Shown here: piece after piece, positions 1 through 64,000 of the stretch
Position numbering within the stretch: position 1 is the stretch's first letter
Layout of the letters: the number at the start of each line of letters is the position of its first letter
Assembly: GCA_038245785.1 (NCBI GenBank)
Contig: JBBRSB010000020.1
Coordinates: 21,485-85,484, forward strand
Reading direction: 5' to 3'
Length of the DNA: 64,000 nucleotides
Origin: Gloeobacterales cyanobacterium
Lineage (GTDB): Bacteria > Cyanobacteriota > Cyanobacteriia > Gloeobacterales > PMM-0068
Notes under the pieces: generated by a model
What the model saw: the letters and a program-made list of their open reading frames with translations, nothing else
Database searches by the model: none
Told to the model about the DNA's origin: nothing
Position numbers and translations under genes: made by a program

Positions 1-191
1 CATGGTAGCTCACGCCTTCTAATTTCCCCTTTGAATACATCCTGGAGAAATTCAATGATGTCGGAATGGAGTCCTGTAGGCAGTGGAACCATCAGTAATG
101 CTCCATGTGCAAGTTCATAGCGATTGTCTGTACCATCCTCTAAAACCAAATATTCTTCAAAAGTTAAACTGGCTGACTTAGTAGAAACCAT
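1..191 (-). CDS. Uma2 family (PD-(D/E)XK) endonuclease, 5' part; runs off the window
   Basis: Manual translation from ATG at 191: MVSTKSASLTFEEYLVLEDGTDNRYELAHGALLMVPLPTGLHSDII, a typical Uma2 N-terminus. Purine-rich RBS upstream. Confidence 0.85.
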   Translation of the reverse strand, partial: MVSTKSASLTFEEYLVLEDGTDNRYELAHGALLMVPLPTGLHSDIIEFLQDVFKGEIRRRELP

Positions 192-205
192 TTTCTTTCC
201 TTCAC

Positions 206-2176
206 TCATAGGGGCCAAACTTGCATTGCTCCATCCCTCACCAGTACTTTAGCGAATTCTGCTCGGTCTTTATGGTCAGCGCCAAATATTGTCACTGCCT
301 GATAAGACCGTCCCTGCTCTGGAAAATTGGATTGAATTATAACGAATGATGGTGCTTCAAGTGTTCCCCCTACATTAGGATTTCCCTGTCCATTCCGATT
401 ACTCCCCTTATATTTTTCGCTGCTATAGAGCAGTTCCAGTGCTTCACCGCGTACAGATGTTTTGTCACCATCCCTTCGCCAATCACTAACATCTTGAGGG
501 TGTGTCAGGTCTTCAGAAGGCATTAAACAGATGTGTGTATTGCGATTCAATACATCTTGGTTTCGCCTGTTTCTAGCCCCTTCTCCAGGATTTCCATCTC
601 CTGGTTTGCCAGTTGGCTTTTGTATATTTAGGAATTCTTGGTGTACCTGTCTTAAAAACTTTTGCCAATCCTCTTTGGCGAGGGGCAAAATGGAACCCAT
701 TACTTCCCAGTGGCAACCCCTCATTCTGCGGTCTAGTAAGTGCAGAGGGCGTCGGGAACCCCGGCCTAAACCGCCAAGTAAACTTGCTAGAAATAGAATC
801 TTTTCAATGAGCTCTAGTTCTTGCTGGCTTCCCTTGGCTTCTAGAAGAATTTTTCCACTACAGAAATAGGGACTGTTACCTTTACCTTGCTGCCATTCCA
901 CACCAATACTGAGATTCCCCTGTTTGCCAAGAGCCCCAAAGAGTTTTTCTTCTAGTATTTGAACTTCATCGGGTGCATACATGCCTAAAGCGATAGCACG
1001 AAACCAGTAGCGTAGGACTCCCCGTAAAGCAACAGGACGAAACTCTAGCGTTCCTTGCCAGTCATTTTCTTTACTAGGAGGAGAAGCTCCATATATACCC
1101 TGACTCCAAAGTTTGAAATCATAGGTCCGGGAATGGGAAAATCCTGCACCTAGCTTTGTTCTGCCATAGCCTGCACTGACCCGTGAACCAATTCCTTCTT
1201 TCAAGGCTTCTCCCAGCCATTCTTTTACTACTTCGACATCTTTTTGTTGACCACGACTGGTAGGCAGTATCCCAATTACTAATTCAGGTTGATCCATGGT
1301 CAGTAGAGGATGGGGGACGGGACCATATTTTACTTGACCGTTCTGCCAAGACCATTGGGGATTAGCCATGTCTATACTTAGGTTTGGCCTAGTTGGAAAA
1401 GCATCTAAAATTTGAACTCGACCTGCGCCGTGTTCTAAAGTTCCTAAAAGCCTATCTGCTTCTGATGACTCACCGTTTCGTCTTGCCCAAGCCCGTGCTG
1501 CGCCTTTTAAGCTACTTGCCGGAATATACGGGACGCCATAAACGGGATGAAATGCAGGTAGCAATAACTCGCGGAAGCCACGCATTCCCCCAACCCGTAA
1601 GCGCCATGGAAACTGGACTGCCAAAACAGTGCCATTTTGGGCTAACTTGCGCGTTCGATTCGCAAGTTTTGCGTACAGTTCTTTGCACGTATCATCGGCA
1701 TCTACCGCCGATGCAAGAACTGGTTGGGCTAGTTCGTTATTTTTATTATCTACTCCGAAGGAAGCAAAGTTTAGGGCTTGAAGTGGACTTTTTATAGCAG
1801 TTGAGCTTACTCCTCGGCTTACTTGATTTGGCACAGGCTGTCCTGCTGGCCTGAAACTTTTATTGATAGCTGTTGCAACCACTGCTTTTTGTGGTGCAAT
1901 TCCCACCTGACAAAAAACCTTGTCTCGTTTTAGTTCAATAGGAAGAGCAGATTGTATTTTTGGCCGTAATTTATTAGCTTCATTTTTAAGTTCTTCACTA
2001 GGAAAATATATTGTTAGACTCTCGTTAGTAATAGAACCAAAACTACTTTCTTTGAGGGCAGGATAAAAAGCTGGAGGTTGGGGTTTTCTCCTGCTCAAAT
2101 CATCTAGAAAAGCCTGCCACTCCTGCTCAGGAGATTTACCCTGTTTACTTCCACGACCATCACGACTGAAGCTCAT
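206..2176 (-). CDS. cmr6: Type III-B RAMP fusion Cmr6-Cmr1 with an extra N-terminal domain
   Basis: Cmr6 motifs (WRLRVGG, HPVYGVPYIPASSLKG, GIGSRVSAGYG) then Cmr1 motifs (FRPVALRGVLRYWFRA, LGGLGRGSRR). Start chosen at 2176 because it forms an ATGA overlap with the cmr5 stop. Confidence 0.9.
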   Translation of the reverse strand: MSFSRDGRGSKQGKSPEQEWQAFLDDLSRRKPQPPAFYPALKESSFGSITNESLTIYFPSEELKNEANKLRPKIQSALPIELKRDKVFCQVGIAPQKAVVATAINKSFRPAGQPVPNQVSRGVSSTAIKSPLQALNFASFGVDNKNNELAQPVLASAVDADDTCKELYAKLANRTRKLAQNGTVLAVQFPWRLRVGGMRGFRELLLPAFHPVYGVPYIPASSLKGAARAWARRNGESSEADRLLGTLEHGAGRVQILDAFPTRPNLSIDMANPQWSWQNGQVKYGPVPHPLLTMDQPELVIGILPTSRGQQKDVEVVKEWLGEALKEGIGSRVSAGYGRTKLGAGFSHSRTYDFKLWSQGIYGASPPSKENDWQGTLEFRPVALRGVLRYWFRAIALGMYAPDEVQILEEKLFGALGKQGNLSIGVEWQQGKGNSPYFCSGKILLEAKGSQQELELIEKILFLASLLGGLGRGSRRPLHLLDRRMRGCHWEVMGSILPLAKEDWQKFLRQVHQEFLNIQKPTGKPGDGNPGEGARNRRNQDVLNRNTHICLMPSEDLTHPQDVSDWRRDGDKTSVRGEALELLYSSEKYKGSNRNGQGNPNVGGTLEAPSFVIIQSNFPEQGRSYQAVTIFGADHKDRAEFAKVLVRDGAMQVWPL

Positions 2177-2571
2177 GTATCGTCTGCCTCCCCAAGAATA
2201 GCGGATGCCCAGAACGACCATTCCCTCGCCAATTCAACAGCTAAGTGATTCAGCGCTGCATATTCTTTGAGCGGCATATTGATTAAACTTCCAGGATCAT
2301 TGACAGTGAATCCTTGTCCGCTAAACGTTTTTAGTTTTTCGAGGAATTTCTGATACACCTTACCTTTGTACTTCGTATCTTCTGCTTTACCTGCCAGGAA
2401 CTTAACAGCGTCCCCGCTGAGTCGATGTAGACCCCAAGTAGAAATATAAGCGGTTAGCCCTTGTATCAAACCGCTAGCTTTTTTGTGATGCGAACTTGCC
2501 AAATCTTTTTTGAGTTCAGTAAGAGCTGCATAGGCTTCCTTACTAAAATTCCGAGAGTCTAGTTTGAGCAT
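2173..2571 (-). CDS. cmr5: Type III-B small subunit Cmr5 (Cas11)
   Basis: 132-aa helical protein between cmr4 and cmr6. GLTAYISTWGL resembles the Cmr5 LPxxIxxNGL motif. Confidence 0.8.
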   Translation of the reverse strand: MLKLDSRNFSKEAYAALTELKKDLASSHHKKASGLIQGLTAYISTWGLHRLSGDAVKFLAGKAEDTKYKGKVYQKFLEKLKTFSGQGFTVNDPGSLINMPLKEYAALNHLAVELAREWSFWASAILGEADDT

Positions 2572-2574
2572 GGT

Positions 2575-7662
<5,088 letters not shown>

Positions 7663-7877
7663 AAAAGACCTACGGGAAAATACGGAGAATGTAAAGTGAG
7701 GCAAGCGTATCCAGAAAGTGCTTGATATCTGTCAAAACGAATACTTTATTCACAATTGAGGCTACGTGCCTCATCCGTCTTGGCTCACGTACATAAACCA
7801 CAGTAGAAGAATCGCACTGCACCATACAGTGCAGTCGCAATGACCCATACTCAAAAAGTAAGTATTCAGGCAAAATC
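7663..7877. promoter_or_regulatory. Divergent promoter region between cas10 and csx18-cas1-cas2, with an inverted repeat
   Basis: 215-nt divergent intergenic region. Perfect 7-bp inverted repeat ACTGCAC-N6-GTGCAGT at 7816-7835. Confidence 0.55.
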
Positions 7878-8096
7878 ATGAATTGGGTGAGGCTTTTGCT
7901 GCTTCGTCACGTTTCGGGAGCGGCAGTGAATGGTTTGATTACCCTAGTCATTTTGCTCATTGCTCCTCTGGGGTTAGCGTCCGTTTTGACCTGCACGGCG
8001 TTGATCAGTTTGAGCACTTTGGTCGTGGGTGTAGCGGCAGATGGGGTGCAGTACTGGTTAGAGGATGGCTCTACTGGGATTGACAAGACTCAGTGA
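7878..8096 (+). CDS. csx18: CRISPR-associated small membrane protein Csx18
   Basis: VNGLITLVILLIAPLGL signature; overlaps the cas1 start, as in cyanobacterial III-B loci. Confidence 0.8.
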   Translation: MNWVRLLLLRHVSGAAVNGLITLVILLIAPLGLASVLTCTALISLSTLVVGVAADGVQYWLEDGSTGIDKTQ

Positions 8097-9085
8097 TGGC
8101 AACCCTATATTTGTTGGACCAAGGGTGCCGAGTCGCCCTCAGGGATGAAGCTTTACTGGTTTATCAGCAAACAGACCTGAAACAGACGGTGCCGCTACCA
8201 ACTTTAGAGCGTGTGCTGGTTTTTGGCAGTGCGCATCTGACTACGCCTGTAATCCGAGCCTGTTTAAGACGCGAGGTGGGGATAGGCTATCTATCTCGTC
8301 AGGGGCGCTGCTATGGTCGGATTTTACCGATTCGTTTGGGCTATCGTTCTCTATTTCGGTTGCAACAATCGCTAGGAGCGGAAGCAGCGCTGGGCGCAGC
8401 ACGGGCGATGGTCACCGCCAAGATTCAAAATAGCCGGGTTTTGCTGTTGCGTTCTCAAAGACGAAGACCGCTGCCTGCTCTAGAACAGGCGATTACTTTT
8501 CTAGATTATTTTGCTCAAAAGGCTCGTGAGGCTTTGAGTCTAGAAACTTTACGAGGATATGAAGGGGCAGCGGCTGCTCAGTATTTCCCTGCTTTTGGTC
8601 TAATGCTGACGGAACCAGATTTTGTGATGACCCAAAGAAGTCGTCGTCCCCCGCTGAATCCGGTAAATACACTTTTGAGTTTTGGCTATAGCGTCCTCTG
8701 GAATCATCTTCTCGGACAGATAGAACTGCAGGGATTAGATTCCTATCTGGGGATCTTCCATACAGCCAATGACCGTCATCCAGCTTTAGCTTCTGATTTG
8801 GTGGAGGAGTTTCGTTCACCGATTATTGATTCTTTAGTAGTTTGGCTAATTAATAGTCGAGTAATCCAGGTTATGGATGACTTTGAATTTCGTGATGGGG
8901 GTTGTTTCCTAAATGAAAGAGGAAGGCGCAAGTTTCTCAAGTACTTCATTCAAGAGATGAACGAACTTGTTCAGGTGGATAATTCTATGCTTCCACGTTG
9001 GGCTTTATTGGAGAAGCAGGTGAGCGCTTTCAAAAGGTTTTTGTATCATCCTGAAGAAGATTATCAGCCCTATCGGATACGTTAA
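8093..9085 (+). CDS. cas1: CRISPR integrase Cas1
   Basis: LRGYEGAAAAQYF, NTLLSFGY, GIFH, LASDLVEEFR catalytic motifs. Confidence 0.97.
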   Translation: MMATLYLLDQGCRVALRDEALLVYQQTDLKQTVPLPTLERVLVFGSAHLTTPVIRACLRREVGIGYLSRQGRCYGRILPIRLGYRSLFRLQQSLGAEAALGAARAMVTAKIQNSRVLLLRSQRRRPLPALEQAITFLDYFAQKAREALSLETLRGYEGAAAAQYFPAFGLMLTEPDFVMTQRSRRPPLNPVNTLLSFGYSVLWNHLLGQIELQGLDSYLGIFHTANDRHPALASDLVEEFRSPIIDSLVVWLINSRVIQVMDDFEFRDGGCFLNERGRRKFLKYFIQEMNELVQVDNSMLPRWALLEKQVSAFKRFLYHPEEDYQPYRIR

Positions 9086-9361
9086 ATGCTGTATATTATT
9101 ACCTACGATATTCCCAGTAATAAGCGAAGAAATAAAGTAGCTAAGCTGCTAGAAGGCTATGGTAAAAGGGTGCAGCTTAGTGTTTTTGAGTGCGAATTGC
9201 CGGAGAAGTTATTAATAGAATTAAAGACAAAGCTTCGTAAGAAGGTTGATATGACTGAGGATTCAGTGCGCTTCTATGTCATATCCAGTCATACCTTGGG
9301 TCAGGTGGAAATATGGAATGGACCTCCTGTAGCGGAATCTGCGAAATCGGTAATAGTCTGA
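9086..9361 (+). CDS. cas2: Cas2
   Basis: YIITYDI, YGKRVQLSVFEC, DSVRFY motifs. Confidence 0.97.
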   Translation: MLYIITYDIPSNKRRNKVAKLLEGYGKRVQLSVFECELPEKLLIELKTKLRKKVDMTEDSVRFYVISSHTLGQVEIWNGPPVAESAKSVIV

Positions 9362-9372
9362 CTATGGCTAGA

Positions 9373-9408
9373 ATTGCTTCTTTTCAGAGAGGTCGAACTA
9401 ATGACAAA
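9373..9408 (+). repeat. Solitary degenerate CRISPR repeat after cas2
   Basis: ATTGCTTCTTTTCAGAGAGGTCGAACTAATGACAAA, 27/36 identical to the array repeat. The stem remains pairable through one compensatory change and two G-U pairs. Confidence 0.75.
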
Positions 9409-9464
9409 TCAGGCAAAAAGTTGACGTTAAATCATACAGGTCGATTTAGACCAGGAGATGTGAA

Positions 9465-9710
9465 ATGAGAGCAATTACTGGTGTTTTTATTTTTCTACCT
9501 GCCATGGCCCTCGTGATAGGTATGGGTATCGGTTCGCCACTTTTAGGTACGCTGGCCTGTGTTTTTATAGCATGGCAGGAGGCATCACTTTGCAGCAAAG
9601 TATTTCCTACTGAGTTTCAGCTTCCTGTAACTATAATAATTATGTGCGGAGTTTGGATTTTGGTGCACCAAAAAGAATCTGAAGCAAATAAGGAAAATCA
9701 AGATGTTTAA
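9465..9710 (+). CDS. Small hypothetical membrane protein (81 aa)
   Basis: AGGAG RBS upstream; two to three hydrophobic segments and a charged C-tail. Confidence 0.65.
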   Translation: MRAITGVFIFLPAMALVIGMGIGSPLLGTLACVFIAWQEASLCSKVFPTEFQLPVTIIIMCGVWILVHQKESEANKENQDV

Positions 9711-10042
9711 TCCAATTTATTTCTTTTTCATGAGTGATCAAAGCCTGCTATCCTGAACAGTCAGTAGGTATACAATTTAGCTTCCATGGCATTGATTCCT
9801 TTAGTTTGGCGAGGCTCTCCAAAATTGTGTTCAAACACTTGGCACAGGTCAACCTATTTAACCTCTTTTGGGTTGTTTATCCTGTGGTCAATAATTTTTA
9901 GGGTAGCCGCCATATTTTATGTAGTACCACTTGTCTATTACAGAAGGTTCAATTCCTTCTGACTTAAGAACTTCGGTTGCAGTATGAAAAGGACCTCCCA
10001 CAGCAAAATTTACGGAATTGGCGGTGATTTGATGATGTTTGG

Positions 10043-10221
10043 AGCGATGGGGTCACCAAAAAGCCTAAAGGCTCATTCTTGCGCTGACCCCGTCGATACC
10101 TATCCAGGCAAGACTTTCAGCCATTTTTTTGTGACAAAACCCCCGCTGTACGAGAGAAAATTCAGACCCCGTCGCAAACCGCCTCTAGACACCCGACCTG
10201 GCAAGGGTTTTAATGGAGGCT
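10043..10221 (+). promoter_or_regulatory. CRISPR leader
   Basis: Abuts the first repeat. Duplicated GACCCCGTCG (10086, 10165), an inverted near-copy at 10044-10054, and paired CC(A/T)GGCAAG (10104, 10197). Confidence 0.75.
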
Positions 10222-12355
10222 ATTGCTTCCCTTCGGGGAAGTTGAACTAATGGAAACAATCATTTCAAACTCTCCTATTGTTGTTTTTCAGTATTGCTTC
10301 CCTTCGGGGAAGTTGAACTAATGGAAACTATATTCCATGACAAATCTCCAATGAAAAGAATGAATTCAAAAGAAAAATTGCTTCCCTTCGGGGAAGTTGA
10401 ACTAATGGAAACGACACCTACCAGTCTGAAAAGGAAAGCGCCCGTTCCGGGTTATTGCTTCCCTTCGGGGAAGTTGAACTAATGGAAACTATTTATGCAT
10501 AAAAAGAGAGCGCCCTTCGGTAGTTAAAATTGCTTCCCTTCGGGGAAGTTGAACTAATGGAAACAAGGAAGCAGAATCATCTGCTTCTTTAGATGAGCTT
10601 ATATTGTTAATTGCTTCCCTTCGGGGAAGTTGAACTAATGGAAACTGCTTAAAGCTTTGTCAACCTTCTCGGAGGTTGATATTGCTTCCCTTCGGGGAAG
10701 TTGAACTAATGGAAACAGACCTTCAGGGATAGGCCCTATACATTCTTCCCAGATATTGCTTCCCTTCGGGGAAGTTGAACTAATGGAAACGGTGATTTAG
10801 AAAACCTTGGAGTTCTCCCCAGAGAAAAGACATTGCTTCCCTTCGGGGAAGTTGAACTAATGGAAACAGCCCGCAGCAAAGCTATAATTTCCGTGGTTAC
10901 AATTGCTTCCCTTCGGGGAAGTTGAACTAATGGAAACTACCAAACTTCTGGATTGCTTGGCGAAGTGTGAGACAATTGCTTCCCTTCGGGGAAGTTGAAC
11001 TAATGGAAACTCTCCTACTTCTCAAGAATGGGAAGTGTTATCTGATAAATTGCTTCCCTTCGGGGAAGTTGAACTAATGGAAACACCAAGCGCAATGCCC
11101 AAGTGTACACTTTCTAAAAATGAGCTATACTATTGCTTCCCTTCGGGGAAGTTGAACTAATGGAAACTACCAAGGGTTACATAACCTTTAACCGTCTTAT
11201 TTATTCCATAATTGCTTCCCTTCGGGGAAGTTGAACTAATGGAAACTCTTTTGTAGTCAATCAACGCGTTATCTAGGCATCGATTGCTTCCCTTCGGGGA
11301 AGTTGAACTAATGGAAACTAAACGTGCCCTACTACAGCACCTTTAGGCGTGTAGACATTGCTTCCCTTCGGGGAAGTTGAACTAATGGAAACTTGTAATG
11401 CGGCGCGCCAGAGGACAAGTTTCAGGAATATTTCTTCACTTCGGGGAAGTTGAACTAATGGAAACACCGTAAATTTACTTAGAATTTCACGCATAATAAT
11501 GATTGCTTCCCTTCGGGGAAGTTGAACTAATGGAAACTTTAGGACCGTAGCAGACGGCATAATTTCCGGATAAAGTATTGCTTCCCTTCGGGGAAGTTGA
11601 ACTAATGGAAACCTTGTTATGAGGAACCTCAATGAAAAAGAAGAAGACAATTGCTTCCCTTCGGGGAAGTTGAACTAATGGAAACCGGATAAGGTGCTCT
11701 TCAACATAGTTGATGATGATATTTCGGCATTGCTTCCCTTCGGGGAAGTTGAACTAATGGAAACATCAGCTTCTTCAAACACCTCATCGCCCCATCGTGA
11801 CTCCAATAACCCTATTGCTTCCCTTCGGGGAAGTTGAACTAATGGAAACCAGTTGAGCAATCAGCACAACCAGAATTAACGCCCCATTGCTTCCCTTCGG
11901 GGAAGTTGAACTAATGGAAACTTGCGGAGCGCTTGATAGAGGTCTTCAAACTTCTCAAATTGCTTCCCTTCGGGGAAGTTGAACTAATGGAAACACAGTT
12001 AAAAGTAATTCTGCGCCCAGCATGAAAGCTGCATTGCTTCCCTTCGGGGAAGTTGAACTAATGGAAACTTAAATCTTTCATTGCAGTACAAAAAACAAAA
12101 GGATATTGCTTCCCTTCGGGGAAGTTGAACTAATGGAAACATTAATCAGGTCTTTGGCTACTTGCACTTTGTACACGTATTGCTTCCCTTCGGGGAAGTT
12201 GAACTAATGGAAACAACAGTTACGCCATCACGAGCGAAAGCCTTGATGATATTTTCCTATTGCTTCCCTTCGGGGAAGTTGAACTAATGGAAACAGATAG
12301 TCTTTGTTGAAGGCAATTTCATAATCACCTGTGATTGCTTCCCTTCGGGGAAGTT
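10222..12355 (+). CRISPR. CRISPR array: 28 full repeats, 1 truncated repeat, 28 spacers
   Basis: 36-nt repeat ATTGCTTCCCTTCGGGGAAGTTGAACTAATGGAAAC with a CTTCCC-TTCG-GGGAAG hairpin and GGAAAC 3' end. Spacers about 35-49 nt. The repeat at 11430 has 2 substitutions; the last repeat (12334-12355) stops after 22 nt. Confidence 0.99.
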
Positions 12356-12364
12356 TCGGAAAGC

Positions 12365-12394
12365 TTGCCCGTAGCATGAATTCCGTGCTACTAT
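12365..12394 (+). promoter_or_regulatory. higBA promoter with operator palindrome
   Basis: TTGCCC-N18-TACTAT overlapping the inverted repeat GTAGCA...TGCTAC (12371-12391). Confidence 0.55.
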
Positions 12395-12397
12395 GCT

Positions 12398-12694
12398 ATG
12401 GTGATAGCTTCATTTAAAAATGATGGTGTAGAAGATATCTTCAACGGTGCAGACACTAAAGTTGCTCGTAAAACCTGCCCCATGTCTTTATGGAAAGTCG
12501 CTGCTCGAAAACTCGATCAGATTGACTCCGTTGCAACATTAAATGAATTGCGTCTACCGCCAGGTAACTTCTTAGAAGCCTTGTCCGGTGATCTTAAAGG
12601 GCAGCATAGTATCCGTATCAACGACCAGTACCGAATCTGTTTTGTATGGTCAGAGCAAGGACCTGCTCAAGTAGAAATTGTTGATTATCACTGA
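12398..12694 (+). CDS. higB: HigB/RelE-family toxin (plasmid maintenance killer type)
   Basis: LEALSGDLKGQHSIRINDQYRICFVW...IVDYH signature. Confidence 0.93.
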   Translation: MVIASFKNDGVEDIFNGADTKVARKTCPMSLWKVAARKLDQIDSVATLNELRLPPGNFLEALSGDLKGQHSIRINDQYRICFVWSEQGPAQVEIVDYH

Positions 12695-12715
12695 ATCGTT
12701 ATAGAGAGTACCGTC

Positions 12716-13021
12716 ATGGTTCGCATTCCTACACACCGTTCCCCCACGCATCCCGGCGAGATGTTGCTAGAAGAGTTCCTAAACCCCACGGGCTTGACGC
12801 AGCGTGAACTTGCCGATGCTATTCACGTCCCGTATCAGCGCATCAATGAGATCATCAATGGACGTCGAGGGATTACACCAAGTACCGCACTTCGGCTAGA
12901 GAAATTCTTTGGAATGTCGGCAGGCTTCTGGATGAATCTTCAACTCCGCTGGGACCTCTATTATGCCCAACAGACTGAGCAAGAAACGCTCAAATCCATT
13001 CACCGCTATGTATCAGCTTGA
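12716..13021 (+). CDS. higA: HigA antitoxin (HTH XRE)
   Basis: HPGEMLLEEFL, RINEIINGRRGIT, FWMNLQ motifs. Confidence 0.93.
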   Translation: MVRIPTHRSPTHPGEMLLEEFLNPTGLTQRELADAIHVPYQRINEIINGRRGITPSTALRLEKFFGMSAGFWMNLQLRWDLYYAQQTEQETLKSIHRYVSA

Positions 13022-13047
13022 TGCCTAGAGGTTGTTCGGTAAACCGA

Positions 13048-13144
13048 TAATGGAAACCCATTAAATCCTCCAATACTGGTGGACTTCCGATCTGTTTTTT
13101 TCTGGTCTTATTCTTCTGCTCAGTGAAGTTGAATTGCTAGAAAG
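13048..13144 (+). CRISPR. Relict repeat-spacer-repeat unit
   Basis: TAATGGAAAC (repeat nt 27-36) at 13048-13057, a 51-nt spacer-like stretch, then a degenerate repeat at 13109-13144 (23/36 identity, GAAGTTGAA core intact). Confidence 0.55.
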
Positions 13145-13170
13145 TTCTGGAAAATTTTACGTTAACTGTT

Positions 13171-13198
13171 TCCCCCCAAAGTTGGGGGGCTAGGGGGC
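13171..13198. repeat. Short GC-rich palindromic element of the cyanobacterial dispersed-repeat type
   Basis: CCCCCCAAAGTTGGGGGGCTAGGGGG hairpin. Confidence 0.45.
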
Positions 13199-13504
13199 GA
13201 ATTTATCACTCTTCTAGAAGATGATGTGCCTACCCATGAGGGAGCTAAACTCCATGCAGACAGTGCTCCAAGACTTGAAGAGTTAGGAGGTTCTGAGCCT
13301 CAAGCACAAGATATTCCTCGCCGTCGTTATGACAGCTAGACGAGCATAATGATTCCTGCTGATACCCTCAACCATTCCATTCCACCAATGTAAAACTTCT
13401 GGGCGATTGACCCTTTTCCATCCTTGATGCTTTGACGTGATTGATTTAGAGTGGCTTGCAATAACCTAAGCGTTGGGTTAAGCTGGGCGTGTGCAGGAGT
13501 GAGT

Positions 13505-13750
13505 ATGCCAACGGTTCTTAGGAAACAAGGTTTTCGAGTCGTCATTTATTCCAACGATCACTTGCCTTCTCCTGTCCACGTTTTTAAAGGAAGCGGTGAA
13601 GTGCGAATTGAGTTAGGAGATGAGGAATCGGCCCCTAAGCTATTGACCGTCAGTGGACAAATCAGCGACAAAGATGTAGGCAAAGCGCTGTATCTCGTGA
13701 AGGAACACCAAGTCAAATTACTAGCAAAATGGAGAGAAATCCATGCGTAA
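13505..13750 (+). CDS. DUF4160 family putative toxin
   Basis: MPTVLRKQGFRVVIYSNDH..VHV..WREIH; overlaps the downstream DUF2442 gene. Confidence 0.85.
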   Translation: MPTVLRKQGFRVVIYSNDHLPSPVHVFKGSGEVRIELGDEESAPKLLTVSGQISDKDVGKALYLVKEHQVKLLAKWREIHA

Positions 13751-14225
13751 CGATAATCTTGTAATTGACGCAGCGTTGCAATCGCAGATCAATAAAGCTC
13801 GTCAAGCAGGTGAAACGCTAGATGAAAATGAACCGCGTGCGGTAAAGGCCTGGTACGAACTCATCTCAACAAGGGTTTTCATTGAACTAAGGAATGGCGT
13901 TGTGATTGGGTTTCCTTTTAAACTGCTGCAAGGATTAGAATCGGCAACTCCTGAGCAGATTGCAGAAGTTGAAGTCACACCCTCTGGCTATGGTCTTCAC
14001 TGGGAAAGTCTGGATGTAGACCTAGGAGTACCGCAACTGGTTGCGGGTATTTTTGGGACAAAAGCCTGGATGACAGAATTAGGACGTCTAGGTGGACAGG
14101 CAAAATCAGCCGCGAAAGAGAAAGCTGCTCGCGAAAATGGTAAGCGTGGAGGCCGACCTCGGAAGCCTGAAACTGTGCAGGAGGATACTACTAGACCGAT
14201 AAAACATTCGATTGCTTCCCTTTGA
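13743..14225 (+). CDS. DUF2442 family putative antitoxin
   Basis: EVTPSGYGLHWESLDVDL and AARENGKRGGRPRK motifs. Confidence 0.85.
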   Translation: MRNDNLVIDAALQSQINKARQAGETLDENEPRAVKAWYELISTRVFIELRNGVVIGFPFKLLQGLESATPEQIAEVEVTPSGYGLHWESLDVDLGVPQLVAGIFGTKAWMTELGRLGGQAKSAAKEKAARENGKRGGRPRKPETVQEDTTRPIKHSIASL

Positions 14226-14228
14226 GGG
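14211..14228 (+). repeat. 5' half of a CRISPR repeat overlapping the DUF2442 stop codon
   Basis: ATTGCTTCCCTT is a 12/12 match to the repeat start, followed by TGAGGG. Confidence 0.6.
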
Positions 14229-14371
14229 TGCGAAGAGTCGGTGGGATGTGCCGAAGATTCTTGATAGGTATGTGGAGAGCAAGATGAATAGTGAATTAAT
14301 TATGCATTTGACATAATGAAGAAAGGCGAAGGTATTCGGACGGTCGAGACATTTTAAGAGAGGTCGGGAGA

Positions 14372-15034
14372 ATGGTAGCAGCGCTCGATTCGATTTCAGT
14401 TGCAGAAATTGATTTACAGGAAGGCAATGTGCTGGTGCTGCATGATGTTTCGTGGGAGCGCTATGAGGCGATCGTGGCTACCTTACAAACTCGCCACAAC
14501 TATCGAACTGCGTATTTAGATGGAGTGTTGGAAATTATGGCTCCGATGCCTGCCCATGAGCGTCCCCATCGCACTATTGGCTATTTTGTGACTGCATTAC
14601 TCGATGCGGAAGAACGAGACTGGGAGGATTTTGGGGCGACGACGTTTCGCAAGAAGGAAAAGCGGGCGGGGTTGGAGCCGGATACTTGTTTTTACGTGGA
14701 TGAGAATGCGCGAGTTGTTCGCGCTTGTATGGAGCAGATGGATTTGGCGGTCTATCCGCCACCGGATTTGGCAATTGAAGCGGATGTCACTTCTGGGACA
14801 ACGTTAGAAGTGTACTTAAGATTGCAGGTGCCGGAGGTTTGGATTTGGCGCAAGAATGAGCTAAACATTAATCTGTTGCAAAATGGGAAATATGTGGAAT
14901 CGCAGCAGAGTCAGGTATTTCCCAACTTTCCGATTCAGGAGTTGATTCCGCAGTGGCTCGATCGGGCGTTGCAAGATGGTACGAGTAAAGCCCTTCGCGA
15001 TATACGAAAGTTGTTGATCAAGGCAACGTTGTAA
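14372..15034 (+). CDS. Uma2 family endonuclease
   Basis: LEIMAP..HE, GLEPDTCFY, PPDLAIEAD, VPEVWIW motifs. Confidence 0.92.
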   Translation: MVAALDSISVAEIDLQEGNVLVLHDVSWERYEAIVATLQTRHNYRTAYLDGVLEIMAPMPAHERPHRTIGYFVTALLDAEERDWEDFGATTFRKKEKRAGLEPDTCFYVDENARVVRACMEQMDLAVYPPPDLAIEADVTSGTTLEVYLRLQVPEVWIWRKNELNINLLQNGKYVESQQSQVFPNFPIQELIPQWLDRALQDGTSKALRDIRKLLIKATL

Positions 15035-15049
15035 TTTCATGTGGCGCCT

Positions 15050-15262
15050 CTGAGCGAATTACGAATCCGTGCCTCGTTGCGGAGTTTAGCGAGAATAGAT
15101 GGGACGTTAGCTTGAGAGGTCATAGGTGAGAGCCTGAAGAATCGGGCGGAGTCTGCGTTCGGCACCACACATCCGCGCAGTTTCGGTGAGTTTTAGGAGG
15201 TTCGGTTTCGGCTTGCGACGCTTGAGATAGTTCTTGAGTCCCTCCAGGAAGAGGAAGTCGAA
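15050..15262 (-). pseudogene. Remnant of a type IV TA pair (AbiEi C-terminus plus AbiEii N-terminus)
   Basis: Manual translation: LEGLKNYLKRRKPKPNLLKLTETARMCGAERRLRPILQAL (stop at 15107), overlapped by MTSQANVPSILAKLRNEAR starting at 15123. Confidence 0.55.
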
Positions 15263-15353
15263 TCAATGGAAGCTAACGGGTGCCGTTACTTTACAAGGTC
15301 GAGGATGGGTTGTTGTATCAGATTACGCCCTGCCGCAGGTTTGAAACCATCCC

Positions 15354-16019
15354 CTACAACCAGTTGCCTTTCCAATCAAAATATTCGAGTGGGGCAAGTC
15401 GTTTTTTGTAATCGTAAGCCGAAGGCTCGAGTGTGGCGTATCCAGGGTAATAAAATGTTTTGCCCAGCGCAATTGAATACTTAATACTGCATAAAATTAA
15501 GTACACGCCAAGGCTGTGTTTTGATTCCTTTGGGTCGTAAATCGAGTAGATGCTCGATGTGCTGCTTGCGCCAATGTCGAGGAAGGTCACGCCAATCAAT
15601 CGTCCTTCTTTGAAAAGCGCAAGTTCTTTGGTTTCGCATGGCACTCGAGCGGGATCAAATCCGAGAAAAGAATAGAGCGAATCGGGAACGTTTTCTGTGA
15701 AGCGCTGCCTGTGCAGGGCAAACAGTTTGCGTTTTTCGAGGTCAATGAGCGCGTCACGGATGACCAATTCAAAGGAGGCATTTCGTTTCAGCACTCGAGC
15801 TTGACTGTTGCTAGGCTCAAAATGCTCGAGCCGCATTCTGAGCGGCATCACGGTTTTGAAGCCGTGAGCCTCCATCATGCGACTATAACGAAAAAAGTAC
15901 GAACCAAAATGCCGCCAACCTCCAGCCCAAGCACGATCCATCAATTCTGGACTGGCAAGCTCGAGTTCGCCCGATTCGTCGATGTTTGGCACGGTCATAA
16001 GTTTTGGAGTATCGCTCAA
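15354..16019 (-). CDS. Arginyl-tRNA-protein transferase family protein (Ate/Bpt)
   Basis: GWRHFGSYFFR, SSIYSIYDP, SLGVYLIL, YYPGY, YDYK motifs. Confidence 0.85.
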   Translation of the reverse strand: MSDTPKLMTVPNIDESGELELASPELMDRAWAGGWRHFGSYFFRYSRMMEAHGFKTVMPLRMRLEHFEPSNSQARVLKRNASFELVIRDALIDLEKRKLFALHRQRFTENVPDSLYSFLGFDPARVPCETKELALFKEGRLIGVTFLDIGASSTSSIYSIYDPKESKHSLGVYLILCSIKYSIALGKTFYYPGYATLEPSAYDYKKRLAPLEYFDWKGNWL

Positions 16020-16103
16020 GCCTCAGTGTTTTTCTCCCAGGGCAAGATTATCATGTCACGCTCAAGCGTCCGTTCGTGACCTTTTCCCTCCTTATTATTT
16101 GAT

Positions 16104-16317
16104 TGAGGTAACACCATCTGGCTATGGTCTTCACGGGGAAAGTCTGGATCTAGGAGTACCAGAACTGGTTGCAGGTCTTTTTGGTACACAAACCTGGATG
16201 AAAGAGTTAGGACGTCTAGGCGGACAGGTAAAATCAGCCGCGAAGGAGAAAGCTGCTCGCGAAAATGGCAAGCGTGGAGGCCGACCTCGGAAGCCTGAAG
16301 CTGTGCGGAAGAGTTGA
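16104..16317 (+). pseudogene. 5'-truncated second copy of the DUF2442 antitoxin
   Basis: Closely parallels 13970-14180 at DNA and protein level but lacks the N-terminal half. Confidence 0.8.
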
Positions 16318-16376
16318 ACGCAGGGTTTACCATACTAAAACGTAGACTTGGCCTAACCGCAATCTATCACGTAACT

Positions 16377-16703
16377 TCAATCTGCAATCAACTTACTGCT
16401 TACTAGACGATTTAGACTTATGCCCTGTTCAGCCGCTCGGGTCGCCAGTTCCCGATGCTGTTCAGGAGGAATTCTGACCATGAACCTGCCGCTGTATTGT
16501 TTTTTAGATAAGGGGGTTGGAATAGGCTCATTGTGAGCCGCTAAATCAAGAATGCATTCTTGTACTAGAGCAACAATTCCAGAGAAGGCTTTTTGGTGAT
16601 CCTTATCCAGCCAACTCATGCCAGGAAATTCAGCACATAAGCCAACGAACTCTTCATCCTCTTCAGACCAGAACACTCGGTAGGTATAAAATTTAGCGTC
16701 CAT
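16377..16703 (-). CDS. hicB: HicB family antitoxin
   Basis: YTYRVFWSEEDEEFVGLCAEFP and a YSGRFMVRIPPEQHR ribbon-helix-helix tail; ATG at 16703. Confidence 0.9.
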   Translation of the reverse strand: MDAKFYTYRVFWSEEDEEFVGLCAEFPGMSWLDKDHQKAFSGIVALVQECILDLAAHNEPIPTPLSKKQYSGRFMVRIPPEQHRELATRAAEQGISLNRLVSSKLIAD

Positions 16704-16948
16704 CACATTGATTCCTTTTTCTTGATAGCGGCTAAGACTTGCTTTACTTGGTACGGTTTTCCCATGCCTTTTTTCGGCTGGATGTTGACGTATGGCTCTC
16801 CTTCCCAAAGCGTCCGATAAAAGCGATGGCTCCCGCTGCTTTGTCGAGGTTCTCCAAAATAGTGGTCACACACTTTGCACAAGTCAGAGAACTTAATGCC
16901 TTTTGGGTTATTCTCCATGCTGGCAACAATTTTTTGGATATTAGCCAT
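16703..16948 (-). CDS. hicA: HicA family toxin
   Basis: NPKGIKFSDL, GSHRFY, KPYQVKQVL motifs. Confidence 0.88.
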   Translation of the reverse strand: MANIQKIVASMENNPKGIKFSDLCKVCDHYFGEPRQSSGSHRFYRTLWEGEPYVNIQPKKGMGKPYQVKQVLAAIKKKESM

Positions 16949-16958
16949 ACTTTATATG

Positions 16959-16980
16959 GTATCAATATTAGTATCAATAT
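16959..16980. promoter_or_regulatory. Direct-repeat operator upstream of hicA
   Basis: GTATCAATAT at 16959-16968 and again at 16971-16980. Confidence 0.45.
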
Positions 16981-17060
16981 ATCATCACTAAAAGCTCAAT
17001 AGCCACTGAAACCATAGCGTCAGTAGTCTTGGTAAATCTAGCTAAGTGTTAATCTGGTCA

Positions 17061-17273
17061 TGAACTTGCTGATGCCATTCACGTCCCGTATCAGCGCATC
17101 AATGAGATCATCGATGGGCGTCGAGGGATTACACCTAGCTCTGCGCTTCGGCTAGAGAAATTCTTCGGAATGTCGGCAGGCTTCTGAATGAATCTCCAGT
17201 TGCGATGGGACCTCTATGACGCCCAAGAGACTGAGTAGGAAGCACTCAAATCTATTTGTTATACACAGCTTGA
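17061..17273 (+). pseudogene. higA: higA pseudogene (3' part)
   Basis: Parallels 12805-13021; in-frame stops TGA 17185 and TAG 17236; 5' end absent. Confidence 0.85.
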
Positions 17274-17328
17274 GAAATTTAGTTAAGATTGCGAGCGGGA
17301 GCTTAAATTAACTCTTCAGAGGCAAACC

Positions 17329-18666
17329 GTGAGTTTATCGAGACGAGGTTTTTTTACTTTAGCGGGTTCGAGTACTGCTAGTGTGATTTTAGCTGCACCT
17401 TTGAAAAACTTGTATGCTAAAACTTTGTCTAAACAATCGATTAAGGGAAGAGGTTTTGGAAAACTTATCCCCGATCCTAATGGCATCTTAGATTTACCCA
17501 AAGGGTTTAAGTATAGAGTGCTCTCTAAAACTGGAGAGATGATGAGCGATCGCACCAAAGTACCAGATAAAAAAGACGGTATGGCGGCTTTTCCTGGGAC
17601 AAACGGTACGACTATTTTGGTGAGAAATCACGAACTCAAGCCAGATCCAACCCAAAAAATAGCAATCGTCAATGCCGCAGATTCTTGTAAATATGATAAA
17701 TTAGCGCCAGGGGGAACAACTACTTTAGTTATCGACAATAACTATCAAGTTCTCCAACAATACGTATCTCTAAGTGGTACTATCCGCAACTGTTCTGGTG
17801 GGACGACTCCCTGGGGTTCTTGGATTAGTAGCGAAGAAGATGTTTCTACTCCGATTACTGTTGCTAATAATTCAAGCGATCGCATGAAAGAATCTTTTCA
17901 AGTATCTCTCAAACACGGATATAACTTTGAAGTTCCTTCTCATGGAAAAGTTACTACTCCAGTTCCTTTAAAAGCAATGGGCAGATTTCGACATGAAGCC
18001 ATCGCTGTCGATCCGCAAACTGGATATATTTACCAAACTGAGGATCGAGAAGACAGTTGTATCTATCGTTTCATCCCTACACAAGCAGGAAAATTGGAAG
18101 CAGGTGGAACTTTAGAAGCTTTGGTAATTGACGGAATGCCAAAGATGAACACATCTGTTGATTTTCCTATGGACGAACCGAAAAAAGTTACATGGATCAG
18201 ACTAGAAGATGTCGATCCCAACGAAGATACTCTACGTCAAGAAGCACAATTTAAAGGTGCAGCAATTTTCAGACGTGGAGAAGGAATGTGTTACGGCAAT
18301 GGCGAAATTTTTTGGACTTGTACTAATGGTGGTAAAGCGAAAGTGGGTCAAATTTTTCGTTACAATCCTAAAGCCGAAACAGTCGAACTCTTTGTTGAGT
18401 CTCCCAGCTCTGAGGTTTTAGACTTCCCTGACAACTTGATTCTATCTCCTTTCGGTCATTTAATTGTTTGCGAAGATGGTAAAGGCGAACAGTTCGTTAC
18501 GGGAGTAAATCCCCAAGGAGAATGTTACCATTTCGCACGTAATGCTTTAAATAAAGCAGAGTTTGCAGGGGTCTGTTTTTCTCCAGATGGGAAAACAATG
18601 TTTGTCAATATTTACGAACCTGGTATTACTCTGGCTGTTTGGGGAAATTGGCAAGCTGTGTTGTAG
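17329..18666 (+). CDS. phoX: Tat-exported alkaline phosphatase PhoX (DUF839)
   Basis: SRRGFF Tat motif; NCSGGTTPWG, MGRFRHEA, PDNL, EFAGVCFSPDG motifs. Confidence 0.9.
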   Translation: MSLSRRGFFTLAGSSTASVILAAPLKNLYAKTLSKQSIKGRGFGKLIPDPNGILDLPKGFKYRVLSKTGEMMSDRTKVPDKKDGMAAFPGTNGTTILVRNHELKPDPTQKIAIVNAADSCKYDKLAPGGTTTLVIDNNYQVLQQYVSLSGTIRNCSGGTTPWGSWISSEEDVSTPITVANNSSDRMKESFQVSLKHGYNFEVPSHGKVTTPVPLKAMGRFRHEAIAVDPQTGYIYQTEDREDSCIYRFIPTQAGKLEAGGTLEALVIDGMPKMNTSVDFPMDEPKKVTWIRLEDVDPNEDTLRQEAQFKGAAIFRRGEGMCYGNGEIFWTCTNGGKAKVGQIFRYNPKAETVELFVESPSSEVLDFPDNLILSPFGHLIVCEDGKGEQFVTGVNPQGECYHFARNALNKAEFAGVCFSPDGKTMFVNIYEPGITLAVWGNWQAVL

Positions 18667-18731
18667 TAATTTTTCTCAGTACAGCAACCTTCCCAGAAAA
18701 ACAATTCTGCTATTGAACAGGAATAAGGACG

Positions 18732-18767
18732 ATTACTTCTCTTGGGAAAAGTTGAACTAATGGAAAC
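18732..18767 (+). repeat. Solitary near-intact CRISPR repeat
   Basis: ATTACTTCTCTTGGGAAAAGTTGAACTAATGGAAAC, 31/36 identity; the 3' 19 nt are perfect. Confidence 0.9.
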
Positions 18768-19112
18768 TCTTGGCTCCCTTGAGATTGGGACTAGTGCTTT
18801 CGAACACCTATTTCCGACATTTTGCGATCGAAACTGAGGGCGACACCGGGTGAAGTAGCTGCTTGCGATTGACTTGATACTGAATATAAAGTTAAACTGC
18901 CCAGTGTAATGGCCGTTGCACTAAGGCCTAGCATCAGTTTTTGTCTGGAGAACATTGATTATCCAATTGATTGGCATCATTTTGCAATAAAGTGACAAAA
19001 TAATCTAGCCTATTGAAATACTTTCTTAAGTAGACCGCCTGGATCGCCCTATAATTTATTTCTTGGCTCTCTTTGCCAAAGAGGACTAGCGGCTTTGATA
19101 AACGCTCAGCAC

Positions 19113-19480
19113 TTGACACTCCCACGGCTGCAGCTTGTGCTTTGCACGGGCTAAGCCCTACGCGAAGCATAAGCGCGTGGGATTCTTGTTTGAACGAGCT
19201 ACCTTTCTAAATTTTAATCCCCACAAGGGAATTAGCCCCAAAAAGCCCACTCCGAAGGGTAGGCTCTAGCGCAAAAGAAGGCAAGACTATTCGTTCATGT
19301 ACTCGTTTAACTGGTGCCCAAGCCCACCATCAGGGTTATGGATCATGGGTATCCGGAAAATCTTTTCAAGCTTCCAAGAGTCTTAGCTAAATCTGCCTGG
19401 ACAAACACCTGTGAAACAAGTGGCCGAACCCTATGCGGTCGTCCATCCCAAAGTGCAGGTGAGCAGAGGTCTCACCAATA
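19113..19480 (-). mobile_element. IS200/IS605-family right end with a structured non-coding remnant (no tnpA/tnpB ORF)
   Basis: Minus strand reads AGAATCCCACG...CGTGGGAGTGTCAA, the hairpin-plus-TCAA end typical of cyanobacterial IS605 elements. The inner boundary is approximate. Confidence 0.6.
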
Positions 19481-19784
19481 GCAAGCTAGCTTTATAGGCA
19501 AAGATGAGGGGCTAATTAAAGTGGAATCTGACTGAACCTTTGAAAACTTAGCAGAGTAAAAAAAACACAAAATTGAGGTGTTCCTCAGCTTAAAACTGAT
19601 AAAAACAGAAGCCTAGAAGAAATGAATTGGTGTTTGCATCTAAAACCATTGCCATGACACTTCAATCAGACATTAACAAGCCTCTTGTCATAAATGTTTG
19701 CTAGAAGCACATAAAGTATCTTTATTGTGACATCATCGTTCAAAATTGGCATTATTCTATTCATAAATTTGTTGAGGAGCCTCC

Positions 19785-20456
19785 ATGCGAAAGTTAATTC
19801 GAGGTTTGCGCGAGTTTCAGGATAACTATTTCCCATCACATTTAGAACTGTTTGAGAAGCTGGGCATGGAGCAAAAGCCCAGAGTTCTATTTATTACCTG
19901 TTCAGATTCGCGGATTGTGCCAAACCTGCTTACCAAAGCGGATGTGGGCGAACTGTTTATTATCCGCAATGCGGGTAATATCATCCCTCCCTACGGGACC
20001 TTGAGTGGCGAGGGTGCAACCATAGAGTATGCCATTCAATCGCTTGAAATTGAGCAAATCATCGTCTGTGGACATACCCACTGTGGAGCCATGAACGGCT
20101 TATTAAAGCTGGACCAACTGCGTGAAGAAATGCCGATTACCTATCAATGGCTAAAACTGGCTGAGGGAACAAGACGATTGGTGAAAGAAAACTACACGCA
20201 CCTCATGGATAAAGAATTGCTGGAAGTCACCAGTGCGGAAAATGTATTGACGCAGATCGATAATCTTAAAACCTATCCGGTAATACGGTCGCGCCTTTAC
20301 CAAGCCCGGCTAAATATTTATGGTTGGGTGTATAACCTCGAAACGGGTCAAGTACTGGCCTATGACTCAGTGAGTCATTCCTATGTGCCGCCTCAACATC
20401 AGTTAGTAGATGAATTGCCTGAGCCATCTTTACCTTCAGATTTGTCAAATCTGTAA
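19785..20456 (+). CDS. Beta-class carbonic anhydrase (IcfA/CcaA-like)
   Basis: CSDSR, RNAGN and GHTHCGA zinc-ligand motifs. Confidence 0.93.
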   Translation: MRKLIRGLREFQDNYFPSHLELFEKLGMEQKPRVLFITCSDSRIVPNLLTKADVGELFIIRNAGNIIPPYGTLSGEGATIEYAIQSLEIEQIIVCGHTHCGAMNGLLKLDQLREEMPITYQWLKLAEGTRRLVKENYTHLMDKELLEVTSAENVLTQIDNLKTYPVIRSRLYQARLNIYGWVYNLETGQVLAYDSVSHSYVPPQHQLVDELPEPSLPSDLSNL

Positions 20457-20542
20457 TCATCTATGGGAGTTGCTACCCATTGACTTCTATCGCGGACAGC
20501 CCTACCCGTCAGAGGTTCTGGGGTGTTAACTATTGGATACGC

Positions 20543-21928
20543 CTAGTCTAATTTTTCAAACCTTGCCTGAAAAAATCTAAGGTACTTTGGTTCATAAATC
20601 ATTTTTAATCCTTTTATATGGTGGCGTTGTTCATATACCCTACCTGCCGATTCAGCAATCACATCCATGTGTGCCTGGGTATACACACGCCGGGGAATGG
20701 TAAAACGGACCAGTTCCAGTTTGGGATAGTAGTTTTCACCATTAGCTTTTCTGCCAGAAGAAACAATTCCACGTTCCATGGTTCTTACACCAGAATCCAG
20801 ATACACTTCTGCAGCCAATGTTTGAGCAGGGAAATCATCCTGCGGGATATGGGGTAAAAACTTTTTAGCATCCACAAAAATGCCATGTCCACCGATGGGT
20901 TTTACGATCGGTATTTCGTATTCCATCATTTTTTTACCAAGATAAATAACCTGTCCCACCCGTGCACGGATATGGTCATCGGATACACTCTCCTTTATAC
21001 CAATTGCCATAGCTTCCATATCTCTTCCTGTCAGACCACCATAGGTATGCAAGCCCTCATACACCACCACCATGTTTCTTGCTTCTTCAAAAACATCCCA
21101 GTCATTAATGGCAAGAAATCCACCGATATTCACCAATGCATCTTTTTTAGCGCTCATCGTGGCACCATCGGTGTACGAACAGATTTCCTTGACAATTTCT
21201 TTTATGGGTCTGTCCCGATATCCTTCTTCTCTTTGTTGAATAAAGTAAGCATTTTCTGCCACTCTGGTCATATCGTGAATGATGCGGATGCCATGCTTTT
21301 CAGTCAAGGCTCTTAGCTCTTTCAAGTTTTGCATACTGATAGGCTGACCACCTGCCATGTTCACACTGGTGGCCATACTGATATAGGGAATTTTTTTTGC
21401 ACTATATTTTTTGATAAGCCCTTCTAATTTATCTAAGTTGACATTCCCTTTGAACAAAGATTCACTCTCCGGGTCATGAGCTTCATCAACAATTACATCT
21501 TCAAATTTTCCACCAGCCAGTTCCTGGTGCAGACGGGTAGTCGTGAAGTACATATTGCCAGGAATAATATCGCCTTTCTTAATTAAAACCTTTGATAAGA
21601 TGTTTTCGGCTCCACGGCCCTGGTGGGTAGGGATGAAATATTTGTAGCCATAAATCTCTTTTACTGTTTCTTCTAAGTGATAAAAATTACGGCTGCCTGC
21701 ATAGGCTTCATCACCCATCATCATTCCCGCCCACTGGTGATCACTCATTGCAGAGGTGCCGCTATCGGTGAGTAAATCAATATAAACATCTTCTGACTTG
21801 AGAAGAAAGGTATTATAGCCAGCTTCTTGCAAAGCACTTTTTCTTTGGGCCAAAGTTGTCATCTTTAGCAACTCAACCATTTTTATTTTATAAGGTTCGG
21901 CCCAGCTTCTATTAGAATGCTCACTCAT
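20543..21928 (-). CDS. tpl: Tyrosine phenol-lyase
   Basis: DLLTDSGT and SAKKD (PLP lysine). YFTTT and LRFF are the TPL-type residues; tryptophanase has FDTT and LRHF. Confidence 0.9.
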   Translation of the reverse strand: MSEHSNRSWAEPYKIKMVELLKMTTLAQRKSALQEAGYNTFLLKSEDVYIDLLTDSGTSAMSDHQWAGMMMGDEAYAGSRNFYHLEETVKEIYGYKYFIPTHQGRGAENILSKVLIKKGDIIPGNMYFTTTRLHQELAGGKFEDVIVDEAHDPESESLFKGNVNLDKLEGLIKKYSAKKIPYISMATSVNMAGGQPISMQNLKELRALTEKHGIRIIHDMTRVAENAYFIQQREEGYRDRPIKEIVKEICSYTDGATMSAKKDALVNIGGFLAINDWDVFEEARNMVVVYEGLHTYGGLTGRDMEAMAIGIKESVSDDHIRARVGQVIYLGKKMMEYEIPIVKPIGGHGIFVDAKKFLPHIPQDDFPAQTLAAEVYLDSGVRTMERGIVSSGRKANGENYYPKLELVRFTIPRRVYTQAHMDVIAESAGRVYEQRHHIKGLKMIYEPKYLRFFQARFEKLD

Positions 21929-22015
21929 TGTTTTAGATTTTAATTTAATGAAATTTAGTCTAGCAAAAAATATCTCAACATCGGTGCTTCTTTAATAATT
22001 TTAATTCTTTTATTT

Positions 22016-22052
22016 ATTGCTTCCCTTCGGGGGAAGCTGAATTAATGAGAAC
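22016..22052 (+). repeat. Solitary near-intact CRISPR repeat
   Basis: ATTGCTTCCCTTCGGGGGAAGCTGAATTAATGAGAAC: one extra G and 4 substitutions relative to the array repeat. Confidence 0.9.
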
Positions 22053-22161
22053 TTAGTTATTAATTGAATAATAGTTTGCTATTAGTTAGTGATTAAATAA
22101 GTAGATAAAATAAGATAATAACGGACACAATACCCATCTTGAACTGGGAGATGACTACACG

Positions 22162-22701
22162 ATGACTTTTACTTTTGAATCTGCTATTGAGGAAGCTCAA
22201 AGTCTCCTAGACTCAGAGAATTTAACAGAAGCAGAGCTAGTAGCTAGAACTAAAACGCTTCTAGAGACAGAGGTGGGTGCTCGGGGTTTATTTGTGGTCT
22301 ATCTGACGGGAGATACTCCCTTGGCAGACCAAGCTCCGGATTGGTTGCTCACCCTCTTAGCACAGGCTCCAGATTCAGCGTCTGAACTGTTGGTGAAAAA
22401 TTTGGCAATGTCTACAGCAACAGGCCTTGCCCATGAAGCCCAAGGGAATCTAGAACAGGCTGATGGCTCTCGGCAAGTGGCACAGCGCACCACCGCACTC
22501 CTACAGGCTCTAAGTCATCCTCCTTTTGGTCCTGTTCCCGCTTTGGAGCAAAGAAAAACGGCTATGCTTCAGACCCTAAAAGAAAAACAGGGAGTGTACA
22601 GTCCTTTCCTAGATCGTTGGGGCTATAATCCCGCTCAACGGGAAGCGATTGGTCGTGCGTTTCAAAACGTCACTGATCCCCCTAAGACGGATCTGGCTTG
22701 A
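22162..22701 (+). CDS. Conserved cyanobacterial hypothetical protein
   Basis: GARGLFVVYLTGD, LLVKNLAMS and FLDRWGY motifs recalled from cyanobacterial hypotheticals. Confidence 0.75.
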   Translation: MTFTFESAIEEAQSLLDSENLTEAELVARTKTLLETEVGARGLFVVYLTGDTPLADQAPDWLLTLLAQAPDSASELLVKNLAMSTATGLAHEAQGNLEQADGSRQVAQRTTALLQALSHPPFGPVPALEQRKTAMLQTLKEKQGVYSPFLDRWGYNPAQREAIGRAFQNVTDPPKTDLA

Positions 22702-22939
22702 ACAGGTCTGGATTGATCAGGCTGTCGATGTCAGCAGGAGGCTCTACCACACCGCCTGAGGTATAGATGGCCGCCGTCTCCATAATCGTGTCCCAGTCCG
22801 TGTTGGTAATATACTCGCGGGCAGCCTTGGCTGATTCTAAATGGGGGCATTGGTCCCCTAAAACACAACCATTCACGCAGACTTCTGCACAATTCACCGT
22901 CTTGGGATCGGTCACTTGGATAACCTCTTTTTGAGTCAA
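22682..22939 (-). CDS. Small Cys-rich cyanobacterial hypothetical protein
   Basis: NCAEVCVNGCVLGDQCPH motif; follows the Rrf2 gene on the same strand. Confidence 0.65.
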   Translation of the reverse strand: MTQKEVIQVTDPKTVNCAEVCVNGCVLGDQCPHLESAKAAREYITNTDWDTIMETAAIYTSGGVVEPPADIDSLINPDLFKPDPS

Positions 22940-22957
22940 CGCTATTTTGCCACGCTT

Positions 22958-23389
22958 TTAAATGTAGTACATCAACGTTGCTTGGCGGAGCACTCGATTC
23001 TCACAGAGATCTTTAAGACTGACAGTCCTGAGCGTTTTTTCTACCTGACAGGTTGCTTTAGTCCAGGCTTCGCGGATTAGGGTCAGTTCCAGGGTGGATT
23101 CCGTCGGAGTGGTTTGTTCACACTCTTCTCCTTCGATGGTTTCCATGATTTCCCATAGGCTAATGGCACTGGGAGACCGAGACAGAAGATACCCTCCCCG
23201 CGCCCCTCTCTGGCTTCTCACCAAACCTCTACGGCGTAAAGTTGCCAGCAGTTGTTCCAGATAACGGTCAGGAATATTTTGACGACTGGCTAATTCTTTT
23301 ATCTGCAAAGGCTCGCCTGCTTCATAGGCAAGTGCCAATTCGAAGACAGCAAGCAGGGCATAGGTGCCACGGCTGGAAAGTTCGAGCAT
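22958..23389 (-). CDS. Rrf2 family transcriptional regulator (CymR-like, lacks the IscR three-Cys motif)
   Basis: YLEQLLATLRRRGLVRSQRGARGGYLL winged HTH. Confidence 0.9.
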   Translation of the reverse strand: MLELSSRGTYALLAVFELALAYEAGEPLQIKELASRQNIPDRYLEQLLATLRRRGLVRSQRGARGGYLLSRSPSAISLWEIMETIEGEECEQTTPTESTLELTLIREAWTKATCQVEKTLRTVSLKDLCENRVLRQATLMYYI

Positions 23390-23518
23390 GGGGCAATTAT
23401 ACCCCGCAAATCAAGTAGGGATTTAGGACTTGAGAGATTTGCTATCTTGGACACCGAAGCAAATTCATGGGGCTAGTGCCACACCTCATGGTACAACCCC
23501 GCTCAGCAGTACGACCTT

Positions 23519-24916
23519 ATGTTTGCAGCAGGACAAATTCTACAAGACCGATATCAACTGAAACAGAAGTTTCGACAAGGTGCACCAGGTCGCCAAACAT
23601 GGTTAGCCACTGACTTATCACTACAACCTCAGGAGGATGTAGTGATAAAACTTTTAGCCTTCACTTCTGATATGCAGTGGGATGATTTAAAGCTATTTGA
23701 ACGAGAAGCCCAAGTGCTTCAAAATCTCAATCATCCTCAGATTCCTCACTATAGAGATCATTTTTCCATTGCAGGCTCAGAACTCAACTGGTGGGGTTTA
23801 GTGCAGGCTTATATTCCTGGCTATACGCTGCAAGGACTATTAAATCAGGGTAGAAAATTCAGTGAAACTGAACTTCGAAGAATTGCCAAAGAAGTTTTAC
23901 AGATTTTGGGCTATCTTCACGGTTTACATCCTCCAGTTCTTCATCGTGATATAAAACCGAGTAACTTAATTCTGGGGGAAGATAAACAAATTTATCTTGT
24001 TGATTTCGGGTCAGTACAAAACAAAATGGCTGTCACAGGAGCAACTTTCACGGTGGTTGGAACCAGTGGATATACTCCGTTAGAACAATTCGGTGGGAGA
24101 GCTATCCCAGGTTCTGACCTCTATGCTTTAGGGGCAACCTTAATTCATCTACTTACAGGTGTTTCCCCCTCTGAATTGCCGCAACATAACTTGCGCATTC
24201 ATTTCGCTGAGCAGCTGTCTAGCTACACAAATTTAGATGCAGGTTTTGTCCGTTGGATTGAAAAGTTAACGGAACCATCCTTAGAAAAACGCTTTTCTAG
24301 GGTGAAAGAAGCTCTTAGTACCCTTGGACATATCGCTGCAGTGGCGCCCTCTATGGTTTATGAAAATTTTGAAAAACCAGGAAACTCCATCATCGTTGGT
24401 AAAAAATCCAAGGCAGAATTAGAAATCTATTGCCCTAAAAAATCTTCTGCCACCAAGATTGCTGCTCTAGTTGGAGTTGCCTTTTTAGGCTTACTTGCTT
24501 ATGCTCCAAGTACAGAGAGAGCGATTGTTAGCATTCTATTTGGAATTGGCGTTGTCGCCTATGTTAGTTTGCTTCTCAATTATTTATTTGCTCAGGACTC
24601 TCCCTTCAAAAAGTCCACCTTCTTCGTCCATTTCGATGCTAAAAATAATAGATTTGAATACGGATGTGCAAAAAGTCTTACGCGTTTTGATGCTAAACAC
24701 AACGGACTGCAGCAGGAATTTGGCACTATTTTAAAAATAGACCATGTATCCATATTTCAATATGTGCCTGAGGATGGCTCTGGTCCATTAACTTGGGGAG
24801 TAATAATACTTGGGGCTGAGCAGACCTATAAGTTGCAGTGGGGCTTGACCGAAAAAGAATCTATCTGGTTGGCTAATGAAATTCAATCTTGGATTAATTC
24901 TGTTGAGATTGGATAG
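23519..24916 (+). CDS. Ser/Thr protein kinase with transmembrane segments
   Basis: VVIK, HRDIKPSN, DFG, GTSGYTPLEQ, DLYALG motifs; two hydrophobic helices. Confidence 0.92.
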   Translation: MFAAGQILQDRYQLKQKFRQGAPGRQTWLATDLSLQPQEDVVIKLLAFTSDMQWDDLKLFEREAQVLQNLNHPQIPHYRDHFSIAGSELNWWGLVQAYIPGYTLQGLLNQGRKFSETELRRIAKEVLQILGYLHGLHPPVLHRDIKPSNLILGEDKQIYLVDFGSVQNKMAVTGATFTVVGTSGYTPLEQFGGRAIPGSDLYALGATLIHLLTGVSPSELPQHNLRIHFAEQLSSYTNLDAGFVRWIEKLTEPSLEKRFSRVKEALSTLGHIAAVAPSMVYENFEKPGNSIIVGKKSKAELEIYCPKKSSATKIAALVGVAFLGLLAYAPSTERAIVSILFGIGVVAYVSLLLNYLFAQDSPFKKSTFFVHFDAKNNRFEYGCAKSLTRFDAKHNGLQQEFGTILKIDHVSIFQYVPEDGSGPLTWGVIILGAEQTYKLQWGLTEKESIWLANEIQSWINSVEIG

Positions 24917-25022
24917 TGTTGCCTCGCGCGCTTGCTAAAGGTCTAGCTTATTAAAAGCATTTCCCCTTTCGCTATAGGACGATGGATATGGCAGTCTTAA
25001 AGACACCCCTGTATTCCTCACC

Positions 25023-26135
25023 ATGTTTTTGCGACAACTCCACCTCCGCAATTTTCGTAACTACCTTGACCAGGTGGTGGATTTTGGCGCGCCTAAAACG
25101 ATTGTGCTAGGCGAAAATGCTCAGGGTAAATCTAATCTTCTTGAATCTGTTCAGCTTTTAGCCACAGGCCGTACCTATCGCATCAGCAGAGACCGGGAGC
25201 TGGTTTTACAGCAAAAAGACCAGGGCAAAATTTCAGCAATGGTCGAGCGGGCCGGAAGTTTAATTGAACTGGATTTGCTGCTGCGGATTAATGGACGGCG
25301 TACGGCCAGGATTAACGGCACGACCCAACGGCGCGTGTCAGATTTGCTCGGTCAGATCAATGCCGTTTGTTTTTCAAGTCTGGATTTGGATCTGGTGCGG
25401 GGTGGGCCAGAATCACGTAGAGATTGGTTAGATGGCGTCTTGGTCCAACTAGAGCCTCTCTATATCCATCTTCTGGAGCAATATCGGCGGGTTCTACAAC
25501 AGCGAAATTCGCTTTTGAAACAGGCGGTGGATCATCCTCCTTCGACCGACGAACTAGCCCTTTGGGATGCGCAACTAGTGACTACTGGAGTTGCAATTGC
25601 GCGGCGGCGAGCACGGCTCATCAACCGCTTGGCTCCGATGGCGATTCAGTGGCATACGGCGATCAGTGGCGGTCGGGAAATCTTACGAGTAAGCTATAGC
25701 CCAAAAATTCCGATGCTTTCTGATGAACCCGCTCAGCTTCAACAAGACTTTCTTGCAGCGATTGAGGAGAAGAAAAAATTAGAACTGATGCGAGGGACTT
25801 CTTTGATTGGTCCACATCGAGATGAAGTAGAACTTTTTATTGATGACACACCCGCTCGCCTTTTTGGTTCTCAAGGACAGCAGCGGACGCTGGTTCTCGC
25901 CCTCAAACTGGCAGAACTGGCTTTGATTGAGTCTGTGGCAGGGGAACCGCCTTTATTGTTGTTGGATGACGTGTTGGCAGAACTGGACCTCAATCGCCAG
26001 AACCAACTCCTCGATGCGATTGGTGACCGCGTACAGACCATTGTTACCACGACCCATCTGGGCGCTTTTGATAGTAATTGGTTGAAATCGGCTGAAATTT
26101 TTACAGTTAAAGCAGGGGTTGTCAGTCCTGGATGA
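25023..26135 (+). CDS. recF: DNA replication/repair protein RecF
   Basis: GENAQGKSN Walker A, GPHRD, GSQGQQR, LLLLDDVLAELD. Confidence 0.97.
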   Translation: MFLRQLHLRNFRNYLDQVVDFGAPKTIVLGENAQGKSNLLESVQLLATGRTYRISRDRELVLQQKDQGKISAMVERAGSLIELDLLLRINGRRTARINGTTQRRVSDLLGQINAVCFSSLDLDLVRGGPESRRDWLDGVLVQLEPLYIHLLEQYRRVLQQRNSLLKQAVDHPPSTDELALWDAQLVTTGVAIARRRARLINRLAPMAIQWHTAISGGREILRVSYSPKIPMLSDEPAQLQQDFLAAIEEKKKLELMRGTSLIGPHRDEVELFIDDTPARLFGSQGQQRTLVLALKLAELALIESVAGEPPLLLLDDVLAELDLNRQNQLLDAIGDRVQTIVTTTHLGAFDSNWLKSAEIFTVKAGVVSPG

Positions 26136-26333
26136 TTTTGTTAGCAGAGGCATCGTTAAAATAGTGAAACGGAAACTCTCCAGGAGAGCGTGCTATGCCG
26201 AAAATTACCCTTTAAGTCTCAGAAGAACTCTCTAAACAATTAGCTCAACTAGGCTACCGTCTCCCTGAGCTATTAGACGGGGATACAATGGACACAGCAA
26301 TTCAGACCGTTTAATCGTTGACGGCTCTAAACT

Positions 26334-26585
26334 ATGCAATCTGCGTTACACATCACTACCAAAGTGTTACCCGGAAATCGGGTCGAAATTCAGCTTCCTT
26401 CCGGCTCCGAAGGGCAAGAAGTGAATGTATTCATTGTTTTGTCAACGGCAGCCTTACCGCTAAACCCACAAAATCGGACTGACCAGCTGGCCAAAATGGC
26501 TGAAGATTCCGATATTCAGTCAGAGCTGGCTGCAATCAATGCCGACTTTGCGATCGCTCAAATGGATGGCCTAGGCATTGAATGA
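26334..26585 (+). CDS. Putative antitoxin upstream of the PemK/MazF toxin
   Basis: 83 aa with an ATGA overlap onto the toxin gene; acidic C-terminus. Confidence 0.7.
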   Translation: MQSALHITTKVLPGNRVEIQLPSGSEGQEVNVFIVLSTAALPLNPQNRTDQLAKMAEDSDIQSELAAINADFAIAQMDGLGIE

Positions 26586-26929
26586 GTATTCAGCGAGGAC
26601 AGATTTATTTTGTCAACCTCAACCCAGTCCAAGGGCGAGAACAGGCTGGGCAAAGACCCGTTTTAGTCTTCTCGATCAATGAAATCAATGCGTTACCGCT
26701 GGTTGTTACCGTAATCGTGGGTACAAAAGGTGCCAATATCCGCCAAAACTACCCAACCAACGTGCGAGTTGCACCAGAAGACAGTGGATTATCCTTAGAA
26801 ACCGTGTTCCTCTGCTTTCAAATTCGATCCCTAGATCCCAAACGGTTTACGCAACAGCCAGCCGGAATATTGATCGCAACCAAAATGGTAGAAGTTGAAA
26901 CCGCCGTCCGATATTGTCTAGCACTGTAA
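26582..26929 (+). CDS. mazF: PemK/MazF family toxin
   Basis: RGQIYFVNLNPVQGREQAGQRPVLV and QIRSLD motifs. Confidence 0.9.
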   Translation: MSIQRGQIYFVNLNPVQGREQAGQRPVLVFSINEINALPLVVTVIVGTKGANIRQNYPTNVRVAPEDSGLSLETVFLCFQIRSLDPKRFTQQPAGILIATKMVEVETAVRYCLAL

Positions 26930-26961
26930 CGTCTGATTCCGTCAGCGGTGACGAGACATCG

Positions 26962-27417
26962 TTAGAAATCTACTAACTGTTTGGTCATGAGGATACGCTC
27001 ATGGCTTTGATAGCCAGTTCTGTGATAGAGACGCTGGGCATCAGGATTTTTAAAATCTACTTCTAAATGAAGTGCTTGCACACCCGAAACTCGGCAGGCA
27101 TCCTCTGCAAAGGCTAACGTCTTGGTTCCAATTCCTTGTTGCCGATATGGGGGAGAAAGATAAAACTCATCGAGAAAGGCATCTCGTCCCCGGTATTCAA
27201 GGCTATAGCCGAAAGTCACCATGATATAACCAATCACTTCGCTCCCTAGCTGAATCAACCACAATTGCCCTAAAGATGTGTCAGACAAGAAATTTGCGAG
27301 AACCTCACGATCGATGGTTTCATCGAAGGGCAACTGCTCAGTTTCATGGAATTTCCTTACCAATTCCAGCAAGATGGGGAGATCTGAGATCGCTGCAACT
27401 CGATAGTTAATAGTCAC
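26962..27417 (-). CDS. GNAT family N-acetyltransferase
   Basis: YRQQGIG acetyl-CoA motif and NPDAQRLY. Confidence 0.88.
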   Translation of the reverse strand: MTINYRVAAISDLPILLELVRKFHETEQLPFDETIDREVLANFLSDTSLGQLWLIQLGSEVIGYIMVTFGYSLEYRGRDAFLDEFYLSPPYRQQGIGTKTLAFAEDACRVSGVQALHLEVDFKNPDAQRLYHRTGYQSHERILMTKQLVDF

Positions 27418-27475
27418 CTCATACCCTCTCTATGCAACAAGTAATCAGCCTTTTACTCCGCGCTGTACTGGCACA

Positions 27476-27797
27476 TTACGAAAGATCAGGACCAGCATCC
27501 TGGTGGCGCGGAAGCTGATCTACTGTATCAAACCAAGAAATTTGACTTTGAGTCCAGATGTGGTACTCCGGTTTGAGCATCACTGGATCATCCAGACTGG
27601 CAATTGTGACGTCAATAGTGGTAGCGTCCTCAACCTTTTGGAAGGCGATTTGAGTGCCACAAATACCACAAAATTCCCGCTGGCTCTGGGGAGAGGATAG
27701 ATAGACTAATGGCTTCCCTTTTATATAAGTGAACGCTTTAATCGGGAACGTTGCCCATGCCAAAACGGGCGCACCTGCTGAGCGCTGACAACTGCGA
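27476..27797 (-). pseudogene. GFA (CENP-V-like) family fragment, N-terminus missing
   Basis: CQRSAGAP..AW, REFCGICGT and PEYHIW motifs; no start codon or first Cys cluster. Confidence 0.65.
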
Positions 27798-27816
27798 TTT
27801 TCTTTTCCCTACATCA

Positions 27817-28190
27817 TCAAACCTTTTTATCTTTATCGGGCAAAACTGAGAGCGCCACCGCTGCAAAGGATTCGAGTGTTTTGCGATCGGTTTGTATATA
27901 TGTGAGAACTAAAAGCCCCTGAAAGCTCGTCAGTAGGTGTATTGACAATAAGTGTGCATCCTCTGCCGATAAAACGACTATGCGAGCAGCGAGACGAGCG
28001 AAACCGTCCTGAGTAAGTTGAAAGCCTCGACGAACTTGGGTAGCGCTCTCCGGATTAGTTAAGCCGATTTCGATCGCGGTGTTGGTAAGGATGCAGGCAC
28101 GTCCATCTTGCAACGAATAATCAATAGCAGAGTGGAAGAACCACCGAATGCCGTCTTCCGGAGATTCAAATCCACAGGCACTCGCGTTTG
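27817..28190 (-). pseudogene. TetR family C-terminal fragment
   Basis: CILTNTAIE and LLTSFQGLLVL resemble the TetR C-domain; no HTH upstream. Confidence 0.55.
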
Positions 28191-28265
28191 TGCAAAAACT
28201 GGCGTACCACTCATCACATCTGGTGTTGCAGTCATGATTTTAGGCTAAGTAGTTCTCTAAGAAGT

Positions 28266-28601
28266 TTACGCTCTGTCTTTCTTCAGGCGCTCTAATTCTT
28301 CATCAAATTCATCCGTAGCCTCTGTCAAAAGTTTGAGGTCTGGATTCTCAGGATTGGCGAGGCGGGCGGGGAGAATGGCCACAATATCTTCTACTTCTAC
28401 GTGCCCTTTTACCCTGGCCCGTTCCATAAGCGCTTCGATGAATTTACGGGCCTCCTCTGCGGATAAAAGTCCTCGTGCAATCAGTTCATCAAGGAGGGGT
28501 TGGGCCCTGGCTAGCAAGTTTTCTAACCGTACTCCGACCAAGGCAGCCAGCCCTAAACCTAAGAGCAAAGTTCGGTGAGCGATAGTCTTGAGTTCATCCA
28601 T
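28266..28601 (-). CDS. Phasin-like hypothetical protein
   Basis: LLLGLGLAAL and DELIARGLLSAEEARKFIE pattern. Confidence 0.65.
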   Translation of the reverse strand: MDELKTIAHRTLLLGLGLAALVGVRLENLLARAQPLLDELIARGLLSAEEARKFIEALMERARVKGHVEVEDIVAILPARLANPENPDLKLLTEATDEFDEELERLKKDRA

Positions 28602-28699
28602 AGGGAATAAGCATACACGTCAGTTCTAGTCTGGCAGTTTTTTGGATGTCGCAGACATAGGAATGCTTGAGTTAGATTAGAAAAAACCTGAGGTCGACT

Positions 28700-28900
28700 A
28701 TGTTTCCTTTAGAAGCGTTCTACAACTCCTGTTACGGTTCAGAGCCTCCTTCTCGCAAGGCACGTCTGCAGCGCAAACTCAAGTTCCTGAAGCGCATGAA
28801 AGATGGCTTAGAAACCCGTCTATCGGCTGTAGATGCAGCGATTGGCACCGTCGAGCGGCAAATTGGTGAGGAAGATAGCACCGATGCTGCTTCTGCTTAA
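28700..28900 (+). CDS. Small coiled-coil hypothetical protein
   Basis: GAGG RBS; LETRLSAVDAAIGTVERQI coiled coil. Confidence 0.65.
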   Translation: MFPLEAFYNSCYGSEPPSRKARLQRKLKFLKRMKDGLETRLSAVDAAIGTVERQIGEEDSTDAASA

Positions 28901-28914
28901 CGTTGGAAGCGTGC

Positions 28915-29565
28915 CTAGCTCCTGGGAGCAGCCATCACAATCGCTCCCAGGACAGGCACGTTGTCATCCATGAGAACGGCTTGAATCTCATTCAGCGTAG
29001 CGCCCGTAGTGTAGATATCGTCTAGGAGCAAAACGCCTGTATTTTGCAATTTACCACTTCCTTTCCAGAGGAAAGCTTGCTTTAGGTTCTCTTGACGAGC
29101 CCTAGGAGAAAGCCCAAACTGAGCCTGAGTGTCACGCCTACGCACTAAGCTCTGCGTATCCAGGGTATATCCAGTCCAACGACAAAAAGATTGCCCTAAT
29201 AATTCTGTTTGGTTGTAGCCCCGCGTCTTGCGTCTTTCTACAGAAATAGGCACAGGTACTACCCGCACGTTCTTGATCCCCAACTGCTCAGTTTGTTCAA
29301 AAGCTTGCCACCAAGCCCCTAATTTGTTTCCCAAGAAAAAACCGATATCTTTTCGACCCTGGTATTTCACCAGCGAAAGCAGATGCTCTAAAGTGCCGTA
29401 GTATTCTCCCCACGCCCATAATTTCATCGGGTGTGTCTGCACCAACGCTGTAGCTCTTTGCTCCGAGTCCAAGGCTTTCAAGCAATAAGCACATAAAGCT
29501 TCAGGAGATGAACGCTGGCAGAGGGCACAGGTATTTCGCGCCAGGAGCTTGACCAGAGGCTGCAT
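28915..29565 (-). CDS. comF: ComF family competence protein
   Basis: CALC...CAYC zinc finger, RGYNQ, LLLDDIYTTGAT PRTase motif. Confidence 0.9.
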   Translation of the reverse strand: MQPLVKLLARNTCALCQRSSPEALCAYCLKALDSEQRATALVQTHPMKLWAWGEYYGTLEHLLSLVKYQGRKDIGFFLGNKLGAWWQAFEQTEQLGIKNVRVVPVPISVERRKTRGYNQTELLGQSFCRWTGYTLDTQSLVRRRDTQAQFGLSPRARQENLKQAFLWKGSGKLQNTGVLLLDDIYTTGATLNEIQAVLMDDNVPVLGAIVMAAPRS

Positions 29566-29592
29566 GTCTATATCTATTAATGATTCGCTGCA

Positions 29593-30279
29593 CTACATCA
29601 TCATCGCGCCAATCAGGAAAATACCATTGACCAGAAGCGTATTCAAAACAGCACCACTGAAGGCCCACCAGTGAGGCTTATCCGAGCGCAAACCGAGTAA
29701 CCCAATTACTAATAAAGACGCAACAATCAGACCAGCCCAGGCAAAGCTCAGAGGAGTATTCATCTGCCCCAGCGCCCCTTCCATGATTGGAGCAATATCG
29801 CCCTGCTCGTTTTGCATCATCTGCGTCCACCATTCGGGTAGACCAGCACCAAAGATATAAACATCGGTCAAAGCTGTGCCGATGAAGGAACCGAGAAAGA
29901 ATAAACTGCCAATTCTCAAACGGGGGAAAGTAAGGGCCAACAGGGCAATGGGAACGCCTAGGGCTTCGATAGGAAGATGCAGATAGGGATTGGTACGCAG
30001 CCACCCCCAGTAAAGGGTGCCGCACCACCAGCTCAAGGTGAATCCAAAAAGCAAGGAACCCCAAAGTTCCTGCTTACGCTTTAAAAGATAAATACTCGAC
30101 AGCATCCAAAAGAGCGTTAGCGCCAGGCTCACGCCAGGGGCAAGACGGACAAGCGGCGCTTGAAAAAAGACAGGGACCGATACCAGGAAAGCTCCAGCCA
30201 GGAAAGCTACAGTATTCGGAGACCAGGCAATAGCTTTGGTCTTGGCTTTTCTAGGAGTAAGGAGAGAGAAAGTAGACAA
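29593..30279 (-). CDS. DUF3120 family membrane protein
   Basis: FLVSVPVFFQAPLVR, YWGWLR and HLPIEA motifs. Confidence 0.85.
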   Translation of the reverse strand: MSTFSLLTPRKAKTKAIAWSPNTVAFLAGAFLVSVPVFFQAPLVRLAPGVSLALTLFWMLSSIYLLKRKQELWGSLLFGFTLSWWCGTLYWGWLRTNPYLHLPIEALGVPIALLALTFPRLRIGSLFFLGSFIGTALTDVYIFGAGLPEWWTQMMQNEQGDIAPIMEGALGQMNTPLSFAWAGLIVASLLVIGLLGLRSDKPHWWAFSGAVLNTLLVNGIFLIGAMMM

Positions 30280-30348
30280 AATAATTTCTTAAAATAGCTT
30301 CGCACATCTTAACATATCTAGTCATATTGAGCATGGTAGTTTACATTT

Positions 30349-31050
30349 ATGGCCTCAGAACTTCCTCGGAGTCTGGCGAGCACAGGATATCAAGTACAGC
30401 AGGCAATCAAAGCGGCCCTTGCTGATGGTCATTCCTTGCTGCAAGTAGACATTCAAAACCAACGCACTACTTCAGTGGATCTGACACGACCTCTGCTAGA
30501 AGCTCTGCCAGAGCCAGTTTCTATTCTGTTTGCAACGGGTACGGCGGGATTGGCAGAAGAGCGTTGGGCTACTGTTCCCCCCGATTGTCAACTTATCGAT
30601 GTGGGACTTCGGGACAGACTTCTGCGCAAAAATTGGAAAACCTTAGTGCTTGTGGATGGCAGTTCGATCGACCTGCCTGTTCTTGATGAAATCATGCAAC
30701 CTGCCCGTAAGCGGCCTGTTCTGATTGTCAATAATTGGCCTGAAGCTCCTGGGACGATCGGGACAGGCCGAGGAAGCTCAAAAAAGCGCAAAGAGTTCCG
30801 TGAGAAAGTAGAAGTCATCTACTATCTCCAGGCAACCCGTTATGTTCCCCTTATCATTTCTCGTCAATATCCAGGCCCCTGGTGCATCTGGGAAGAACAA
30901 GGTTCAGGAGCCTATAGATTACTAGAAGAATTCACCAATCCTCCTACGACCAAAGATTTGAAACGCTGGAGCAGCAAAGTTCCTTTTCCTGGCCCGATTA
31001 AAATCTGGGACCATTTTTGGGGCGGCCCTAATTTCTTTCGCTCCTGGTAA
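30349..31050 (+). CDS. DUF1995-like hypothetical protein
   Basis: AIKAALADG..LLQVDI, YYLQ and RQYPGPW motifs. Confidence 0.6.
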   Translation: MASELPRSLASTGYQVQQAIKAALADGHSLLQVDIQNQRTTSVDLTRPLLEALPEPVSILFATGTAGLAEERWATVPPDCQLIDVGLRDRLLRKNWKTLVLVDGSSIDLPVLDEIMQPARKRPVLIVNNWPEAPGTIGTGRGSSKKRKEFREKVEVIYYLQATRYVPLIISRQYPGPWCIWEEQGSGAYRLLEEFTNPPTTKDLKRWSSKVPFPGPIKIWDHFWGGPNFFRSW

Positions 31051-31074
31051 ATTTTCCTAGCAACTAACCTTCAT

Positions 31075-32022
31075 TTAAAGACTCGCAAACTTATCCGTTG
31101 CTTCGATCAAACCACTTCGGATACCCGGTTCCATCATTGAGTGTCCGGCATCGGGTACAACGACGAACTCTGCTTCCGGCCAAGCTTGGTGCAGTTCCCA
31201 AGCGCTGATCATCGGACAAACGACATCGTAACGCCCTTGAACAATTACGGCTGGGAGGTGTCGAATACGATCTACATTTTTCAACAGTTGGTCTTCAGAT
31301 TCAAGGAAGCCTTTATTCACAAAGTAGTGACATTCAATACGGGCAAAAGCATCCGCAAAAGTCTCTCGACCAAAGTTTTGAGCAGCATTAGGGTCTGGGT
31401 AAAGTCTACTGGTACTTCCCTCCCAAATACTCCAGGCTTTAGCGGCTTCTAGGCGAATATTTCGATCGGGGCTACACAGTCTTTTGTAATAGGCTGAGAT
31501 AAAATCATGTCGTTCTTCTATGGGAATCGGTTTTATAAACTCTTCCCAGGCATCGGGGAATATATAGCTCGTTCCTTCCTGATAGAACCATTGCAGTTCT
31601 TTTTGTCGAAGAAGAAAAATGCCGCGCAGAATCAGACCCTTACAAGCTTCAGGATGGGTTTGGCTATAGGCCAAAGAAAGCGTACTGCCCCAACTTCCGC
31701 CAAAGATAACCCATTGGTCAATACTTAAATGTTTACGCAGCGTTTCTATATCTTGAACTAAGTGCCATGTTGTATTTTCTTCTAACTCTGCATGGGGTGT
31801 ACTTTGTCCACAACCACGCTGGTCAAATAGAATCAGACGCCATTGTTCAGGGTTGAAATATTGACGATAGGCCGCGTTTATTCCACCACCCGGCCCCCCA
31901 TGTAAAAAGACGGCGGGCTTCCCTTTTGGGTTACCTGCTTCTTCGTAGTAAATCGTATGTAGATCTGAAACTTTTAATGTGCCCGTTTGATAAGGATGAA
32001 CAGAAGAGTACAACTCGCGCAT
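31075..32022 (-). CDS. pip: Proline iminopeptidase
   Basis: HGGPG, GGSWG nucleophile, GRYDVVCP, AGHS. Confidence 0.95.
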   Translation of the reverse strand: MRELYSSVHPYQTGTLKVSDLHTIYYEEAGNPKGKPAVFLHGGPGGGINAAYRQYFNPEQWRLILFDQRGCGQSTPHAELEENTTWHLVQDIETLRKHLSIDQWVIFGGSWGSTLSLAYSQTHPEACKGLILRGIFLLRQKELQWFYQEGTSYIFPDAWEEFIKPIPIEERHDFISAYYKRLCSPDRNIRLEAAKAWSIWEGSTSRLYPDPNAAQNFGRETFADAFARIECHYFVNKGFLESEDQLLKNVDRIRHLPAVIVQGRYDVVCPMISAWELHQAWPEAEFVVVPDAGHSMMEPGIRSGLIEATDKFASL

Positions 32023-32031
32023 AGAAGAAAA

Positions 32032-32793
32032 CTAACCTTGGGTGAGCGTTTGAATAAAATTACGAACCACGGGTCCCGTAAATCGGTCCACGAATCGTTT
32101 CATAAAATCTAAAAAGTCATCTTCCATTTGGTGGTCTGCATTATCAGAAATAATTCGGACCACAGCAAAGGGAATTTCTTGACTACGACATACTTGGCCC
32201 ACCGCCGCACTCTCCATGTCGACACTCAAAGCACTCGGGAAGAGCTTTAAAAGTTCTGACTTCTTCACAGGGTCAAAAATTATCTGGTCTCCAGTCAGGG
32301 CTAACCCCTGATGTACCGTTAGTTCTGCAATCCCCAACTCAGCCAGCTCTTCAGGGCTAAAGCTGCTTTCTTGAATAACCTGTAGACAAGCTTGATAGGC
32401 ATTTTCCAATAGAGAAGTTTCAGCCATCAGTTCCCGTAGCCCTAGAAGTGGAATTTCTCCTTGAGCAAAGAAGGGTCGAGCATCCATATCGTGTTGGGCA
32501 ACACCTGTAGCAACGACAATATCTCCTCTACGAATTTGAGGACTCAGACCACCTGCTACACCAACAAAGAGAATAGCATCCACCCCAAAGAAATCAATCA
32601 TGCTCTGGGTATGGGACGCAGCTGCCACCTTTCCCCAACCAGAACGACCCAAGACCACAGGAAAACCCAAGAGTTGACCTTCATGAAAAGTCGTCCGTCC
32701 CCGTAAAACTTGCTTTGCCTGCTCTAACGTATGTTCTAGCGCCCAAGTCTCTTCTTCCATGGCACTGAGAATGCCCAACTTTTGGATACGCAT
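32032..32793 (-). CDS. mtnN: 5'-methylthioadenosine/S-adenosylhomocysteine nucleosidase
   Basis: SGWGKVAAA, GVAGG, DMESAA, RIISDNAD motifs. Confidence 0.92.
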   Translation of the reverse strand: MRIQKLGILSAMEEETWALEHTLEQAKQVLRGRTTFHEGQLLGFPVVLGRSGWGKVAAASHTQSMIDFFGVDAILFVGVAGGLSPQIRRGDIVVATGVAQHDMDARPFFAQGEIPLLGLRELMAETSLLENAYQACLQVIQESSFSPEELAELGIAELTVHQGLALTGDQIIFDPVKKSELLKLFPSALSVDMESAAVGQVCRSQEIPFAVVRIISDNADHQMEDDFLDFMKRFVDRFTGPVVRNFIQTLTQG

Positions 32794-32910
32794 CAGGACT
32801 GTCCTAATAATTTTAAAGAATATTTATTTAATAGTAGTTTGCACATTAGTCTCCTATAGGACACCTACTCTTTCTAGCTAATACCCGAACGAGGGGCAAG
32901 AATATGAAGG

Positions 32911-33777
32911 CTAAGAGCGACTGAATGCTATCTTTTCAGCATCAATGGATTGAATGGGCGTCAGCTCTCCCGTGCTGTTGTTCACGCTCAGTAAGAAATT
33001 TTTATCCCGCTCTTCGACATCAGCCAGGGCAAAAAGCTGGTTTGTGTCTGAACAAGCTAGATCTTTTAGATCACTGGACAAGGTGCGTTTGCCGAAACGC
33101 AGGGTTGAAAGGTTAATAATCTTTTGATTTTGGAAATCCAACTGCACGAGACGGGTAGAGCCTTCTAAGGACAGAGCCGTCATGTAAAACGTTCCATCAG
33201 GGCATTGGGTTAGATTGCTGAATCGTTCCGTTGCAGAGAAGTTGAAACCCTCTATCACTTTTGCTTGGCCCGTTGTCGGGTCAAGGGTGGCTAGACGAAA
33301 AGGTGGAATTCCACTATTTAGGCTGACAATGGCAAGTATGGAGCCATTATCAGGTGCTAGACTCTCAATCGTGCTGTTTTCCCCAAGCCCCGTCACCTTC
33401 AGGGTCTGTGTGGATGAATTAGAGATCGTTAGACGACTGATAATCACTGGCTCTCCAGGAATGCCTTCTATCCTTGAAATTAGGAGACTTCCTGTGGGTA
33501 AGGTAGTAAAGCCACCAATCCGTTCTTTGCGGGGAATGGCGAAGGGCGTATTTCCTGAAATCTGACGTCGTGACCGTCTTTGGGTTTTGCCGTTCTCTAT
33601 TTCTATGCTGTCGATCACGAGTTCAGTGTTGGCTTCATCGCTTGTCGGTTGCCGCCGAAGGCTATAGAAGACGGGTTTCGATTGAGCAAAGGCCCCCTCC
33701 GCAGGAACCCCCAGCGCTGCCACCGTTGCACTTGCCACTACAAATTGATTAAATTGCCGCCGATTTATCTTTTTCAT
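32911..33777 (-). CDS. Tat-exported beta-rich (propeller-like) hypothetical protein
   Basis: NRRQF Tat motif with AFA cleavage site; repeated beta-blade pattern. Confidence 0.7.
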   Translation of the reverse strand: MKKINRRQFNQFVVASATVAALGVPAEGAFAQSKPVFYSLRRQPTSDEANTELVIDSIEIENGKTQRRSRRQISGNTPFAIPRKERIGGFTTLPTGSLLISRIEGIPGEPVIISRLTISNSSTQTLKVTGLGENSTIESLAPDNGSILAIVSLNSGIPPFRLATLDPTTGQAKVIEGFNFSATERFSNLTQCPDGTFYMTALSLEGSTRLVQLDFQNQKIINLSTLRFGKRTLSSDLKDLACSDTNQLFALADVEERDKNFLLSVNNSTGELTPIQSIDAEKIAFSRS

Positions 33778-33808
33778 ACTTATTTCCACCTTCCAAAGAA
33801 TAATCAAG

Positions 33809-36010
33809 TCAAGGCACAGTCAGATTTGCATCTGGCGTAAGTGGTCTTGCTTGCATATCCGCAAACACATTGATCGCTATTTGTTTAGCACGGAGGTCCT
33901 CTCGAGGAGATGGAACATCCGCACTATCTAATCCCCACATCCACTGTATCGAGCCTGTGGCGAAGACCTTAGCTCCACTGGCCGCTGTGTATCGAACAGC
34001 ATTCGATAAGAGGGGGTCTGTGCCTACCGGGAGGTCCGCATCCGTGGCACTGGGGGGTTGCTGTTCAGGAGGGAATGGAGACTGGGATAGAACTACCAGT
34101 CCAGGAGGACCAAATCCGTTATTGATTACCGCATCCCATTCAAAGCCCACTAAACGGCCCAATCGGTCTCCATTTTGTAGACCCGTATTGGCATAGTAGG
34201 GGTCTGCGCTGTTGGTTACGACAAAATCATATCCTGCATACACATCATCTTTATCCGCCACGTACATTACGCCGAGTAAGGCATTTTCCGGCCGATTGTT
34301 CTGAGGACTTCGGAACTTATTGGTGGCAGCAGATGAATTGCTGGCTGCAGCAGGATCCTGCTGCCAATCATCCTTGTAGCAAGCCGTGACCCGATTGGCG
34401 ACTCCTGTACTAGAGTTCTCAAAACGTACACGCCAATAGGCGGTGTTCGCAGAGAAGAAGGCTAGATTCAGACCTGTGTTGCGGGCTTGCTCGACGGAAT
34501 TACGCTGCTCCAAAGACCAGTACTCATCATGACCGACCGATAGAAAAAGCTTGTGTTGGCTTAACAACTGGGGATTGCTGTGGATATCTACGCTTGTTAC
34601 GTAGGAGATGTCATAGCTTTGGGATTCCAGCCAGCGCACCATGTTGTACTCCCAGCGCAGGATGTTATTGAATTCACCACTCCCAAACGTTGTTTGCGAG
34701 AACGGTCGGTCAAAGGAAACCTTGAAAGCTCTTTGACCATCAGGGTTGCCAAAGCCGTACAAGCTCCGGCCCCCATAGCTGTTGTAGGCCAGAAAGGTGG
34801 TGAAACTGCTTTGAAACAAGATGTCGGAGGTGCTGTTATCATCGCGCACCACAAACCAAACCTGGGACTGTTTTCCTGTTCTTTGGTCCGTCAGTTTGGC
34901 AATGTACAAGCCACTGGTCCAGTTAGCACCGACTTGCAACGTATAGGAAGTTGGCCAATTGCACTGGATAAGGAGGGTTTTTGGGTCTGGAGTGGGAATG
35001 GCGCGATTGGCCCCGCGAAGGGTTCCACTACTGGTGATGAACGTTCCCCCAGCGCCCCCGTAGTAGCCCAATCGGTAGATATCAATTGTGTAGTTTCCTG
35101 TTCGAGCCAGAGAAACCTTAATCGGTAACGAGCCGCCTCGGTTCACGCTGGTGGCCGCTGCATAGCCCGCAATCTCCGTGGTTGCTTGATTCGTAATTTT
35201 CCAGGCGGTGGTACCTTGTTTTTGATTTTCTAGATAAATGGCATTGGGATTGGCCACGGCTGTAAAGGTCACGCTAGTACCCGCAGCCGATGCATTCACC
35301 CGATTGGCTCCGGTAGTCGGCCCCAACTTCAAAACAGTACTTGCCTGCCCACTGGTATTCGTAACTGCACTGGTCGGAGAAACTGAACCACCACCAGTTG
35401 TAACGTTAAAGCTGACGGTTATGCCTGCTTGGGGATTGCCCGAACTATCATTAACTTGAACAACGAAAGGATTACTGAGAGTTGTACCTGCTGACGCACT
35501 TTGGTTATCTCCACTTACCTTGGATATCATTGAAGAATTACTCGCAACGAAAACTATATCTCGAAAGTAGTTACTGCTTTGATAGGAATTGGTAGGGAAA
35601 ACGCCAGGATTGCCAAACACACCATTACTTCCATCAGCAATGCTGCTGAGTTCTCCATTACTAACTGAAATTGCTAGACCACTATTGGTAACTGGAAAAA
35701 AGCCATTACTGTTGACAGAAACAACATGGGTCGTATTAGCTTGAATAGATAGAGGAGTTGTAAGGTTTTGCTGTTGCCATCCAGAAGCTGTCTCATTGGT
35801 GAAGGTAATCGTTGCTAAAGGTATTCCTCCACTTATCGCCCAGATTCTGCCTTCATGAGTTCCACTATCACTGGCGGCTTTCCAGTAGCGGATGGCCGTA
35901 ATTTCTCCAGCCCTATTGCTTTGAAACTTAGTACCTAGTTCGTAGGTCATGCCATTATCACTGGCATCTGGGACACTAGGGGTTTGGGTCGTAAATAGTG
36001 AGGTGGGCAT
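33809..36010 (-). CDS. DUF4082 + Ig-like (Big_1) + N,N-dimethylformamidase beta-subunit-like protein
   Basis: YELGTKF..SNYFRDIVF, SGDNQSA Ig segment, YNSYGG..SFDRP..VGHDEYWS. Confidence 0.8.
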   Translation of the reverse strand: MPTSLFTTQTPSVPDASDNGMTYELGTKFQSNRAGEITAIRYWKAASDSGTHEGRIWAISGGIPLATITFTNETASGWQQQNLTTPLSIQANTTHVVSVNSNGFFPVTNSGLAISVSNGELSSIADGSNGVFGNPGVFPTNSYQSSNYFRDIVFVASNSSMISKVSGDNQSASAGTTLSNPFVVQVNDSSGNPQAGITVSFNVTTGGGSVSPTSAVTNTSGQASTVLKLGPTTGANRVNASAAGTSVTFTAVANPNAIYLENQKQGTTAWKITNQATTEIAGYAAATSVNRGGSLPIKVSLARTGNYTIDIYRLGYYGGAGGTFITSSGTLRGANRAIPTPDPKTLLIQCNWPTSYTLQVGANWTSGLYIAKLTDQRTGKQSQVWFVVRDDNSTSDILFQSSFTTFLAYNSYGGRSLYGFGNPDGQRAFKVSFDRPFSQTTFGSGEFNNILRWEYNMVRWLESQSYDISYVTSVDIHSNPQLLSQHKLFLSVGHDEYWSLEQRNSVEQARNTGLNLAFFSANTAYWRVRFENSSTGVANRVTACYKDDWQQDPAAASNSSAATNKFRSPQNNRPENALLGVMYVADKDDVYAGYDFVVTNSADPYYANTGLQNGDRLGRLVGFEWDAVINNGFGPPGLVVLSQSPFPPEQQPPSATDADLPVGTDPLLSNAVRYTAASGAKVFATGSIQWMWGLDSADVPSPREDLRAKQIAINVFADMQARPLTPDANLTVP

Positions 36011-36872
36011 AGCTTTGGTTCTGTATATTTTTTATGGGATATGTCCAAGAACGGCTGTGGGGCAGAGATTAAATCAAACTCATCAACTAAGAGACTTTAA
36101 CTGAGCAAAGACAAAAAATGCATGTCATATGCATCACATTGCTGTGCAGAACCCAATGCCTTATATGATTTGCACTGCTCTACTTATACCCGATGTCTTA
36201 TCTATAACGTGTGTTTCAGAATACATCAAAGATATCTGCAGAATTACACTTTGCATACTTATATGTTGTCTAAGTACTCACTAGTAAAGAGAGCTTAGTG
36301 ATCTATAATGCGGATAGTTGAGGAACTACATTTAGCACTAATAATATAAAAACTGTATCACTGATAACAATAATTGGTAAAAGCAGTCTGAACGATACAG
36401 TTAATCTCAGCATAACTTCTGGAAATCTATACAAAGTATTGGAATGTCCTTTTGATAAATGTGTGAATTTGTAAACAAAATTATATTTATTTATCTTTTC
36501 TCTTCTCAGATTATTTCCTGAATATATATTGCTACTCAAATACATAAGTATGGAGGTACGGGGAATACCAGACTTCTTAAAATTAAGACTTAGCTCTATC
36601 TGTAATTAGGCTTTTTTAGCGAAGAGAGCAAATTAAATAAAGCAGCTATGCATAGTCAAGTTACTGAACTTGATTGCTTAAATCATGCCTTATTTCATAA
36701 AGTAAATCTCCTTACTTTCTTTTTTCCTAACAAGGTTAAGCATCATGCTTGGCCTTGTAAGATTTGGCGTGGTGCGGAATACATAGCTCAAGGATTGATT
36801 TTTTGCACAGTGCTTGTGTGCTGATGAGGAAAAGAAATCTAACTAGTTTTTCTATGCAAGGAGCTTACTAGC

Positions 36873-37244
36873 ATGCTGAGAGATGTTAAAGCATTTCGAG
36901 GATTCTTCTTCATTGTAAGTTTAATAGCAGCGTTGGCAATCGGGTTATGGCCTAACTACCCACCTGCTTTGTCCCAGGCCAGCAATTCATTCAGCCGTGT
37001 AGACAAAAAGTTTTTAAGGAGTTATCGCCGAACCATGATGCGGATGCGATCTTCTGCAAAGGCAGAGGCGTTAACTCAACTCCAACAGGATCCTCAGAAA
37101 GTAATTACTCAAGCAAAGGGCGTATGTACAGATCTCAATTCAGGGATGCCCAGAGAGCAAGTCCAACCTAAGGGAACCCCTGAAGCTGATGTCTTCAAGT
37201 CTCTAGCTTCTCATTATTATTGCCCTAACTCTACGTTCAATTAA
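36873..37244 (+). CDS. Secreted hypothetical protein (DUF732-like C-terminus)
   Basis: AAGGAG RBS, signal peptide, AKGVC...HYYCP pattern. Confidence 0.65.
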   Translation: MLRDVKAFRGFFFIVSLIAALAIGLWPNYPPALSQASNSFSRVDKKFLRSYRRTMMRMRSSAKAEALTQLQQDPQKVITQAKGVCTDLNSGMPREQVQPKGTPEADVFKSLASHYYCPNSTFN

Positions 37245-37317
37245 CGCGCGTTCAGTTACTGAGAATTCTCTAACGTCCCTCTATAAACCCTGTATTTATT
37301 AAGGAATCAAAGAGCAT

Positions 37318-39495
37318 ATGATTAACCGACGATTTTTCATTGAGTTGAGTGCAGGCGCTGCGGGGGGACTGATTTTGGTCAAGGCTCTACAAGCCTACGG
37401 TCAGCAATCAGCCACTCAAGTATCTTGTGATACCCTTGACCCAGCCACAATTGAAAAATATAGTGCGTTCCTTGTCATTCCTCCTGCTATGCCGCGCACC
37501 AGTGTAATCAAGGCGAAAGGTGAAAAAGATGACGACAATAATGATGATAAAAAGCAAGAAGACAAGAATAGAGATTACGAAATCGATTATTACGAGATTG
37601 CTGTTCGACAGTTCAAGCAGCAGGTCTTACCTTCTTCGTTGCCCGCAACTACTGTTTGGGGCTATGGATCAATAAAATCTTCCGGTACGGTAGGCCAAGG
37701 CGGTAGCTTTAACTATCCATCGTTCACTATTGAGGCCAGATATAACAGGCCCGTGCGGGTAAAGTGGATCAATGACTTGGTTGAAAATCCCCTTGAAGAC
37801 GGCCCAGGTAAAAGGGGGAAATTCCTTCCACATCTTCTGCCTGTGGACCCGACCGTACATTGGGCCAATCCACCGGGTGGCAACAAGGGTAGGGATTCAC
37901 GTCCAACGTTTACGAGTACACCTGGTCCCTACACCGGGCCAGTTCCAATGGTCACCCATGTCCATGGTGCAGTGGGCGTTGGCGACGAGAGCGATGGCTA
38001 TACCGAAGCCTGGTTCCTTCCGGAGGCGAAAGATATTCCCGGAGGCTACGCAAAGTTTGGCACTTTTTACGAGACGTTCAAGAAGCAGTTCAAGAAAAAT
38101 CTCAAAGCCAACCATCCCTCAGACGAATGGAAGGAAGGTACCGCAACGTTCCAGTATCCAAACAAACACCGGGCCGCGACACTTTGGTACCATGACCACA
38201 CGTTGGGAATGACTCGGCTCAACGTGTATGCTGGTCCAGCAGGCTTCTTTAACGTGCGGGGAGGTCCTGATGACCTGCCTCCCTCATTGCTACCCGGTCC
38301 TGCTCCACAGCTTGGAGATTCTCCAGGGACGAAATACTACGAGATCCCTATTGCTGTTCAAGATCGTGCCTTTAAACCAGATGGCTCTCTGTGGTTCTAT
38401 CCTCCTGCGCGGCAGTGTGCTGGTGACACAGCGGGCAATGGTCCTTTCATTCCAAACGGAGTTTTTTCCCCGATCTGGACCCCTGAGTTTTTCGGTGACA
38501 CCATGGTCGTCAATGGTAAAACCTGGCCAAAACTTGAGGTTGAGCCACGCCGCTATCGCTTCCGTTTCTTAAATGGGTGCGACTCGCGCTACCTGATCCT
38601 AAAGATCGTTAGCGATCTCAACCAGGTAGCAGCACGACATCAGGCCAAACAGCCAGCAGAGCCCTCCCTTAAGTTCTGGCAGATTGGTTCAGAGGCGGGC
38701 TTTCTCCCTGTCCCAGCTAACTTGGACCAACTCCTGATCAGTCCGGCAGAGCGGGCCGATGTGATTGTCGATTTCACCAATCTTTCGGTTGGTACGGAGT
38801 TCTACCTGATCAATGAGGGGCCGGATGGACCCTTCGGCGGGATAGGACCTGATTACTATGACTCTAATCCAGGGGCCGGGGAAGTCGCAGATGTGGCTAC
38901 AACTGGCCAGGTGATGAAGCTCCGTGTGGTACCGCTAACAAGCCAGGATACCAGCACGCCACCGGATCAGCTTCAACTGCCAGCCATCACGCCTATCGGC
39001 AAAGAAAATAGAACGCGTCCATTAGCGCTCCTTGAGGATTTGGCGAATATTCCCGGTAATCCCTCTGTTGGTCTAATGCTAGGCACCATCTCTAAGGGGA
39101 AAGCACAAATGAAGATGTGGCAGGACCCGATTACCGAGAACCCACAGGTTGGTGATATTGAGATATGGGAGTTCTACAACTTTACGATGGACGCCCACCC
39201 AATCCACATCCATGAGGTTGCATTCCAGGTCGTCAATCGGCAAGAGGTACAGGTAGACCCATCCACAAAACAATTGGCAGGACTGATCGGTGTTCCCGTC
39301 GCCCCTCAGCCTTGGGAGACTGGCTTCAAAGACACAGTCACCGTCTATCCAGGTCAGGTGACGCGTGTGAAGGCGCAGTTTAATACGCCAGGTCTGTTCG
39401 TTTGGCACTGCCACATTGTTGAGCACGAAGACAACGAGATGATGCGCCCGTATTATATTGGCCCTATCCCGAAGGATCTCCCAAGACCAATGTAG
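37318..39495 (+). CDS. Tat-exported multicopper oxidase (CotA/bilirubin oxidase-like)
   Basis: HVHG, WYHDH, HPIHIH and WHCHIVEHEDNEMM copper motifs; NRRFF Tat motif. Confidence 0.93.
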   Translation: MINRRFFIELSAGAAGGLILVKALQAYGQQSATQVSCDTLDPATIEKYSAFLVIPPAMPRTSVIKAKGEKDDDNNDDKKQEDKNRDYEIDYYEIAVRQFKQQVLPSSLPATTVWGYGSIKSSGTVGQGGSFNYPSFTIEARYNRPVRVKWINDLVENPLEDGPGKRGKFLPHLLPVDPTVHWANPPGGNKGRDSRPTFTSTPGPYTGPVPMVTHVHGAVGVGDESDGYTEAWFLPEAKDIPGGYAKFGTFYETFKKQFKKNLKANHPSDEWKEGTATFQYPNKHRAATLWYHDHTLGMTRLNVYAGPAGFFNVRGGPDDLPPSLLPGPAPQLGDSPGTKYYEIPIAVQDRAFKPDGSLWFYPPARQCAGDTAGNGPFIPNGVFSPIWTPEFFGDTMVVNGKTWPKLEVEPRRYRFRFLNGCDSRYLILKIVSDLNQVAARHQAKQPAEPSLKFWQIGSEAGFLPVPANLDQLLISPAERADVIVDFTNLSVGTEFYLINEGPDGPFGGIGPDYYDSNPGAGEVADVATTGQVMKLRVVPLTSQDTSTPPDQLQLPAITPIGKENRTRPLALLEDLANIPGNPSVGLMLGTISKGKAQMKMWQDPITENPQVGDIEIWEFYNFTMDAHPIHIHEVAFQVVNRQEVQVDPSTKQLAGLIGVPVAPQPWETGFKDTVTVYPGQVTRVKAQFNTPGLFVWHCHIVEHEDNEMMRPYYIGPIPKDLPRPM

Positions 39496-39573
39496 GTAGA
39501 ACAAAGAGCCCAATCTACGACTTATAGGTTTGCTGTCTAAGCTCTCCCTATAAGAGTTAAAGCTCTGTCAAGA

Positions 39574-40656
39574 CTATCTTGAAGTCTTATGGAATTCACT
39601 CAGAATCGCAGGGATGCGTTTGGCTGCTTGGCCATCTCCATAGAAAGGCGGACGGCTTTGAGGGTAAATATTTGGGGAAAGGGCTTTAAGAATGGCTGCC
39701 TTTTCCGCTGCCACTAATTGGTTCCAACCCGCATCTACAGTTTCTTGCCATTCTGTTTCTGCCCGGACGGTTAGGCAGGGAACCCCTAATAAGTAGGCTT
39801 CTTTTTGGACACCGCCTGAATCCGTTAGGATGCACTGTGCATTTTGTTCCAGTTGGAGCATATCCAGATAGCCTAAGGGCTCAATGCGCCGGAGACGAGG
39901 GCTTTTTTGAAGCATATCTTCGAATCCCATTTGCTGGATACGCTGCTGTGTGCGCGGATGCACAGGGAAGATGATGGTCAATTCACTAGAGCATAGGGCT
40001 TTTAGAATCGCTTCTAGTCGAGCGGGGCTATCGGTATTCTCAGCGCGGTGAATCGTGGCAAGCACATACCCTCGCGATTCTAGGGCCAGTTTGTCCAGGA
40101 TGTGTGAGCGCTGTTGGGCTAGGTTTAGATAGTTCAGTAAAACGTCATACATGACGTCGCCCACTTGATGAACGCCCTGGGTAATGCCCTCTCTCCTGAG
40201 ATGTTGCGTTGCCAGATCTGTGGGTGTGAATAGTAGAGTCGAGGCATGGTCGGTTAAGCGACGATTGACTTCCTCAGGCATGTTCATATCGAAACTACGT
40301 AAGCCCGCTTCAACGTGGGCAATCGGAATATGAATTTTCACTGCTGCCAAGGCTGCTGCCAGCGTAGAGTTGGTGTCGCCATAAACCAATACTAGGTCTG
40401 GTTTTTCCTGCTCTAAGAGCGCTTCGATTTTCTCGATCATTTGAGCAGTCTGGACCCCGTGAGAAGCGGAGCCGACGCCGAGGTTATAGTCTGCTTGCAG
40501 TAAATCTAATTCATCAAAGAACACCTGGGACATTCCAAAATCGTAGTGCTGCCCGGTATGAACCAGAATCTCTTGGTGCTCCTGCCGGACCACGCGACTG
40601 ACAGCCGCCGCTTTAATGAACTGGGGTCGTGCGCCCACTACTGTAAGGATACGCAT
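39574..40656 (-). CDS. wecB: UDP-GlcNAc 2-epimerase (WecB/WbpI-like)
   Basis: GARPQFIK, HTGQHYD, HVEAGLRS, TDSGGVQKEA motifs. Confidence 0.93.
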   Translation of the reverse strand: MRILTVVGARPQFIKAAAVSRVVRQEHQEILVHTGQHYDFGMSQVFFDELDLLQADYNLGVGSASHGVQTAQMIEKIEALLEQEKPDLVLVYGDTNSTLAAALAAVKIHIPIAHVEAGLRSFDMNMPEEVNRRLTDHASTLLFTPTDLATQHLRREGITQGVHQVGDVMYDVLLNYLNLAQQRSHILDKLALESRGYVLATIHRAENTDSPARLEAILKALCSSELTIIFPVHPRTQQRIQQMGFEDMLQKSPRLRRIEPLGYLDMLQLEQNAQCILTDSGGVQKEAYLLGVPCLTVRAETEWQETVDAGWNQLVAAEKAAILKALSPNIYPQSRPPFYGDGQAAKRIPAILSEFHKTSR

Positions 40657-40659
40657 GGC

Positions 40660-41244
40660 TTAGGGAATGAGGCTAACGGAATTAGCCTGTAGCAGGTATG
40701 TGCGAGTGCATTCAGGACATTTTCCTTTCTCTGCTTCAAAGACAAGCCGCACCCCACACTGACAAGCCCATCCCCGCTGTCGGGCCGGGTTGCCGAGGAC
40801 AATGGCATAGTCAGGCACATCTCGTGTAACCACAGCCCCTGCTCCAACTAGAGCATGACAACCAAGTGTTGTTCCGCACACAATCGTTGCATTAGCGCCA
40901 ATGCTGGCTCCGCGCTTAACCAGGGTTGGAAGATGGTCTGCACTGGTATTGCGGACAAAGGCAGAACGGGGTGTTTTGATATTGGTAAAAACCATGGAAG
41001 GACCACAGAAGACGTCATCTTCTAAGGTGACTCCAGCGTATACCGAGACATTGTTCTGAATTTTGACGTTATCGCCAATGGTTACACCGGAGGCAATAAA
41101 GACATTCTGGCCGATTTTGCAGCCTTTTCCCAGGCTGGTGTTCTTGCTGATGTGGCAAAAGTGCCAGATTTGGGTCCCTTCGCCGATGTCCACGGGCTCA
41201 TCCACGTAGGAGGAGGGGTGGACGAGAAAAGGGCACTCAACCAT
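40660..41244 (-). CDS. wbpD: Hexapeptide N-acetyltransferase (WbpD/WlbB-like)
   Basis: [24 protein letters not shown] and a C-terminal Cys cluster; ATG at 41244. Confidence 0.85.
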
Positions 41245-42289
41245 GATGGGCTGCCTCCAGAGAGCGGACTGAAATGCTGGCCCCACCCTGCTCCAGAGAG
41301 CGTTGGGCTGCCTGGAGAACTTGCAGGACAGCCAGACCATTCTCGCCATCACTGATCGGTTGCTTGCCCTCACGGATGCACTCTAAGAAGTGCAGGCATT
41401 CGTTGCGCAGTGGTTCACTCATCTTGATCGCAGGGATAGTGATGTCGCCCTGGCGTAGGGTCAGAGCCTCACCGTAAGAATTGTAAGACTCAGCAATATC
41501 GACGCCCTTGTTATAGAGGCGTAGTTTCTCGGCAGGTTCCATATCATCAAAGACCGCCATCTGACGGCTACCGACAATCGTGAACTGGCGAATTTTGCCG
41601 GGGTCCAGCCAACTGGCATGACTGTGCGCTATTTGCCCGCCTGGAAAACGGAGCGTGAAGAAGACCACATCCTGAATCGTTTGCCTGAGAAACGCCTGCC
41701 CAGTGGCAGAGACGCTCTCCGGTAGCTGACCGAGCAGATGCAGCATAACCGAAATATCGTGGGGGGCTAGACTCCACAGCGAGTTCTCATCCTTGCGCAC
41801 CTGACCCAGATTGACCCGCTTGGAGTAAATATAATGGATCGAACCCAGAACCCCTTCTTGGATGCACTGTTTGAGCCGAACGACTACTGGATGGTAGAGC
41901 AGGATGTGGCCGACCATCAGAACCCGTTGCTGCTTTCTGGCAAGCTCAATCAAGTCTTGGCTCTCTCTGATATCCAGGGTCATCGGTTTTTCCACCAGGA
42001 CGTGCAGACCCCGTTCTAGGGCTGCCCGTGCAATTTCATAGTGACTGGCTGCGGTAGTAGCGACTACTACGGCCTGGAGTCCCGCTAAGTCCAGAACCTT
42101 TCGGTAGTCCGATTCGGTCAAGACCTCCGGAAACTGTTGGCGGACCTTTTGAAGATTAGTGGGCACTAGGTCGCTGACGGCGTGCAGATGACCGCCTGGA
42201 AGCTGGGCAAAGGTGCGGACATGGTTAAAGCCCCAGTTGCCTGCACCAATAACGGCTAATTGGATGGGTTCTAGCATGGGTTTTTCCAT
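41237..42289 (-). CDS. Gfo/Idh/MocA oxidoreductase (WbpB/WlbA-like)
   Basis: GAGNWG, VEKPM, APHD motifs; pathway context. Confidence 0.85.
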
Positions 42290-42307
42290 AGAAGTGGGTC
42301 ATTTCCC

Positions 42308-43621
42308 TTATGGTTGAGGGATAGCTATGGCCTGGGGCAGCATTTGGCTTGCTACCTGATTTGCCAACTGGATCACAGCCTCACAGTTAACCAGGGCTGG
42401 ATAAATCTGGGCCGTACTGGTCTGGAAAAGTCCTGGCACGGGAGCTGTCACCGGTAGGAGCTGACTACCGGCCCCTAGTCCATGAACAGGCTCGATGTTG
42501 CGTGCACGCAGCATCTTCCACGCCAAAACCTGTGCTGGATGAAAGTCAGGAAACATCCGCTGCAAATGAGTAAAAAATTCTTGGGCAATCACGTCGTCGG
42601 GCTGACTGAAATAGGCGCTGTCGGGCGCTACATATTTAGGTACGTAGACTAAGGTTTGGTCCTTCATATTCTCTGTGCCGATGACATGGGTAGTTTCGAC
42701 CACGGTGGTAAAGGGGACGCTGCGGTCGGTAATGTTGATCGAATAGTAGGGGCTGAGGCTCTGCTCAAACTTGAGCAACAGACAAACAATCCCTAAATAT
42801 CGCTGGGGTTCCAAGACTACTTCTGGAGGAAGGAGTGGCTGTAGATGGCACGGTAGCAGGGTTGAAATTACCGTCTGGCATCGCTGATAGCCCCGTTCAG
42901 TATTTAGTCCCTCCACTTTTCCCTGGCGGTATTCCAGGCTGTTCACCCCTATCCCCAAGTGAACTTGTCCCCCATTTTTCTGGATGGCCTTCACCAGCGC
43001 ATTCGCCAAGATTTGGTATCCACCAATCAAACAGCCCATTTGCTCCCGTTGCGCCCGGTCGCGGGTGGTGGACATGCGTCGGGTCCTGGCCCAGAGATAA
43101 GTGGCGGGTAAGCCCTTAGGCTGGTCATCAAATTTGGAATCAAGCAGTGGTTTCCATAACTTCTTATAGAGGCCGGGGCCACATAGCTTAAGGAGCCAAT
43201 CCTCTAAGGGAAGATTGTCCAAGGCGGACCAGTGGGCAAATCTTTGGCAATAGAGAACGAAATAGGCCAACCGCGCCCGCTCGTACAAAGAGAGCGGTGT
43301 GAAACGGAGAAACTCTGCAAGGGAGCTGAGAGAGTACATCTTGCCCTGTTCAAAATAGCCGACCCGCGTGGGGCGAAACTGCAAACAATCGGCGACTCCG
43401 ACTTCCTGGCAAAGGTCGATGACTTGGGTATCCGTCGGCAGAATAACATGATAAAAGCGGTCCACCTGCAGTCCGGCGAAATCCATCGCTCCGGCTAGCC
43501 CCCCTGGGATGCTGTCCCGTTCATAAAGCGCCACGGACACTCCAGCTGCACTGAGCCGATAACCCAGCGTCAATCCTAAAATGCCGCCCCCTAAAATAGC
43601 GATCGGTAGGTCCTGGCTCAT
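42308..43621 (-). CDS. FAD-dependent oxidoreductase (protoporphyrinogen-oxidase-like fold)
   Basis: GGGILG, GGLAG and DRFYH motifs. Confidence 0.8.
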   Translation of the reverse strand: MSQDLPIAILGGGILGLTLGYRLSAAGVSVALYERDSIPGGLAGAMDFAGLQVDRFYHVILPTDTQVIDLCQEVGVADCLQFRPTRVGYFEQGKMYSLSSLAEFLRFTPLSLYERARLAYFVLYCQRFAHWSALDNLPLEDWLLKLCGPGLYKKLWKPLLDSKFDDQPKGLPATYLWARTRRMSTTRDRAQREQMGCLIGGYQILANALVKAIQKNGGQVHLGIGVNSLEYRQGKVEGLNTERGYQRCQTVISTLLPCHLQPLLPPEVVLEPQRYLGIVCLLLKFEQSLSPYYSINITDRSVPFTTVVETTHVIGTENMKDQTLVYVPKYVAPDSAYFSQPDDVIAQEFFTHLQRMFPDFHPAQVLAWKMLRARNIEPVHGLGAGSQLLPVTAPVPGLFQTSTAQIYPALVNCEAVIQLANQVASQMLPQAIAIPQP

Positions 43622-44403
43622 AATTTCTCCAAAACTGTGGCCAGTCGGGGACTAGGAGCATAATCGCTTTGCCCATAACGCCAAAGCACCCGTCCGTACG
43701 CCCAGAGCGTACGCCCAATCTTCATCTTGCTGGCTCCCCGCTCCCGGCCCTTGAGCACCATCGGCACTTCAGCCAACCGTGCCTGGAGGAGGTGGAGTTT
43801 CAGCAAGAGTTCGACCATTGATACAAAACCCTGCTCTTGGATCAACTGCTTCCCATAGTGCTGGAAGGCATTTTTCAAACAAGACGGACGGTAGGCTCGG
43901 AAAAAAGAGCTATAGGTGTGAATGCTGGGGGTGCCCATGACCAAGGCCAGCAGGCGGTTGGCGCACCAGCTCAAAATTTTGCGTTCCCAAGGGGCCTCTA
44001 TACCCCCACCGGGCGCATATACAGAAGCCAAAACCACGTCATATCGTTTTGCGTCCTTGTTCTCTTCTTTCAACGCCAGAAGTGCCAACATCTGGGGAAG
44101 GATGCTCAGATCGCTGGTGTTATCAGCTTCTAAGGTGATGAGTGCATCTTCTTCTTGGCATAGAGGAAGGATGTGGGCAAAGCCTGTACAGAAGGCAGCG
44201 CCTGGTCCCCGATTGTATGGATGCTCTAGGACCGCAGCTCCCTCCGAACGGGCAATAGCTGCAGTCTCATCTAGGCTCCCATCATTGACAATAAATATCT
44301 GGTGGGACAAACGCAGGCTAGCCATCGTCCCTTGAATATTTTCGAGGAGCATGGCAATATTGCCCGCCTCGTTAAAGGCGGGGATTAGAAAATAGATTGT
44401 CAT
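43618..44403 (-). CDS. GT2 polyprenol-phosphate glycosyltransferase (ArnC/Dpm1-like)
   Basis: IPAFNEA, VNDGSLD, EAD, RERGASKM motifs; ATG at 44403. Confidence 0.85.
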   Translation of the reverse strand: MTIYFLIPAFNEAGNIAMLLENIQGTMASLRLSHQIFIVNDGSLDETAAIARSEGAAVLEHPYNRGPGAAFCTGFAHILPLCQEEDALITLEADNTSDLSILPQMLALLALKEENKDAKRYDVVLASVYAPGGGIEAPWERKILSWCANRLLALVMGTPSIHTYSSFFRAYRPSCLKNAFQHYGKQLIQEQGFVSMVELLLKLHLLQARLAEVPMVLKGRERGASKMKIGRTLWAYGRVLWRYGQSDYAPSPRLATVLEKL

Positions 44404-45407
44404 ACAGTCTCTAGGGGAGAGGGTTGATAAAACTGACATTGCCAAGCAATCGTTTGTTTAAGTCCTTCTTCTAGGGATGTTTGCGGAGTAAATCCCAAGA
44501 GCTGACGGGCTTTGCGGTTATCGGGCACACGGCGACGTACGTCCTCATAGGGACGCTCTGCAATTGCTTGATAGGGAATGAGTTGGATCTTTGCCTCCCC
44601 GGTGCTGTGACTGTTCATCAGACGATGGATGAGATGAGCAAGGTCAAGAATGCTAATTTCTCGGTCATCTCCGATATTAAATAGCTGGCCTGTAGCAGCT
44701 TCTGGCTTTTCAACCGCTGCCACAAACCCGGCTACCGTATCGCGCACATAGGTAAAACTGCGGGTCTGTTGCCCATCGCCATGGATAGGGATCGATTGTC
44801 CTTTTAGCAGAGTGTCAATAAAGACTGATTGAGGTCCTCCCCACCAACTGCGGTGTTGACGGGGACCATAGGAGCCAAAGATCCGAATAATTGTTACTCC
44901 TAGGTTGTATTCCTCCTGGTAGCCCCAGGCAAGATGTTCGTCAAAGAGTTTGGAGGTGGCATAGCTCCAGCGCCCAATCAAACTACTGCCTAAGACTGTA
45001 TCTTGGTCTTCTTTGAACGGCAGCTGAGGACTTTTGCCATAAACATCAGAGGTCGAGGCCAAAATAAAGCGGGCTTGTCGGTTGCGGGCTACTTCCAAGG
45101 CGTTCTCAGAACCTTGACTATTGATGCGGAGCGTCCCCAACCGAGAACTGTAGCGTGGGATCTTAGCTGCGGCCATATGAACCAACACATCCACTGCGGG
45201 AACGGCGGCTTCAAAGGCTTCTTGGTCGAGGATATCCAGTTTGTGGAAGGTAAAAGCTGGATGCGCCAGGGTAAATTGGAGATTTTCTCGGCTTCCCATA
45301 GATAGGTTGTCTACGCCGATTACCCGATGACCACGCTGAAGCAAAGCATCGGCAAGGTGGGAGCCTAGAAAGCCCGCCACTCCTGTAATCAAAATATGTT
45401 GTGTCAT
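44400..45407 (-). CDS. NAD-dependent epimerase/dehydratase (UDP-glucuronate decarboxylase-like)
   Basis: GVAGFLG, STSDVYG, YATSK, GDGQQTRSF motifs. Confidence 0.88.
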   Translation of the reverse strand: MTQHILITGVAGFLGSHLADALLQRGHRVIGVDNLSMGSRENLQFTLAHPAFTFHKLDILDQEAFEAAVPAVDVLVHMAAAKIPRYSSRLGTLRINSQGSENALEVARNRQARFILASTSDVYGKSPQLPFKEDQDTVLGSSLIGRWSYATSKLFDEHLAWGYQEEYNLGVTIIRIFGSYGPRQHRSWWGGPQSVFIDTLLKGQSIPIHGDGQQTRSFTYVRDTVAGFVAAVEKPEAATGQLFNIGDDREISILDLAHLIHRLMNSHSTGEAKIQLIPYQAIAERPYEDVRRRVPDNRKARQLLGFTPQTSLEEGLKQTIAWQCQFYQPSPLETV

Positions 45408-45413
45408 GTTTGC

Positions 45414-46529
45414 TCAGGGGGAGAGGACGAAGGCTTCTTGGAGAGCTTGGACCACGGTTTGCTGTTGTTCATGGGTTAACTCTGGAAACATCGGTAAAGA
45501 GAGCACTTCTGCTGCCGCTTTCTCTGCGGCGGGGAAAGCGCCGAATGTGTAGCCTAAGTGGTAGTGGACCTCCTGAAGGTGCAGCGGGATGGGGTAATAA
45601 ACCATCGAAGATACTCCTGCCGCTTTCAGGGCCTGCTGCACTCGGTCGCGGTCCGCAACCCGAATCGTGAATTGGTTGTAGACACTGTTCGCATTGGGCA
45701 GTTCTTGAGGACAGAGAATGTTTGGATTTCCTGCTAAAAGCTGACGATAGTGGTCGGCATGATCACGGCGGGCGCTGTTCCATGCTTCAAGATAGGGAAG
45801 TTTAACGTTGAGAATGGCGGCTTGGAGTTCGTCGAGGCGGCTATTGACCCCTAACTCCGTGTGATGGTATTTTCGTTTGCCTCCGTGACGGCGTAACATC
45901 TCAATCCGCTCTGCGAGGAAAGGGTCACGGGTGGTGGCCAACCCTCCATCGCCAAAGCAGCCCAGATTTTTGCTAGGGAAAAAGCTAAAGCAGCCCACAT
46001 CGCCCAAGGAACCGACCCTCTGTCCCTGATAGGTGGCCCCGACAGCCTGGGCACAATCCTCAATCACGCGTAGCCCATGCCGCTGGGCGATCTTGAGCAA
46101 AGGCTCCATGTCACAAGGCTGACCAAAAAGATGGACGGGCAGCAACACCTTAGTGCGTGAGGTAATATGCGCTTCGAGTTGGTTGATGTCCAGGTTAAAC
46201 GTTGTCGGATCGATGTCTACAAAGACTGGGATTGCACTGACGGCACCAATCGCTTCGGTAGTAGCGATAAAGGTAAGAGGAGTAGTAATGACCTCATCCC
46301 CAGGACCAATCTCCAGCGCACGCAGAGCTAAGTACAGGGCATCGGTTCCTGAGTTGAGGCCGATGGCATGGGAAACGCCCAAATAGTCTGCTAGCTGTGC
46401 TTCTAAACGTTTGACTTCGGGTCCCAGAATGTACTGACCTTCGGCCATAACCCTACCCACCACTAAATTCAGAGATTCAGCGATGTGCTGATATTGCAGG
46501 GACAAATCAACCATGGGAATCATCGGCAT
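45414..46529 (-). CDS. DegT/DnrJ aminotransferase (WbpE/WlbC-like)
   Basis: NSGTDAL, EDCAQA, SFFPSKNLG and NSRLDELQAA motifs. Confidence 0.92.
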   Translation of the reverse strand: MPMIPMVDLSLQYQHIAESLNLVVGRVMAEGQYILGPEVKRLEAQLADYLGVSHAIGLNSGTDALYLALRALEIGPGDEVITTPLTFIATTEAIGAVSAIPVFVDIDPTTFNLDINQLEAHITSRTKVLLPVHLFGQPCDMEPLLKIAQRHGLRVIEDCAQAVGATYQGQRVGSLGDVGCFSFFPSKNLGCFGDGGLATTRDPFLAERIEMLRRHGGKRKYHHTELGVNSRLDELQAAILNVKLPYLEAWNSARRDHADHYRQLLAGNPNILCPQELPNANSVYNQFTIRVADRDRVQQALKAAGVSSMVYYPIPLHLQEVHYHLGYTFGAFPAAEKAAAEVLSLPMFPELTHEQQQTVVQALQEAFVLSP

Positions 46530-46579
46530 ACTTTTTATACCTTTTGAGATTGAGAACATGAAGTTAGTTCGATAAACAA

Positions 46580-46945
46580 TTAGGCTTGCGCCAGGGACAC
46601 CAGCCACACTCCCCCCAGGATGGCTAAGCAGCCCACCACCTGGACCGGCTGAATCGACTCTTTCAGGAATAGAGCAGAGACAAGAAGAACAAGTAAGAAG
46701 CTCAAACCACTCATGATTGGGTAGGCAATGCTCAGGTCAAGGCGTGAGAGGGTGTAGCTATACCCGGCCAAGGCCAACACATAGAACGTCACGCCTGCCA
46801 CCACACCAGGGTTCGTAAATATCAGAACCAGAGACTTCCAAGACAGCTCTAGAGCTCCACCCCGATTCATCCCATACTTTATTAGCACGTTGCCTATGGC
46901 ATTGAGGGACACGGCTAAGAGCAAAATCAACGTGGCTGAGGACAT
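46580..46945 (-). CDS. SMR/DMT family 4-TM transporter (ArnE/F-like flippase candidate)
   Basis: 121 aa, 4 TM helices, LSIAYP motif. Confidence 0.8.
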   Translation of the reverse strand: MSSATLILLLAVSLNAIGNVLIKYGMNRGGALELSWKSLVLIFTNPGVVAGVTFYVLALAGYSYTLSRLDLSIAYPIMSGLSFLLVLLVSALFLKESIQPVQVVGCLAILGGVWLVSLAQA

Positions 46946-46956
46946 TCTGATTTCTC

Positions 46957-48300
46957 CTAAAGGCGGAAGAGGCGGGGGTCATTCCGGAGGTAGCCTAAAG
47001 CGTTACGGGTATCGACCACTAGAGAACTGTGCTCGGCAACTAAGGGCCAAGGAAAGACACCATGATTGGTGATGATGACCACGCAGTCACTGGTCTGCAG
47101 CAGCTCGGCATCCAAGTCAGAGCTTTGCAGGAGATAGCTTTTCTCATCCACAAGAAGAGGCAGCCGGGACACATAGGGGTCACTATATTGAAGGACAGCG
47201 CCCTTGCGATGGAGCTGCTGCATCACACGGATGGCTGGCGATTCCCGGTAGTCATCAATGTCAGGCTTGTAGGTTACGCCCAAAATTAAAACTTTGGCTC
47301 CCTTAACGGATTTACAGCGACTATTGAGGGCTTCAGCAACCAGAGCAACCACATAGTGCGGCATCTGGGTATTGACTTCCTCTGCCAGCTCAATGAAACG
47401 CGGCTCATAGCCATGGACGCGAGCCTTCCAGGTCAGATAGTAGGGATCGAGGGGAATACAATGACCCCCAATTCCTGGCCCAGGATAGAATTTCATGAAT
47501 CCAAAGGGTTTTGTTCCAGCGGCCTCAACGACTTCCCAAATATTAATGTCTAAGATGCGGCACATTTTGGCCATTTCATTAACCAGGGCAATGTTAACGC
47601 TGCGAAAGGTGTTTTCTAGAAGTTTGGCAATCTCAGCAGTGCGTGCTGAAGAAACAGGATGTACTTTTGAAACGACACTACGATATAGCTCAACGGCCAG
47701 CTTTGTACTCTCTGCACTCACGCCACCGACCAGTTTGGGAATGTTTTCTGTTCGATAGTTTGGATTTCCTGGATCCACCCGCTCAGGTGAAAAAGCCAAG
47801 AAAAAGTCTTGGTCTAGATGCAGATCTTTCTGCGCAAACATAGGCAGTAGAACTTCATCAGTCGTGCCTGGGTAGGTAGTACTTTCTAGAATAATCAGTT
47901 GTCCTGGTCGCAGATGTTCCTGAATATGTTCAGCTGCCGAAAGGATGTAGGAAATATCCGGTTTTTTTGACTTGTCTAGGGGTGTGGGAACGCAAATAAT
48001 GATGACATCAGCCTGTTTGAGTAAATTGAAGTCTCCACTGGCTCGAAAATGCTGATTTCCAATCAGTTGCTGGATTTCTGCAGTATCAACATCTTGAATG
48101 TAAGAACTACCAGCGTTGAGTTTGTCAATTTTTGCTTCATCCACATCCAAGCCAGTGACTGGGAAACCAGACTTTGCAAACTGAGTGGCCAAAGGTAGGC
48201 CAACATATCCAAGACCAAGGACAAATACCCGCGCTGTGCGGGTTTGAATTTTATAAAACAGGGAAGCTTTAACATCAAATTGGAGTACTGATGCTTGCAT
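46957..48300 (-). CDS. wbpA: UDP-N-acetylglucosamine 6-dehydrogenase (WbpA-like)
   Basis: GLGYVG, ESTTYPGTT, SPERVDPG, GGHCIPLDP motifs. Confidence 0.88.
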   Translation of the reverse strand: MQASVLQFDVKASLFYKIQTRTARVFVLGLGYVGLPLATQFAKSGFPVTGLDVDEAKIDKLNAGSSYIQDVDTAEIQQLIGNQHFRASGDFNLLKQADVIIICVPTPLDKSKKPDISYILSAAEHIQEHLRPGQLIILESTTYPGTTDEVLLPMFAQKDLHLDQDFFLAFSPERVDPGNPNYRTENIPKLVGGVSAESTKLAVELYRSVVSKVHPVSSARTAEIAKLLENTFRSVNIALVNEMAKMCRILDINIWEVVEAAGTKPFGFMKFYPGPGIGGHCIPLDPYYLTWKARVHGYEPRFIELAEEVNTQMPHYVVALVAEALNSRCKSVKGAKVLILGVTYKPDIDDYRESPAIRVMQQLHRKGAVLQYSDPYVSRLPLLVDEKSYLLQSSDLDAELLQTSDCVVIITNHGVFPWPLVAEHSSLVVDTRNALGYLRNDPRLFRL

Positions 48301-48327
48301 AGGAGAAATTCCTTTTTTATAGAAGGG

Positions 48328-50082
48328 CTAAGATGCGCCAAAACGAGCAGGTTGATAGATGCGAATTAGGTTCTTCCCCTCAGGGAAAGCTGCGACTTGC
48401 TGATGACCTTGGGTAATCCAGCGATAGACCAAGGGATTGAAGTTGCGATACTCCTTGTAGGTCCATTCTGGATAGGGACGATCAACCAAGACGATGTAGC
48501 GCACTCCTTTGCGCTCCATCTCCTGTATGAATGCTTTTTCTTCTTGAGCATTGAGGAGTACCCCTGGAAGAAAAGTTGTTTGTCGAGAAGGAGAATGGGT
48601 CCCACTCAAAAAATTGATCAAAGTCCCCTCGGACAAGACCAAAACACGATTCCGGTCTTCAGGCTGTACTCGCTTTAGAAAGGCCAGCGTCTGACTAAAA
48701 GCTTGGGTCATTTCTGGCTTTTGATAGGTGTGTATGGTGCCGTAGGTCGAAGTAACCGTGCCGTCGTAGCTACTGAAGTTCAGAGTTTGTGCGATTAGCA
48801 TCAAAATTACACAGACAGCAAGATATGAACTGGGGAGCAGCTGATGCTTGAGATAGGGTTCTAATAAGCCAAGAACGATGCCGAATAGAACTACCAAGAA
48901 AATGGAGTAGATGCTGTACAGTTCCATTGACAACAGCCAGCGCAGATTCAATAAGAAGACATCGGTAAAGATGGCAAGCAAAAGCAGCGCCGTGGGCCGC
49001 CCTAAGGCAGGTGCGATGAAACGATATCCCAGGGCGGCCATAGCAAAAACCCCTATAGACCAATGCAGTCTACTGAGCGGCAAGACGGGTAATCCGTTGG
49101 TTTTGGTGAAAAGGAACAGGAGTAGGAAAGAAAAAGGAGCGGCAAGCGCAGTAGCTAACAGAATCTGGCCCCATTCAGACCTCACTCGATGGCGAATGGC
49201 CCATAGCGCCAGCAACACAGGGGCTGAAGAAGCAAGAAAAACCAGTAAAGTCTTTCCCCAAACCGCCAAGGTCTTAGTAGGCGAAACCTTGAATAGTTCG
49301 CTATTTTTATAAACCGCAAATTTTGCGGAAGGATAGAGATTCTCTTCCATGAGTTGATGCCAACTCACATGTTGCAGAAAATACCACAGCGGTAAGGCCA
49401 CCACGAGTACAAAGGGGACTAGAATCAACAGTAGATCTACGGCTAACTTTCTGAGTTTGAGCAGAAAAAAGCGCGGCTCGCCCTCTAGATGCCATAGTGT
49501 CAGGACCAAGAAGATAACTCCAATACAGGCTATGCCATATTCCTGCTTCGCCAGTAAGGCCAGTCCGCAAAGCACTCCCATGCACAGCGATGTCAAGAAG
49601 TGTGGTCTAGCCAAATATTTTTGGAGGACCAGAAAAAGTACAGCGGTAATTAGAGTTCCATAAGTGGCTGCATAGCTATAGGGCAAGACCAGGTTACTAA
49701 GCCCCGGAGAAAAGGCACAGTAAGTCAATACCGCTGTACAGGTTAAACAAGCATATTTTTCATTAATAATGCGTTGTACTAGCTGATACAGCGTGACGGT
49801 AAATAGTAAACTTAAGCCAAGGCCAATTCCATAAAAAACAGTTAGATTTCTTCCGAAAATCATCAAAATCCAGGCATTCACATAGTTGGCTAGAGGACTG
49901 TAATAAGACTGAATATCACGGTATAGAATTTGACCATCCAGGATACGAGTCGGCGTCTCTACTTCGTGACCAATATCGATCACCAAGTCGCCGAGCTTCC
50001 CCCAGCTTAAAATAGCCAAATAGATAAAAACCGCTATCGTTATCAGGCGATAGCGCTCAGAAGATAAAAATTTAGACAGCAT
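48328..50082 (-). CDS. Multi-TM GT-C glycosyltransferase (ArnT/PMT-like)
   Basis: About 12 TM segments; DIGHE and LYRD..YSP first-loop motifs; KQEYG. Confidence 0.7.
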   Translation of the reverse strand: MLSKFLSSERYRLITIAVFIYLAILSWGKLGDLVIDIGHEVETPTRILDGQILYRDIQSYYSPLANYVNAWILMIFGRNLTVFYGIGLGLSLLFTVTLYQLVQRIINEKYACLTCTAVLTYCAFSPGLSNLVLPYSYAATYGTLITAVLFLVLQKYLARPHFLTSLCMGVLCGLALLAKQEYGIACIGVIFLVLTLWHLEGEPRFFLLKLRKLAVDLLLILVPFVLVVALPLWYFLQHVSWHQLMEENLYPSAKFAVYKNSELFKVSPTKTLAVWGKTLLVFLASSAPVLLALWAIRHRVRSEWGQILLATALAAPFSFLLLFLFTKTNGLPVLPLSRLHWSIGVFAMAALGYRFIAPALGRPTALLLLAIFTDVFLLNLRWLLSMELYSIYSIFLVVLFGIVLGLLEPYLKHQLLPSSYLAVCVILMLIAQTLNFSSYDGTVTSTYGTIHTYQKPEMTQAFSQTLAFLKRVQPEDRNRVLVLSEGTLINFLSGTHSPSRQTTFLPGVLLNAQEEKAFIQEMERKGVRYIVLVDRPYPEWTYKEYRNFNPLVYRWITQGHQQVAAFPEGKNLIRIYQPARFGAS

Positions 50083-50154
50083 AGGAATCCCATAGGGAGA
50101 CTATTTTGAGATTAATTTGATAAAGCTACCAGTCCATAACTTCTCATAAAAATA

Positions 50155-51066
50155 TTACTCCCAATAGTATTTTTGCTGACTAAAAGCCCTCTTCAACTTT
50201 AGGGGTAGAGAAGGCTCTAGCATGCCTGTCCGATAGCCCATATATTTAATTATTGTTGTGATAAGGGAATAGGGAATAAGATGAGTATTTTGCGTTTTTA
50301 CTAAGTATTTAATCTGCTCTTTGAGAAGGCGCATTCCCTCTCCTTCTGCCCTGCCTGCCATTTCGCACATCCAAGATTCTTTGTTCAAAAAAGAACCTGT
50401 ATCAAAATATCTCTGAAACTCTTCTTCTATCGTATAAAGATGAGAATGGTAGACCTGGGCATCTGCAACATAGGCTATTTTATAACCCTTTGCAATCAAG
50501 CGGGCAGCAATATGCTGGTCTTCCCAAGTTAAGGTTCTTTCAGGAAATCCACCAACAGCATCCCATGCGCTAGTGCGATAGGCACAGAAAGAATCAGAAC
50601 AGAAAAAGGTCTTAATTCCAAGGCGAGGAATATCTGCTTTACTTTTGACAATGTTCTTATCTGGATAGTTAAATAGCCGAGGAAAGGCTTCAAGAGGTCC
50701 AGCTCCAACGCGGGGCAGCTGCCGCCCATAAGCTAGGGCCACCTCATCATCTGCAAAGGATTTTGTCAATTGCTTCAGAAAATCCGGTGTTGCTGGAACC
50801 GCATCCTGAGTCATATACACCAAAATTTCCGCTTGGACCAAGGAGCGCCCAAAATTACGGGTTCCTCCGTGATTAAATTTTCTACGTTCAATAGGATAGA
50901 TATTGACATGGTATTGCTTGCACAACTCGATCGTTTTATCTCTGGAAGCTGAATCAATAATCCAGACTTGGCTTGGGTCTATAGCATCGACTAACGGCGG
51001 TAAAACTTGTCGCAAATCTCGCTCACCATTCAAGGTGGGAATGAGAACAGCTATATCAATCATCAT
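50155..51066 (-). CDS. GT2 rhamnosyltransferase-like glycosyltransferase
   Basis: IPTLNG, FNHGGTRN, TQDA, VYHSH, RYFDTG motifs. Confidence 0.88.
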   Translation of the reverse strand: MMIDIAVLIPTLNGERDLRQVLPPLVDAIDPSQVWIIDSASRDKTIELCKQYHVNIYPIERRKFNHGGTRNFGRSLVQAEILVYMTQDAVPATPDFLKQLTKSFADDEVALAYGRQLPRVGAGPLEAFPRLFNYPDKNIVKSKADIPRLGIKTFFCSDSFCAYRTSAWDAVGGFPERTLTWEDQHIAARLIAKGYKIAYVADAQVYHSHLYTIEEEFQRYFDTGSFLNKESWMCEMAGRAEGEGMRLLKEQIKYLVKTQNTHLIPYSLITTIIKYMGYRTGMLEPSLPLKLKRAFSQQKYYWE

Positions 51067-51092
51067 ATCTCCTAAGGGACTATGAATCGTCA

Positions 51093-51904
51093 CTATTTTT
51101 CTGGATTCTTCTTATAAACATGGGGATTTTCGATAATCCCTTTTTGAAAAACTCTGCGAATTCCATTGCGCAACAAGATGTCTGCTTGCAAGGCTACGTC
51201 TGTCCTGGACGTCCTCGAAAAGAGGTGACATGGAAATAATCCTGTGTATTCAGTGGTACTGGAGAAAAGTAATAGTTCGATATACAACAACGGCGACCTT
51301 CTCCCATGACTGGATTAACAGAATGCCAGGAAGAACGATGGGTAGCCGTTATTACTAAGCGGTTACATTGGCTACTAATGATGCGGCTCTTTTGGTCAAG
51401 CCGTTATCCCACAATTCTAAATTTCCTTCATATTCTTTCTGCCAGTTGGGAGTGACGTAGTAAAGTAGATTCAGTACTCGATAATTAACCCGGTCCTTAT
51501 CATGAGAATTATCTAGGTGAGGGTTGAGGTAGTGACCCTTCACCATCAGGCTTACCCCTCCAGCGTAAAGATTCTGATCGGGTAGAAGCGTCGTAATGCC
51601 CGTAATTTCTTCTAGCAACGCTATTACTCGCTGATCTTGAAAAGCATAGACAATTTCTTCCAGCAAAGGATTATATTGATTCATCTGGACTCCGATGTAT
51701 TTACACTCAGCAGAGGCTTTTTTTGAGGACTAGTCTCTCTTGCTCAGGAAAAGCATAATAGATAGATTCAGCTACATCTGCTGGGAGAAGATCATCGAGA
51801 ATACAACTGTTGATCTGCTATTGAGTAAAAAATTCATGATGGAGATGCTCCTTATTGTCTTGGAGTCTTTGCACAATATAGTTAGACAAGTCGCACCTGT
51901 TCAT
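51093..51904 (-). pseudogene. 2OG-Fe(II) oxygenase pseudogene
   Basis: GGAGG RBS and ATG at 51904; HLDNSHD and SWHSV motifs lie in different frames, separated by a stop and frameshifts. Confidence 0.75.
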
Positions 51905-51965
51905 GTTCGGTCCTCCTTCTTTGATAGGCCTCTTACAAGCCATAGACCTAACTTAAATAATTCAA

Positions 51966-53033
51966 CTAACGTTTAAATTGGCTTAAGGCTGGTTCAGACT
52001 GCAACAGCGACTCTATCAACCGTTGACAGGTGTTTTCCCACGTATATTTTTGGACTAGTTCCAAACCTGCTTGGATATAGGTTGCTATTGAGGAAGGGCT
52101 GGCTAATGTCCTAAATGCTTCTTCCCAGGTTTCAGATACCCCAGGCGTTATATAAATAGCCGCTTCCCCTAGTATTTCTCGATGGACAGGGATAGCAGAG
52201 GCAATAACAGGACGACCACAAGCCATTACTTCCAGAGGAGGAATACCGAAACCTTCCCAGAGCGAAGGAAAAACAAGGGCAGCACAGTGTTGATAAAGTT
52301 CGACTAATTCGCCTTCATCTACATAATCTAGAAACGTTACATCGTGCACAAGATCAAGTTTTTGGACCAACGAGATCAATTCTTGCTTATAGTGTTCCCG
52401 TGCCGAAGTAATTTTAAGATGATAACGACCTTTCCAAATTGGCCAATGGATTAGTAATTCTTCAATATTCTTGTGTGCATAGGCTGCACCAACGATCAAC
52501 AGATAATCCTGTTTAGGGAAAGGTGTTGGATAAAAGATTTTTAGATCAATACTATTAGGCACAACATAAACTTTGCTAGGAGGAAGCTTGTAATAGGCAC
52601 AAAGATCTGTCTTGGAAGTTTCTGAGACAGTAAAAATAGCTTTACAGGTATGTAAAGTGCGGGGCAAAAGAAATTGGAAGGAAGCGTAGTGCCAGTAATT
52701 CTGACGGGGATATCGAATACGAATTAAATCATGGACAGTGATAATTTGTGTTTGAGCCTGTGAGAGCCCAAAGTGCGCAGGGCAGTAAATAAAGTCTTCT
52801 TTAGTTGCTGGAAATCGATAAAATTGCCGTTTAAGAGCAGACCATCTTCCACCACCAATGGCGATATCTAGAGGAGAAGCCAGAACTGGGTTTTTATATT
52901 TACTCCTAAAAAATGCAGATATAAATGTGCAATGAAAATAGCGGTCTAGACATTCAGCACAACATTTGGAATACACACCAATTCCTGTTGGTCTAGGTCC
53001 CAACATCGTGAGATTAACATAGAAATCTGGCAT
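51966..53033 (-). CDS. GT4 glycosyltransferase
   Basis: TVHD, HKN and FPSLWEGFGIPPLE motifs. Confidence 0.92.
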   Translation of the reverse strand: MPDFYVNLTMLGPRPTGIGVYSKCCAECLDRYFHCTFISAFFRSKYKNPVLASPLDIAIGGGRWSALKRQFYRFPATKEDFIYCPAHFGLSQAQTQIITVHDLIRIRYPRQNYWHYASFQFLLPRTLHTCKAIFTVSETSKTDLCAYYKLPPSKVYVVPNSIDLKIFYPTPFPKQDYLLIVGAAYAHKNIEELLIHWPIWKGRYHLKITSAREHYKQELISLVQKLDLVHDVTFLDYVDEGELVELYQHCAALVFPSLWEGFGIPPLEVMACGRPVIASAIPVHREILGEAAIYITPGVSETWEEAFRTLASPSSIATYIQAGLELVQKYTWENTCQRLIESLLQSEPALSQFKR

Positions 53034-54310
53034 TAGCTGAAACCCTTATCTGTGTACTTAGCCCGGGTACTTAGAAAGATGAAGAATATGAGTATTAAAT
53101 TAATGAGGAAATCAATTTGCATGTTGAAAATAAAGTAAGCAAGTCCAAAAATTTGTTTGAAGATAAAGGTCCAAATTAGAAAGTCTGATAAATTTTCAAC
53201 CCGTGAAAGGATAGATTTATAGGTCTGCAGCAATACCCCACTGAAATAGCCGTATATCGCTGAGAACACTACAACTCCCGGCCAGGAAAAAGCCATAAAG
53301 CCCAGGGTCGGTATATCAAAACGAAACCCTCCTGTTGCTGCGTTCGCTTTAGAGCCAATTACCAATTTCGAGATAATCGAGGGATTATAAGGAAATTGCT
53401 CGGGTAGCAGTCCCCCTATGACACTTAGACCATCTGTAGCAGGCCAACGCCCTGATAACCAGGAATGAATAAACCAAAGACTATCGCGTACGTCTGGTAG
53501 ACCACTTACAAGAATCAAGAAAAAATTTCCAGGGTTTCCTCCAGGGGATAACAGCAGCTCTATCAAGGTAAAAATAGATGAGCCGATGCCTACAAAAAGG
53601 CTATACGCAATGACAACAGGCCAAAAGAAACGTTGTTTACGGAAACAGAAATAACTAAGAATTACTAATATAAGAGCACTAAAAATAAGAGCGCGCCTGG
53701 CAGAAAGGGCTAGCAAAACTACCAGAACCAAGATAAGAAGTAGATCAAGAATTCGGATCCTGTTTAGAATACGGACAGCAAGAATAAAGATGGAGATTTG
53801 AGATAACAGCAGCGCCAATCTAAAAAAACTGGCGTAAGGACGATAGGCTTCTTCGTATTCATCGGCAAAAAAACGAGCAACTTCAGGTTTTTCCGTTAAC
53901 AGCGGAGCGAAACCAATTCTGATGTATGCATAGGTAAATAGGGCCGCCGTGATTAAGGATAGGACCACAGGCATTTTGCCTGTTAATAATCCAGATAGGC
54001 GCGGCCAAAAAGATAAAGCTAGCTTTCGAATAAAATAGACAGCATCGGACTTAAAGTAGAAGCCCGCCAGATAGGTGGGTAAAACCACTATGCAGCTTAC
54101 AAGAAGAATGAGTGTATATTCATCAATGCTTTTCTGAGTGACCCCAAAATACTCTTTGGCTTGGACTTCAAAGATTGCTGTCCCAATAACATGGGTAATG
54201 AGAAAGATAGGAAGAGAAACAATTGCCTGAAGGTTGCGGCGACTTGGCCACAGGAGAAAAGGCAATAAAAATATAATACTTTGATAGGCAATTGAAACTG
54301 CAACAAACAT
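53033..54310 (-). CDS. wzy: O-antigen polymerase Wzy-like membrane protein
   Basis: About 10-11 TM segments, low GC, located inside a wzx-containing cluster. Confidence 0.7.
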   Translation of the reverse strand: MFVAVSIAYQSIIFLLPFLLWPSRRNLQAIVSLPIFLITHVIGTAIFEVQAKEYFGVTQKSIDEYTLILLVSCIVVLPTYLAGFYFKSDAVYFIRKLALSFWPRLSGLLTGKMPVVLSLITAALFTYAYIRIGFAPLLTEKPEVARFFADEYEEAYRPYASFFRLALLLSQISIFILAVRILNRIRILDLLLILVLVVLLALSARRALIFSALILVILSYFCFRKQRFFWPVVIAYSLFVGIGSSIFTLIELLLSPGGNPGNFFLILVSGLPDVRDSLWFIHSWLSGRWPATDGLSVIGGLLPEQFPYNPSIISKLVIGSKANAATGGFRFDIPTLGFMAFSWPGVVVFSAIYGYFSGVLLQTYKSILSRVENLSDFLIWTFIFKQIFGLAYFIFNMQIDFLINLILIFFIFLSTRAKYTDKGFS

Positions 54311-54334
54311 TATTTACTGTCTAGAAGATAAGTC

Positions 54335-54463
54335 TAAGTGGCTAGGTAGAATCAAATAGAAGACCCCCTGTAGTCCCCCCTGGCACTGGGCGAAGCATTC
54401 CCGGAGGGTAGGGGACGGCGATAGCTGGAGGTTATGTTCGCTTTAATTAAGCCCACCTACTTA
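54335..54463. mobile_element. Small MITE-like element
   Basis: Imperfect terminal inverted repeats TAAGTGGCTAGGTAGAATCAAA / TTTAATTAAGCCCACCTACTTA (15/22) around a GC-rich hairpin core. Confidence 0.45.
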
Positions 54464-54614
54464 TAGCTGATAGCAATTAAAATGCTCACTAAAGCTTCTA
54501 ATCTATCTTTTATCGCTACGAGCGCTCCCCACTGTTTTACAGGGTAGTGGGCTGGGGATCCATCTTTACGTAAGTTCTAATAGTGACTTCAAGGAAATCT
54601 TGAGTAGACAAGAT

Positions 54615-56552
54615 TCATTTGAAAAGTCCGCTTAAGTTCTCGTCGGAGCGGTTTCGCTCAGTGATGGAGACTCCTTCTAGGATGCCAGAGTTAGCAAAAC
54701 CATCTATTCGCGCGGGCTCTTTCCAAGCCCCTGCATTAGTAAAAATTCGATTGATCTGATTGCGAATAAAGTAAATCTCAGCAGTTACACCATTAGCCAG
54801 CGTAATGCCTCCCCAGTTTGGATAACGAGTACTTGTCGTGAGTGCTATATTATCTTGAATCATCAATTTTCCGAGGTTTTGACCTGCGAGAATAATTCCG
54901 GCACCTTCCATATTTTCAATTTTATTGCCTTCTACTCTATGACTTCCAGCTTGTGAATTCGCTGCTTTACTTCTAGTAAGATCTATACCGTGTGTGCAAT
55001 TCTTAATGGTATTCCTAAGAATCTTCCAATCAATAGCATCAATTGTTAGAATTCCAGTGTTTGTACATTCCTGGTCAGAGCGTTGGCCATCAATATAATT
55101 ATCACTTATTTCTACATTAGAAGAGGGAACATAAGTCTTCTCTCCATATTCTAAAAAAACTGAGATTGCATTAGTAGGATTTCCAAGGATTCGATTGGAA
55201 GAGACTTTAGTGTTTTTGGCTCCCCAAAGATCAAAGCCGATACCACAATCTTTCATGGAGTTATTGTAAATTACGGCTCTATCAACCTCAATTAAATTTA
55301 TTCCATCGCTACAGTATTCAAATGTGTTATTTTCAACATTCAAGTCTTGACAGGAGTGAAAGATAGCGGGTTCAGCTAAATGTTCAAAAGCTTTGCCGTG
55401 GTAGCCAGAATAATTATTCTTGAACAATACCTGGCTCCCTTCAGCAAAGTAGCAACCAGAATCTACCGAATTACTAAATTTATTGCCCTCAATTCGGAGG
55501 TTCGTACAACCTTTGATATCGAGCAGAGCTGCTGATGACCAGTCCCCGGTCACTCGGTTATTGATTTTATTCCCATCAAACGTCATGCTTTCCACTGTGA
55601 TATCTTTGGAAGCTCCTGTCCGCTTGCCACTCTGGTCATAGTGCACATCTAATCGATTACACAGAATTCCATTGCCATTCCAGTGGTCTCCGTCTAATAC
55701 TAAATGCTGTCGTTTGAGAGTGGCACCCTGCCCGTAGACTCTTAAGTTGGAACCACCGTCAAGACGTTTAACTAGATAGGTTCCTTGTGGGAGAAACAAA
55801 TTACCGCCACCTTCGTTATTTAGGAAGCTTAAAGCTTTCTGAATTGCTGCCGTGTCGTCATGGACTACTAAGGCTTGTTTGTTTGTACGCTGGGCCAGAG
55901 TATCAAGGGCAATAGTAGTGGGAGTAACCGCAGTGATAGTAGTCAGGAGAAAACCTGGTTGGGATGTAGTTGGAGGGGTGTTGGAGATTCCCTTTGCCTC
56001 AATGGTCTTGATGTCCCCTGTATCCCGTATCGATTGATAGTTTCCTGTGACATGGAATAACCGAAGTGGATTATCGCCTTCTGCTCGGTAGAGAGCAATA
56101 GCAGACGTGCCTTCGGGAGTAGGATAGGCGATCTGAATCCCGTTGTTACCCTTGAGGTCTGCTCCACCAGAAAATGCGGCAACAGGACTGGCAGCAGTAC
56201 AGGCACCTTGTTCATCTAAGTAGGCTAGGGCGTATCGGTAGACAACCTCCCCTGGTTTTCCCTCAAGCCTGGGAGCTGGTGGAGTCGATAGGGCTGTTTC
56301 GTGACCAACGCCAAAAATGTTAACGCCTTGCCCCACCTTAAAGTCATGCGGGCCTAGGGTAAGGATAGAGTCGCCTGCAGTCCATAGGCCGATAAATTCC
56401 GTATCCAATCCTGAAGCATTAAAATCACGAACATTAAAGGTTCTAAGGTCATTTCCCAAAGTTTTAGAAGAAAGTAAAACCGCTAGTCCCACACCTCCGG
56501 ACGCCTTTAGAAATAGTCTACGGGTTTGTTTGTACCATCTATTAGTAGTCAT
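54615..56552 (-). CDS. Tat-exported right-handed beta-helix (pectate-lyase-like) protein
   Basis: TRRLFL Tat motif, FNVRDF, DDTAAIQKAL..LPQGTY, Asn ladders. Confidence 0.8.
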   Translation of the reverse strand: MTTNRWYKQTRRLFLKASGGVGLAVLLSSKTLGNDLRTFNVRDFNASGLDTEFIGLWTAGDSILTLGPHDFKVGQGVNIFGVGHETALSTPPAPRLEGKPGEVVYRYALAYLDEQGACTAASPVAAFSGGADLKGNNGIQIAYPTPEGTSAIALYRAEGDNPLRLFHVTGNYQSIRDTGDIKTIEAKGISNTPPTTSQPGFLLTTITAVTPTTIALDTLAQRTNKQALVVHDDTAAIQKALSFLNNEGGGNLFLPQGTYLVKRLDGGSNLRVYGQGATLKRQHLVLDGDHWNGNGILCNRLDVHYDQSGKRTGASKDITVESMTFDGNKINNRVTGDWSSAALLDIKGCTNLRIEGNKFSNSVDSGCYFAEGSQVLFKNNYSGYHGKAFEHLAEPAIFHSCQDLNVENNTFEYCSDGINLIEVDRAVIYNNSMKDCGIGFDLWGAKNTKVSSNRILGNPTNAISVFLEYGEKTYVPSSNVEISDNYIDGQRSDQECTNTGILTIDAIDWKILRNTIKNCTHGIDLTRSKAANSQAGSHRVEGNKIENMEGAGIILAGQNLGKLMIQDNIALTTSTRYPNWGGITLANGVTAEIYFIRNQINRIFTNAGAWKEPARIDGFANSGILEGVSITERNRSDENLSGLFK

Positions 56553-57627
56553 AGAGAGAACGTCCGGTAAGAGCCTTTAGCTTATTCGTTATCCGGGGCA
56601 TAGTCATTCCCCAATCAATCCAAGACAACAAGATTAAGTTTACCAATTTATTTAGAAGTAAATGCTGGATGGCAGGACTACGGCTAAGGAACTGGAGAAT
56701 CTTGCTGTGCGGAGTAAAAGAGGGAGAAAGGCTGGTAAAAGTTTTTTTGAGCATGGCTCTGGCCCTATTATCGTACGTATGACACTCGCGCACTAGGGCT
56801 GAAGCAGCTTTTCCTAACTCGTGCAATCGATTCGGATCTGATAGCAAGAAATGAATTTTGTCTGGAATTTCATGACTAACGTCGTATCCCCAAAAGTGTT
56901 TATTCTCCTCAAAAAATTCATCAAGCCCATCCACGCGATCGGTCAAAAGAGCACTTCCGGAGCACATTCCTTCAAAAATGCGCATGTTTAAGTCATGGCG
57001 AATACTCATATTGAAGATGAGCTTGGACTGTGCGTAGATTTTTGCCATGTCCTTATAATCTGCTGTGGAAATATATGAGCTAGGGAAAAGTTTTTTTAGG
57101 TTGAGTAAGGTCTTTTTTCGCTCACCAAAGCCCGGTTTCCCGACAAAACCAATATCATAAGTTTTGGACAGGGGTGGTCCTCCATGAATCTCTGGATCAC
57201 AGGCAAGCGGTAACCAGTAAACGTTTTTGAATCCTAGTTTTTTTAGATGAAAAACTCCATCTCTCTGGGCGCAAAAAATGATATCAAAATTAAGCGCCAT
57301 GATCCAGTCAAATGAAAGTGTTAAATGAGTATCAACTAACCAGCAAATTGCTGGTCGGAGATGTTCTGGAAAAATGTAGTGGGAAGAATCGTCTACAACG
57401 ATATAAAGAGAAAAATTATTGGGTACATCATCAAGCTCATGGGGATTGAATAGCGTGACCGGGCACAACCGCTCCAAGGCATTTTTAAGATAGAATGCCG
57501 TATTTGTGGTGGTTGGTTCATAAATCAAGGCAATCTTTTTTCCTAAGAGAAGATTATCTATCGAAGAACGATCATCTAATAATGGCTTTATCTCTACTTT
57601 AGAAAGAACTTCTTTTCCCATAATCAT
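56542..57627 (-). CDS. Glycosyltransferase (CgeB-like, GT-B)
   Basis: WLPLACDP, DLNMRIFE and HTYDNRA motifs. Confidence 0.85.
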   Translation of the reverse strand: MIMGKEVLSKVEIKPLLDDRSSIDNLLLGKKIALIYEPTTTNTAFYLKNALERLCPVTLFNPHELDDVPNNFSLYIVVDDSSHYIFPEHLRPAICWLVDTHLTLSFDWIMALNFDIIFCAQRDGVFHLKKLGFKNVYWLPLACDPEIHGGPPLSKTYDIGFVGKPGFGERKKTLLNLKKLFPSSYISTADYKDMAKIYAQSKLIFNMSIRHDLNMRIFEGMCSGSALLTDRVDGLDEFFEENKHFWGYDVSHEIPDKIHFLLSDPNRLHELGKAASALVRECHTYDNRARAMLKKTFTSLSPSFTPHSKILQFLSRSPAIQHLLLNKLVNLILLSWIDWGMTMPRITNKLKALTGRSLYDY

Positions 57628-58868
57628 TTTCCCTTTTCTAGTAAAATAGAAGATATTTGAAGAAGGCTAAAGAAGACCATTAATTCCACAGCTAAAATCA
57701 AGTAAGCCATCCCTATAGAACCAAATTGATAGGTTATTGGAAAAGACAATAATAAAAATGCAATGGCTACTTTAAGATATAAATTTTGAGTTTGCGCATA
57801 TAGCTTCATAGCAAGAACGGACGAATTCAAGAGAACATTTATAATGATTAAGGATGTAGTAAAAGAGAATATTTGCATCAGCATAATTAGATTATAAGAA
57901 CTATCACCTGCCAACAAATTGACAATTTTTTCGGAAAACATAAAAGAAATTGAACCAAATAAAATCGCTATGGACAGACCTAATATCGAGAGTAGCCGTT
58001 GGCTCTTATGGTAACTATCCTGGCTACTCTCAAACTGTCTTGCTAGATATGGATATAGACCTTGGGCAATGGGTTGTACTAGGCCAACAATCGCGCTCGA
58101 AATTTTTTGAACTATGGCATAGTAGCCTGCAACTGTTTGTCCAGCTACCAACCCCACAATCACTACAGGACCGTGAACATAGATACTTCCTGAAAGACTT
58201 GATAGAAATACTTGGTTACTTTCCTTAGCAGCTAATTTTAAAACATTCCAATCCTTTGGCCACCGTGGCTTAACCAGCATTTGTTTCCATAGGATTCCCA
58301 TACTCAAAACACTAGCTAGGAGGAAGGTTCCTGACTGCAGCCCAGCAGCAATTAGATAGTCATTGCTACTCTGCGTAAATACAAAGATCAGGCCTGTCAT
58401 AATGCCTCTTGCAAGCAGATTAATAAAGGTAATATATTTCATCTGTTCAAGGCCTTGAAAAAACCAAATCGGAAAGAGCACATTACCTATTACTGCAAGA
58501 AAGGAAAATATATAAATCTCCCACTCTTGCTGAAAGTATGGAACAGTAAAAATAATGACGGCATAGATGATGGCGCTCATGAGCAATAACATAAGCTTTA
58601 TGAGCATTACTGTACTGAATATCATTGAACACTTTTCAAAATCTTCTCGATGGATCGCAACTTCACGGGTCGCACTCATATTAAAGCCATAGTCGGTCAA
58701 GATAATAAAATATTGAACAAATGCTTGAGCAAAAGCTAAAAGCCCAAACTTTTCAGGCCCAAGCACACGAATTAAGTAGGGAAAAGTAATTAGAGGAAAA
58801 AGGTAAATTATACCCTGCAAAACAAATAATGATGTAATATTCTCAACTAAGCGTTTTTTGATTGACAT
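57624..58868 (-). CDS. wzx: Flippase Wzx
   Basis: PLITFPYLIRVLGPEKFG, DYGFN and WFFQGLEQM motifs; about 12 TM segments. Confidence 0.92.
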   Translation of the reverse strand: MSIKKRLVENITSLFVLQGIIYLFPLITFPYLIRVLGPEKFGLLAFAQAFVQYFIILTDYGFNMSATREVAIHREDFEKCSMIFSTVMLIKLMLLLMSAIIYAVIIFTVPYFQQEWEIYIFSFLAVIGNVLFPIWFFQGLEQMKYITFINLLARGIMTGLIFVFTQSSNDYLIAAGLQSGTFLLASVLSMGILWKQMLVKPRWPKDWNVLKLAAKESNQVFLSSLSGSIYVHGPVVIVGLVAGQTVAGYYAIVQKISSAIVGLVQPIAQGLYPYLARQFESSQDSYHKSQRLLSILGLSIAILFGSISFMFSEKIVNLLAGDSSYNLIMLMQIFSFTTSLIIINVLLNSSVLAMKLYAQTQNLYLKVAIAFLLLSFPITYQFGSIGMAYLILAVELMVFFSLLQISSILLEKGK

Positions 58869-58933
58869 GAGTAAAAGTACATAGTTTTCTGTTTAGAAAT
58901 TTGACAACATGAAATCCATTATGTTTAGGTTAG

Positions 58934-60370
58934 CTAATAGGCTCCCTCTTTAGACAAGATAACTTTAAAGGTTTGCGCTAAAAGATAGACATCAAGACTG
59001 ACAGACCAGTTGCGAACATAGTAATTGTCCATAGATAGGCGTTCTTCAAAAGTCACTGTGCTACGACCACTGGTTTGCCAAATACCTGTCACTCCAGGTG
59101 GCACTCGTAAGATAAGATCTTCCGCGCCCTTCATTTGAGTAACCTGACTCTTGAGATAAGGTCTGGGGCCTACTAAACTCATGTCTCCTCTCAAGACGTT
59201 CCACAACTGAGGTAATTCATCAAGGCTGAACTTGCGTACCCATTTACCTGCGCGGGTAATTCTAGGGTCATTTTGTATCTTGCCGTAGGTTTTAAATTCC
59301 TCCCTTAACTCTGGGGAGAGTTTATTAAATCTCTCTTCTGCATCCACATACATCGTTCTGAATTTCAAAATTTTGAAGATCTTCCCCCCTATTCCTGGCC
59401 TCTCCTGGACAAAAAGAATCGGTCCAGGAGAGTCTAGCCGAATCAAAAGAGCAACGATAGTAATAGGAATTACGAATATTGCCCCTGCGATTAGTGCAAG
59501 CATCAAGTCCAAAAAACGTTTGGTCATTAAAGAACTAGGAAAAAGGAGTCTTTGCCGTACTTCAAAGCCCAGAAAGCCGTCCAAATCCTTAGCTACCACC
59601 CATAGACTAGAAAAGTCAAAAAGGTCTGGAATAACGAGGAGATCCGGAAAAATTTGTCCATGATGCTCAAGTAGCTTTGAGAGTTTTTCTCGGGGCATAC
59701 CTGGCATCGCAACAATGGCGTAGTGAATACTGTACTTCGCAGACAGCGCAGCAGCAGATGCAACATCACTCATTAAGGATAAACGGATAGGAAATGTTTC
59801 CAGGGCTTTGGGGTCATCATCTAAGATAGCTACAGGCTTAAGACCAAGTTCTGGCTTGCGTCTTAGAATTTTGATTATTTTTTCTCCAATTTCGCCTGCT
59901 CCTAAAATCATGACGGGGTGACCCCACCAGTCTTTTGTTGCACATAGAGAACGAACAACCGCACGGCTTAGCGGGAGCAATACCAGAGAACAAAGCCATG
60001 AAAGAAGAAATGCTCCTCGAGAATAGGTTTCTGCTTCCTGAAAGAGAAAGCTTGTAGCCCCTAAGGCTAAATAAATCAAGGTTGTCGCTCGACTAAGTTG
60101 GAGCAGTTCATCCGGTCCAGAAAGTGCGATTCCGGGATAGAGCCCCTTGAGGGCATAGGCAAGAACAAAAGGGACAAGTGCAGGCGAAAGCCGCCAGTAA
60201 AGACCAGCATCAAGCTCTGGATTCAGTAAATGACTGGCATAAAATCCAAGACTGCCTGAAAAGCACAAGGCCAATATATCTGCAGTCAGCAGCAGGGCTA
60301 CCATAAGCCAGTAAGCCCGGAATACTGTCCCCACGGGCTCTATCTGCTTTGGTAATGTCGTAATTGTCAT
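58934..60370 (-). CDS. wbaP: Undecaprenyl-phosphate sugar phosphotransferase (WbaP-like)
   Basis: KRFLD, KFRTM, DPRIT, SLDELPQLWNV, PGVTGIWQ motifs; ATG at 60370. Confidence 0.9.
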   Translation of the reverse strand: MTITTLPKQIEPVGTVFRAYWLMVALLLTADILALCFSGSLGFYASHLLNPELDAGLYWRLSPALVPFVLAYALKGLYPGIALSGPDELLQLSRATTLIYLALGATSFLFQEAETYSRGAFLLSWLCSLVLLPLSRAVVRSLCATKDWWGHPVMILGAGEIGEKIIKILRRKPELGLKPVAILDDDPKALETFPIRLSLMSDVASAAALSAKYSIHYAIVAMPGMPREKLSKLLEHHGQIFPDLLVIPDLFDFSSLWVVAKDLDGFLGFEVRQRLLFPSSLMTKRFLDLMLALIAGAIFVIPITIVALLIRLDSPGPILFVQERPGIGGKIFKILKFRTMYVDAEERFNKLSPELREEFKTYGKIQNDPRITRAGKWVRKFSLDELPQLWNVLRGDMSLVGPRPYLKSQVTQMKGAEDLILRVPPGVTGIWQTSGRSTVTFEERLSMDNYYVRNWSVSLDVYLLAQTFKVILSKEGAY

Positions 60371-60989
60371 AAATCGACCCTTTAAATGCAATTGCAAGGA
60401 AAATAGAGCCCCTTCGAACAGGGCCAGGCCATGAAAAGTCTGCCCTTTCATAGGCTATACAAGGCACCTGTGTACTCTTTGACTGGATGCGCTTTGTAAG
60501 ATTTTTCTGAAATTTGCTAGGGAGCATCGTAACCATTGAGAAGCTGGTTTCGCAGACATGCACACGATCTCTACTCTTTGGCCTCTTCTCTATTGAAAAG
60601 GTTGCGCGAGATAGACTGAGATCAAAAAACCATCAAGTCCGCTCCCACAGTGTCAGATTAGGACACTGTAACTATTATTCTGAAAATATTTGCAACTGCG
60701 AAAACTGTAGCATGTCCAAGTTGAGAAAGGGCGTATAGGAAGCTACTTCACTCAGTGGATAGACCATAAAAGACAGTATTATTCAAGCTAGAACTCTTGC
60801 TAAGCAGGGCCTTGAGAGTAGTGCAACTTGCATGAATTTAGTCCTTTTACTTGCAGCTGAAACCTCTCCGATTTTGGGGTGCCCTATATATAGCTGAAGA
60901 ACTTTGAGCATTTCAAATATAGACTAGTGCTATTTTTGGTATCCTTAGACACATGGCACCAACGGGTTATGTTTCCTAGGGCCATAAAA

Positions 60990-61940
60990 ATGTATTCAAT
61001 GAATAGCTTACCCCCGTCAATGGCCTCTATCTATCAGAGTTTGGATCCTGAGCGTTGTACGCTGATTCAGCACAAGACCAAGGAAATCCAAAAGCGAGTC
61101 CGTCGAGCCAAACAGGACATTATCGATATAGGGCGTTTGTTGGTGGAGGTTCGTTCTGTTTTAGAGCATGGTCAGTTTGAAACTTGGTTGCTGCAAGAGA
61201 TTGCTTGGAGCCCCAGGACCGCCTATAACTTCATCTATGTTCATGAACGATTTGGAAAAGTCGCAAATTTTGCAAAAATGGATATGGATATTTCCGCAGC
61301 CTATCTATTGGCAGCCCCGAAAACTTCGCAGGTGGTTGTAGATAAATTTTTAAGCCGAGCACGGGCTGGTGAGCGGATTACGTTCAAAACAGTTCGCAAA
61401 GAGCTGAAGGAAGAAAAAATCACTGCCAAACCCAAAGCAGGAGGAATATTACTGAGCGCTTCTAAGCAGGCTGATGTCGGGCTACAGATTATAGACGTAG
61501 AAGCTCGAGAGCGAACACAGCCTCTTACTTTAACGTTGATCCCCGAAGAGACTATCCAGCCTGGTTGGTACCTCTTAGGAAACACCCACCTTGTTTTTTG
61601 TGGTGATACAGCAGTCTCTCAATTTTACGAACATGTCCCCCATGCAGTATTGGCGCTAGCTTTCACCTCTAATGATTGGGCGCACGATTGGCTGATTACC
61701 CACTCTACTTCTGTAATCATTCTTCCAGAGTCTAAACTCACAGAAAACTTGCTTGAGCAGATGCTTCTTACTTTCTCCGCCCCCGGACAAGTTGTAATAT
61801 TTCCATGGTTGCCTCATGAAAATATGTTGGCTATAGCCCATAAACTTCAGCGACACATTTATGCTGGCGATCTTGATCCTGAGAGATGTTACAAGGCTAT
61901 CTACGCTGTGGGTATAGAAGTAACAAAAGCAAACCTGTAA
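60990..61940 (+). CDS. DUF3102 domain protein with a degenerate methyltransferase-like C-terminus
   Basis: IGRLLVEVRSVLEHGQFETWL..SPRTAYNFI DUF3102 motif; start uncertain. Confidence 0.8.
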   Translation: MYSMNSLPPSMASIYQSLDPERCTLIQHKTKEIQKRVRRAKQDIIDIGRLLVEVRSVLEHGQFETWLLQEIAWSPRTAYNFIYVHERFGKVANFAKMDMDISAAYLLAAPKTSQVVVDKFLSRARAGERITFKTVRKELKEEKITAKPKAGGILLSASKQADVGLQIIDVEARERTQPLTLTLIPEETIQPGWYLLGNTHLVFCGDTAVSQFYEHVPHAVLALAFTSNDWAHDWLITHSTSVIILPESKLTENLLEQMLLTFSAPGQVVIFPWLPHENMLAIAHKLQRHIYAGDLDPERCYKAIYAVGIEVTKANL

Positions 61941-61955
61941 GACTTGAAATAGGCA

Positions 61956-62960
61956 TTATAGGGTTCTAGGGTTCCAAGGCCACAGGCGTACTCCTTCGGA
62001 ATTAGGCTTGTTCGACATTATATCTCCGGCTGCTGTGGCAATCAGGTTTCCCCTTGGACTAAAAATTGCAATATTGACTACATCATTGTGTACAAAATGC
62101 GCCAACTCTTGAGAACTCTGTATATCCCAGACTCTGGCCGTATGGTCATCACTAGTTGTCACGATACACGCGCCTTTAGGACAAAACTTAACGCTATTGA
62201 CGGCCTTTTGATGAGACATCTGAGCTATTTCCAAACCTTCTGGTAGCTGCCATACCTGGACGGTACCACCTGGATTTATGGTCGCTAGATACTTCCCATT
62301 CGAACTCAAAGCTATTTCTTTGATCGGGGCTTTTCCTCTCATACAACTAATGACTAGATCTCCTGGGACTTCCGGTGTGCTATTTATCTGACTTTTCTGC
62401 ATACTAATTATATTTTCCAATAGATTCCCAGAACGTAGCTGAACTTTATTTTCATCCGCTAGTGCAAAGTATTTTCCCTGGGCCTCTAAAGAAATAGTCT
62501 CGATCCCAGCACGATTCATAAGCTGTACTATTTTATTGCCTGTGCGGACGTCCCAAACTGTTACTTTACCTGTTGCGTGATTTCCATCAGGGAATATTCT
62601 GCTGCCTGTTAGCGTTACAATATATGATCCTTGATCGCTAAAACTAACATGGCGAACACTTTCACTATGCGGTAGACACGCCACTCTCCTTCCGGTCATT
62701 GCCTGCCATATTTGAGCAGTACCATCTTCACTTGCTGTGGCTATATATTGCCCATCTAAACTAAACGAAATTGCTGTAATAATATCTTCATGGCTTACAC
62801 TACAGACTTGTACACCTGTTTTTACTTGCCATATTCTAGCTACGCTATCTAAACCAGCTGCAGCTAGATATTGTCCATTTGGACTAAAAGCCAACGCAAC
62901 TATTATAGACTCATCAGTGCTCCAGGAGCATTTTATCCTGTCCCACATTTCAATCATCAT
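61956..62960 (-). CDS. WD40 repeat protein
   Basis: Repeated FSP.G.YLATAS.D.TA.IW units. Confidence 0.88.
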   Translation of the reverse strand: MMIEMWDRIKCSWSTDESIIVALAFSPNGQYLAAAGLDSVARIWQVKTGVQVCSVSHEDIITAISFSLDGQYIATASEDGTAQIWQAMTGRRVACLPHSESVRHVSFSDQGSYIVTLTGSRIFPDGNHATGKVTVWDVRTGNKIVQLMNRAGIETISLEAQGKYFALADENKVQLRSGNLLENIISMQKSQINSTPEVPGDLVISCMRGKAPIKEIALSSNGKYLATINPGGTVQVWQLPEGLEIAQMSHQKAVNSVKFCPKGACIVTTSDDHTARVWDIQSSQELAHFVHNDVVNIAIFSPRGNLIATAAGDIMSNKPNSEGVRLWPWNPRTL

Positions 62961-63379
62961 AAAATAGTTTTATCCTAGAGCAAAGTATTTCACTAAAAAT
63001 GAGAGCTTGTTTTAGAAAAAATCTAGTAGATAAGCTCTTTGAACTGAGAAGAACAGAAATTGAAAGTTGTGTAGAGAATCGGACAATTCACTAAGTTTTC
63101 TTCTTTTACGTAATGGAAGTAGTATTTGAGAAAAGACATGCACTAGAGAAAGTTATTGTAGCCTTTGAATTCACAAATAATGCGAATTATTAGGTGTACG
63201 TGAATATATTTTTGGACGAAATTAGTTTATTTTAAGAAGCATTTATTCTTGATAGCGCTCCTATACGAGGGCATTGTCAACTAAACGCCCAAGTTTCCAC
63301 TACATAGTAGGTACCGCTGATACTCATTACAACCTCAAGTAAAGAAATACTGACCGTACGTACGGAAGGCATCTTTTTT

Positions 63380-63535
63380 ATGAATACTTCTCATCATAAA
63401 GTTTTAAGGCACTTTGGTGCTTCCGCTATATTCAGTTTTAGTTTTGTTCTGCTTAGTCCTGAGGTCCACGCGCAGCTTAGTGAAGATACCACCAGGGTGC
63501 AGGCTTCTGTGCTCACTGAAGATTCTAAGAATTAA
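63380..63535 (+). CDS. Short ORF with signal peptide, possibly a truncated secreted-protein gene
   Basis: MNTSHHKVLRHFGASAIFSFSFVLLSPEVHAQ...KN; the stop lies about 12 nt before the IS630 end. Confidence 0.35.
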   Translation: MNTSHHKVLRHFGASAIFSFSFVLLSPEVHAQLSEDTTRVQASVLTEDSKN

Positions 63536-63546
63536 CCAATAGATAC

Positions 63547-64000
63547 TATAGCTATCCTAAATGATGCATGAAGCCAATTTCATAGGTAGCAGGTTATAAC
63601 TTACCAATTGCATTACTCCTAAAAGATGAAAGACTTACTCCAGTTCATTCAAAGTAATCTCGACTCCAGAGAGTGAAACGAGCCTTAGCAGTCAAGCTTG
63701 TTTTTGAAAACTATCCCTATGACCAAATACGCAAGATACTAAATGTGTCGTTAGGGTTTATCACAAAGTGGAAGCAAGCTTTTATTGTGGATGGAGTGGA
63801 TGGCTTAAAGTTGGGGCATAAGGGTTCAGAGCCTTATTTGACAGCAGAGCAAAGGCAAGACACTATTTCTTGGCTAAAGACTAAGAATTACTGGGATTTA
63901 GAGGAATTAGAGGCCCATATTGAAGACGAGTACAACGTAATTTTTAAATCGAAGCAGAGCTACTATGAACTATTCAAAGAGGCAGATATAAGCTGGAAAA
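63547..64000 (+). mobile_element. IS630-family element, left end and frameshifted transposase N-terminus; runs off the window
   Basis: TATAGCTATCCTAAAT terminus. ATG 63626 gives MKDLLQFIQSNLDSRE, then a frame break near 63673 into KRALAVKL..VSLGFITKWK..FKSKQSYYELF..ISWK. Confidence 0.8.

Follow-up and report, generated by a model that had tools for sequence, protein, structure and literature searches.

Why CRISPR repeats should lie scattered among unrelated genes is the question raised by one locus of an early-branching cyanobacterium of the Gloeobacterales. The window analysed here (64,000 nt of one contig) contains a CRISPR array followed by repeat copies that are interleaved with genes. 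In the original prediction, an ancestral array had run to about 22052 and its trailer had absorbed about 9.5 kb of gene-sized inserts. We examined the CRISPR-Cas module, the repeat copies, the genes between them and the arrays of relatives, and weighed capture by Cas1-Cas2 against other explanations.

The CRISPR-Cas module and its scattered repeats

The effector genes were found at 206..7704 on the minus strand, namely cas10/cmr2, cmr3, a RAMP gene (cmr4 position), a 132-aa ORF (cmr5 position) and a cmr6/cmr1-like fusion (Pfam, TIGR02577). The type III-B signature gene cas10/cmr2 reached 176 bits with TIGR02577 against a cut-off of 79.4. The cmr3–cmr6 module gave a cmr3 and two RAMP matches with Pfam, the cmr6 and cmr1 matches stayed below the cut-off, and the 132-aa ORF had no family match. 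On the plus strand, csx18, cas1 and cas2 (7878..9361) form the adaptation module. The main-array leader (10045..10221, plus strand) precedes a main array (10222..12355, plus strand) of 28 full repeats, 28 spacers of 34–49 nt and a 29th repeat cut after 22 nt; the 36-nt unit at 10222–10257 (plus strand) served as reference repeat. The cas1-cas2 pair, leader and regular array by which type III-B was to be recognised were all present in the window. This leader is a close copy of that of a second array upstream on the contig (G000:C20:17243–18242, G000 being the source genome), which had been overlooked in the original prediction. Among the 39 spacers of the source genome, all ordinary, there was no gene-sized insert at the leader end and no self-targeting spacer (best match 19/20 nt). 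Promoter and terminator scans gave counts at chance level.

The cas1 gene is the single one found in the source genome. Its product is 79% identical to Cas1 of the relative G002 and retains E, H and D at the conserved positions, which we take to be the catalytic residues. It is not fused to a reverse transcriptase, and capture by an RT-Cas1 was discarded on this ground; the 11 RT matches in G000 lie elsewhere, and G005 has none. No cas6 (PF10040, the one family searched) was found in G000, G001 and G002, which are incomplete genomes. In the RNase E-dependent III-Bv variant, cas6 is missing.

The dispersed repeat copies proved to be real, and all of them lie on the plus strand. In an ungapped scan with the 36-nt repeat, 27/36 positions matched at 9373, 23/36 at 13109 and 31/36 at 18732; 22016–22052 matched at 32/37 with one gap, 13048–13057 corresponded to the 3' 10 nt of the repeat and 14211–14222 to its 5' 12 nt (15/17 out to 14227). 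The blastn-short scores of 26 (18732), 23 (22016) and 19 (9373) were far above chance, with 40 shuffled repeats giving 0.1 matches per genome at a score ≥18. The scores of 13 at both 13109 and 14211 are at chance level genome-wide (39.7 shuffled matches per genome). The copy at 13109 was supported by a profile from which all G000 orphans were left out (17.9 bits, expected 0.07–0.2 per genome) and by a CM (E = 0.024), and that at 13048 was by itself marginal (p = 0.029). Two pieces not noticed before, 15255–15273 (3' half) and 20516–20540 (3' part, 25 nt), each had p = 0.0007 against GC-matched genome segments; the latter was not detected by the CM. Candidates at 19572–19606 (CM E = 2.3) and C12:104244 (15.4 bits) were left out of the count. 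As had been predicted, no significant copy followed 22052 in the window (best CM E = 0.79). Short-word BLASTN across the genome revealed one clear orphan off this contig (G000:C5:54778, 27/36), rather than equally good copies scattered in both orientations. The exact repeat had no match in the genome contig collection, and the repeat-family pattern had none in viral contigs. Misassembly was excluded, since contigs of the source run cover 12268–24000 at ∼60x without differences; contigs of runs X3 and X5 span the gene order from tpl through the repeat to the 22162 gene.

The copy at 9373..9408 (plus strand) is a solitary degenerate repeat with its hairpin kept. The same cas2-repeat arrangement was observed on contigs of X3 and X5 at ∼90% and was missing in G002. 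Between it and the leader lies an insert (9409..10044, no strand assigned) with an 81-aa ORF (9465–9710) and hicB-region remnants of 74–86% identity to 16668–16964. Because the 9373 copy precedes the leader, 11 bp past cas2, and such an insert is missing in G002, a single ancestral array from 9373 to 22052 was not supported.

Some of the copies are pieces of split repeats. Immediately after the cut 29th repeat comes a higB-higA toxin-antitoxin pair (12398..13021, plus strand; Pfam/NCBIfam), by which this repeat was probably split; 13048–13057 (plus strand) is either its far half or the terminus of another, decayed copy (13031–13057, CM E = 1.1). The following 13058–13108 was rejected as a true spacer because it contains a multi-copy host hairpin (a host short dispersed repeat), and a multi-copy host hairpin (∼13171–13201) also follows the degenerate repeat at 13109..13144 (plus strand). 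After the DUF4160 and DUF2442 genes (13451..14225, plus strand; Pfam), the 5' half at 14211..14227 (plus strand, p = 0.002) and the 3' half at 15255..15273 (plus strand) join to one 36-nt repeat at 30/36, with GAGG at both junctions and with thresholds that were chosen after the case was seen. Within this split repeat lie a Uma2-family gene (14372..15034, plus strand) and then an unidentified gene remnant. Cut repeats were also observed in L183, G001:C77 and G001:C24.

Genes between the repeats

Most of the predicted gene labels were confirmed with Pfam/NCBIfam (higB, higA, DUF4160, DUF2442, Uma2, Ate/Bpt, hicB, phoX, carbonic anhydrase and tpl). The AbiE remnant and hicA had no family match, nor had ORF 18934–19170, the sole ORF scanned near the claimed IS605 end.

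The clearest unit is tpl, a Bacteroidota-type tyrosine phenol-lyase gene (20543..21928, minus strand; TIGR02618 over the cut-off), the only gene bracketed on both sides in the window. To its left, the decayed 3' part of a repeat (20516..20540, plus strand) lies 2 bp from the stop codon, and its right border is the orphan repeat at 22016..22052 (plus strand), which keeps the hairpin. Since the left piece abuts the gene, tpl fills a 1,475-bp "spacer", of which it occupies 1,386 bp. A repeat 3' end likewise lies left of tpl in the relative X2. The product is 86–90% identical to proteins labelled Chitinophagaceae/Bacteroidota; among 301 cyanobacteria tpl was found in 5, the other carriers being at ≤71%. 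Bacteroidota tpl genes showed 69–75% DNA identity, with upstream DNA too distant for mapping the ends.

For phoX (17329..18666, plus strand), with 76–77% DNA identity to another cyanobacterial family, the donor-like 3' flank extends to the base before the orphan repeat at 18732..18767 (plus strand; p = 0.0065). The repeat stands on the right side only, as a left candidate (17287–17312, p = 0.066) aligned with donor-like upstream DNA and was discarded. The same cargo without an array was not encountered in relatives, and donor-like tpl and phoX loci carried no repeats (0/24 in one set, 0 significant among 6 in the other).

The Ate/Bpt-like aminoacyl-protein transferase gene (15354..15998, minus strand; Pfam/NCBIfam) has named homologues that, among the matches listed, are non-cyanobacterial. 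The beta carbonic anhydrase gene (19785..20456, plus strand; Pfam) is in part 77% identical to a G001 gene located elsewhere, and in X2 it sits after tpl. No repeat piece was found in the region 16103..17256 (no strand assigned), which holds a DUF2442 remnant, hicB (16377–16808) with its probable partner, and a higA remnant. The claim that all 9.5 kb consists of repeat-bounded inserts was therefore not supported: tpl has the sole two-sided bracket, Uma2 splits a repeat, as higBA probably does, phoX has a right repeat only, and no bracket belongs to carbonic anhydrase, hicB or the DUF2442/higA remnants.

On the right flank, the conserved hypothetical gene at 22162..22701 (plus strand) occurs in 26/31 genomes, in line with the claim that housekeeping genes resume at 22052; on the other hand, G002 lacks the kinase of 23519, and a MazF-like toxin is encoded at 26582. 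An empty allele with the array abutting the 22162 gene was not found in the relatives compared, because in G001 and G002 leuB and one more gene, with no array, precede it.

Repeat-gene-repeat units in relatives

Repeats as borders of cargo were borne out, and relatives, too, show gene capture at repeats. We collected nine inserts, each with one whole ORF and lying between repeats of the same orientation: the tpl unit and eight in relatives (406–1,231 bp), namely L181 (453 bp), L182 (1,048 bp), L183 (922 bp), L185 (406 and 481 bp; L184 is the identical locus in another assembly), G002:C131 (451 bp), G002:C149 (1,035 bp) and G005:C51 (1,231 bp). All five metagenome loci retrieved, four of them distinct, showed the pattern. 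The nine cases were selected for having two repeats, and they are not independent, since most are kin sharing one repeat variant and G005 is the sole second lineage. The G005 insert is bracketed by that genome's own, different repeat sequence, which indicates that the bracket is each host's repeat. Ordinary 37–40-nt spacers adjoin the gene-sized inserts in L183, L185 and G005. Near-complete repeats stand on both sides in six of the nine; in L183, G002:C149 and the tpl unit, one of the two repeats is partial or decayed. With 406–1,475 bp, the inserts fell outside the spacer length of 30–50 nt.

The fit of the genes is tight. ORF and repeat are 2–6 bp apart in tpl and L185; in L185 just 6 and 4 bp lie beside the ORF, which leaves no space for a split old spacer. 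For random fragments of equal length, the probability of containing a whole gene this long was 0.00005–0.065. The GC content of the inserts was 0.34–0.61 (flanks 0.46–0.51), some being GC-rich, and in the sets searched the nearest named homologues of the G005, L183 and L182 genes were from Proteobacteria; three of the nine ORFs had no family match. Seven inserts are co-oriented and two are not, a difference that is not significant. By inspection, the insert ends share no common motif or terminal inverted repeat, and no near-identical donor was found by which both ends could be placed exactly.

Gene-sized gaps were absent from the III-B arrays of G003, G006 and G010 and from the other-type arrays of G002, G003 and G005 (largest gap of both sets, 178 bp). 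Among 80 loci with related repeats, long leaderless gaps (724 and 1,101 bp) were found in one genome only, with no gene filling them. Across the arrays compared, gene-sized inserts are rare, though Cas1 chemistry is common.

Origin of the units

The whole foreign genes between repeats suggest that the machinery of CRISPR memory at times takes up entire genes of other bacteria. In our judgement it is probable that III-B Cas1-Cas2 occasionally integrates gene-sized DNA, that useful genes persist as ordinary spacers decay, and that toxin-antitoxin and Uma2 modules later split the repeats. The locus would then be a type III-B system whose old array end keeps gene-sized spacers and debris. The resident Cas1-Cas2 would insert 0.4–1.5 kb of foreign DNA at a repeat, which would be duplicated to give repeat-gene-repeat; repeat duplication is a described outcome of Cas1-Cas2 acquisition (PMC11656645). 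As the fit of the genes implies, pieces with a whole useful gene would be kept and neutral spacers of 35–49 nt lost by recombination between repeats, so that lone decaying repeats would stay at gene borders, with tpl as the clearest case in the window and phoX half-preserved. Toxin-antitoxin, Uma2, IS-like and hairpin elements appear to have entered old repeats and split them. Recombination may have reshuffled the units, which stand in another order in one relative (X2), and the 9373 copy would be a separate solitary repeat ahead of the leader.

A bolder form of the Cas1-Cas2 explanation is tentative: besides its role in immunity, the array might be an integron-like gene trap into which Cas1-Cas2 brings genes of other phyla in the form of oversized spacers. 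Co-oriented genes would be expressed from the array transcript and freed by repeat cleavage, opposite ones would lose their upstream repeat and thereby evade type III self-targeting, and repeat recombination would shuffle the units.

It seems unlikely that the genes entered at repeats with Cas1-Cas2 not being the capturing enzyme, through recombination by the host following DNA uptake, or through a recombinase in trans (e.g. the integron integrase of the genome). Such insertion would split the repeat, and repeats are visibly split or cut at 14211/15255 with the GAGG junctions, at 12355 before higBA and in L183, G001:C77 and G001:C24; yet full repeats flank both sides in L181, L182, L185, G002:C131 and G005. 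The source genome encodes a full IntI (C2:322–1260), the repeat contains GTTGAAC, fitting the integron core consensus GTTRRRY, and the order of units differs in X2. However, donor-like loci offer no repeat for recombination, G002 and G005 have no IntI above the cut-off, and attC-like sites numbered 0 in 9300–22200 by a crude script of low sensitivity, which found such sites on C25 and C38 and missed one visible by eye on C5.

We regard as improbable that the region is a defence-island hotspot by an old array, where unrelated genes arrived illegitimately and the repeats are passive fossils of ordinary decay. Roughly half of the cargo lacks a repeat at its border, genes of the toxin-antitoxin and Uma2 kinds are frequent in such gaps of these genomes, Uma2-like DNA precedes the 22162 gene in G002 without an array, and similar graveyards were seen on C5 and C12. 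Fragmentation of cyanobacterial arrays is described in 10.1101/2020.04.14.041012, as are repeat copies distant from cas genes. The tight ORF borders in tpl and L185, the donor-like phoX flank that stops at the repeat, and nine recurrences in two families, with none gene-filled in the 80 comparison loci, speak against decay.

That the orphans are solitary units kept as regulatory RNAs (crlRNA/CreTA-like) for neighbouring toxin or cargo genes is very improbable as a general account, because it leaves two-sided repeats around a gene unexplained; hairpin pairs are retained in 94.9% of cells over 13 copies, yet covariation is weak (55/500 shuffles reach the paired share), 18732, 13109 and 20505–20540 lack the canonical stem fold that 9373 and 22016 still form, and the 40 nt after eight orphans, in a search that partial pairing would escape, matched the genome over no more than 16 nt, apart from multi-copy host hairpins. 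For 9373 alone this reading may apply: a solitary repeat lies past cas1-cas2 in 11/12 annotated loci of other cyanobacteria, and 9373 shares this position as well as the GTCGAA variant. In type I-C, crlRNAs occur next to defence genes (10.1101/2024.12.27.630466). Like crlRNA, CreTA and Racr, the locus has lone degenerate repeats by cas and toxin genes, 9373 fitting by position; unlike them, it gave no target match, and the described cases that we consulted belong to type I, with no genes bracketed.

The proposed capture by Cas1-Cas2 resembles spacer acquisition in that foreign DNA lies between two host repeats beside normal spacers; it differs in size (0.4–1.5 kb vs 34–49 nt here) and in that entire metabolic or membrane genes of cellular origin outlast ordinary spacers. 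Integrons and CALIN likewise consist of single-gene units at one repeated site, mostly co-oriented (here 7/9), with toxin-antitoxin genes mixed in and an order varying among strains, whereas here a CRISPR repeat takes the place of attC, and IntI lies on C2, not at the locus. Arrays split by mobile elements or prophages are known; unlike in these or in orphan and fragmented arrays, the separator here is a single non-mobile gene flanked by full repeats on both sides. In casposons, long DNA is integrated by an enzyme of the Cas1 family, and the target is duplicated (PMC8730458; see also PMC8464041). Long DNA and a duplicated target are shared by the proposed capture, but the inserts are unrelated single genes without casposase, polymerase or terminal inverted repeats, the source genome has one cas1, and the insert ends are unrelated. 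No description of gene-sized spacers was found among the titles and abstract openings of papers in a mainly open-access collection.

CRISPR-Cas is usually viewed as a barrier against horizontal transfer. Should its integrase take up whole genes across phyla, adaptation would be a route of gene gain that needs neither homology nor a mobile element. It would leave a readable scar, repeat-gene-repeat, which array finders throw out as over-long spacers, and it would point to a natural Cas1-Cas2 that inserts kilobase DNA at a defined site. It would also provide one origin for the orphan repeats of cyanobacteria.

The III-B module and dispersed repeats of the window

Profile matches revealed a type III-B module on the minus strand at the start of the window, followed by csx18-cas1-cas2 on the plus strand. 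By repeat scan, a leader followed cas2 and preceded the main array, in which 28 full repeats of 36 nt alternate with 34–49-nt spacers, the 29th repeat being cut after 22 nt. By gene content the locus is an ordinary III-B. The source genome (G000) had one cas1; a PF10040 search of it for cas6 gave no match, and a simple array finder detected no other CRISPR repeat family in it. A second array upstream on the window's contig (C20:17064-18242; L001:15580-16800) contained 12 near-perfect repeats, two decayed ones and its own leader, similar to that of the main array. A WYL gene lay 3' of it, as did a 580-aa ORF without known family. No array was present at the equivalent site in G002, a genome of the same genus, whose proteins are labelled Gloeobacterales. 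Eleven reverse-transcriptase matches in G000, mostly on small contigs (C89, C112, C116, C131, C134, C137, C140, C145, C2 and C29), are probably group II introns.

The six repeat copies named in the original prediction were all present, all on the plus strand. The blastn-short scores were 26 (18732), 23 (22016) and 19 (9373), shuffled repeats (n = 40) giving 0.1 matches per genome at a score of at least 18. The copy at 13109 was at chance level by blastn-short, and scored 17.9 bits (0.07–0.2 expected) with a profile built without the G000 orphans, i.e. copies outside the regular array. Among 15 non-coding segments chosen by us and compared with GC-matched genome segments, 5 gave p ≤ 0.03 on the plus strand and none on the minus strand. 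Two of these five, 15255-15273 and 20516-20540, were additional repeat pieces. When joined, 14211-14227 and 15255-15273 formed a 36-nt repeat (30/36) with GAGG at both junctions; with thresholds set post hoc, no comparable pair was found in the rest of G000 or with 12 shuffled repeats.

Good copies were not scattered over the genome: a genome-wide search returned a single clear orphan off the window's contig, C5:54778 (L002:7779-7814). It lay among toxin-antitoxin, Uma2 and HTH remnants, where one hicB copy shared 87% identity with that of the window. This orphan was nearer to the G002-type repeat variant than to G000's own repeat, and an attC-like site was seen by eye near L002:10065-10125.

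The 9373 copy may be a thing apart from the other orphans, because it lies upstream of the leader, keeps the hairpin, and sits where other cyanobacteria carry a solitary repeat after cas2. In these cyanobacteria (L060, L065, L066, L068, L071, L088, L098, L099, L103, L110 and L113), the solitary repeat, mostly the GAAGTCGAA variant, was followed by ∼20 nt and a hairpin, and lay 3' of cas1-cas2 with one or two small ORFs in between. Cas1 near several of them (L060, L071, L103) lacked an E or H retained by window Cas1. The solitary repeat could be a regulatory RNA beside an inactive Cas1. Solitary regulatory repeats are described for type I-C in passages of 10.1101/2024.12.27.630466, and array fragmentation in cyanobacteria in passages of 10.1101/2020.04.14.041012.

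Cargo genes and the locus in close relatives

The family profile identified tpl as tyrosine phenol-lyase. Its best 120 listed homologues were 86–90% identical, those named by organism being Bacteroidota, mostly Chitinophagaceae; matches occurred in 5 of 301 cyanobacterial genomes, the four besides G000 at ≤71%. The gene occupied 1,386 of the 1,475 bp that separate the 22016 repeat from a decayed repeat piece with its last base at 20540; the tpl stop codon was 2 bp off the left border. The phoX gene shared 76–77% identity with genes in another family of cyanobacteria. The 65 bp from its stop to the 18732 repeat aligned weakly to the flank in one such donor-like genome (p = 0.0065), and for the following 65 bp no such alignment was seen (p = 0.28). 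No left repeat of phoX was found. Beside tpl or phoX homologues, repeat matches numbered 0 in 24 loci, and none was significant in 6 loci.

Contigs from four sequencing runs (X1, X2, X3 and X5) were aligned over 7000-24000. X1, which may be the run behind the window itself, confirmed 12268-24000. In X2, homology over tpl extended to 22019 and so covered four bases of the repeat. Carbonic anhydrase followed tpl there, whereas it precedes tpl in the window, and the 187 bases to the left of the tpl stop contained a 35-nt piece that closes with the repeat 3' end. X3 and X5 stem from two other studies; they showed the 9373 repeat after cas2, and also the order tpl, repeat, 22162 gene. The leader directly followed cas2 in G002. 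In G001, the cas genes were lost at this site, where a repeat, one spacer, a cut repeat, a HigB-type toxin and an HTH gene remained (G001:C77:13269-14501; L041:8270-9502), together with a 57-bp cmr piece.

The proposal of gene capture at repeats over 9373..22052 was sustained in part. Repeats bracket tpl, as they do the inserts in kin, but carbonic anhydrase, hicB, and the DUF2442 and higA remnants had no repeat bracket of their own. Nor was the anticipated empty allele, with the array abutting the 22162 gene, found in G001 or G002, because leuB and another gene precede the 22162 gene in both. Insertions go on to the right of 22052, there without repeats: a Ser/Thr kinase between rrf2 and recF (23519-24916), absent from G002, and a MazF-like toxin preceded by a small ORF (26334-26929).

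Repeat-bounded inserts in other genomes

A search of metagenomes by repeat pattern yielded five loci, four of them distinct, all with repeats around gene-sized DNA; in three of the four, housekeeping or other flanks were 76–80% identical to G000 genes. The inserts between co-oriented repeats measured 453 bp (L181), 1,048 bp with 59% GC (L182), 922 bp with 61% GC (L183), and 406 and 481 bp with a 37-nt spacer between them (L184/L185). The L183 insert starts with the putative tail of a preceding AraC-type gene, as capture of DNA followed by selection would leave. With a covariance model, genomes of the order yielded inserts of 451 bp (G002:C131), 1,035 bp with an ion channel gene and a decayed left repeat (G002:C149), and 1,231 bp with 59% GC and a quinone oxidoreductase gene (G005:C51), the last beside a 39-nt spacer and bracketed by a repeat sequence other than G000's. 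For the genes in G005, L183 and L182, the homologues with organism names were proteobacterial (plasmids alone being searched for L183 and L182).

With tpl, the inserts totalled nine, and the gene was co-oriented with the repeat in seven. By simple ORF calls on G000, a fragment of equal length taken at random would contain an intact gene this long with a probability of 0.00005–0.065. Several other orphans in G001, G007, G008 and G011 at contig edges or without a detectable second repeat were left out of this count. Orphan repeats lay beside genes of unusual composition at G001:C21 (L282:8699-8938), G001:C50:7041, G001:C329:337 and G001:C115:110, their repeat partners being not found or replaced by contig ends.

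The III-B arrays of G003, G006 and G010 and the other-type arrays of G002, G003 and G005 were regular, and no orphans were found in the 15–40 kb surrounding those of G003 and G006. A related repeat was compared at 80 of at least 123 loci (58 assemblies by record names); 68 of the 80 held arrays, with an orphan in 23 of these 68. Most of the orphans were a single solitary repeat 3' of cas1-cas2 (11/12 annotated loci; 77/86 ORFs scanned). Long leaderless gaps occurred in one genome, and no gene fills them. Therefore, within the sample, the gene-sized pattern is confined to G000's genus-level kin and G005. A literature search at title and abstract level, of incomplete coverage, found no published description of gene-sized spacers.

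Origin of the gene-sized inserts

The inserts differ from ordinary spacers in length, and the window locus tested negative as a casposon and as an integron. G000 has a full integron integrase (C2:322-1260); no attC-like sites were found in the window cargo. On other contigs, such sites were seen at C25:45716, C38:23915 and C38:24746.

We consider it fairly likely that the gene-sized inserts arose by Cas1-Cas2 integration with repeat duplication, because a full host repeat stands on each side, the ends are unrelated, the donors belong to different phyla, and normal spacers are adjacent. Repeat duplication is a described outcome of Cas1-Cas2 integration in passages of PMC11656645. In a second process, small modules cut or split old repeats. 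The same short element end followed a repeat cut at ∼16 nt in two genomes (L183:80-110 and L053:5930-5975), exact copies of it being absent from G000; it is possibly an IS targeting the repeat loop.

In both anti-oriented inserts (tpl and the ion channel gene), the upstream repeat was the more decayed one. Evasion of type III self-targeting would account for this pattern, which at two cases is anecdotal. Under Cas1-Cas2 integration, DNA would be captured first and selection would afterwards keep whole genes; the fit of genes to inserts is best explained by such selection after DNA capture.
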